This document shows positions 1-64,000 of a stretch of 64,000 nt of DNA, one piece after another. The DNA lies in NCBI GenBank assembly GCA_965235115.1, contig OZ249436.1, positions 22,632,001-22,696,000 on the forward strand. Direction: 5' to 3'. Each line of letters opens with the position of its first letter. The stretch's first letter is position 1. The notes under the pieces were generated by a model. The model searched no databases. It was not told the origin of the DNA and was given only the letters and a program-made list of their open reading frames with translations. A program made the position numbers and the translations under genes. This stretch comes from Laetmonice hystrix. Its lineage: Eukaryota.

Positions 1-777
1 CGTAGCTCTATCGTAGCTTTATCGGCAAAGTCGTAGTGCTATCGTCACGATGGAACACGACAGTGCCGACAATAACGATAGTTACGATAGTATCACCATA
101 GAGGTACGGTAGAGCTACGAATACATACGACAGACCACGACAGCGTCACGAAGTACCGCGACAGGGCTACGATAGATCACGACAGTAATCCGATAGCGGT
201 ACGACATACATGTACGACAGTCGTACTGCACTCGTAGACATCGTAGCTTTGTCGTCATATATCGTAGCTCTGTCGTACAATATCGTAGCTCTGTCGTCAC
301 ATGTCGTAGTGCTGTCCTGACTGTCGTAGCGCTATCGTCATTTTCGTAGCTCTGCTGTCCAAATCGTAGGTCTGTCGTAGCAAGATCGGCAAAGTCGCAG
401 CTCTGTCGTAGCTCGGCCGTAGCGCTATCGGCCTGATTTTCCGTAGCTCTATCGTAACGGTCTCGTAGTGCAGTCGTAGCTCAGTCGTACATGTCGTACA
501 TGTCGTGATTGTCGTAGGTCTGTCGCCACTGTCGTAGCACTGTCGTAACACTGTCGTAGCTCTATTTTCATTGTCGCCATCGACATTTCTTAGCACTATC
601 GTAGCTGTATCGTGGTTATCGCAGTGCTATCGCAGCAATCGTAGCACAAACGTAGCGCTATCGTGCTCATCATGGTCAATTTGAAACATTAATATCGTGG
701 TCTCTCGTGGTTTGTCGTGAATGCTTTTTATCGTGGTCTATCGTGGTCGTAGTGCTATCGTGAAAGTGTGAACCCCC
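1..777. repeat. Degenerate TCGTAG/CTACGA-rich repeat, probably the end of a non-autonomous DNA transposon (cut by window start)
   Basis: Dense short motifs (tcgtag, gtcgt, ctacga) in both orientations, ending in gtgtgaacccc, which resembles a Harbinger-type terminus; the other end is not in the window. Confidence 0.5.
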
Positions 778-2827
778 AAGGCAGTCCTCCGCTTGGCTGC
801 TGCCTAGGGGTTTGACCGGAATAACAGCCTACGTTACAATGAAAGTAGGCAGCAACTTCATTATCACTAGTCCTAGGCCTATATTTTCCCGTTTTCACTC
901 ACCAATTCATCAAGCTAACGCACTTATCCACAAGTTCACACGCTGATTTCGATTGTTCTTCAAATATTCTAAGACCTACAGGTTTTTTTTTATCTAAGTA
1001 GGCCTACCTCTATTTAAAACTGGCGGTATCAAGAATTCCCGAAGTGTTTGTCGGAGCCAGAGATGGCTAAAACAGTCGTATAGCGCCAGGCAGCTCATAG
1101 TCTTCCGGCGATACCTGGCAGCTACCGGGTATAGAGTATATTTTTTATCGCTAACGATGAAGCAACTCTGAAACAATCTATAGGCCTAGGCCTACTCAGT
1201 GGCGGGTCCAGTGTGTGTGTGTGTGGGGGGGGGGCTTAAGGCTATGCGTCCCCAGCTGACTCCAGATCGAGTTATCATTCTATGTGTACAGTGCCTAGGG
1301 AGCACCTATAGGGCCTAGGCCCTACAGGCGCGGACCAGGATTATTTTAAGGGTCTTCTCAAAGGGCACCTGCTGAGTGACTGACGTTGGGAGAGGGCAGT
1401 TTTATAGTAGAAATGAAGCACTTTCATGCCTAAGGGGGGGGGGGTTCGAACCCCACGACGCCCCCCCCCCCCCCCCGATCCGCGCCTGCCGTATAATAGG
1501 CTAATCTGCAAAGATGTCTTACATAGGCCTACATCTAGCCCCCCCTTGCACAATCCTGTATCAACCCCCCCCCCCCCCGTTGCACAATCCTGTATCTAGG
1601 CCCCCCCCCCCCCCCCCGATCGTGTCTCCTGACATTAAAAGGGCATCAAAATAGACATTGGGTTTTTTTTCGGACAGGCTTATGGATATATCTTAACACT
1701 GTGTTGCTAGGCTAGCGCTTCTAAGGCATGGTTACAAGAGCGCCACGCTCGGGCGTTCGGCCATCTGTGGCTCGGCGGTCATACTGGAAAATGGTCTAGG
1801 TCTAATCAGGATGTAATTTTCTGTGCGACATCTGGCGAGGAACAAAGGAACTACAGCTCCAGAATGTTGCAGTGGTGAAGGACGCATAGATCTCTCTATT
1901 GGTGTTATAATGCAGGGCCGTAGGCCTGGGATTTCCAGTTTTGTGGTTTTTTTTACCCACACCCCGGGCCAGTTCGACCGGCCCAATGACGCGCTATCAC
2001 TTGGCAGGCCTACTGCAACCCCCCCCCCCCGCATTTGGGCCAGGCTACGGCCCTGTAATGTGTGTCGACCTAAGGGTATGCGTCTTCGAAAATTGAGGGG
2101 GTAGGGCAAGAGGAAAGACCTGAAGCACCAACAGGGAAAGCTGACGAAGGGGGTTCTAACAGGCCTAGGGCTATACAAAATCATAGACTGAAACGAAAAA
2201 AAAGACAATTCCGGCTCCTGGACACCCCCTGATTCGCCCCTGTCCATAACGACTTTACAAAAAAGTACGACCAAGGAAAGGAATAAATTTTCATTTAATT
2301 TTCATTTGATTCATGCGATAATAACCAACAAACTATAACGACAAACAAAGAACATTCTGACGAACATAAATAATGCAAATAAATTCCTATCAGAATTATA
2401 GTGTATACTGCTGATTAATGTCATTATAATAAACTTAACAGGTTTATGTGTGTGTGCATCTGTACACTACCATCCAGGCCAAAGAAGTATATTTAGCAAT
2501 TACCAAGTACGTAGGGCCTACTAATTTACTGTACACACACCTGGCCTGTCTGGATCATGTGATGTGCTCAACCGCCTGTAACGTTTTTATTACAACTCTA
2601 GATTATGGGTACATGCTTATATCACTGGTGCGCAACTTATGAAAATTGCAACAACTGTCTAAAACAATTTTATGTTAGAGTGTTCACATATCGAAATGAA
2701 ATACTATCAAAATTGGAAGATTTCTCTGGAGTTTGGACAAGTTTCGTTGTAGACATTTGTTGCATTTTTTTTAATTCGTTGATGGATATATCATGCCCAA
2801 ACTTCCGTTCTTTCACTAAGGGAACGA

Positions 2828-2975
2828 TCCACTGTTCCGATTTTCATCCGATTTCCTATCCCAAATATATTTCCAGTCCATATCACGCCAGAATTATGCA
2901 TATTTTCACCTAAAGTTCTTTTAAAAATATTTCACTATCATATCTAAGAGATCGGATGAAAATCGGAACAGTGGA
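2828..2975. mobile_element. Small MITE-like inverted repeat
   Basis: tccactgttccgattttcatccgat (2828-2852) and its exact reverse complement (2951-2975). Confidence 0.55.
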
Positions 2976-4244
2976 CGCCAGCTTTTAGTTATTTTACATC
3001 ACCTTGACTTCTTGTGTCTTACAACATTCTAAACTATCACTACATGATTACCAAAACAATTGGTATGATGGATGCTAAACATATCTCAAAATCAGCCTAA
3101 GAATTGCCTTAACAAGCATATAAATGTAGGTCTTTACAGCGAGATATCTACACGCTAACAGTCATGTAGTTCTACGCTTGGACGTACAAAAGCCCCCTGC
3201 CTATTTCCAATTATGAAAATTTCCACTAACAATACATTAATTATGAAATTAATAACTTAATTTTGCTTGAAGCTTAAACAACATCACAGGCACAGTCATA
3301 TTATGATCAGTCCGGATCCAGGTTTTAAGGGCAGCCAGGCGGTAAGTTGCAACATCTCTAGGGAACAGAATACCTGCCGTTATTTCACTAATACAATCTC
3401 GCCCGCTGCAGTAACTTGTTGGAAATCACGTTCTCAGAACAATACTGAACGTTATATCAGGTAGCCTACACAGAAGAAATTGTTGACTAAATGGATGAAG
3501 TCGATGACTAAAAACTATGTAAGGTTAAGTTGAGCATAAATCACAGTAGGCCTACATAATCTTCGCTTTATCGGCATCACCTGAATGTCTTTAGGAAAAG
3601 GTGGTAATCCAAGAAATGTCTCTTCCCATCCTTATTGTTTCCTCCCACAACCGTCTAGTAACCATATTTTCCGAGATGACGACTAGATACGATTCTCTTA
3701 ATGCTAACATTGCTGATGTAGTATGTGTGTGTTTAAATAATTTCACATTTTTCATTTGATACATTGTAAACTGAGAAAATAAATATCATTACAATAGACA
3801 TCTAAAAGTAATATACGACTCCCTGCTTCGGCTCTGTCACCGTTCTCATATATTGCACTTGCTCAAAACATTTCTTCATTATACCACCTACTTCATCCTT
3901 CATTTTTAATGCACATAATAAAATACTGCATCTTGACACTTCCACGTTATATAAACGTTACATACCCCTATCGTGGTAAAAATGTCACAATAACAACTAC
4001 ACGGCCGGCGCTAGGAAAGGGTAACATTAAACCATTGTCAGACCATACACAGGGTCCCTGTAGGGTACCCAACAAATATCATCTTACCCACTATGTCTTA
4101 TAACCATACAAAGTAACAATGGAAGTAACAATGTTCATAATACTTCATCCTTCTCTTCAGTTATCACATTACACGCTGAAAATTAATTGCACATTATAAT
4201 TCTATCACAGATCTCTAATCACAATACTACCATCTGCATATATA

Positions 4245-4699
4245 TACACATAGACCCTGTAACTTGTAACAGGTCTGGACTACACATAGACCCTGTAACT
4301 TGTAACAGGTCTGGACTACACATAGACCCTGTAACTTGTAACAGGTCTGGACTACACATAGACCCTGTAACTTGTAACAGGTCTGCAGTATATACACATA
4401 GACCCTGTAACTTGTAACAGGTCTGGACTACACATAGACCCTGTAACTTGTAACAGGTCTGGACTACACATAGACCCTGTAACTTGTAACAGGTCTGGAC
4501 TACACATAGACCCTGTAACTTGTAACAGGTCTGCAGTATATACACATAGACCCTGTAACTTGTAACAGTGGTACTGGTCTGCACTATTCACATAGACCCT
4601 GTAACTTGTAACAGGTCTGCAGTATATACACGTAGACCCTGTAACTTGTAACAGGTCTGCACTATATACACAGACCCTGTAACGTGTAACAGGTCTGCA
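4245..4699. repeat. 36/38-bp minisatellite (catagaccctgtaacttgtaacaggtctggactaca), about 12 copies
   Basis: Directly visible tandem units; explains the repetitive ORFs 4187-4735. Confidence 0.95.
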
Positions 4700-5787
4700 C
4701 CTCCTCCCGCTTATCACTCGACCACCGAGCTTCACAACATTATTAACCCTGTTTTGCTAATTAACCGATCCATCAATTCTAGCACTAAACTTAGCTGGCC
4801 AGACCTGGCCAGTTTCCCACTCACCTCGATGACATCAACCCCAACATAAACACAACTCCCAGACCGGTAATAGGCCTACCCCTTTGGCCATAATGCGGCT
4901 ATACTTCCGGCTATAACTCATATCATCAACAAACTTACGCGCCCAACCATTAACCTAACATAACCATAAAACCTACACCTCTTGAATCTAACATATTATA
5001 CCCAACATTCACGGGTCAGAGGTGTCGATCCTCTCCGATCACTTATCCACCTCACCATACGGACCGTAGCGGGAAAAACGTACTGGGAAACGCTCAGAAT
5101 CGTTAACAGAAACGTTATGAATCTAAACCCTTTTCGCAATTTTCACTATTGGAACCAGTATTATTCAAAATGGCAATATAAGCCTACGTTCACCCACTTC
5201 ACTCTTGTGATTGTAAAGGACCGGAAAATCACTCTATGCACTGCAATGTGGTCAGATTTAGAGCACTGACTTTTAGAATTGACATTCAAAATGGAACTGC
5301 CCTTTAAATAAGGATCAGGTTATAGCATTGTATTGGACATAGGCGGCTACTCTAAGACTGACTGATGCATCATCACGTTACAGATTCCACAAAGTTTATA
5401 CTAAAGTTCAGTATAAGCAAGTAAATAATTAGTAAACAAAATATCATTTCAATTAGTACAAAATACATTGTATAAATACTTTCGATGCATTTCAAATCTA
5501 TATCAGACGGTATAAAGTCACATTTTAGAGCCAAGCTTTGTTTATATAGTCCAAATTTAATTTCTATCGTCAACCGGACTGGCTCGACTGTCTTATTCAC
5601 TGAAGAATTGCTGAAAACTAGTTAGAATAATTATATAATTATAGTCAATCATTATAATTAGGATAAAAAAAACGTTAATCAGCTCTCCTGTTTTAAATAT
5701 ATGAACTTCCGTTCCCAAAACTGTACTGCGGTTCGCAAAGCATAATTCCTTATAAAGTACATCTTTGTTTGCTGACAATTAGACATA

Positions 5788-8437
5788 TTAGAAAATAGAA
5801 TGTTTATACTGTTCACACAGAGACGGCAAATCAAGGCAGTTAGCTAGAAATACGTCCACTAAGACCCACACGTTGTTGAAACATTGCTTGGTTTGTTCCG
5901 GGTTAGAATCGAAGCTGGAGGTGTACTTGAAGTCCAATTTCAGTGGACACTTCACAACTTCTACGGCCACCTCAAGGACGACAAAGGCTAACAGCGAATG
6001 TGGGAACTGGCAAAGGTCGTAGTCTTGAAGAGTCAACTCCATAAGGTAACGTGCAAGTGAGCATGCATGACTTGACCTGGAAAAAGGACATAGAAATCTA
6101 AAGAGGAAGATGTAGCATTTAAAGTTTCTGCGAGACCCCATGAGGCGTGCAAGAATATTTAGGTGAAGCCAGGGGCTTGGGCGGCTATCTAGGCCCAACC
6201 CCCTGGCCGGCCAGTTCTCTTATCGACCAACTCGTTTACATGTACTTCATACAGCACGACCAACTCGATGTACTTCATACAGCACGACCAACTCGTTTAC
6301 ATGTACTTCATACAGCACGACCAACTCGTTTACATGTACTTCATACAGCACGACCAACTCGTTTACATGTACTTCATACAGCACGACCAACTCGTTTACA
6401 TGTACTTCATACAGCACGACCAACTCGTTTACATGTACTTCATACAGCCGGACCAACTCGTTTACATGTACTTCATACAGCACGACCAACTCGTTTACAT
6501 GTACTTCATACAGCACGACCAACTCGTTTACATGTACTTCATACAGCACGACCAACTCGTTTACATGTACTTCATACAGCACGACCAACTCGTTTACATG
6601 TACTTCATACAGCACGACCAACTCGTTTACATGTACTTCATACAGCACGACCAACTCGTTTACATGTACTTCATACAGCACGACCAACTCGTTTACATGT
6701 ACTTCATACAGCACGACCAACTCGTTTACATGTACTTCATACAGCACGACCAACTCGTTTACATGTACTTCATACAGCACGACCAACTCGTTTACATGTA
6801 CTTCATACAGAACATGATGCTATAGCCTACTTGTCTTTGGCATGCCAATCTCAATGAATGAATAATGATTGCCAATGAATCGTCTCACGTATATTTTTTA
6901 ATGATTCCACCCATTCCAAAAGACGCCTGCAAGCGATATTACATACAGATGTAGTAGGCCTACCTCATGTCGACTTCTGAATGACCGGCGGGCCAGCTTG
7001 AAGCGAGTAGCGAGGAGACGTAGTGTTCCAGGAAGAAGCTGGCAGTGGGGACAAGGAGGTCAAACTTGAGCCGGTTCAGCATGATCACCTCCAACTGCTT
7101 CACCTGATCCCGGTTGTAGGCAAAACAACACAGCCGGAGGAGTTCATCGATCTCTGGAGGGAAAACTTCTTCCTGCAATGTAATAAAAGAAGACGCTCTT
7201 CTATTGCCACTGTTTTTGAAAGAGCCTACAATTTTAAGACTTTGGCAGCATATGAATTTTATTTTAAAGTGTTTTTTTCTATTTGACATGAATATTGTTA
7301 AGCCGCATCGGGCCCCTCCTGAAAACAGGAGACTTGGCCTTGCCGGGCCGCCTAACAAAACACCTCTCGGCACGTTGTTTATACTTGGGGGTATTGAAGA
7401 CAGTTTTCAGGGCAATAAGTCAATAATTGATTGTGTTACGATAATTTCGAAACATACATTATGTTATATATACCTGTTTAGCTGCAATCAGAAATGAGGT
7501 AATGCCGAGTAACTGAAAGCAATCCCGTGATATAGGGGTGGTATCAAGGAAACGATCCATGACATTAACGGCCAGGTAAAGAGTACTGTCCACATAATGA
7601 CATCCTCGGTGAAGTTTAGTGATCCATTCTACCAGAACGGCCCGCATGTCTGTGGAAATCTAAAATAAATAAACGAGAAGAAGCATTTGATTTCATACCA
7701 CTGAGAAAACATAAAAAGGTGTTTTTCAGGGGTCAGCCATGCATATCTAAATAAGCCAGTCGTGTATTCTGAAACATCTCATTTATATATGATCAAATTC
7801 CATTTCGAGTTGAGCACTTATGACCGTTCCTTTTCCTTTTTCACAATCAGCAAAATATTTTATTTCAAGCAAACGGAAGTTAAACGTTTGCCTGTTGAAG
7901 AACGATGCTTTGTTTATACCTTTCGGTGTAGGCCTACTGGATGGCTTGTACTAAAATTAGAAAGAATGGCTGAGAGGAAAAGCCTCTTACCTGAGGTTGC
8001 TTTTGTAGACACATCCTTGGTCGAAAGCGGTCCTCTGTTATTTTTCTATACTGATAGATGTCTTCTTGATAGCAGAGAAACCCATCGTAGGCTCGGATCT
8101 TCCCAGCCCTTTCAACGGTGCGGTCAGTGTCGCATTTCAGTGCAGTTTCCGATGTGGTTATTATTGCACAATGAGGCGATCGAGTGTGTTCACCTAGATC
8201 GACTAAATTCTCGTGACAAAGCAGATGGGCCAGGGGTGCATTCCGAACATGGCTGGCTGGGTTGGCACTGGACGGTTGTACCGCCTTACTCGGCGAACCC
8301 GGATTTTGATCTGCCACGGAGACATCGGTTGTGACCGTTTGCAAGTCTCTACACATGTCACCGCCCTCAATTTCTGTGCAGTATATACTGTCATCCAAAA
8401 TTTCGGAGCCCTCTAAGTATATTCCGCTGTCGTCCAT
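5788..8437 (-). CDS. CCNO: Cyclin O (about 376 aa); exons join(8437-7991, 7659-7474, 7172-6964, 6076-5788)
   Basis: All three introns are GT-AG with consistent phases (0,0,2). Spliced protein MDDSGIY...YQYRKITEDRFRPRMCLQKQPQ|ISTDMRAVLVEWI...DRFLDTTPISRDCFQLLGITSFLIAAKQ|EEVFPPEIDELLRLCC...LKFDLLVPTASFFLEHY...|SSHACSLARYLMELTLQDY matches motifs I recall from vertebrate cyclin O (DSGI, QPQ, DRFLxTTP, DCFQLLG, LCC, FFLEH). The start codon is uncertain because the frame is open about 40 codons further upstream. Confidence 0.9.
6224..6810. repeat. 33-bp minisatellite (cgaccaactcgtttacatgtacttcatacagca), about 18 near-identical copies, in CCNO intron 3
   Basis: Directly visible tandem array lying between exon 3 (ends 6964) and exon 4 (starts 6076). 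Confidence 0.97.
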
Positions 8438-8612
8438 TGTGGAGATTGTATCCTTTAGGATATCGAACGCAGAAAGAAAAGTCCGTTTTTTTTTCGAAAT
8501 TGAGGCCTTTGCCTTTAGAGTCGGTCGGGGATCTCTGTAGACTTCATGCACCGCCCTTGTGCTGTAAGCCTATGTAGTACATCTGCAGTACGACTTCTTC
8601 CTTACCTGCAGC

Positions 8613-8620
8613 TATTTATA
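8613..8620 (-). promoter_or_regulatory. Candidate TATA box (TATAAATA) for CCNO
   Basis: Consensus TATA on the minus strand about 175 nt upstream of the proposed ATG; no transcript evidence. Confidence 0.35.
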
Positions 8621-10612
8621 TTGGGAAGTCACCCGGTATTTCGCATCTGACCAGAAAGCCATGGTGCTCCGTTTGCAACTTTCAAACCTGACCGGGACCT
8701 TTACCTAGGAGACTTGTTCATAGACTGGTTGAGGGAGGCCCACTTGACAGGGATCATAGACCTGACAAACCACCGAAAGGCCAAGGAAAGAAGATTGGTA
8801 AATATCGTGATCTGAAAAATGACCGACTCGTAGGCTATTTGTCACAGTCGATCTTTGGCTTGAAGTGGGCTATAGACTCATTGAATTCGAACCAACTGTG
8901 GATATAAGTAGGCCCTAATATAAATTAACCCTTCTCGTGTAAGTGTTTTAATAAGGATATTTTCTCTTCTGAATTCCCTGTCAAAATCATGCATGTTGCG
9001 CACACTCCGGAATATATAGCGGCGCCCAGGACAATGACCTACATTGTGTTCCTCAGTCATCCATCCAGCGATTTACTTCCTTACCTTTTTGAATGTATGG
9101 CCCCTCTACCCGGGGCCCATCCAGACTCATGACCGCTCTGTTTATGATGTTCATTTATTCTCACACTTTTCATGCCGTTGAACTTGTCCCTCTAAAGATC
9201 CATCCAGTCATGACTTTAACCAAACAAGTTGAAACTTTGAAAAAATCATGTTTAGGCCTAAATATGCATGCCTACTGGGAGAATATGTGGTTCAGTATAC
9301 GAAATGGTATTGGCCTATAGGAAACCGGAGCAAAGTGGATCAAACAATTTGGCACGGCCTAAACGCTGTGAAAAATGTAGACAATTCAAAACATTCGACT
9401 ATTTTGTTTTGAGCTCGGAATAACACTTATAGATGACACAAACAAAGTTCATCTAAAAGCAAGTTTTATTGAAATAATAATCCCCGGGGCAACATGAAAT
9501 CTGCAATGGGGCAAAGTGACTTGTCATTTTAGTAGGTCTACTGATGTTAAAGCTATCACTCAAATAGCTGACGGTCATGACCGTACGCTGGGGGGTTCGG
9601 AGGGGGGTCATACAAACCCACTTTCAACCCCCCCCCCCCCCTCAAAAAAGGCAAGAAGTGCAACGACCTAGAGCTGTAGGCTTACAGCAACGCGTTGCTT
9701 AAAGTAAGCATTGTTCCCATCGCCATCAGGATAGCTGTCGAGGGGGGGGGGCTGCTCCCGATAAAACCCCAGAAAATTTGGCCTTCCACAATATTGTTTT
9801 GTCGGGGGAGGGGGGACCTCCACCGCATGAACGGCTTAGGCCTTTGGCGCTCGCTGAGTTTGAGCATATAGCTATATCTCTTACTACACCCCCCCCCCCC
9901 CATCTCTCAAATACCGCCAGAGATCAGCCCCCCCCCATACCTGTTTTGTAGTATTTCGTTCAAAATATCTTAAAATATATAGGCCTACGTTTGAATAAAA
10001 CACCTCGCACACTGACAGGGGTAGAATTAGGGGGTAGGGGTGCGCGCCGGGCGCCCCCTTATTGTTTTTTTTTAATTTTTTTTCACTAGGCCCTATATAT
10101 AAGACCTTGTGTTGCACCCTCAAATGTAAAAATTCCGCTAAATGTAAAAACGCCGTCATATGTAACAAATATTTACGACAAATATGAAAACGTCCGTCAA
10201 ATGTGAAAAAATCTACCGCATATGTAAAAACTACCTTCCGTGAAATGTAACCAAAAAATACGCTAAATGTGAAAAAAATATTTTCCTACATATGTGAAAA
10301 ACTTTTACGACAAATGTAAAAAAGAACTCCCTCTAAAAAGGACTCCCTCTTTCGGTATAGATGCCTGCCTTTTTACTTCGATTACCAAAGATCTAGGTTA
10401 TTATTTTATATACAAAATGTAGTCACTCGATATATATAGTCGGCCCGGAAAATATGAAGCTGCATATTTCAGATCAGTCCCGCAAAAATTTGAACTTCAC
10501 CCACATCCAAATTTAAAGTAAAGAACTAGTGGGAGGTTTGTGTTGCTGCAGTATATTGTGTCATGAGACTGAAATGAAAACAAACTTTCTTTTATTTTTA
10601 ACTTTCAATATA

Positions 10613-10925
10613 TCGGGTGGGCAAAAAAAATTCAGAACACTCTTTTCTCGTCTATAACTTCTACAATTTTTATCCCAATGTCATAATATTTTGCATATGA
10701 TATCATCTGGTTATTTGGAGCCTGTGGTACAAATTTCAGATAAATAGGTCAATAACGTTACGCCTACAAATATGGCCATTATTAAAAATTGTCAAAATTT
10801 GCAGTGCCGGCCCAGGGTCATTCGCGTGATGCCGCATATGGCAAGCGGAATGGGTAACATGGGAAAACAATGTTTTCCCTCTGGGAAACCATGGTTTCCC
10901 AGAGGGAAAACATTGTTTTCCCAGG
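10613..10925. mobile_element. Internally deleted copy of the Tc1/mariner-like element at 11641
   Basis: TA+tcgggtgggcaaaaaaaattcagaacactc... is similar over about 200 bp to 11641 onward, then jumps to tatggcaagcggaatg...gggaaaccatgg as at 15320. Confidence 0.55.
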
Positions 10926-11011
10926 TTATATTCTCTGTCTCTGTCTCTCTATTCTCTGTCTAAGACTTTGCTTCCAGTGGCGGATCCATTCTCTGTCTAA
11001 GAATTTGCTTC

Positions 11012-11275
11012 CAGTGGCGGATCCAGCAGGGGAGGGGGGGGGGCTTGGGGGCTGAAGCCCCCGCCCCCCCCCCTCAGGGTTATCATTTTTCAGTGTGTCT
11101 ACGACGCACCTAAGAGGTTTTATACATACATTAAGCCCTCCCGTTGGAAAATCCTGGATGTACTATACTAGCCCCCCCCCCCAGTTGCAAAATCCGGGAT
11201 GTAGCCCCATCCCTAGTTGAAAAATCCTAGACATAGCCCCCCCCCCCCAGTTGCAAAATCCTGGATCCGCCCCTG
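11012..11275. mobile_element. GC-rich CAG-ended MITE (relatives at about 1325-1488, 15485-15653, 22952-23230, 27309-27448, 50977-51145)
   Basis: Ends cagtggcggatccag ... ctggatccgcccctg, flanked by a 5-bp direct repeat gcttc; the 50977 copy has ctgct. Possibly hAT5-like (inference). Confidence 0.6.
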
Positions 11276-12183
11276 GCTTCCCCCTCACTTTTCTTACATT
11301 GATCACCGTCGATACGTCGTATGACCCACTGTTGCATATTATGGGCAATGACCCCCAGCAAACTCGTCCGGTAGAGTTTTTTTGGGCTGATAGTAACAGC
11401 GCAGTGTGATCGGTTAGTTTTGCACTATTGCATGCCAGGAAGCAGGAAGCAGGACTAGGCTCAGGACTGAAACTTTGAAAGTAATCCTCTCGAAGGTGTT
11501 TGCTTAGAAAAATTCTTATATTTTTTAAACTTAATCATTGTGTCGAGGCTCACGATGGCCTCAGGTTATATAACCAGACCTTTATTTTAAAATGCAAGTG
11601 TTCACTTGTAACTTGCACTGATGTATTATTTGTTGGTATATCGGGTGTGCAAAAAAAATTTGGAACACTCTTTTCTTGACGGTAACTTCTATAATTTTTA
11701 CCCCAATATCATAATATTTGGAACATGTTATCACCCAGTTAATTGTGGCGTCTGGTACAAATTTCAGATAAATAGGTCAAAACGTCTAAAAATAGGGCTA
11801 TTTTCAAAACTGCATGTCCAAAATTGCAATGCCGGACCAGGCGTCCTTGGCAGAGTTGGTCCCGCTGTGTCTGGAACATCTTTACTTGAGTATACACGTA
11901 GCTTCTACAATTTGCATAGTTTGTCAGTGATAGCTTATCATGTTATAGATCTATGGTTAGGCTAATAGCAAATTTCAGGCCGATAAGTCCAAAACTCTTT
12001 ATGTGGAAACAAATCAATCATCATGTCGAAAAATGCGATGCCGGAGAGCCATGTAAGTGTCACCTACCTATTTCAGTTGAAAAGGTGATCGATGTGACCT
12101 CCATCCTGTTTACAGTGACAGGATGGAGCCTTTAGTCTTTTCTTGAATATCCCGATCGACTTCCTGACTTCTTCTAGAGTAAT

Positions 12184-12696
12184 TGTTACAACTTGAATGT
12201 TGAGTTGTAGTGAAGACTTGTAGACTTGTAGCTGTGGTATTCCAATATGCGCTTTATTGTAGGGGGATATCCACCCTACCCTCCAGAGGTACAGTTGCAA
12301 CGATAAATACAGTTCTCTCCCCTACATCACTTTGGGGACTCTCTATATATCCTTGTTGAGGTTAAACAAAGGATTAACAAACTATTCAGGGGTTTGGCTT
12401 TAACAGCTTTCACACTCAGAAGCTGACAGAACCTTGGCAGGCCTTCACAGGTAGACCAGCCACAATGGCATTTACCGGCTAGCCATGTAACACAATAGGT
12501 GTCATTGGTGACATTAAGCACACTGAATATTATGACAGCTTTTCTCCAAACCCTTACAAAATACTAAAATATACAATATGCCTCCAACTATAGGAATATA
12601 TATAATATAGTTCAGTATTAAGGAACTATAACATTAAGGAGAGGAAATATATTATTATGCATGAAGTGAAAAATATGTAAGGATGTATCCGTAACA
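12184..12696 (-). repeat. 3' LTR (513 bp)
   Basis: About 99% identical to 14565-15076; TG...CA ends. Confidence 0.95.
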
Positions 12697-12944
12697 TTGC
12701 CTCCTTGTTTGAAAAGAGCGGCACCTCCGCTGTGCCGTACAAATAGAAACAATTACACCAGGTACTTAATTGGTACCTTTTGACTAGCAGATGAAACAAA
12801 AATATTTGGTTCATTACATAAATAATCACATATTCATTGATTATAAACCAAGTGATTATATCTACAACCTTCATAAATATACAAAGAACTGTTTTTACCA
12901 TATTATTGTCCTTTATAAAATGTGCAAAGCAGAAAATATTATGG

Positions 12945-24894: not shown

Positions 24895-26181
24895 TGCACT
24901 TTTTGGAGAGGCTGTCCCGGTGTCCCAATTTCAAATTACCCCCCTGTCAGATTACCGGGGGGTAGCCTGAAGCTAGCTTCAAATTACCCCCCGGTAATCT
25001 GAAGTTGGTTTCAAAAAGCCCCTCGGTTAGGGTTAAGTTGAGTTTAGGGTTAGGTCTGTTTGAATTAACGCGCGAAACATTTTTTATCCGAAGTTTATTT
25101 TTGTAACTTGAAACTGGGGGGGAGGGGGGTAATTTGAAGCTAGCTTCAGATTTCCGGGGGGTAACTTCAATGGCGGGGGGGGAGTAATCTGAAACAGTTA
25201 CACCGGATCCGCGTGAGGATTTTGCCCATAAGGTTGTGGCCCCAGTCGTCGCGATTCTCCAAGATCCTTTGGTCATTAAAGCTTCTCCTGATACCCCAAA
25301 GTTTATCGTTCGGAGCAGCCTCCACGAGAATGTTGGTACCAGTTGCCAGAAGGAAATCTCTGGCATTCCGGTTCTGTTTTAACTTTTCAAGGAGACCCTG
25401 GTAGACCAGGTCTTTCGCAGTTTGCCCAGTCAGAGCAGTTGAAGTTCTTGATTTTGTGGCTCGCAGCTTTGGCAGCACTGGGAGATTTCAGTTGCGTGAT
25501 GTGGTCAGCAGACTTCTGATCATTGAACCTAATGGCTATTTTGGGTTGTATGTATTGTTCTCCATTGGCAAAGTGGACGCCTTCAACAATGAACTCGGCG
25601 CTATAGAAGGTGCTAAGAGGGGAAGCTGAAGAATAGAAGAAGGTGTAATTGTCGATGGTTCTTGTAGCCAGATTCTGTGGTTGGAGCAGATCTGGGAGGA
25701 GGTGTAGGTTTTTAACCGTAGGCCTATATGCTTGAGCATTAATAATCAACTTGTCCGCCACCATCTTGGTTGGTAGACCTCGGTCAATGGTGGCACGGCG
25801 GACAGGGAGAAGTGGACGAATGTTGTTTTCAACTTCACGGGGAAAGTGCTCCTTAATTATCACATTAGAGTTTTTTTGTTTCAGGATGTGGCGACGATAC
25901 CAGATCATGTCACGGTCAAGGCGACTCACAAAAGCGATAATGACAGGTCTGGTCTTCCCCAGAGAGCCACCAAGGCGAAGAAGATCATTAATATACATCC
26001 TGTTGAGGTCAACATCGAGTGAGCTAATAATATCAACCAGCTTGGCTCTCAGCTGGTCTTTAGCTTCGCCTTTCTCGTCTGCAATGTTCAAGAGGATTAG
26101 GTTAATCTTCTTGCTGTGTGCTTCAGTGGCAAGGAGGCTATCGTGTAGCCGTGAGTTCTCAGCTTTGAGTGACTGTACCTC
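24895..26181 (-). pseudogene. LINE ORF1 fused to a NADAR (YbiA-like) domain, frameshifted (copy A)
   Basis: EVQSLKAENSRL...NLILLNIADEKGE...RPVIIAFVSRLDRD...VIIKEHFPREV (L1-like ORF1p), then FFYSSASPLSTFY...GEQYIQ.K...KIKNF, a frameshift near 25425, then GLLEKLKQN...FLLATGTNILVEAAPNDKLWGI...GHNLMGKILTRIR (NADAR signature). Confidence 0.85.
24921..25202. mobile_element. Ginger1-like non-autonomous element inserted in the last NADAR codons of copy A
   Basis: TGT...ACA ends with CCGG duplicated (24917-24920, 25203-25206); copy B has the empty site gatccggga; internal inverted segments and a ggttagggtta tract. Confidence 0.65.
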
Positions 26182-28590
26182 CTGTTGAAGAGCAACAACA
26201 GTTTATATTCCTCAGATATTGACAGAGCATGGAACTACTACTAACCTTAAACTGACATCATTTAGTATCTTTGAGAAAAAACACTTACCTGTCCCCTATA
26301 GTCACCTATTGACATATATATGAAGACACACTGTTACTGCAATACTGCAGTATGATGAGTTTTGTTAACTAAAACTCGGACCGAAGCTAAAACATGATAA
26401 TTAGCGGAGGTTTGAATTTGCCTCCGTTGCCTAAGGCCTCGTCTGGCTAAGGTCAACGAGCTGGTTCTGATACAGCAGTGACGTAACAAATACATGTATA
26501 CATTCATATAATATTATATGAATATTATCGCTAGCCTTCATTTCCATGTTGTTACCTGGACTACTCCGTGGCCGCCTGGGAGAGCCAAATAACATTGGGT
26601 CAACAGACCTCGAGTGACAGCTGGCTATACACAGCCAGGCTATCTAAATTAGACAGTACCAGGCCATGCCCATCACTCGGAGTTAGGGCAGTAAGAACTC
26701 ATCAAGACACCAGTAGTTGAGAATTTGGGTAGCAGAACTACTCCAGCACTGCAGGGGATTTCGTTTATTCGGTAAAATAGTCTGCCTTATTTATGTTGTT
26801 TATTGTATACATCTAACAGATTCTGTTGGGATTTGTTAACATTCTTCTAGCTTCAAACCATCAATTATTCTCTGGGGTATAACGGTCGTGTTGGTAGTTA
26901 AAGCGCCAACATCTACAGCTAGTTTTGGTCCTATGATGATGAATTACCCTGGCTGACGTAGGATATGACATAATTACAGTTACTAATATATTAGTCACAG
27001 ACCTTGTGACTAACTCTTACATTATCAGGGAGGGGGTTAATCTGGACTGAACTAGATTGATATGACGTCAGCCAGTGAAGGGAACACCAGTGCATGATGT
27101 TTATCTAAGCCAGGCTGCCGCGTCCATCACAGGCAGTCACAGGCAGCATTAAAGCTTCTACTGAAAATATATAACCGAATACACTCTGCACATAATTACT
27201 TATAAAGTATAACTCGATATTACCTATAAAGTATAACTTATAACTCTAATCTTAACAATGTGCACACATTATCCCCAGGCTTCATGGCGTCAGTGTCTGC
27301 TGTCCATCTAGGGGCGGATCCGGGGAGGGGGTGCGGGGATTTGCCTAGGGCGGTTGGCATGGTCAGTTCCGAAAGTTCCGAAAGTGCAATGGAGAAAAAG
27401 GACAAAATGGTTGCCTCACTACCCCCCCCCCCCCCCGATCCACCACTGCCATGCATGCTACAAACATGTTTCGCTCGGAGTATATCAATGGCTGCCGTGA
27501 CCAAAGTGTCATCAGTGTCGGCTGTCGGTAACGATTCATACTACCAAAAAATATACCAAAAAAACTATATACCAAATATAGCAATATACCCTCCCCCCCC
27601 CAAAAAAAAACAATATTAGATCATGACATTGTGTTCCATCTGTTCACAGGCGTACATATATAGGCAAAATTAAAACATAAGAATTATTCAGTGTATTAAT
27701 ACTCTCTTCATCCACGCATAAATCTTTCGCCTTTTACTAAAGATTTCCGTGGGGATTTGGAGAATACGGAGCATTTTGGGTTGATTTGGTTACGATGAAT
27801 CACTCATTAGCTTTTGTTGGTTTTCTTCTTCTGGAGTCGTAGGTTGGCCAGTAGCCTATAAATACCCTTGGGACCGGGTCATAATAGGTCATCAGGTTCA
27901 TAGGCTGGCCTTTTTTCAGACTGTCCGTGGCGACCCGGAATATAATAGTTTCACTTGCCTGTGAGGTATCTGGCTTACAGTCTGGGGGTAACTCCAAACA
28001 GACAGCGCAGCGTAGTGTTCCGAGGGATTTAAACCTGTCCTCTGATGATGAAGATTGGACTTTTCAAAAGAAAAGAACGAAAGGTGGTCGGAAGGTGGGG
28101 GGAAAGTTTTCCCTAACGGGGCCGAGTGGCACGAGACCCCCATCTAAGACTGTTAAATAAAAAATCAGGGCGTTCAAAGCCCGTAAAAGTCTCGAGGGTA
28201 GGGCAAGACCCCGTTTTGCTGAAGAAACCTATGTTCATTGAAGATCAAAAGGAAAGTGCAGAAAGCTAGAATTGTGAGGAGCGCAGTTTTTAAGTCTGTG
28301 GACTGGGGTGGTGTTTGTGATGGTGGCTGGCAGGAAACCTCTGTGTTTGAGGTGTCAGAATATGGGCCACCAATCCAAAAAGGTTTGGCCGATATGGAAA
28401 CAATTTGTGGGGTTAGAGTTAGTATAGTAGTTCCAATCTCCCGGCCAACCCGACTTCCCGCCGGGGCCACGTTAATAGTCTTGGGCCAGGTGGGAGGAGG
28501 GGGGGGGTGCTGGAGGGCTGTGAGGAGGGAGGTGGCCGATATGGTAACAGTTCGTGGGGTTAGAGTTAAGGTTTGGGTTAGTAGTAATTG

Positions 28591-28876
28591 CAATCTAATT
28601 AAAATTAGATCTTGGTATTCCGCATCTCTCTCGGCTGTGTCAGTGCTGCCTGCGCTCCATACCTAGATCTAAGGACAGCCCATTAGGGGTCACCTCAGGT
28701 TGACCTCTGGATTCAGCCAATCAGCGAGTCGCCTACGAAATCTTCGGTGTGCGCTCGTAGGCATTTTCAACGGCACACTTGAATCTGGGTCAAAGGGCAG
28801 CCTGAGGTGACCCCATACGTTAGATCCTAGTATGGAGCGCATGCGAAATAACTAAGATCTAATTTTAATTAGATTG
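28591..28876. mobile_element. Mutator-like MITE (copies 32391-32676, 36193-36478; independent inverted insertion 38662-38966)
   Basis: TIR caatctaatt.../...aattagattg; TSD gtagtaattg (10 bp) here and gatacagca (9 bp) at 38653-38661/38967-38975. Confidence 0.75.
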
Positions 28877-29649
28877 GTAGTAATTGCAATCCCCAGCAAA
28901 CCTGACTTCCCACCGGGGCAACGTTATTAGCTTGGGACAGGGGGCTGGAGCCTAGGGATGTGGGAAAGTTTGGCCGGTATAGAAACAATTTGTGGGGTTA
29001 GAGTTAAGGTTAAGGGTAGGGTTAGTAGTAGTTCCATTCTTCCAGCGAAGGCGACTTCCCGCCAGGGCAACGTTAATAGCCTGGGACAGGGGGGCTGGAG
29101 GGGTGTGGGGAGGTTTGGTTGAAAAGGAACAATTTATGGGTTAGAGTTAAGGTCATGGTCAGCAATAGTTCCAATCTCCGGGCAAACCCGATTTCCCGCC
29201 GGGGTGACGTTAAAATCCTGGGCCTGGTTGGGGGGTGGGGTGTTGGAGGGGTGTGGGGAAGATTGGCCAATATGGAAATAATTATTGTGGGGTTAGAGTT
29301 AATGTTAAGGTTAGGGTGGGTAGTAGTTCCAATCTCCCAGTGAACCCGACTTCCCGCCGGGGCTAAGTTAATAGCCTGGGCCAGGTGGGGGGGGGGAGGT
29401 GCTGGAGGGGTGTGAGGAGGTTTGGCCGATATGGAAACAATTCGTGGGGTTAGAGTTAAGGTTAGGGTTAGAGTTAGTATAGTAGTTCCAATCTCCCGGC
29501 GAAGCCGACTTCCCGTTGGGGGCCACGTTAACAGCTTGGGACAGAGGTGTGTGTGGGGGTGGCGGGGGCTGGAGGGGTGTGGGGAGGTTTGAGCGATATG
29601 GAAACAATTAATGGGGTTAGAGTTAAGGTTAAGGTTAGGGTTAGTAGTA

Positions 29650-30600
29650 CAGGGTGACCAAAAACCTTCTAAGCCTTCTAAAATCTGTAACTCTTCCTAG
29701 AATTTGTTCAGTTTGTTCAGATTTGGTATGCCTTACTATGATATATGCCTGCTGTCCTTGCACAGTTTTAGTCAATTCTAATTCCTGGTTTGGACTTTAT
29801 GCCCTGTTAAAAATATGCTCCAAATGTACACCAGTGCATTGTAAGCACACTTGAATTCTTCGGGTGGAGGGTTGTCAATCACGCGCACACATTCCTCACG
29901 TGGTATTGCTGGGTATTCTCCTTGTTATGGTTGTCTTCAGCTGGTCAATTGTCTGAGAATTCTTTCCCCCACCAGATGAGGTCTTTCAACGACCATTATA
30001 TTCAGTTAAGTGCACAGTTTGGATCGCCATCTCCAAGCATGTGATAATCGGCCCAGCTTTTGGAGAGCTTTGGGTCAGTGAAGAGGCATAACAAGGGATG
30101 AACAATTGTTCCAGCAAGATGGGCAACTCCCGACACTGCCAACAAGACACTACAGTGGATGCGAGAGAGATTTGAGGACAGTCTCATGAGTAGGAGGTGT
30201 GACATTGAGTGGGCGGCACACTTACCTGACTTGAACCCCCCAGATTTTTATCTCTGGGGTTACTTGAAAGACAGTGTGTATATGAACAATCCTGAGACAA
30301 TTGACCAGCTGAAGACAACCATAACAAGGACAATACCGAGTAACACCGTGTAAGGAATGTGTGCGTGTGATTGACAACTTCGCCCGCAGAATCCAAGTGT
30401 GCTTACAATGCTGCGGGGACATTTGGAGCATAGTTTTAACAGGGCATAAAATTCTAACCATGGATTGGAATTGACTAACACTGTGCAAGGACATTGGGCA
30501 TATATCATAATTAAGGCATATCAAATCTGAACAAATTCTATGGAGAGTTACAGAGTTTAGAAGGCTTGCTATGGGTTCTGTGTTTTTTGGGGTCACCCTG
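29650..30600 (+). mobile_element. DD41D (Visitor/rosa-type) mariner derivative with foldback ends (copies 33448-34410, 37255-38208)
   Basis: TA|CAGGGTGACC...GGTCACCCTG|TA; relic QQDG..PDTA...WAAHLPDLNPPDFYLWGYL has 41 residues between the second and third catalytic Asp (counted in ORF 37721). Confidence 0.85.
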
Positions 30601-33600
30601 TAGTTTCAATCTCCCGGCGAAGCCAACTACCGACTAGGGCCACGTTAATAGCTTGGGACAGGGGGGCTGGAGGGTTGTGATGAGCTTTGGCCGATAGGGA
30701 ACAATTTGTGGGTTAGAGTTAAGGTTAAAGTTAGGCTTAGCAAACCCGACTTCCCATCCTGCCTAGAATGAACAGCCTGATCAAAGAGCTGGTAGTGCCT
30801 GAAAAACGAGGGGACTTCAGGCCAACTTACCTCAAGCACCTTCGCCTTGTGGCTGGGTAGGCAGTCAACATACTCCTTGGCTGCTTATTGCGGTAAACTT
30901 CTACTTTGAAGTTTCTGTACAATTATGAATAAAGGTGCTGACACATATAGATTATCTATTTCTGAGAAACCTGAGTGTAGAACTCACAGAAAACGTATAC
31001 CGTTGAAAATCAAATTAGTGTTAGGTATATACAGCCAATGCAATGGCTAAGGTCAACGACCTGGTTCTGATACAGCAGTGACGTAACAAGGATACATTCA
31101 TATAATATTATATGAATATTATCGCTAGCCTTCATTTCCATGTTGTTACCTGGACTACTCCCTGGCCGCCTGGGAGAGCCAAATAACATTGGGTCAACAG
31201 ACCTCGAGTGATAGCTGACTATACACAGCCAGGCTATATAAATTAGACAGCGCCAGACCATGCCCATCACTCAGAGATCCGTCGCCCAATGTTAGGGTAG
31301 TAAGAACTCATCAAGACACCAGTAGTTGAAAATCTGGATAGAAGAACTACTCCATCACCACATATACCCCCCCCCCCCCTCCTCCAAAAAAAAATAGATC
31401 ATGACATTGTGTTCCAGCTATTAATAGGCGTATATATATATATATATATATATATAGGCAAAATTAAAACATATGAATTATTCAGTGTATTAATACTCTG
31501 GTTTCTCTTCATCCACGCATAAATCTTTCGCCTTTTACTAAAGATTTCCATGGGGATTTGGAGAATACGAAGTATTTTGGGTTGATTTGGTTACGATGAA
31601 TCACTCATTAGCTTTTGTTGGTTTTCTTCTTCTGGAGTCGTAGGTTGGCCAGTAGCCTATAAATACCCTTGGGACCGGGTCATAATAAGTCATTAGCTTC
31701 ATAGGCTGGCCTTTTTTCAGACTGCCCGTGGCGACCCGGAATATAATAGTTTCACTTGCCTGTGAGGTATCTGGCTTACAGTCTGGGGGTAACTCCAAAC
31801 AGACAGCGCAGCGTAGTGTTCCGAGGGATTTAAACCTGTCCTCTGATGATGAAGATTGGACTTTTCAAAAGAAAAGAACGAAAGGTGGTCGGAAGGTGGG
31901 GGGAAAGTTTTCCCTAACGGGGCCGACTGGCACGAGACCCCCATCTAAGACTGTTAAATAAAAAATCAGGGCGTTCAAAGCCCGTAAAAGTCTCGAGGGT
32001 AGGGCAAGACCCCGTTTTGCTGAAGAAACCTATGTTCATTGAAGATCAAAAGGAAAGTGCAGAAAGCTAGAATTGTGAGGAGCGCAGTTTTTAAGTCTGT
32101 GGACTGGGGTGGTGTTTGTGATGGTGGCTGGCAGGAAACCTCTGTGTTTGAGGTGTCAGAATATGGGCCACCAATCCAAAAAGGTTTGGCCGATATGGAA
32201 ACAATTTGTGGGGTTAGAGTTAGTATAGTAGTTCCAATCTCCCGGCCAACCCGACTTCCCGCCGGGGCCACGTTAATAGTCTTGGGCCAGGTGGGAGGAG
32301 GGGGGGGTGCTGGAGGGGTGTGAGGAGGGAGGTGGCCGATATGGTAACAGTTCGTGGGGTTAGAGTTAAGGTTTGGGTTAGTAGTAATTGCAATCTAATT
32401 AAAATTAGATCTTGGTATTCCGCATCTCTCTCGGCTGTGTCAGTGCTGCCTGCGCTCCATACCTAGATCTAAGGACAGCCCATTAGGGGTCACCTCAGGT
32501 TGACCTCTGGATTCAGCCAATCAGCGAGTCGCCTACGAAATCTTCGGTGTGCGCTCGTAGGCATTTTCAACGGCACACTTGAATCTGGGTCAAAGGGCAG
32601 CCTGAGGTGACCCCATACGTTAGATCCTAGTATGGAGCGCATGCGAAATAACTAAGATCTAATTTTAATTAGATTGGTAGTAATTGCAATCCCAGCAAAC
32701 CTGACTTCCCACCGGGGCAACGTTATTAGCTTGGGACAGGGGGCTGGAGCCTAGGGATGTGGGAAAGTTTGGCCGGTATAGAAACAATTTGTGGGGTTAG
32801 AGTTAAGGTTAAGGGTAGGGTTAGTAGTAGTTCCATTCTTCCAGCGAAGGCGACTTCCCGCCAGGGCAACGTTAATAGCCTGGGACAGGGGGGCTGGAGG
32901 GGTGTGGGGAGGTTTGGTTGAAAAGGAACAATTTATGGGTTAGAGTTAAGGTCATGGTCAGCAATAGTTCCAATCTCCGGGCAAACCCGATTTCCCGCCG
33001 GGGTGACGTTAAAATCCTGGGCCTGGTTGGGGGGTGGGGTGTTGGAGGGGTGTGGGGAAGATTGGCCAATATGGAAATAATTATTGTGGGGTTAGAGTTA
33101 ATGTTAAGGTTAGGGTGGGTAGTAGTTCCAATCTCCCAGTGAACCCGACTTCCCGCCGGGGCTAAGTTAATAGCCTGGGCCAGGTGGGGGGGGGAGGTGC
33201 TGGAGGGGTGTGAGGAGGTTTGGCCGATATGGAAACAATTCGTGGGGTTAGAGTTAAGGTTAGGGTTAGAGTTAGTATAGTAGTTCCAATCTCCCGGCGA
33301 AGCCGACTTCCCGTTAGGGGCCACGTTAACAGCTTGGGACAGAGGTGTGTGTGTGGGTGGCGGGGGCTGGAGGGGTGTGGGGAGGTTTGAGCGATATGGA
33401 AACAATTAATGGGGTTAGAGTTAAGGTTAGGGTTAGGGTTAGTAGTATAGGGTGACCAAAAAAACAACCCATACTAAGCCTTCTAAAATCTGTAACTCTT
33501 CATATAATTTGTTCAGGTTGTTCAGATTTGGTATGCCTTATTATGATATGCCTGCTGTCCTTGCACAGTTTTATTCAATTCTAATTCAATTCCTGGTTCG

Positions 33601-36600
33601 GATTTTATGCCCTGTTAAAAATATGCTCCAAATGTACACCAGGGCATTGTAAGCACACTTGAATTCTTCGTGTGGAGAGTTGTCAATCACACGAACACAT
33701 TCCTCACGTGGTGTTGCTCGGTATTCTCCTTGTTATGGTTGTCTTCAGCTGGTCAATTGTCTGGGAATTCTTTCCCCCACCAGATGAGGTCTTTCAAAGA
33801 CCATTATATTCAGTTAAGTGCACAGTTTGGGTCGCCATCTCCAAGCATGTGATAATCGGCCCAGCTTTTGGAGAGCTTTGGGTCAGCGAAGAGGCATAAC
33901 AAGGGATGAACAATTGTTCCAGCAAGATGGGACAACTCCCGACACTGCCAGTAAGACACTACAGTGGATGCGAGAGAGATTTGAGGACAGTCTCATGAGT
34001 AGGAGGTGTGACATTGAGTGGGCGGCACACTTACCTGACTTGAACCCCCCAGATTTTTATCTCTGGGGTTACTTGGAAGACAGTGTGTATATGAACAATC
34101 CTGAGACAATTGACCAGCTGAAGACAACCATAACAAGGACAATACCGAGTAACACCGTGTAAGGAATGTGTGCGTGTCATTGACAACTTCGCCCGCAGAA
34201 TCCAAGTGTGCTTACAATGCTGCGGGGACATTTGGAGCATAGTTTTAACAGGGCATAAAATTCTAACCATGGATTGGAATTGACTAACACTGTGCAAGGA
34301 CATTGGGCATATATCATAATTAAGGCATATCAAATCTGAACAAATTCTATGGAGAGTTACAGAGTTTAGAAGGCTTGCTATGGGTTCTGTGTTTTTTGGG
34401 GGTCACCCTGTAGTTTCAATCTCCCGGCGAAGCCAACTACCGACTAGGGCCACGTTAATAGCTTGGGACAGGGGGCTGGAGGGTTGTGATGAGCTTTGGC
34501 CGATAGGGAACAATTTGTGGGTTAGAGTTAAGGTTAAAGTTAGGCTTAGCAAACCCGACTTCCCATCCTGCCTAGAATGAACAGCCTGATCAAAGAGCTG
34601 GTAGTGCCTGAAAAACGAGGGGACTTCAGGCCAACTTACCTCAAGCACCTTCGCCTTGTGGCTGGGTAGGCAGTCAACATACTCCTTGGCTGCTTATTGC
34701 GGTAAACTTCTACTTTGAAGTTTCTGTACAATTATGAATAAAGGTGCTGACACATATAGATTATCTATTTCTGAGAAACCTGAGTGTAGAACTCACAGAA
34801 AACGTATACCGTTGAAAATCAAATTAGTGTTAGGTATATACAGCCAATGCAATGGCTAAGGTCAACGACCTGGTTCTGATACAGCAGTGACGTAACAAGG
34901 ATACATTCATATAATATTATATGAATATTATCGCTAGCCTTCATTTCCATGTTGTTACCTGGACTACTCCCTGGCCGCCTGGGAGAGCCAAATAACATTG
35001 GGTCAACAGACCTCGAGTGATAGCTGGCTATACACAGCCAGGCTATATAAATTAGACAGCGCCAGACCATGCCCATCACTCAGAGATCCGTCGCCCAATG
35101 TTAGGGTAGTAAGAACTCATCAAGACACCAGTAGTTGAAAATCTGGATAGAAGAACTACTCCATCACCACATATACCCCCCCCCCCTCCTCCAAAAAAAA
35201 ATAGATCATGACATTGTGTTCCAGCTATTAATAGGCGTATATATATATATATATATATATATATAGGCAAAATTAAAACATATGAATTATTCAGTGTATT
35301 AATACTCTGGTTTCTCTTCATCCACGCATAAATCTTTCGCCTTTTACTAAAGATTTCCATGGGGATTTGGAGAATACGAAGTATTTTGGGTTGATTTGGT
35401 TACGATGAATCACTCATTAGCTTTTGTTGGTTTTCTTCTTCTGGAGTCGTAGGTTGGCCAGTAGCCTATAAATACCCTTGGGACCGGGTCATAATAAGTC
35501 ATTAGCTTCATAGGCTGGCCTTTTTTCAGACTGCCCGTGGCGACCCGGAATATAATAGTTTCACTTGCCTGTGAGGTATCTGGCTTACAGTCTGGGGGTA
35601 ACTCCAAACAGACAGCGCAGCGTAGTGTTCCGCGGGATTTAAACCTGTCCTCTGATGATGAAGATTGGACTTTTCAAAAGAAAAGAACGAAAGGTGGTCG
35701 GAAGGTGGGGGGAAAGTTTTCCCTAACGGGGCCGAGTGGCACGAGACCCCCATCTAAGACTGTTAAATAAAAATTCAGGGCGTTCAAAGCCCGTAAAAGT
35801 CTCGAGGTTAGGGCAAGACCCCGTTTTGCTGAAGAAACCTATGTTCATTGAAGATCAAAAGGAAAGTGCAGAAAGCTAGAATTGTGAGGAGCGCAGTTTT
35901 TAAGTCTGTGGACTGGGGTGGTGTTTGTGATGGTGGCTGGCAGGAAACCTCTGTGTTTGAGGTGTCAGAATATGGGCCACCAATCCAAAAAGGTTTGGCC
36001 GATATGGAAACAATTTGTGGGGTTAGAGTTAGTATAGTAGTTCCAATCTCCCGGCCAACCCGACTTCCCGCCGGGGCCACGTTAATAGTCTTGGGCCAGG
36101 TGGGAGGAGGGGGGGTGCTGGAGGAGTGTGAGGAGGGAGGTGGCCGATATTGTAACAGTTCGTGGGGTTAAGGTTTGGGTTAGTAGTAATTGCAATCTAA
36201 TTAAAATTAGATCTTGGTATTCCGCATCTCTCTCGGCTGTGTCAGTGCTGCCTGCGCTCCATACCTAGATCTAAGGACAGCCCATTAGGGGTCACCTCAG
36301 GTTGACCTCTGGATTCAGCCAATCAGCGAGTCGCCTACGAAATCTTCGGTGTGCGCTCGTAGGCATTTTCAACGGCACACTTGAATCTGGGTCAAAGGGC
36401 AGCCTGAGGTGACCCCATACGTTAGATCCTAGTATGGAGCGCATGCGAAATAACTAAGATCTAATTTTAATTAGATTGGTAGTAATTGCAATCCCCAGCA
36501 AACCTGACTTCCCACCGGGGCAACGTTATTAGCTTGGGACAGGGGGCTGGAGCCTAGGGATGTGGGAAAGTTTGGCCGGTATAGAAACAATTTGTGGGGT

Positions 36601-39600
36601 TAGAGTTAAGGTTAAGGGTAGGGTTAGTAGTAGTTCCATTCTTCCAGCGAAGGCGACTTCCCGCCAGGGCAACGTTAATAGCCTGGGACAGGGGGGCTGG
36701 AGGGGTGTGGGGAGGTTTGGTTGAAAAGGAACAATTTATGGGTTAGAGTTAAGGTCATGGTCAGCAATAGTTCCAATCTCCGGGCAAACCCGATTTCCCG
36801 CCGGGGTGACGTTAAAATCCTGGGCCTGGTTGGGGGGTGGGGTGTTGGAGGGGTGTCGGGAAGATTGGCCAATATGGAAATAATTATTGTGGGGTTAGAG
36901 TTAATGTTAAGGTTAGGGTGGGTAGTAGTTCCAATCTCCCAGTGAACCCGACTTCCCGCCAGGGCTAAGTTAATAGCCTGGGCCAGGTGGGGGGGGGGGA
37001 GGTGCTGGAGGGGTGTGAGGAGGTTTGGCCGATATAGAAACAATTCGTGGGGTTAGAGTTAAGGTTAGGGTTAGAGTTAGTATAGTAGTTCCAATCTCCC
37101 GGCGAAGCCGACTTCCCGTTAGGGGCCACGTTAACAGCTTGGGACAGAGGTGTACATGTGTGGGTGGCGGGGGCTGGAGGGGTGTGGGGAGGTTTGAGCG
37201 ATATGGAAACAATTAATGGGGTTAGAGTTAAGGTTAGGGTTAGGGTTAGTAATATAGGGTGACCAAAAAAACAACCCATACTAAGCCTTCTAAAATCTGT
37301 AACTCTTCATATAATTTGTTCAGTTTGTTCAGATTTGGTATGCCTTATTATGATATGCCTGCTGTCCTTGCACAGTTTTATTCAATTCTAATTCAATTCC
37401 TGGTTCGGATTTTATGCCCTGTTAAAAATATGCTCCAAATGTACACCAGGGCATTGTAAGCACACTTGAATTCTTCGTGTGGAGAGTTGTCAATCACACG
37501 AACACATTCCTCACGTGGTGTTGCTCGGTATTCTCCTTGTTATGGTTGTCTTCAGCTGGTCAATTGTCTGAGAATTCTTTCCCCCACCAGATGAGGTCTT
37601 TCAAAGACCATTATATTCAGTTAAGTGCACAGTTTGGGTCGCCATCTCCAAGCATGTGATAATCGGCCCAGCTTTTGGAGAGCTTTGGGTCAGTGAAGAG
37701 GCATAACAAGGGATGAACAATTGTTCCAGCAAGATGGGACAACTCCCGACACTGCCAGTAAGACACTACAGTGGATGCGAGAGAGATTTGAGGACAGTCT
37801 CATGAGTAGGAGGTGTGACATTGAGTGGGCGGCACACTTACCTGACTTGAACCCCCCAGATTTTTATCTCTGGGGTTACTTGGAAGACAGTGTGTATATG
37901 AACAATCCTGAGACAATTGACCAGCTGAAGACAACCATAACAAGGACAATACCGAGTAACACCGTGTAAGGAATGTGTGCGTGTCATTGACAACTTCGCC
38001 CGCAGAATGCTTACAACACTGCGGGGACATTTAGAGCATATTTTAACAGGGCATAAAATTAGAACCATGAATTGGAATTGACTAAAACTGTGCAAGGACA
38101 TTGGGCATATATCATAATTGAGGCATATCAAATCTGAACAAAATCTATGGAGAGTTACAGAGTTTAGAAGGCTTGCTATGGGTTCTGGTTTTTTTGGGGG
38201 TCACCCTGTAGTTTCAATCTCCCGGCGAAGCCGACTACCGACCAGGGCCACGTTAATAGCTTGGGGCAGGGGGGCTGGAGGGGTGTGGGGAGCTTTGGCC
38301 GATAGGGAACAATTTGTGGGTTAGAGTTAAGGTTAAGGTTAGGGTTAGCGAACCCGACTTCCCATCCTGCCTAAAATGAACAGCCTGATCAAAGAGCTGG
38401 TAGCGCCTGAAAAACGAGGGGAATTCAGGCCAACTTATCTCGAGCACCTTCGCCTTGTGGCTGGTTAGGCAGTCAACTCCTTGGCTGCTAATTGCAGTAA
38501 ACTTCTATTTTGAAGTTTTTGTACAATTATGAGTAAAGGTGCTGACACATAATAGATTATCTATTTCTGAGAAACCTGAGTGTAGAACTCACAGAAAACG
38601 TATACCGTTGAAAATCAAATTAGTGTTAGGTAAAGGTCAACGACCTTGTTCTGATACAGCACAATCTAATTAGAATGAAATCTTAGGTATTTCGCATGCG
38701 CTCCATACTAGGATCTAACGGCATCCCGTATGGGGTCACCTCAGGCTGCCCTTTGACCTAGATTCCAGTGTGCCGTTGAAAATGCCTACGAGCACACACC
38801 GAAGATTTCGTAGGCGACTCGCTGATTGGCTGAATCCAGAGGTCAACCTGAGGTGACCCCTAATGGGATTTCCTTAGATCTAGGTAGCCCATGGAGCGCA
38901 GACAGCACTGACACAGCCGAGGGAGATGCGGAATAGGCCTACCAAGATCTAATTTCAATTAGATTGGATACAGCAGTGACGTAACAAGGATACATTCATA
39001 TAATATTATATGAATATTATCGCTAGCCTTCATTTCCATGTTGTTACCTGGACTACTCCCTGGCCGCCTGGGAGAGCCAAATAACATTGGGTCAACAGAC
39101 CTCGAGTGATAGCTGACTATACACAGCCAGGCTATATAAATTAGACAGCGCCAGACCATGCCCATCACTCAGAGATCCGTCGCCCAATGTTAGGGTAGTA
39201 AGAACTCATCAAGACACCAGTAGTTGAAAATCTGGATAGAAGAACTACTCCATCACCACAGGGGATTTCGTTTATTCGGTAAAATAGTCAGCCTTATATA
39301 TGAATTTATGTTGTTTATTGTATACATCTAACAGATTCTATTGGGATTCATTAACATTCTTCTAGCTTCAAACTATCAATTATTCTCTGGGGTATAACGG
39401 TCGTGTTGGTAGTTAAAGCGCCAACATCTACAACTAGCTTTGGTCCTATGACGATAAATCACCCTGGCTGACGTAGGATATGACATAATTTCTAATTAGT
39501 CACAGACCTTGTGACTGACTCTTACATTATGGGGGAGGGGGTTAATCTGGACGGAACTGGATTGATATGATGTATGTTAGCCAGTGAAGGGAACACCAGA

Positions 39601-40584
39601 GTATGATGTTTATCTAAGCCAAGCGGCCGCATCCATCGCTACCAGCGTTGCACTGATAAGGGGTCACAGGCAGCATTATAGCTTCTATTGAAAATATATA
39701 ATCGAATACACTCTGCACATAATTACCTATAAAGTTTAACGTGATATTAGCTATAAAGTATAACTTCTAACTCTAATCCTAGCAATGTGCACACACTATC
39801 CCCAGGCTTCGTGGCGTCGACTGTCCATGTAGGGGCGGATCCAGGGGTGGGGGGATTTGCTTAAGGCGGTTGGCATGGTCAATTCAGAATTCAGTCAATG
39901 GTCAATTCAGAAAGGCATGGTCAATTCAGAAAGTTTCAAAAGTTCAATGGAGAAAAAAACCGAAATGCTTGCCTTATGCGTGGGGGGTTTAATTCCACAA
40001 TTCCACTATATCCCCTCCCCCCCCCCCCGATCCACCACTGCCATGCATGCTACAAACACGTTTCGCTCGGAGTATATCAATGGCTGCTGTGACCAAAGTG
40101 TCACTAGTGTCGGCTGTCGGTAACCACTGGGGGGTCCAGGGGGGCCCAAGGGGCCCGCCCCCCCCCTTAAATTTTCCTTTCCCCAACTTTTTTTTTTAAG
40201 AAGATGCATTATTTGGTCTCCTATATTGTATGTGATAGTCACATCGGGCCCAAAATTTGGACATCCTCAGTCATGCAGGAGCAACATAGGCCAAACAGCA
40301 TTGAAATAGACCAAAAGGGGCCCAAAATGGCCACAATCATAATAACATCATGCCGAGCGTAGTGAGGCTAATTTTTTTTTAGGTGGGCCCCCCCTTATCA
40401 AAATCCTGGATCCTCCAATGGTAACGATGCGTACTACGAAAAAATATACACAAAAAAACTCTATATACCAAATATAGCAATATACTCCCCCCCCCAAAAA
40501 AAAAAAAAAAATATTAGATCATGACATTGTGTTCCATCTATTCATGGGCCTACATATACATGTATAGGCGAAATTAAAGCATTG

Positions 40585-41040
40585 TGTAGAAAATAGAGGA
40601 ACGTTCAGATATTTCTTATGCACCTTTATTATTTATAACATCCATTATGTACGCCTCTTTATTATAGCATCATTTATGTATCTTATTGTAACCTTTATTA
40701 CTTATTCACCACTAATACTGATGCGTAGAGTTGGTTCTAGAAATGTACCAACTCTAAGAAATGTACTCCATGGCCGGACGCCGGATGTACTTCTTGCCAG
40801 CCTGGCTTATCCCGATCTCTGCAGAGGCGGTGTGGCAGATAACGCCAATTAAATCCTAGCACCGCCATCTGGAGAGGGGAGGAGCAGGCTGCCGGCGGTC
40901 CGACCACTATACTTTAATATATACTGTAGAATAAACGCTCGGTAGATCTTCGCCAGCTGCCAAACAAGCAAGATCTCTCTCTCTGTTTTCTGGCTGTCGA
41001 AAGCCGCGCATTCAACGCTTGGAATGGGCGGTTTTCTTCA
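40585..41040 (+). mobile_element. Probable solo LTR (456 bp)
   Basis: TGTAGAAAA...TTTTCTTCA ends, internal AATAAA near 40930; absent from the homologous sites at 27676, 31470 and 35280; imperfect ATATG TSD. Confidence 0.65.
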
Positions 41041-44000
41041 ATATGAATTATTCAGTGTATTCATACTCTGGTTTCTCTTCATCCACGCATAAATCTTTTA
41101 TCTTTTACTAAAGATTTCCATTCCGATTTGAAGAATACGGAGCATTTTGGGTTGATTTGGTTACGATGAATCACTCATTAGCTTTTGGTGGTTTTCTCTT
41201 TCTGGAGTCGTAGGTTGGCCAGTAGCCTATAAATACCCTTGAGACCGGGTCATAATAGGTCATTAGGTTCATAGGCTGGCCTTTTTTCAGACTCTGTGGC
41301 GACCCGGAATATAATAGTTTATATAGCTTATAGCAGGCGCGTCAGAGTAGGGGGGGCAGGGGGGGCAGTTGCCCCCCCCCCCCCCCCACTTTTTCCTACA
41401 CCAAAAAAAAAGTGAGCGATAATGACGTGTCAACAAAATCGACTTTTATCGCGTTGTAACGCAACATCTCGTGACCTACTTCGGCGCCCTATAGTTCGCT
41501 TGACGATTTCAACGTCACAAGCTCATTGTGACGTAACAGGATCACTGTAGCAGTGGCAGTCGCGGTGCTCTGTGTGAGCTCCCCCGTCTTTCAGTCGTGT
41601 GCAACTTGCGATTCCTTGCGACTGATGCCGTTGCAAGGAAACACGTTTCATCGCTCTGTCTGAGCCCGCCATAAAGGAACCTATAGAGTCTATCCATTGA
41701 AAATCAAAAGGAAAGGGCAGAAAGCCTAATTGAGAGGAGCGCAGTTTTTGTGGACCGAGGTAACCCTATCCTGTGGGATGACTTTGCAGGGCCCTTGGCA
41801 GAATTATTCGATTTGAAGGAGGTGCTCTTTTTGGCCAGTGTTGGGCGGGGTGACGAGGAGCACATTACCCTGATAAAGACAGCCCTCTCAACAAGCGATG
41901 GTTTTTGTGTGAGGGCGACTGTTTCCCAGTTGTGCGGGTGCATTGGAACATCTATACCTAAAACTAGTTGCAGGTCGTGCCGGAAATGTTGGAGGTCCAT
42001 GGAGATATCGTCTCTGAATTCCCACGCTGAGGTTCAGTGCTGCGCGCCTCTCACAGGCAACGGAGGCAAATTCAAACCCCTGCTAATTATCATGTTTTAG
42101 CTTCGGTCCGAGTTTTAGTTAACAAAAATCATCATACTGCACTATTGTAGAAACAGTGGGTTTTCATATATATGTCAATAGGTGACTATAGGGGACAGGT
42201 AAGTGTCAAAGATACTAAATGATGTCAGTTTAAGGTTAGTAGTAGTTCCATGCTCTGTCAATATCTGAGGAATATAAACTGTTGTTGCTCTTCAACAGGA
42301 GGTACGGTCACTCCAAGCTGAAAACTCACGGCGACACGATAGCCTCCTTGCCACTGAAGCGGCGCACAGCAAGAAGATTAACCTAATCCTCTTGAACATT
42401 CCAGAGGAGAAAGGCGAAGCTAAAGACCAGCTGAGAGCCAAGCTGGTTGATATTATTAGCTCACTCGATGTTGACCTCAACAGGATGTATATACTCCTTA
42501 TTCACGCCGCGGCCATTTTGAAACGAAATCGAGGCTCGGAACGCAAACACAGCTGGAGCAGAGCGTGAGGCTCAGTTGGACGCGTCTATAACGTTTGGAC
42601 AAAGAACCTGGAGAATGTTCCTGAAATTAGTCGTAAAATCGTTAATAAATGGGAAACTGGCACCGCTAGACTACCTCAGGCTACCCAGTAAAAGGGTTAC
42701 AGCAACTTTATTGAAGGTTACATCTAGACGGTAGACGGTAAGTTCTTCTATTATCGCTCAACACAGTGTTTGACTGTCACTGTCAGTGTCAAGCTAAAGA
42801 CGCAAAGAAAATTATACTAAATGACTTAGACGCTACCCAGAGGCAAGCGCAGTTTTATCTACCTATTATAGCCTAGCTACTAGGGCCTACGCCACGGCCT
42901 AAGTCAGACCAAAGAATAAAGAGAAATCTTCCCTAATCCGCACCCGGCCGGTGGACTTGCCACGCTAACGTTCTGCCTTAGTGCCGGTGTCGCGGTCTCA
43001 GATCTCCGTGGTCTCAGATCTCCGGGAAGTTAGCTGCATCGCCGTGTGTTCTAGTCTAACTATCCGAAATATCAGCTCTCAGTTGAGTCACACGTAATAA
43101 CTCTCATCTCCTCTACGATACTTGGTTTACAGTTTACCTATCCAGACTGTCCTTTAGTCTTGTTTGGAAGAAAACTCCACCGCCCATCAGGTAGCAGACG
43201 ACCGGAGGTGTGAGCCCAAACAGCGACTCGCGCGTGCTCACTTAGTCAGATTCAGCATCTAAACAATAGGAAACCATGCCCCCGGAGTTCTGAGACCAAC
43301 GGAGATCTGAGACCGCGACACCGGCACCCGGCCCGTGGTGACCTGCCGCCGCAGCTGACGGTGAGCCTCGCCCGAGCCACATCGGTCCGACATCAGATCA
43401 TCTAGATCTAGACATGGGCCGAGGTCACCATGGGCCGAGTTCGCCAGTAGCCAGTAGGTACCCCAGGTCACATTGTTCTTAAAGCAGTAAAGGCTAAAGC
43501 CATAATTATGCTGTCTCATTGAAGTGCAAATTAAACGGTAATTAGTAATACCAAATTATTATTGCTGTTTTGTTTAAATCTTTTCTTTGCATAATTGCAG
43601 CAGTGCCCTCTACATGCGACAGCGGGGCCCTCCTGCGTGGAAAGTATTCAAGCACACTTCTTGAGTCCGTCTGTAGGGATAGCTAGCACCCCTCAATTCT
43701 GTTGAACACGCCAACACCTGAAGACCGACCAGTGCATTGAAGCCGGGAATCATGCGTCGATAGCACATTACGCCATTTTGGCTGGGATCCTGGGGTTGAC
43801 TGAACCGATCCTTGGAATAATTATTTGAATTACCATGGGCATTTTGTATGCATTTTCAGAAATATAAAATTAAGTAAAATTTGGACATAGGACATTCAAG
43901 GACATAATTTAAAGCTACAGCTTTAGTGATTGTGGAACTATAGCAAACGCTGATTTTTGTGTGTCTCCACCGCTTGTGATTGTAATATAATTATTGCAAG

Positions 44001-44165
44001 TAATTGGCTGCCTCTGTGTTGTTCTTTCTGGTATGCAATAACCCCTAAAGATCTTTGGGTACCGTAACAATTTTCTTTCTAAGATTACAGGTGTCGGGTA
44101 GATAACCCACATCATTTTTTCTATTAAATTCTTACAGGCCTCTCAGCACCAAGTGACAACTTTAA

Positions 44166-44585
44166 TAGAGCCAGTCAATTTCCGCGATCACGGAATCGCG
44201 GACGGAATCGCGGAATTTACTATTTGAAACGGAATTTCCTATCTGAAACGGAATTTCCAGTGTAAAACGGAAAATCACGGAAAACGTTTTTTTTACTACT
44301 GGTAATTCCCCAGTCGACCGTAGGCCTATAGGCCTACAGTGTAGCTGGGACCTAGGTTGGCCTGACTGGACCCGCTAGAGGAGTGGGGTGGGAGGGTCAT
44401 GAATATGCTCGAGCTCTTCTTAGAGCAAACAGACTGGACTCGCAAATGTGACAGGTGCGCAGATATGGTTGTGCATTTTTTAGGGCACCCTCTATACTGA
44501 GAAAATACTAAAACGGAAAAAAACGGAATTTTAAAAATTCAAAACGGAATTTCCTGGCAAGGATCACGGAATTTGACTGGGTCTA
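44166..44585. mobile_element. hAT-like MITE with 6-bp TSD
   Basis: TAGAGCCAGTCAATTTCCG.../...CGGAATTTGACTGGGTCTA, flanked by CTTTAA on both sides; aaacgga subterminal repeats. Confidence 0.65.
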
Positions 44586-45355
44586 CTTTAAAAGAGCCCC
44601 GAAGGCACAAAGCCTCCAGCAGGGGGTCTAGGAGCTCTCCCCCAGAAAAAGATAAAAATTAAAGTGCCAAATACGCGTTTTCCTGGAATCTAGGAACAAA
44701 ATCCAAGGTCTTGGAGATAAACCTGATAGACGGACAGGTAAAAAAGATGCGGCACAACATCTTGTTGAAGAAATAGAGGACATAGAGAACATTATTGTAT
44801 AAAAGAGGGCAAGAGGACTGATTTACAAAATAGAGGATTTAGAGGACATCTGGGAGGCCTGTTCTTATTGACTGATGTGTCGGACAGATAACCCACCTCA
44901 TTTTTAAGATTTGCCTAGATATGTCTTTAGAATAACCCATGTCTTTTTTTTTAAATTTCCCCCAAGTATATAGGCCTACACTTTTTTTCAAATAAAAATT
45001 CTCCCGATCAAAAGTAATTTTTCTTCAGTACACTTTAGGCCTAATGAAAAACGGGTGTGAAACCCACCTCATTTAAAAAAAAAGTCTCCGTAGGCCTATA
45101 GATGAGAGGGTGTAATTCTCTTTTTAGTTGCCTATTATTGGTGTAAAAAAAATTCAAGACCGACAGTTCTGAGAGTCTCAGACCCACATTTCTTTTATTC
45201 AGGCTAATAGAGTTTCCACATTCAGAGATGAAATTCATTTGCCACAACCGATAAAACACCCGGTCCGATTTTTGAGTAATTAAATTTTTATGTTGGTGAT
45301 ATATTTATTATGTGCATCCCACATTAGATGAGTGCCTCTGCATCCGAGTCCATCA

Positions 45356-45510
45356 GGGGCCCGTCTTACTAAGGTCTGGTTATTAACGATATCGTTAAGT
45401 TATTATAGAAGTGAATGGGAGGCCACTAGTTAATAACCAGTCGGGCTCTCATTGGCTCCTATGTAATTTAACAATATCGTTAATAACCAGACCTTAGTAA
45501 GACGGGCCCC
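45356..45510. mobile_element. Harbinger-like palindromic MITE truncating the THAP-transposase
   Basis: ggggcccgtcttactaaggtctggttattaacgatat and its reverse complement. Confidence 0.75.
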
Positions 45511-47436
45511 TGATCGTTGTTGCTGTTGGTTGTAAAGCCGCAAAAACAGCCTTAAGTGTTTCATAATTTTTAAAACCAGTATAAAAGTTTATGGCCTGTG
45601 GATCAGTGGAGAATCTTTCAATAAAGAAGATTCTGTTTGGCATCTCTTCAACCTTCTGTTCAAGCCTTTGGATTTCAGCTTCTGTCACTGAAAGTTTTTC
45701 TCCACTGGATGTTGGAGGTGAGGAATAATGATGATCAGGCGTTGCTGCTGTGTGTCCTCGACTGATGCTTCAGGTGCACTTCCAGCACTCGACCCTACGT
45801 GTTGGGGTTTTCTTTATCCGATGGAATATACTGGGTATTGCACCAGGCTTCAGTCTAGTGAGACAGAGTTTTAAGAAAATCCTCGGGCAGAAAATGAACA
45901 GAACATACCCGTGTTGACTCAGACAGCTGAAAAATAAAGCGAAACAATAAATGTTTAGGTCTAAAGAAAATAAATTGGCTTTTGTCCATACCAGTGGAAG
46001 TCTAAGAAAGTAAGAAATCACCCAAGGCCAAGCAAACCCCTTCACATGTAATCATTCGGGAATCCTCGGCCATATCTTTGAAAGTAGCCTCGGGTGAAAT
46101 AGGTGCCATTTTGAGCATTGCATCGCGGGTACATTTAGCCGTGACTCTCGACAGCATGGCAGTGCTTGCAGTATTTTGTCTGCATCAGGCATGGAAGCAA
46201 CTAAAATAGGCCTACAATGCTTTCCCCGAAGTCAGTGGGCAATATTACAATAGTATCATGTCATGATACAACTTAAATTACAACATGATTACAATTAGTC
46301 CTACCATGTGTCGGGCCAGTGTCGTGCATGGGCGCGGCCATATTGCTTCCCAGAATTTGATAAATTACCGTATTGACGCCCATTTAGGTAAACTGGGTGA
46401 TTCATTTTTCTTCTTCAAACGTTCCCCTTCATACCAGAAATTTATATTTGCACATACAACGCCGAAGGAGCAGGTGTCAATAATGCACTACTTCCTGGCT
46501 CGATGGGATATGACGGTTCACTCAGTGCCTCGCTACACACCTCCATTTGGCCGTGTATCTGGTTGCCAAACATGGCCGCTATTCCACCCGAGGGTATATT
46601 CGAATAGCAGGAAGTGACGTCATATGCCCGAGGGAGTCCCTGGGAATGAATTACTAGCCAGAATGTACCAGTGAGAACGTTCCGTTTCTGTGACAGGACT
46701 ACTATTAAAGATTTACCACATTATATAAATTAATAGGGCAGTGGGTGAGCGAGTGGTGATTTAACGCCACGTCAGCTACCGCTAAGGCCATGACATGGTG
46801 AGAACAAGTTGACAGCAGGATAACAAATTCAACCCAAAACTTTAGGTGGAATAAAGAACAAAAGTGTCAGGGTTACTTAATTATACTGCTTGACTACTTG
46901 ACACCAAACTCGCTCACCACAAAGCCTTCTACTGTTCTAGTCAAAGGACAGGACACGCAGGTTGGCTGATGGCCTGGCTGTGCTAGGTCAGGTGAGGAAT
47001 TGTAACTAGGTCTCTAGTAGGTGGGTGATACATTACAAGCACAAACCCTATTGCGACTAGGATAGTCTGCATTCTGTTATTTCTTGTAGTGCCAGGGTAC
47101 CCGCGACCACTGCCCCTCGGAATAGGTTTTAGAACTTTAAGTTTCACGCCAGTATGACAATCAGATACAATCAGATGACAGCCGCCAGCTGATGTTTACA
47201 ATGACAGGCCTAAGCCCAATACCCAAATTCACGTATTATCGTTCATGTCGCCACCCCATAACAAACAGATTTAGCTTCGTTACCTTGAAGTTACGTCCAA
47301 TATCTCTTCTTATTTTCACATTCCATGTCTTTCGGAGTTGGTTGCCTTTCGGAAGACGATGAAATGTTAAGATTTTCTCCTTCTCATGGCTTGAACCGTT
47401 AGCGCAGGACGGCACTCAGCATTGATACGCCGCCAT
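45511..47436 (-). pseudogene. THAP-domain transposase pseudogene (exons 47436-47284 and 45926-45511)
   Basis: MAAYQC*VPSC...FHRLPK...W...IRRD...FK, GT-AG intron, LSESTRVCSVHFLPEDF...RLKPGAIPSIF (C2CH THAP), then DHHYS and INFYTGF; contains a stop and frameshifts. Confidence 0.8.
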
Positions 47437-47506
47437 GTGTAGTTGACAAGTGTTTGCGTTCCGAGCCTCGTTTTCAGTTCAAATGGCGCGCGGCGTGAAT
47501 AAGGTC

Positions 47507-48324
47507 TATTAATGATCTTCTTCGCCTTGGTGGCTCTCTGGGGAAGACCAGACCTGTCATTATCGCTTTTGTGAGTCGCCTTGACCGTGACATGATCTGG
47601 TATCGTCGCCACATCCTGAAACAAAAAAACTCTAATGTGATAATTAAGGAGCACTTTCCCCGTGAAGTTGAAAACAACATTCGTCCACTTCTCCCTGTCC
47701 GCCGTGCCACCATTGACCGAGGTCTACCAACCAAGATGGTGGCTGACAAATTGATTATTAGTGCTCAAGCATATAGGCCTACGGTTAAAAACCTACACCT
47801 CCTCCCAGATCTGCTCCAACCACAGAATCTGGCTACAAGAACCATCGACAATTAGATCTACACCTTCTTCTATTCTTCAGCTTCCCCTCTTAGCACCTTC
47901 TATAGCGCCGAGTTCATTGTTGAAGGCGTCCACTTTGCCAATGGAGAACAATACATACAACACAAAAAAGCCATTAGGTTCAATGATCAGAAGTCTGCTG
48001 ACAACATCATGAAACTGAAAACTCCCAGTGCTGCCAAAGCCGCGAGTCACAAAATCAAGAACCGTTCAACCTCTCTGACTGGGCAAACTGCGGAAGACCT
48101 GGTCCATCAGGGTCTCCTTGAAAAGTTCAAACAGAACCGGAATGCCAGAGATTTCATTCTGAAAACCGGTACCAACATTCTCGTGGAGGCACTCCGAACG
48201 ACAAACTTTGGGATAGGCCCTAGGCCCTATCGAGAGAAGCTTTAATGACCAAAGGATCAACGGGGGCCACAACCTTATGGGCAGAATCCTCACGGGGATC
48301 CGGGACAGACTCCACACAAACTGA
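47507..48324 (+). pseudogene. ORF1-NADAR C-terminal part (copy B)
   Basis: ...VIIKEHFPREV...TIDN*(footprint)YTFFYSSASPLS...GEQYIQHKKAIRFND...GLLEKFKQN...ILKTGTNILVEA...GHNLMGRILTGIRDRLHTN*. Confidence 0.85.
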
Positions 48325-48420
48325 GTAGCCTTATGTTCAACACAGAACACTGCTATACTGGTTTTTCCTTGATATAGACCCCTAAAGCAGGACATCCCGG
48401 CTGCGTCTAGGTATAGGCCT

Positions 48421-49731
48421 GGGTCATTCTCCTGAAAACGTATAAAGTGACGTCACTGCTATTTATATCAGAATATTTCTAGAGAAAATGAACAAGACCA
48501 CTAATTTCGAACGTTATATGATTAATTAATGTCTTTCTTGTAAAAAACACTCTATTTATAGTATATTATGTGGTAATCTAATTTTTTACAGCCACTGAGG
48601 AATCAAAAAATGAGCAAAATCGCTTGTCACTAATGTTGGTCTCCAATGTTGTTTCTTCCTTCAAGCACATTAATAATTAAATGTGCTTGAAGTTACTGAT
48701 ATTTATATAAAAGAATGATGCCTTTAATTAATTTATACAAGAAAAATATTGATCATACACGTTATTCTCTGAAAAATTACACTACAGCGGCCGTCACCGC
48801 ATTTTTTGTCAGTGGTGTTACCAGACACCAGATCTCACATTTGAGATAATAACTGATCCCTGAAGTTCCATTTTTCAACACGAGAGGGCAGTACGACTTC
48901 CTGGCCACAGACACACGTGAAACAGTTAGCGAAGTTTTACAGATTTAAAAAAAAAAAGGAATTATTTTGGTCAAGTCTCTTGAGTATTTTAATTAGGTGT
49001 CAGTAGTGTTACCTTAATATCACCCTTATTATACCAGATATTCTTAAGAAATTACATGTGCAGATTAAGTAAGTGTAGCCCAGTGTCAAAATACAATTAA
49101 CCTTGATGACATGGTCAATGGTCAGGAGCAGTCATTATTTAAACATAAAATGTCAGTGGTGTTACGCGTCAGTGGTGTGACACCTACTGGTAACACCACT
49201 GACATTTAGAGAACAGTCAAGGTTTCTACAGCATGTTAAGTTCTTTTGGATGGTTCAATACTAGATGTTAAGCTGGAAACAAACCGCATGATGCACGACG
49301 CATGCTGTCTGTGATGTTTAAGTCAGTGGTGTTACTTGCCGTCAGTGGTGTTTATGTAATTTGTCAGTGGTGTGACCAGTGATGAAATCACTGCCATAAG
49401 ATCACTTTTTTCAACTACAGGAAATATAGCTATATTTCCTGTCCAGGTGACCTAAGTGGAAAATATTTAGCAACGCACTATTAGAATTCAACATCTTTGC
49501 AGTCAGCATGCACCAAGATTTGCGGGGGTCACACCACTGACAAAAAGGTCATGGGTTAGGAACATTTCCTTCAAAAATTTCAGGGTTGTATGAAGGTGGG
49601 AGCTCAAGTATATATCATTTTAAAATGTTCATATAATGTATGTTTCAGATAATAAAAACGAATTTGATTGGAATAGATTTTTTTTGTTGGTTTTTCGTTT
49701 CGGGTTTTATACGTTTTCAGGAGAATGACCC
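48421..49731. mobile_element. Sola2-like non-autonomous DNA transposon (1311 bp)
   Basis: Perfect 26-bp TIR GGGTCATTCTCCTGAAAACGTATAAA, 4-bp TSD GCCT (48417-48420, 49732-49735), internal gtcagtggtg repeats; absent from copy A. Confidence 0.75.
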
Positions 49732-50475
49732 GCCTATGTGCTCTACCCGGTTCTGATACATCGCCACACTTGTGGTCTGTCTATGGCGTATGGGCATCCT
49801 ATGTATATCTTCTCTACCCGGTTTTATTTATCCACTGCCACCCACGTAGTGTCTATCTTGAGCTTTTTAGGTATATCTAGGCTACTCTACCCGGTTTTTG
49901 ATATATCGCCATACTTATGGACTGTCTATGTGCTTCTCGCACTCTGACATGTGATGACACAATGTTGATACCAGTGCTGGGATGAGCCCATCCCGCACTC
50001 CCAGGAAAGTAGTTCTAATGACGACGCATATCATATGTAAACAAATGCCTCATTGTGCGTCATCAAGTAGTGCCACACACAGATACTCTCACAGAATCTG
50101 TATTTCTCATGATTTATTTTGCATATCATACAGTATTTCTAATAAAAGCTATTAAAAGTGACTTTGCAACGTCGAGAGTGACGGGCGGGTCAAGGAGTTT
50201 TGTTGTCACGTCTTTGCTGGCCTGCTACTGCAACAATGGCACTTGTCCAAAACTATTGTGACGTTACAGTATCCCAGTAATGACAATACGACTGTTCCGT
50301 CATAATATCGTAGTCATTCTAATAGAAACCTAGCCCTGACGTAACAATGGCCCAAAAACCCTATGCGTAGTAATATACATTGCACAATGCTTAACACAAT
50401 GATTAGCTTAGATTAATTTAAGTTAGAAAGGGCTGTTTTTCTCTTGTAATACTGGTTTAAATTGGTAGAAAATGG

Positions 50476-50613
50476 ATATGGCATTGCTCCGAGTGCGAGA
50501 TGGGCCTATCTCAGCACTTGTCAGGCTAGTTCAGACCGAGCTTAAAGGCTCGGCCTGAACTGGCCTGACGCGTGCTGAGATAGGCCCATCTCGCACTTGG
50601 AGCAATGCCATAT
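50476..50613. repeat. 138-bp near-perfect palindrome at the end of an insertion (about 49946-50632)
   Basis: atatggcattgctccgagtgcgagatgggcctatctcagcac... and its reverse complement. Confidence 0.75.
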
Positions 50614-50641
50614 GCACATAATTCTATGTACATATGCCATA

Positions 50642-50818
50642 CAGGGGTCCGTTCCACTAACGAAAGACGTCTTTAGCAAAGACGTCTTTGGAAAGACGTC
50701 TTTGCGGGGCCAATGTTAAAGAATAGGAGCTTAGTGGAACACCCGTCGGCGCAAAGACCTCTTTGGGCTCAGCGACCATCTCAAAGACGTCTTTGGGGCT
50801 TAGTGGAACGGACCCCTG
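50642..50818. mobile_element. Harbinger-like MITE
   Basis: caggggtccgttccactaa/ttagtggaacggacccctg ends; internal aaagacgtcttt palindromes. Confidence 0.7.
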
Positions 50819-51399
50819 CGGTCTCTTCTACTCACTGCCCTACACATGTAGTGGCTATGGGCATCTTAGGTATATGGGCTCCGCCCAGTTTTTGAGCTAC
50901 TATCATATTTATGTAAGCCTACTGACTGTGAGTATCTTAGGTATGTGCTCCACCCGGTTGGTTTCATTGTCCTGCTCAGGCACGTACCCAGGATTGTGCT
51001 TAGAGGGGGGTTCCATCAGGACAAGAAGGCTGCCCGGGGGCTACCTGTGTTTTTGCACCAGTCGACCTGGGGACCGGAGGGGGCCGGGGGGGGGGGGTTC
51101 CGGAACCCCTGGAACCCCCCCCCCCCTGGGTAGGCCTACGTGCCTGCTGCTTATAGCCTAATGTACTGTTTATAAGCATATCACCCCGTTCTTAGTACTA
51201 TAGGCCTATATGTGTCCTATTTAAAGTAATGGCCTATTCTCAAATTTTTCCAGTATCATACTGCCTTATCCTAACTGAAGAGAAACATGTAGGCCTAATC
51301 TTACCAGATTTGCCCCCAAAGCGATCTATTTACTCGTAATTATTGCGAAATTTGATGAGCAAACCTGTACACCTCGATCGGTTCTGAAAAACATGGCAC

Positions 51400-51720
51400 A
51401 CGTTTTTCAGTAGGATGTTTACAATCATCCACTCACAGAAACGTGACGTCGTACACACTTTCACTTTGAGCCAAGCACTGTCCCCCAAGATGCATTGCAC
51501 TAGACGAAAGCGAGGCTCGCACCTGCCCTGCTGGTGGCATGTTCCCGGTATGTCCAAACCGTCATACCTCCCGCAGAACACATTTCATCGGCCTTCGACC
51601 AGCTTAAGGCACCGACCCAAAGTACCGTCATTCTTTTTATGGAATACATTTCCAACCAGTGCGGCAGATGGTCAACCTACGACTGGTCTATTTACGGCCG
51701 TGCACGGTGAGTACGCCGGG
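51400..51720 (+). pseudogene. MULE transposase fragment
   Basis: Frameshifted HFHF/SQAL then LPAEHISSAFDQL...MEYISNQ...WSTYDWSIYGR, resembling animal MULE transposases. Confidence 0.5.
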
Positions 51721-52528
51721 CGGTAGCGCCGGGCGGCCAGCCGCGAGGCGAGGCCCAGGCGGCAGAACAGGAGATTACAACCGGTGAAACCCTCTTATGC
51801 TGGATTGTCAACAGCAAAACATATCACCCTCGGAGGCCCACTCGTCCCCCCTCCTGTCTACATAATGTGAATATGACAGAAAGGCCTATCGTTGTATTAT
51901 AAAATATGAGTTAGGTCTGGGCTACTTTGCTGGGTGATCGAAATAGGCTTGCTGAACGATGAGGACGCCATCTTGTTTGGCTGCGTCATCAGACACTGCA
52001 TAGAAAGTCACGTGAGGGAATCCCCTTCCAGTTCAAATCCAATGGTGGTGGAATCATTGCACGTTTTTCTTTCGATTGATTGCGATTTTCGGTTATACTG
52101 CAAGTAGCACGCAGGTATTGTCCCTATTGGACATGGCAAAAATTTGTACACGTCTTTGGTAACATGCAGGAAGTAATATTAGAAAATTTTCCTACATTCC
52201 ACGCTATACTATGACTTTAACCTGGATATGGTCTCTTCAAGCTACTCAAAATATTACGTAATTGGTTTGGTTGTTGACGGGTATTTTTCGAAGTTTACCT
52301 GACCGTGAGGGCGTCTTAGTCCTTGCCAAATGGTACTTTATTGTTCTTGGCCTCTTTCTAGCTCTTGTGATATTTTGTCTCGCTACTTAACTGCTTGTTC
52401 ATTGTGAACATTGTGTGCCCAATCATGTTTACTCTATTATCTGTTAAGGATGAAAACTCAAGTTTACTCTATTGAAATTTCTTACTCACACTGCCACTCT
52501 CTAACACTACTGATCCTTATACCTCCTA

Positions 52529-53445
52529 ATGGATAATCCAGGTTTTAAAATTGCAACGTTAATACGAATGGACTTGCCTCAAAAGAGAAACGCCTATCCA
52601 TTTTTCGTAACCTAAAAGGTAAGCGCTTCGACGTTATTCTCTTAGAAGAAACTCGTACAACTCTCAACTCTGAATCTGTTTGGCAGAACGAATAGGACAA
52701 CGATAAGTTGTACCTGTCCCATCACGCTAGCAACAGCAGTGGTGTGGCTACACTTATTGGCAAAGATTTTGATTGTAAGATTATCAAAAGTACAGCTGAT
52801 GCTAATAGTCGCTTCGTAATTCTTGATCTTGAATATAAGAACACCATCTATACTATCATTAACTTCTAGGCACCTACCAGAGATCATGAAAAATATCAGA
52901 TAGATCCCCTTCGAAAATGTTTGCAACTATTAGCTGAATTTAAAAGTGAAAAAGTCATCTTTGCAGGTGATTTTAATCTCTGCTTGACCCCTAAAATCGA
53001 CAAGGGACCCAATAATCTAGACACAAATAACGACCTACTCTTCAGGAAGGAGGCTATCTTCATGATTCAAGCCTACGATATAATTGATGCTTAGCGTATC
53101 CAAAACTCTCAAATAAGAATGTACAAATGACACAGAGGTGTTAAAATGTCAAGGCTCGATTACATTTTCAAAAACGAACATCTTGATAACTCCGTCACGC
53201 GCGCAGACATTATTCTTGGCCTTAGATCCGATCATAATATTACCTATGTTTCACTCGATAAGTCAATGTGCAGTGATAGGGGGCCTGGTTTGTGGAAATT
53301 TAACTGCAGTTTACTACACGATACTGATTGTTACCTTACTCAAAGAAATTATTGTCAAAAAAGTGAATGAAGTCGCTCGTCTCAGCGACAAAGGACTCAC
53401 CTTGGAGCTGGTCAAAATGGAAATTAGAAGTTTTACCATTACCCC
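52529..53445 (+). pseudogene. ORF2 APE endonuclease (copy B), L1/Tx1 clade
   Basis: MDNPGFKIAT..NGL...DVILLEETR...SGVATLI...IFAGDFN...SRLDYIF...RSDH...RGPGLWKFNCSLL...KMEIRSFTI, with stops and frameshifts; no RT follows. Confidence 0.9.
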
Positions 53446-53549
53446 TTTCCAGTCTGGCACAAGAGGCTCCTAGTGCATATATCTTTCATAATCTCTTTTC
53501 ATAATTGCATTTAAGTCACATGTTTTATTGTGTTCGCTACATTCTGGTA

Positions 53550-55266
53550 CCCAGTTGAGTGACGTACGATGAGTATTTACTAATTGCTGGATTGATTAGT
53601 ACCTGAACCTTCGTCCTCGTATCACGTTGAAAACACGTGGCTTTCTGGTGGAAATGTGATGTCCATCATTTCCGCCAGTTGGGGGAAATTTGGTTTTAGT
53701 ATCACGTTGAAAACACGTGGCTTTCTGGTGGGAAAGGTGATGTCCATCATTTTTGCCAGCTCGTGGAAATTTGGTTTCAGTATCATGTTAAAAACACGTG
53801 GCTTTCTAGTGGAAAAGGTGATGTGCGTCATTTGTGCCATTTGGGGGAAATTTGGTTTCAGTATCACGTTGAAAACACGTGGATATGTACTCGTGGAAAT
53901 GATTGGTGTATTTTCACGTGGAATACACGTGGATAGGCCTATCTGGGCCCAATGGAAAGACAAATTTATATTAAAATATGTAAATAATAACATTTCCCCA
54001 AGGAAAAACTGGCTAGTTCTGTACGACGATTAACTTTGAGAATTGACAATTGACGTTGTGAGAAGCAGAAAGTTTAACAGTACTGGCAACAGGATCATTC
54101 GTAGCCAACTCGTCATCTTTGTGTGTGTGTATACAGGGCTGACGCTAAGGAGGCCCAAAAATCTAGGGAATTTGTTATATTGCAATCTCAAAAGCAAACA
54201 ATATATCAAGAAGTTAGGAACTTTGCGGTGGTGTAAATCTTTACGGCGGTGGTGTAAATCTAAATGAATCTAGATGGTTTTCCGGACGATTTCTTTTTCC
54301 TAGCGAAATACCCCCATTACCTTACGGGGTACTATCACTGAAAGCCCCGAGCGTTAGCGAAGGGGTTTATGGTAAATGTTCTGAATTGACAAATGGAGAA
54401 AAAATACGAGACAAAGTAGAGGATTTTATTGAGAGAAAAATAATCAATCGAGGGGTGCTATCAATGAACCCCCGCGCGTTACCGAGGGGGTTTATTGATA
54501 GCAAGACGAGGAAAAACAGCTAGGATTCCAACCGTGCAAATTACAACCGACAAGCGTGGCCGAATGGGCAGAGACGCAGAGTTCTCATCAGGAGATCCAC
54601 GGTTCGAATCCCACCAGTGCCCGGCATCTTCGCGAAAAAGGCATACGGGCCTCGGAGTCAGTGACTGACCACTCAACTATGGCGGCAATATAATGGCTAA
54701 AAATAGCCGGATATCACACCCACGGTGCGTATGATGTGGAAAGCTGGAGAAATGGAAAACTGGGTGATATGACATGGAAAATGACACTTGTAATGCAAAT
54801 GGACATATCTACATATCATACAGTTTCCCAACCTGTATTCCACGGGTCATATCCACGTGTACTCCACGGGAAATTCACGAATTTTGCCTGGTGGGAAACT
54901 GGTGGTGAATTCACGTGATTTCTGCCACGTGTATGCCACGTGATGAAATCACGTGAATTTAGTTTACACATACCACCAGTTTGCCACGTGATTGCCACGT
55001 GGCAAAACCACGTGGATTACACGTGATTTCTGCCACGTGTATGCCACGTGATGAAATCACGTGAATTTAGTTTACACATACCACCAGTTTGCTACGTGAT
55101 TGCCACGTGGCAAAACCACGTGGATTACACGTGATTTCTGCCACGTGTATGCCACGTGATGAAATCACGTGAATTTAGTTTACACATACCACCAGTTTGC
55201 CACGTGATTGCCACGTGGCAAAACCACGTGGATTACACGTGATTGCCACGTGCTGTGCCCGCTGGG
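53550..55266. mobile_element. Possible EnSpm/CMC-like element with CACGTG-rich tandem repeats
   Basis: TA|CCCAG...CTGGG|TA ends; roughly 80-bp repeats at 53620-53885 and 110-bp repeats at 54910-55250. Confidence 0.5.
54550..54622 (+). pseudogene. tRNA-derived sequence (SINE head or tRNA pseudogene)
   Basis: A box TGGCCGAATGG and B box GGTTCGAATCC at tRNA-like spacing, but the stems do not pair well. Confidence 0.55.
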
Positions 55267-55540
55267 TAGCAACTTGAAATAGAGTCTGTTGGAATCCCAA
55301 TTGCTCTACCATTTGCGATATTGTACCAGAACCGAAGAAGAATAGTAAACCATCGTCAACACAGCAACCAACTAGTTATCGTTACGAACGTTTTGGAAGA
55401 CCAACAGACATAACGGTGACAGTTACCCGCACATGTCACCTGAGCTCTCTGACCATCTGATTCGCCATCCTCCACCGACCACCTTGACCCAACACAACAC
55501 AACACAGCATCTGCCTCGTAATAATCGTACGACAGCTGTG

Positions 55541-55995
55541 CTCACACTACACGATTTGCGGTGATTTCTTACGATAACTTCCTACGACACGATAAGATAA
55601 AGTGTTGGCGGGATGTTTCTGGTCATTTGACCTGGAAAATGAGGTGCGCGCGCAGAGAGTTTATGTGCGATACGACAAGAAAACCACCGATTTCCTACAA
55701 TGGGGCAGCGATTCTCTGATTTTTGACGACACGATTTTTTGTGTACGACAGGACAAGATGGGTGTTTTCACACATAACGATTTCGTACGACACGACAAGA
55801 AAAACTGTTGTGTGAGAAAGAATTTTCAACATGTTGAAAACCCCACAACACGTCAAAACGGATTCGTGTCATGTAGAATCGTGTCGGCCAACCTCTCAGA
55901 CTTTACGATAACCACTGAGAACACACGAAAATTTACTTTGTCTTGTCGTATCTCACATATTCTTGTCGTATCGTAAGAAAATCGTGTAGTGTGAG
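55541..55995. mobile_element. MITE with ctcacactacacgattt inverted ends
   Basis: 17-bp inverted repeat at 55541-55557 and 55979-55995; acgac-rich interior. Confidence 0.55.
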
Positions 55996-56449
55996 GCAGG
56001 CTTTATTTGCACGATTATTAAACATTATTATGTACCCAAGGCCGAATGTAAACCGTTTGAACTCTCGAATACTAACACATGGTCCAAAATATTTTAATGT
56101 ACTTAATAGAAAAAAAATTGATAAGCAAAATAAGCAAATAGCTTCATTTCCCTAATTAAATATACTACAAATGATGTGGACTAATAAAATGATTGATTGA
56201 TTGATTGATTGTTGTGTCGGGGTCCCCGCACATGTCACCTGAGCACCCTGACCATCTGCTTTGCCATGCTCCACCGACCACCTTGACAACAGCATTTGCT
56301 TCGCCATCCTCCGCCGACCACCTTGACAACAGCATCTGCCTCGCCATCCTCTGCAACAGGTTTTTGGATCTTATGTAGGATAAGGGCTTAATAAAATATT
56401 GGCGCCATTAACATAAAATGGCGCCAGCGATTGTGTAGGTAATTCCTAT

Positions 56450-57537
56450 TATTATCGTCAGATGGCGACTTGGGTTTTGTAGGTAGTTCATGTCATTATC
56501 GTCAGATGGCGACAGGGTTTGTCTAGGTAGTTCCTATGGTTATCGTCAGATGGCGCCAGGGTTTGTGTAGGTAGTTCCTATAACTATCGTCAGATGGCGC
56601 CAGGGTTTGTGTAGGTAGTTCCTATCACTATCGTCAGATGGCGCCAGGGTTTGTCTAGGTAGTTTCTATGACTATCGTCAGGTGGCGCCAGGGTTTGTGT
56701 AGGTAGTTCCTATAACTACCGTCAGATGGCGTCAGGGTTTGTCTAGGTAGTTCCTATGATTATCGTCAGATGGCGCCAGGGTTTGTCTAGGTAGTTCCTA
56801 TGATTATCGTCAGATGGCGCCACGGTTTGTGTAGGTAGTTCCTATGATTATGGTCAGATGGTGCCAGGGTTTGTCTAGGTAGTTCGAACTCTATTATTAT
56901 GGTCAGATGGCGTGAGGGTTTGTGTAGGTAGTTCCTATGATTATCGTCAGATGGCGCCAGGGTTTGTGTAGGTAGTTCCTATGATTATCGTCAGATGGCG
57001 CCAGGGTTTGTGTAGGTAGGTCCTATGATTATTGTCAGATGGCGCCAGGGTTTGTGTAGGTAGGTCCTATGATTATCGTCAGATGGCGCCATGGTTTGTC
57101 TAGGTAGTTCCTATGATTATCGTCAGATGGCGCCACGGTTTGTGTAGGTAGTTCATATAACTATCGTCAGATGGCGCCAGGGTTTGTCTAGGTAGTTCCT
57201 ATGATTATCGTCAGATGGCGCCAGGGTTTGTCTAGGTAGTTCCTATGATTATCGTCAGATGGCACCAGGGTTTGTGTAGGTCGTTCCTATGATTATCGTC
57301 AGATGGCGCCAGGGTTTGTGTAGGTAGTTCCTATGACTATCGTCAGGTGGCGCCAGGGTTTGTGTCGCTAGGTCCTAGGATTATCGTCAGATGGCACCAG
57401 GGTTTGTGTAGTTAGTTCCTATGATTATCGTCAGATGGCGCCAGGGTTTTATCGTAGGTAGTTATCGTCAGATGGCGTTAGGGTTCTGTAGATAGTTCCT
57501 ATCATTATCGTAGCTAGTTATCGTCAGATGGCGCCAG
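56450..57537. repeat. 44-bp satellite (ttatcgtcagatggcgccagggtttgtgtaggtagttcctatga), about 25 copies
   Basis: Directly visible tandem array with degenerate edges. Confidence 0.95.
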
Positions 57538-57546
57538 ACTACCCTG

Positions 57547-58985
57547 GGGTGAGTTCCTGAACCCCTTGTCGTGCGTTAAGCTTGTCGTTAACAGTCAACT
57601 AATGACAAAGGTGTTCCACATCCCGTGTCGTGCGTTAAAATTTGTACGACAATGTCGTAGAACAGAGGAGAAATAAAGACATCTCCGACCCTGTCGTAAA
57701 CGACTCAAAAAATTGTCAATCCATTTATCTGGCATGTAAATACTTATGTTTTCGGCTCCATATGGCCTCTTTTAAGAATTGCATGGGCAAAAATCTCTAA
57801 AAAGCACCAAATACCAAGTAGGATGGCTGATTCCGATCGAGCATCTCACTGACAGTCGACGGACGGTCGAGGATAGATGCCGCAATCTAACGTTAGAGGG
57901 CGTCACAATCGTCGGCGCCAAGGCACCTCCACAACACAAAACGAAGCAAAAACACTTTTAGGTCCCCACATGATGTGTTTCAAACGCGATAAGGAGTATT
58001 TATTATATACTTGTCAAAAAATTCAGCGTTTGCCTATAAGCAGTAAACGTAAACAACAGCTCCATCCGGTTTACGCTCATGGTGCCGCGACGTTGTATTG
58101 AACAATGATCTCCGCTGAGAGATTTGTGACGTTAGCAACAACGATATGCAAGCGCACGACAAGCCAACGCACGACAAGGGATGAGGAACGGGTATCGTAG
58201 ACATTGTCGTTAATTTCTAACTTTACGACAAGCCAGCAGTTAACGCACGACAAGGGGTTCAGGAACTCACCCCTGGGGTGAGTTCCTGAACCCCTTGTCG
58301 TGTGTTAACTGCTGGCTTGTCGTAAAGTTGGAAATTAATGACAATGTCTACGATACCCGTTCCTCATCCCTTGTCGTGCGTTGCATATCGTTGTTGCTAA
58401 CGTCACAAATCTCTCAGCGGAGATCATTGTTCAATACAACGTCGCGGCACCGTGAGCGTAAACCGGATGAAGCTGTTGTTTACGTTTACTGCTTATACGC
58501 AAACGCTGAATTTTTTGACAAGTATATAATAAATACTCCTAATCGCGTTTGAAACACATCATGTGGGGACCTAAAAGTGTTTTTGCTTCGTTTTGTGTTG
58601 TGGAGGTGCCTTGGCGCCGACGATTGTGACGCCCTCTAACGTTAGATTGCGGCATCTATCCTCGACCGTCCGTCGACTGTCAGTGAGATGCTCGATCGGA
58701 ATCAGCCATCCTACTTGGTATTTGGTGCTTTTTAGAGATTTTTGCCCATGCAATTCTTAAAAGAGGCCATATGGAGCCGAAAACATAAGTATTTACATGC
58801 CAGATAAATGGATTGACAATTTTTTGAGTCGTTTACGACAGGGTCGGAGATGTCTTTATTTCTCCTCTGTTCTACGACATTGTCGTACAAATTTTAACGC
58901 ACGACACGGGATGTGGAACACCTTTGTCATTAGTTGACTGTTAACGACAAGCTTAACGCACGACAAGGGGTTCAGGAACTCACCC
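57547..58985. mobile_element. Two PIF/Harbinger MITEs (57547-58272, 58276-58985) in opposite orientation forming a 1.44-kb palindrome
   Basis: TIR GGGTGAGTTCCTGAACCCCTTGTCGTG; CTG at the left flank, junction and right flank. Confidence 0.9.
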
Positions 58986-59392
58986 CTGCTCTGGCTGGGG
59001 TTGGCAGAGATCATCTTCCTGGCCATCCTCCACTATAGCCTATAGTATAGGCCTAGGTAGATCTACTTCCGCGGTTCAACATAGCGGCTGCAGATGATTT
59101 CTCCGAAGATTAGATGTTTGTGTGGCATCATTATTCTGACAGTCTGCGCCTCAGCAAATAGAGCAGCCACGAGAATCGAGAATGCAGCCACGATTCGAGC
59201 TCCGCAATGTTCGGCTGTACCAGTCGGGGATTTCTAGATCAGGTCAGGGGTCACTCGAACGGCAGTACCCAGCCCTTATATAGTGTCTCCTCCATCTTTT
59301 TCCCCACTTTCATCTTTATTAGTTTTTTCCGTTGTGTCTTTCCCATAGTTTGGGATAACTGTTATAATGCTGTTATATAAAACTTACGTTAA

Positions 59393-59755
59393 GGCCCAAA
59401 AGAAATTCCCGGTTTCTGGTCCGAAGAAAATTTCAAAAGTGGTGCGGTGACGCGGGTTTTTTTAAAGATTTTTTTTTTGTGTGAAAATTTAATGTAAAAT
59501 GTAAAATGAACTCATAGATAAGGACCATGGCCTTTGCTGTCATCGCTTTGAATACAAACACTCTTCCGTTGCAGTAGCCTACGTGTTAATGAAATGTCCA
59601 TTACAACAATGGTTAGTTTTAAGCCTTACCGCTAGGTGGCAGCAAAATTCACAGTCATCCAAGGTGAGGCCAAGAAAAAAGGCACTGATGCGTGACATCT
59701 GAAGTGACGCGCGCGCAGACCAGAAACCGGGAATTTTTTTTTTTTTCTTTTGCCT
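59393..59755. mobile_element. MITE
   Basis: aattcccggtttctggtc ... gaccagaaaccgggaatt inverted ends with TAA flanks. Confidence 0.55.
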
Positions 59756-61326
59756 AAGAATGCGTAAGAGCTTATTTGTACGCGGGGGTGAAAACACTTG
59801 ACGGCAGTGAAAAAGTAATATTACTTTTTCCGTGCAATATTAGATTTTATCTGTGATTACGTGACAGGGAACTGACCAATCAGATGTCTTTGTTAAGTAG
59901 TTTGAACAATGCAATGGCACTGGCTGATAGAATGCGCATAATTATAATAAACATTTTTATGGGACAGCCTATATGGATGTTATCGTCCTTTTTTCGGCAG
60001 AGACTTGGTGGAGACTTGTTTCCGTACTACGTCACATCCAGCGCCGTGCTTCGCTTATTTGTAAACAATTCAGCAGTTGTATTATCTATGCCTACTCGAT
60101 CGTTCGGAATCGGCAGAGAAGCGGGCAAGGAAAGAAAGATACAGAAGTTGGAAAAGACAGCAAGTCAATCTCGGAAACCAAGGCAAGGGGGTCGTTGGCC
60201 TGGACATTTCGAGCGGCGGCACCTCGAGTGGGCACTACCTCGAGTCGAGCGAGCATAGCGCGCTTCGAGCGAGCCTGTGGGGGAAGGGGGGGCACGCGGG
60301 ACACACTCGATAGGTCCCGGAGCCGCCATTGTTTCCCGACTCCTTCCACCACGATCGAGTGTCAGACAACTTCCTGACTGATAAAACTAAACGTACACGC
60401 GAAATGTTCGACGTTATATACTCGCCATGTCCATGTCCCGTTCGTCAGCCCTGTGAAGCGCTTCAAAACAAACCGTCTGAGCATGCGCGAGGGTTCTGCT
60501 TGTCACGTGTGTCAACAAAAGCCACGTGCCAACGATGGAAGGAGCCGGGTTTTTTCAGATGGCCAGCAAGTGAGCTCCAAAGACTTTGATTTCTCACGCA
60601 AAATTGAACTGATAAGTCTGTCTTTGTTTACCAAGCAAAACATTAAAAGTTCTTTGAAATGCCAATTTTTCACGTTTCCTCATAATATGCCCCTTAAAGA
60701 TAGGCCTCATCGGTTCTAATTATAATTGTGCTCCAATGCTGAGAGCATGTACTATTTTTGTGGCAAGTTTCAATATTTTATTTAATTGCGTTTTCATGTG
60801 ACAATGCATTTTCTACCCGTAACCAAGCAAAAGTGACAGAGCCTCGACTGAAACTCCACCTGGTGGATGTCATGGTCCATGGTCCATGACGTCACAACGA
60901 GAAGTCGCCCACTGAACTGTCACAGACCTGCGTCCATTATAAGCCTATCGCCTAGCACACAGCGAGTCGAGAAAGTGATAAGTATAGTGAGTTAGGTTCC
61001 GTTTTAAGTGAGGAGACGGATGTCCTCAACTAAAAATTGATGAATGTTGACTTCAATTGGAAATATGTAGGCCTACAGAGGCTACGGCAGGCTGCAGCCT
61101 GAATTTTGATCGGTGTGGGAGTGCAGCACTGACACACGCAATGCCAATGGCAATCAATGACTGAGACAGTCAGATTGAGTGACACTGCCACTGGGGCAGT
61201 GCGCGGGCCGAGGCTAGAGCTCCCCTTGCTTATAGTTATACTGGTTATTATCATTATACGGAAGCCATGTAGCCTCTCATCTATAAGGTCAGTGCATGAA
61301 ACCAGTCAAAAATTGAACTGGCCCTG

Positions 61327-63506
61327 GGGGCCGTTGCATAAAATCCCACTAGTTATGCCATAGCGAAGTTAGCGGGGTCGCGTTTAGTGGGTCCCGTTAA
61401 GTTAGTGTGAAAAAGCGTTGCACAACAACACCTAACGGGATCCCACTAAACGCCAAACCCGTTAAATTCATTCCCCGTTAATCATGTTTTGGGCCCCCGC
61501 ACTATAGTGGGAACCCGTTAATAATTCCCGTAAATAAATGCGCGTGACACAACTGGAGTGAGACACCGAAGAAGAAGCCGAACACACGTATTATCGCTCC
61601 CCGCAGTGTCGTCTGCAAGGTAAGACAAATCATGGTGTTTCCTAGTAATCTTATACCTTTCGCGAAATCCATTGCCTGGGGAACTACTCACAAGTGTTGT
61701 ACATAACAAACGTTGGAAACGGAACGCCCAATGCGTATAAGCCTACATGTCACGCGAACAAACATGTTATTTTGAAAATGCCATTGCGCATGGGAGTGTT
61801 TACAAACAGTGCATAATGGCCGAGTGCAAGTGCACTGAGTGAACGACTGGTTGACAATGCCACGCCTCGCAAATGACCAGTGGGCGTCAAATAACTGGAT
61901 CGAAAAGTAAGATCAGGGGCGCCGAGAATTTTAAGGGGGGGGGGCGAGAATATATTTTGCCCCCCCATGTGAAATTGTCCCACACTATAATAAATCTAAT
62001 CTTAGGCTCATACCAGGCTTTAGAGTTGAAATGAACAGAATTAGAACTTTGTGTTCTGAAAATTTTAGTTTGTATCCATAGATCTACTTTTATCATGTTG
62101 AACCCCCAAAGCTCTGTCCTGAATTTTTTATCAACTCTGTTACAACTTACTGCCGCTATCCTCGAGCTATTGCTGTATATAAGAGGTAATTAAGGAACCA
62201 ATCAAATGATTTGTTTTCTGAGATGAACTTAAAGGTGCATGGTTCACCTTCCGTCTTAAAGAATCTTTCAACATATCTATATTTTAAACAAAAGTGGAGA
62301 AACAAATTATAGCTTTATTCATCCATCAGCTCCGTTACATCTATAAAAGCAGAAGTAACCATAGAAACTGATCAACACAAATGGCATAAGAGATCACATA
62401 GAATGTTTTTGAACCACATTTGTTTCAATTTCATTGATACCAATGATACCAAAATCATCTCCGTTACATAGTCACCTCCATGACAGAACATTTTCTTGTG
62501 AGTATTTTGGACGTGCTCCCATATAATTAGCCGTAAGTAAAGAGTAAGAATAGTCGAAATTAATATTAAGCAACACAAAGTCAATGTGTCAAATCCATAA
62601 AAATCAATTTATTGGTATTTGCTTATTTGCAGTTGGAAAAAAGTTACAAAAACGTATAAAAGTGCGCTGCTCGTTTCTGTTTTGGAGTCATGACATATCT
62701 AGTTTTATGATAAAAAAAAGACTGCAAGATGTAAACATTTTTCCATGTCTGCAAATTGCAATTTGCTCCCAAGTTGGAGAATCGCCCATATACGCCGCTC
62801 AGAAAACCCCGCGTTCAGTGTATTTTAGATTGACGCCCGCGCCCTGTGTGTTTCGCCCTTTAGACATGTGGAAATGTATCTATAGAGCCTACTGTTTTTA
62901 TCAACGATATGTTTTCTCTTTGCGGATTTCAGAGTCAGGCACACATTTTCCGGGGCGTTGTCACAGGTGAACTCACATGGAGGACACGGCTGCAATACTA
63001 CAATTCGCACAATGGTCCATCCGTACCCACTACACAATACACGGACGCCAATATGCGATATGTTTACTAATGGTCAATAAATGATTGTTTATTACTTACG
63101 GAGATATTTCATACTTAGATCTATGTTTTATCTTACCCCGAGTCACCCAATATAACCCTAGCGCCGCCACTGATATCCCGAATTAAATGGTTAGATCAAT
63201 ATACATATTACGACGCCCCAATGATTACGATGACCTCATGCAGATACCAAAAAAAACATGTCAGCATTTTGCGGGATTCCCGGTAGTGTTAACCTGCACC
63301 TCCCGAGGTACAGGTTAAAAACATCCCAAAATAGCCCGCGTCGAGTGGCTAACGTGTGACGGTTCCCGCTAGACTGTGCGCTTTGCAACACTAGGTCCTG
63401 CGCGACAATTTCCACTAAGGGCTATGCAACACTTTGGCCCGCTAGGGTACCCGTTAGACACTTAACGGGAACCCGTACACATAGCGGCTTTTTATGCAAC
63501 GGCCCC
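61327..63506. mobile_element. Harbinger-like non-autonomous element (about 2.2 kb)
   Basis: GGGGCCGTTGCATAAAA...TTTTATGCAACGGCCCC with CTG/CAG flanks; no convincing internal coding relic seen. Confidence 0.7.
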
Positions 63507-63744
63507 CAGGTGGCCCTAAGCTTTGCCCCGGCGATGTTTTCCGATTCGAAACCCCACAAAACAAAAAGTCAAAAGTAAAAGCACTCCTAAACACGGCAGC
63601 CTAGGCCTATGTATCGGATTAAAACTCCACAGTAGTGAACAAATACCCCTGCTTAATAATAGAATATATAGGCTAATAAATTTTACTCGAATTCTATAGG
63701 CTTTCCTGAACCAGGCCGAGTGAGAGCCACCCGATGCACGGCCT

Positions 63745-64000
63745 GGCTTGTATCAACCGTTTTTGTCGCAACGTCCATTTTTGTCGCAATGCGACAAAAA
63801 TGGACAACAATGCCGTCCGGAAATGTCGCAACGGACATTGCGACATTTACGGACGGCATTGTTGTCCGGAAATGTCGCAGTGCAACATTTACGGGTGGCA
63901 ATGCCGTCCGGAAATGTCGCAACCGGAGGTTGCGACAAAAACGGACGGGAACGGGCATGTAAAACGTAAGCGTGTCCGCTATTGTCGTAATGGTGGAACG
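63745..64000. repeat. Repetitive element start (gtccggaaatgtcgca motifs), cut by window end
   Basis: Three copies of gtccggaaatgtcgca plus inverted tgcgaca motifs. Confidence 0.5.

Follow-up and report, generated by a model that had tools for sequence, protein, structure and literature searches.

In the genome of the annelid Laetmonice hystrix, autonomous LINE retrotransposons do carry an ORF1 protein fused to a NADAR domain, and this fusion is maintained by selection. The window analyzed here (the whole stretch of 64,000 nt on contig OZ249436.1, positions 22,632,001 to 22,696,000) contains two old, broken and dead copies, A and B, of a poly(A)-type LINE carrying such an ORF1-NADAR, and a sister family of these copies (ORF1 identity 61%) has intact copies in this genome and has moved there recently. 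As the original prediction held, the ORF1 encoded by each window copy is of the L1 type (coiled coil, RRM and CTD) and runs into NADAR (Pfam E-values from 1e-19 to 3e-21), followed in both by a spacer and an APE endonuclease, the latter detected by tblastn with L1-like ORF2s.

Copy A lies on the reverse strand and begins with a 5′ leader that copy B also has (26203..26432; 25991-26432 and 42492-42055 are 94.4% identical), in which no recognisable start codon or ORF1 N-terminus was found, the tblastn match with the intact ORF1 P0001 starting at residue 111. The leader is followed by an open frame of 271 aa (25387..26202 in the ORF list, read from 26202 to 25387) in which the last part of the coiled coil, the RRM and the CTD are followed by the first half of NADAR (Pfam PF08719, positions 2-87 of 163, E 7.1e-9); the frame shows 61% amino acid identity to residues 111-379 of P0001 (tblastn). 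The second half of NADAR, with LVEAAPNDKLWG and NLMGKILTRIR, is found in a second frame on the same strand (25167..25487; PF08719 positions 88-159 of 163, E 1.4e-19), and a single frameshift near 25424-25402 joins the two halves, residues 369-442 matching at 25424-25203 (tblastn). All the motifs originally quoted were recovered from the frames of copy A, that is NLILLNIADE, RPVIIAF, IKEHFP, FFYSSASPLSTFY, GEQY, KLKQN and TGTNILVE besides the two just mentioned. The span first assigned to the feature, 24895-26181, does contain the ORF1-NADAR; it also takes in about 270 bp of spacer, and the coding part is properly 25167-26202. Downstream, copy A has a non-coding spacer of about 1.1 kb without any ORF with a family match (24043..25166, reverse strand), with internal direct repeats (24422-24481/24635-24694 and 24484-24595/24628-24719), and it ends in the first ~95 aa of the ORF2 APE endonuclease, with an internal stop (23737..24042, reverse strand). 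This piece is 34-36% identical to residues 3-96 of three L1-like ORF2s (tblastn), and the Pfam match to Exo_endo_phos is weak (E 0.058).

Copy B, on the forward strand, is 91.5% identical to copy A over 816 aligned columns. The leader and ORF1 residues ~111-185 (42055..42492, by match to copy A and tblastn) are separated from the rest of ORF1 by a foreign insert of 5.0 kb that does not belong to the LINE (42493..47503, reverse strand, defined by the junction sequences and Pfam); it resembles a DNA transposon, with terminal inverted repeats of ~55 bp and a THAP-domain ORF at 47415..47236 (Pfam THAP, E 2.7e-5). The remaining ORF1 (RRM and CTD) and NADAR follow at 47504..48303 (PF08719 positions 2-132 of 163, E 3.1e-21; tblastn residues 181-414); an in-frame stop interrupts this part at 47853-47855, and NADAR is degenerate at its C-terminal end. 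The spacer of this copy (48304..52554) is interrupted and patchy, and short matches to the copy A spacer were found at 48333-48401, 49735-49936, 50849-50976 and 52226-52815. The ORF2 endonuclease (52555..53440), recognized over residues ~9-304 with six L1-like ORF2s at 26-34% identity (tblastn), is broken and has 6 stops in straight translation. No reverse transcriptase of either copy was detected within the window by tblastn with the L1-like ORF2s, and neither copy has its own 3′ end.

The flanks of copies A and B are co-duplicated at other loci of the same subfamily in the genome, and for this reason the two window copies do not count as independent proofs of the NADAR-ORF1-endonuclease linkage; the independent proof is given by intact elements elsewhere in the genome. 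Inverted pairs of this subfamily with co-duplicated non-LINE flanks occur at four loci (on C1, C10 and two on C13), no RT-bearing copy of it was found in the genome, and splice-like GT..AG signals stand immediately upstream of the copy A open frame, all of which would suit fragments of a pseudogene family, or of a host region that underwent segmental duplication, containing an ORF1-NADAR-like gene, rather than LINE insertions. We consider this very unlikely, since the order ORF1-NADAR, spacer, endonuclease is identical to that of intact mobile families, the window copies contain stops and frameshifts, and an old insertion that was later segmentally duplicated accounts for the pairs; the LINE origin is thus kept. 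Sequence-specific insertion into a repeated target is a feature of the Tx1 clade, and copies A and B flank a U5 snRNA array; site-specific insertion into this array was rejected because their orientations are opposite and the active family has inserted at differing targets.

This active relative is 6.7 kb long, with copies 98.6-99.6% identical to one another, and has both a 446-aa ORF1-NADAR (P0001) and a 1249-aa EN-RT ORF2 open, the ORF1 being open over residues 1-446 in six genomic copies. A poly(A) end was present in six of the six copies examined and a target-site duplication of 10-16 bp in four of them, at unrelated sites; the four duplications are unrelated sequences, without a fixed target. 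The NADAR of P0001 reaches 137.9 bits (E 4.7e-40, PF08719 positions 9-162 of 163) with a Pfam cut-off of 35.1, which the pieces in the window also exceed (36.6, 71.3 and 76.8 bits). Its ORF2 matches RVT_1, Exo_endo_phos and zf-RVT in Pfam, and among solved structures human L1 ORF2p is the nearest (E 2.1e-106, residues 4-880). The APE endonuclease, the reverse transcriptase, the C-terminal zinc knuckle and the proximity to L1 ORF2p place this ORF2 in the L1/Tx1 group, of whose features the window copies keep the endonuclease alone. ORF1 precedes the EN-RT ORF2 within one transcription unit, as is characteristic of an L1-type ORF1p. Rfam recognised no known RNA family in the intact element, spacer included, and a search of public sequencing runs with the element listed 4 runs of one study, none of them listed as RNA.

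No Pfam L1 ORF1 profile, which we take to be Transposase_22 and its relatives, was listed at E≤0.1-1 for the window frames or the intact ORF1, so that the L1-like assignment made earlier, although not borne out by profiles, rests on the fold. In the AF2 model of P0001 (mean pLDDT 83.9), a helix spanning residues 68-141 precedes beta-alpha-beta domains at 144-291, and Foldseek matched the model to the human L1 ORF1p trimer 2ykp (E 6.7e-8, TM 0.63), with further L1 ORF1p matches among 2ykp/2yko/2ykq (E 7e-8 to 3e-6) and to the RRM in 2w7a (TM 0.65), in agreement with a coiled coil, RRM and CTD like those of human L1 ORF1p. The same search matched 8bau with an E-value of 9.2e-11 (TM 0.79, rmsd 2.0 Å) and 2b3w with a TM of 0.74; by sequence, the PDB matches of P0001 were likewise 8bau, a Phytophthora NADAR with ADP-ribose (E 4.9e-12), and YbiA 2b3w (E 5.1e-10). 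The position corresponding to E125 of the Phytophthora nicotianae NADAR is described as Glu in the YbiA subfamily, Asp in the BC4488/DarG1 subfamily and His in phage NADARs (PMC11543638), and this YbiA mark, Glu, is found in 17 of 18 families, with Lys in the remaining one. As regards anatomy, the ORF1p of these LINEs is almost certainly of the L1 type (coiled coil, RRM, CTD), with a complete NADAR of the YbiA subfamily fused to its C-terminus. We rejected a DarG1 antitoxin of the BC4488 subfamily, as the position holds Glu instead of Asp and the domain is fused to a LINE ORF1p; no ORF for a transferase, the partner of DarT1 type, was found inside the elements examined.

The linkage of ORF1-NADAR with EN/RT extends well beyond the locus, to the intact relative and at least 17 further families in the same genome. 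A genome-wide search for ORF1-NADAR gave 96 scored matches from 730 candidates, and 17 further loci, selected for matching through the C-terminus, all had a NADAR match (17/17, Pfam E from 1.5e-26 to 1.8e-40), with EN and/or RT ORFs following in 15 of them. These ORF1s sit not only on L1-like ORF2s: they are also joined to two non-L1 ORF2 types, for which the E-value to L1 ORF2p in the PDB search is ~1e-16, on the RT alone, similar to that to R2 for one of the types. A homologue search with ORF2 gave hardly any named proteins. The presence of the same ORF1-NADAR on these different ORF2s indicates that the module has been exchanged between LINE backbones. In the families L021 and L028, whose ORF1-ORF2 linkages are each confirmed in several copies by match tables, the ORF1 cores are 60% identical and the ORF2s 19%. 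Across families, NADAR distances correlate with RRM-CTD distances (r = 0.73, a value reached in 0 of 2000 permutations), and the correlation of ORF1 with ORF2 distances is r = 0.13. Among public proteins, 701 clusters (50% identity) were matched at E≤1e-30, and in 138 of the best 150 of these 701, inspected by eye, RRM-CTD and NADAR fell within one matched stretch.

The residues E43, K50, E125, D130 and W133 of the P. nicotianae NADAR, described as conserved ADP-ribose-binding and catalytic residues (PMC11543638, whose numbering is followed), correspond to E323, K330, E403, D408 and W411 of P0001, and the alignment shows all five to be identical. The conservation of the catalytic Glu and Asp, on which the original prediction depended, holds across families: E323 and W411 are present in 18/18, E403 and D408 in 17/18 and K330 in 15/18, the exceptions being Met (two families) and Arg (one) at Lys330, Lys at E403 in one family and Asn at D408 in one. 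In the translation of copy A, compared with P0001, Ile takes the place of Lys330, and in 15 external homologues (24-46% identity) the catalytic residues are invariant or nearly so. NADAR is also the most conserved part of ORF1p, with a mean pairwise identity over 136 pairs of 36.3%, compared with 32.8% for the RRM-CTD and 20.1% for the N-terminus. The dN/dS analysis proposed for the domain gave part of the answer: pN is well under pS (0.20-0.24 vs 0.74-0.88 in the three closest family pairs), while a numeric ratio was not obtained, because synonymous sites are saturated (pS 0.69-0.93) and Jukes-Cantor dS is undefined in most partitions, and pN and pS are given instead. The pair L023/L027 was set aside as uninformative, being within one family and with the NADAR end of L027 frameshifted. 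Judged by these alignments, NADAR is under purifying selection in many families, and the residue pattern suggests that the LINE NADAR is probably catalytically active.

If so, ORF1p, which coats the element RNA, would bring an active N-glycosidase to the RNP. The enzyme's most likely task there would be to strip ADP-ribose from guanines, and possibly from cytosines, in the RNA of the LINE, in the cDNA being made or in the target DNA at the nick, so that these can still serve as templates. The likeliest purpose would be to reverse an ADP-ribosylation of nucleic acids by which the host would restrict retroelements and RNA viruses, and the LINE NADAR would then do in eukaryotes what the orphan NADAR AdfN does for phages. 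Among hydrolases, NADARs are described as alone in reversing ADP-ribosylation at guanosine in RNA (PMC11833690), YbiA-type and animal (sponge) NADARs are reported to reverse both G- and C-ADP-ribosylation (PMC12945103), orphan NADARs serve phages against DarT1 (PMC11825919), and NADAR inserts occur in invertebrate nidoviruses (PMC11848433, PMC12377751). Against this, the founding member YbiA is described as acting on small riboflavin intermediates and not on nucleic acid (PMC11543638), and the DNA activity has been worded as shared "outside of YbiA-like proteins" (PMC11825919). By analogy with these systems, the chances seem evenly balanced that the NADAR in ORF1p enzymatically removes ADP-ribose from nucleic acid, and base-linked ADP-ribose on nucleic acid may equally well be its substrate or not; counter-defence as its purpose is a more tentative proposal.

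An active N-glycosidase could also serve the element's own RNA or nucleotide handling, for instance by acting on an NAD- or ADP-ribose-derived group on an RNA intermediate, or by clearing reactive ribosyl-amines near the RNP. The conserved catalytic residues, the hydrolysis of small N-glycosides described for YbiA (PMC11543638) and the absence of a match for a host guanine transferase with the PF22596 and PF01375 profiles would agree with such a role, which we nevertheless regard as rather improbable, since no known step of target-primed reverse transcription needs such a reaction, most LINE clades are without NADAR, and the acquisition of NADAR in parallel by phages, nidoviruses and a Gypsy lineage is easier to reconcile with conflict than with housekeeping. 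A non-catalytic domain that binds ADP-ribose or a nucleotide, and either steers the RNP to ADP-ribosylated chromatin or DNA breaks or regulates ORF1p, might explain the Met and Arg replacements of Lys330 in three of the 18 families; it is still less probable, because the catalytic Glu pair is unnecessary for a mere binder and the near-invariance of the Glu, Asp and Trp positions is maintained across families that are just 24-63% identical.

Extending the counter-defence proposal, lophotrochozoans (annelids, molluscs) would ADP-ribosylate guanine or cytosine of retroelement and RNA-virus RNA or cDNA through a putative transferase, and LINEs of several clades together with invertebrate nidoviruses would answer with a NADAR eraser, in LINEs welded to ORF1p and passed between clades, mirroring DarT1/AdfN; as a whole, and being drawn from analogy, this scenario is doubtful. 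The Scabin/pierisin-like (PF22596) and cholera-toxin-like Enterotoxin_a (PF01375) profiles gave no match for a host transferase in the L. hystrix genome, a result that is not evidence of absence, since the controls likewise matched nowhere and genes split into exons may escape such a search. By COX1, the host is an annelid, not a mollusc like the clam of CARP-1.

According to PMC11125620, what NADARs do physiologically in animals is unknown. In the present genome, a NADAR whose catalytic residues are intact is strongly constrained within the RNA-coating protein of many active retrotransposons, has been swapped with its ORF1 between unrelated LINE backbones and has like architectures in hundreds of public protein clusters. 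If erasure and a need for it in retrotransposition were true, they would suggest that invertebrates have an immunity based on nucleic-acid ADP-ribosylation that has gone unrecognised, and an eraser enzyme would be added to the few accessory activities of ORF1p; if not, this is a well-documented, ordinary accessory domain, already reported for oysters.

The ORF1-NADAR architecture is in fact already catalogued and not new. The original prediction knew of no description, whereas a YbiA-family NADAR in ORF1 of several Crassostrea gigas Tx1 LINEs from Repbase is reported in PMC12477816, the only paper in which a literature search, with subscription papers and Repbase itself outside its reach, found a link between NADAR and LINEs. 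By that published description, the oyster elements likewise have NADAR inside ORF1 of a lophotrochozoan L1/Tx1-group LINE; the elements described here differ in their annelid host and in the presence of the module also on two non-L1 ORF2 types. The printed C. gigas account takes one paragraph and does not deal with catalytic residues, selection, activity or copy state. The same source describes lineage IV Gypsy elements of Ectocarpus that have also captured a YbiA-family NADAR; unlike the LINEs, these are LTR elements of a brown alga with the NADAR at the N-terminus of Pol, and since that domain is reported there to look bacterial by BLAST, the capture was independent. An ORF1p with a hydrolytic enzyme domain is also known from CR1/L2-type LINEs (PMC3905857), where the domain is described as an SGNH esterase, different in fold and chemistry and lipid-related.

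The best sequence and fold matches, the P. nicotianae NADAR (8BAU) and E. coli YbiA (2B3W), share the Glu/Lys/Glu/Asp/Trp set and the YbiA-subfamily Glu with the LINE domain; unlike it, they are free single-domain proteins, and the known substrates of YbiA are riboflavin intermediates. AdfN of T4-like phages (PMC11825919) is also the NADAR of a genetic parasite and strips ADP-ribose from the parasite's own nucleic acid, offering a mechanistic model for the LINE domain, from which it differs in being a free protein of a bacterial virus, of a non-YbiA subfamily and opposed to DarT1, whereas the LINE NADAR is fused to an RNA-binding protein. Invertebrate nidoviruses, of which Pacific oyster nidovirus 1 is one (PMC11848433, PMC12377751), are RNA-templated parasites that have gained NADAR too; unlike LINEs, they are RNA viruses with NADAR and macrodomain inserts within the replicase pp1a/pp1ab. 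By analogy, the repeated gains of NADAR in nidoviruses point to a putative host pressure shared with LINEs.

An ORF1 running into a NADAR domain was found in both LINE relics of the window, with every motif quoted in the original prediction present and Pfam NADAR matches in each copy. Copy A is a minus-strand copy, in which a 271-aa open frame (26202..25387; ORF list) leads from the end of a coiled coil through an RRM-like core, reading NLILLNIADE, RPVIIAF and IKEHFP, to FFYSSASPLSTFY...GEQY, its final 73 residues matching positions 2-87 of the 163 of the NADAR profile (E 7.1e-9). The second NADAR half lies one frameshift on (25487..25167, minus strand; positions 88-159, E 1.4e-19) and is followed by a 1.1-kb spacer without coding signal and by an APE endonuclease cut short after its first ~95 residues (24042..23737, minus strand; Pfam, tblastn), where the copy terminates. 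No ORF1 N-terminus could be located for this subfamily. A consensus-like splice donor, CAG/GTAAGT, lies directly upstream of the open frame (26288-26182, minus strand), as does a pyrimidine-rich acceptor (..TTCAACAG/G) whose end coincides with that of the span first predicted.

Copy B, on the plus strand and 91.5% identical to copy A, consists of the leader and a first ORF1 part (42055-42492), the ORF1-NADAR remainder (47504-48303; NADAR positions 2-132, Pfam E 3.1e-21), interrupted by an in-frame stop codon (47853-47855), a patchy spacer between NADAR and endonuclease, and endonuclease residues ~9-304 (52555-53440; tblastn). Reverse transcriptase is absent from both copies within the 64-kb window, and both are dead. 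The 5.0-kb insert interrupting copy B ORF1 (42493-47503) is bounded by ~55-bp terminal inverted repeats starting CTCCTTATTCACGCCGCG, contains a THAP-domain ORF (minus strand, 47415..47236; Pfam E 2.7e-5) and is probably a DNA transposon. An 81-bp tandem repeat (3.3 copies, 88% matches; 53619-53882) lies just past the endonuclease remnant.

Across the 627-Mb assembly (window at C1:22632001-22696000) this subfamily was found only as decayed pieces, which form inverted pairs 10-22 kb apart with common flanks (one pair each on C1 and C10, two on C13), and are segmentally duplicated repeat structure. Since the non-LINE flanks are co-duplicated, segmental duplication accounts for at least part of the subfamily's spread, and the two window copies are for the same reason insufficient as proof of linkage, for which the independent proof is a sister family. 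Flank segments also recur in tandem on C3 (6.26-6.30 Mb). Between the inverted copies A and B lie three U5 spliceosomal snRNA genes (27701-27802, 31493-31603 and 35302-35412, plus strand; Rfam 54-55 bits, cut-off 40), arrayed in tandem as ~3.8-kb units, each also with a 158-bp tandem repeat (28887-29646, 32690-33444, 36489-37246). Two tRNA genes are at 17481-17554 (plus strand; Rfam 67.9 bits) and 18287-18358 (minus strand; 57.7 bits).

The sister family (61% aa identity to the window subfamily in ORF1, 68-69% in DNA) is 6.7 kb long, carries an intact 446-aa ORF1 and a 1.33-kb spacer, and is recently mobile: its copies are 98.6-99.6% identical, all six examined have a poly(A) end, and four of these are flanked by 10-16-bp target-site duplications that are unrelated in sequence. 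ORF1 is open over residues 1-446 in six genomic copies, and of four copies with ORFs listed, two have an intact ORF2 (1249 or 1251 aa). Pfam identified Exo_endo_phos, RVT_1 and zf-RVT in ORF2, to which human L1 ORF2p is closest among solved structures (E 2.1e-106, residues 4-880); ORF2 is L1-like and may be L1 proper or Tx1. Here and in copy A the spacer between ORF1 and ORF2 is unusually long, compared with ~220-830 bp in other families; the spacer of locus L011 contains two ~400-bp direct repeats 92% alike (6010-6779, locus coordinates, minus strand), and shorter ones occur in that of copy A (24422-24719). Two unrelated active families, L009-L012 and L016-L017, have AAGATGGCG or AAAATGGCG in their first ~20 bases (within the 5′-terminal 25 bases of the elements), reminiscent of the 5′-terminal YY1 core site of human L1.

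The intact ORF1 matches Pfam NADAR over positions 9-162 (E 4.7e-40) and, by sequence, two NADARs of known structure, 8bau (E 4.9e-12) and YbiA 2b3w (E 5.1e-10). AlphaFold2, given 15 homologues, modelled residues 68-141 as a long helix, 144-291 as two beta-alpha domains and 294-446 as a helical domain (mean pLDDT 83.9). Foldseek aligned this last domain to 8bau (TM 0.79, rmsd 2.0 Å) and the helix with both beta-alpha domains to 2ykp, the trimer of human LINE-1 ORF1p (E 6.7e-8, TM 0.63). The predicted L1 likeness of ORF1 thus holds by fold: Pfam L1-ORF1 profiles gave no match in the window frames or the intact ORF1, which leaves fold and position as the basis for calling the protein ORF1p.

In the Phytophthora enzyme, PMC11543638 describes E43, K50, E125, D130 and W133 as contacting the distal ribose and pyrophosphate; their aligned counterparts in the intact ORF1p are E323, K330, E403, D408 and W411. 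The same paper names E125 as the YbiA subfamily hallmark and reports that guanine de-ADP-ribosylation by the E. coli C7 NADAR suffers when the equivalents of E43, K50 and E125 are mutated. These residues are conserved across families, being kept in 18, 15, 17, 17 and 18 of 18 families (24-63% identical); the exceptions are K330 to Met (two) or Arg (one), E403 to Lys (one) and D408 to Asn (one). In 15 public homologues all five show little or no variation. For the three family pairs that lie closest, pN of the NADAR part is 0.20-0.24 against a saturated pS of 0.74-0.88, and equals or falls below that of the RRM-CTD (the core with the C-terminal domain). With mean identities of 36.3% (NADAR), 32.8% (RRM-CTD) and 20.1% (N-terminus), NADAR is the most conserved third of ORF1p, a pattern suggesting a working enzyme, not a passenger.

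A six-frame genome search with the intact ORF1 gave 730 first-look candidates and 96 scored matches, many of them open frames of 420-480 aa aligning through the last residue. Twenty loci, picked for matching to the C-terminus, represented 17 further families; with this preselection, NADAR matched in all 17 ORF1s (Pfam, E 1.5e-26 to 1.8e-40). EN and/or RT ORFs lie downstream in 15 of the 17, ten of these with a single ORF2 of 968-1269 aa, which together with the intact sister copies bears out the claim that NADAR belongs to the element. Three ORF2 types were distinguished, all in elements terminating in poly(A): L1-like (~1240-1270 aa, mostly with zf-RVT), ~970 aa and ~1040-1100 aa. The latter two are only 16-20% identical to the L1-like type and match L1 ORF2p in the RT only (E ~1e-16); R2 matches the ~970-aa type about as well (6.6e-15) and the ~1040-1100-aa type more weakly (2.4e-9). 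In one ~970-aa-type family, three copies at separate loci have both of their ends in common.

ORF1 cores of L021 and L028 are 60% identical and their ORF2s 19%, while L011, L026 and L028 have ORF2s 62-64% and ORF1 cores 32-38% identical. Both odd linkages (L021, L028) are real: several genomic copies align unbroken across the ORF1-ORF2 junction. ORF1 and ORF2 distances correlate at r = 0.13 (55 pairs), and judged from these comparisons the two histories disagree; within ORF1, NADAR and RRM-CTD distances correlate at r = 0.73 (0 of 2000 permutations as high). The simplest reading would be one old ORF1-NADAR fusion, later moved between LINE backbones as a unit. Among public proteins (1.84 billion representatives) 701 match at E≤1e-30, and in 138 of the best 150, counted by eye, one stretch covers both halves. 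A feature-based atlas contains three NADAR clusters (415-489 aa), for two of which the few taxon records are annelid. Five public proteins, P0269 (4240 aa), P0287 (1075 aa), P0363 (1580 aa), P0370 (923 aa) and P0300 (682 aa), carry 3-7 tandem NADAR domains, 28-37% identical to that of LINE ORF1, and no other Pfam family; host genes, viruses or merged gene models are candidate origins.

By sequence and model, then, ORF1p, in predicted fold the RNA-coating, trimer-forming protein of L1, is shown to carry a NADAR with an intact active site. NADARs remove guanine N2 ADP-ribose in DNA, and YbiA-type and sponge NADARs, according to PMC12945103, also reverse cytidine ADP-ribosylation. An orphan NADAR of T4-like phages clears DarT1 marks off phage DNA (PMC11825919), and invertebrate nidoviruses, one from oysters, have NADAR inserts (PMC11848433, PMC12377751). 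By analogy, ORF1p would deliver the eraser to LINE RNA, cDNA or target DNA, which NADAR would keep free of base ADP-ribose. A host transferase would be the likeliest reason for such a domain. Against this, PF22596 (Scabin-like) and PF01375 (Enterotoxin_a) profiles found none in this genome, a weak search whose controls gave no signal, and YbiA itself acts on small molecules (PMC11543638). For the oyster ORF1 NADARs, PMC12477816 suggests that they help to process the RNA intermediate. LINE ORF1-NADAR makes the role of animal NADARs directly testable.

The original observation is confirmed and its interpretation partly supported: the architecture holds and is already known, and the function may be as proposed by analogy. 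The original prediction knew of no description of the architecture, yet PMC12477816 states that Repbase ORF1 proteins of several Crassostrea gigas Tx1 LINE families appear to contain YbiA-family NADAR domains; the open-access literature searched yielded no further paper on NADAR in LINEs. New here are the annelid host (COX1 92% identical to a Phyllodocida cluster) and the intact, recently mobile copies, together with the active-site conservation and purifying selection, the apparent exchange of the module between L1-like and non-L1 LINEs, and the family size in public data. The Crassostrea gigas Tx1 LINEs are alike in having NADAR inside ORF1 and differ in their host, a mollusc there and an annelid here.
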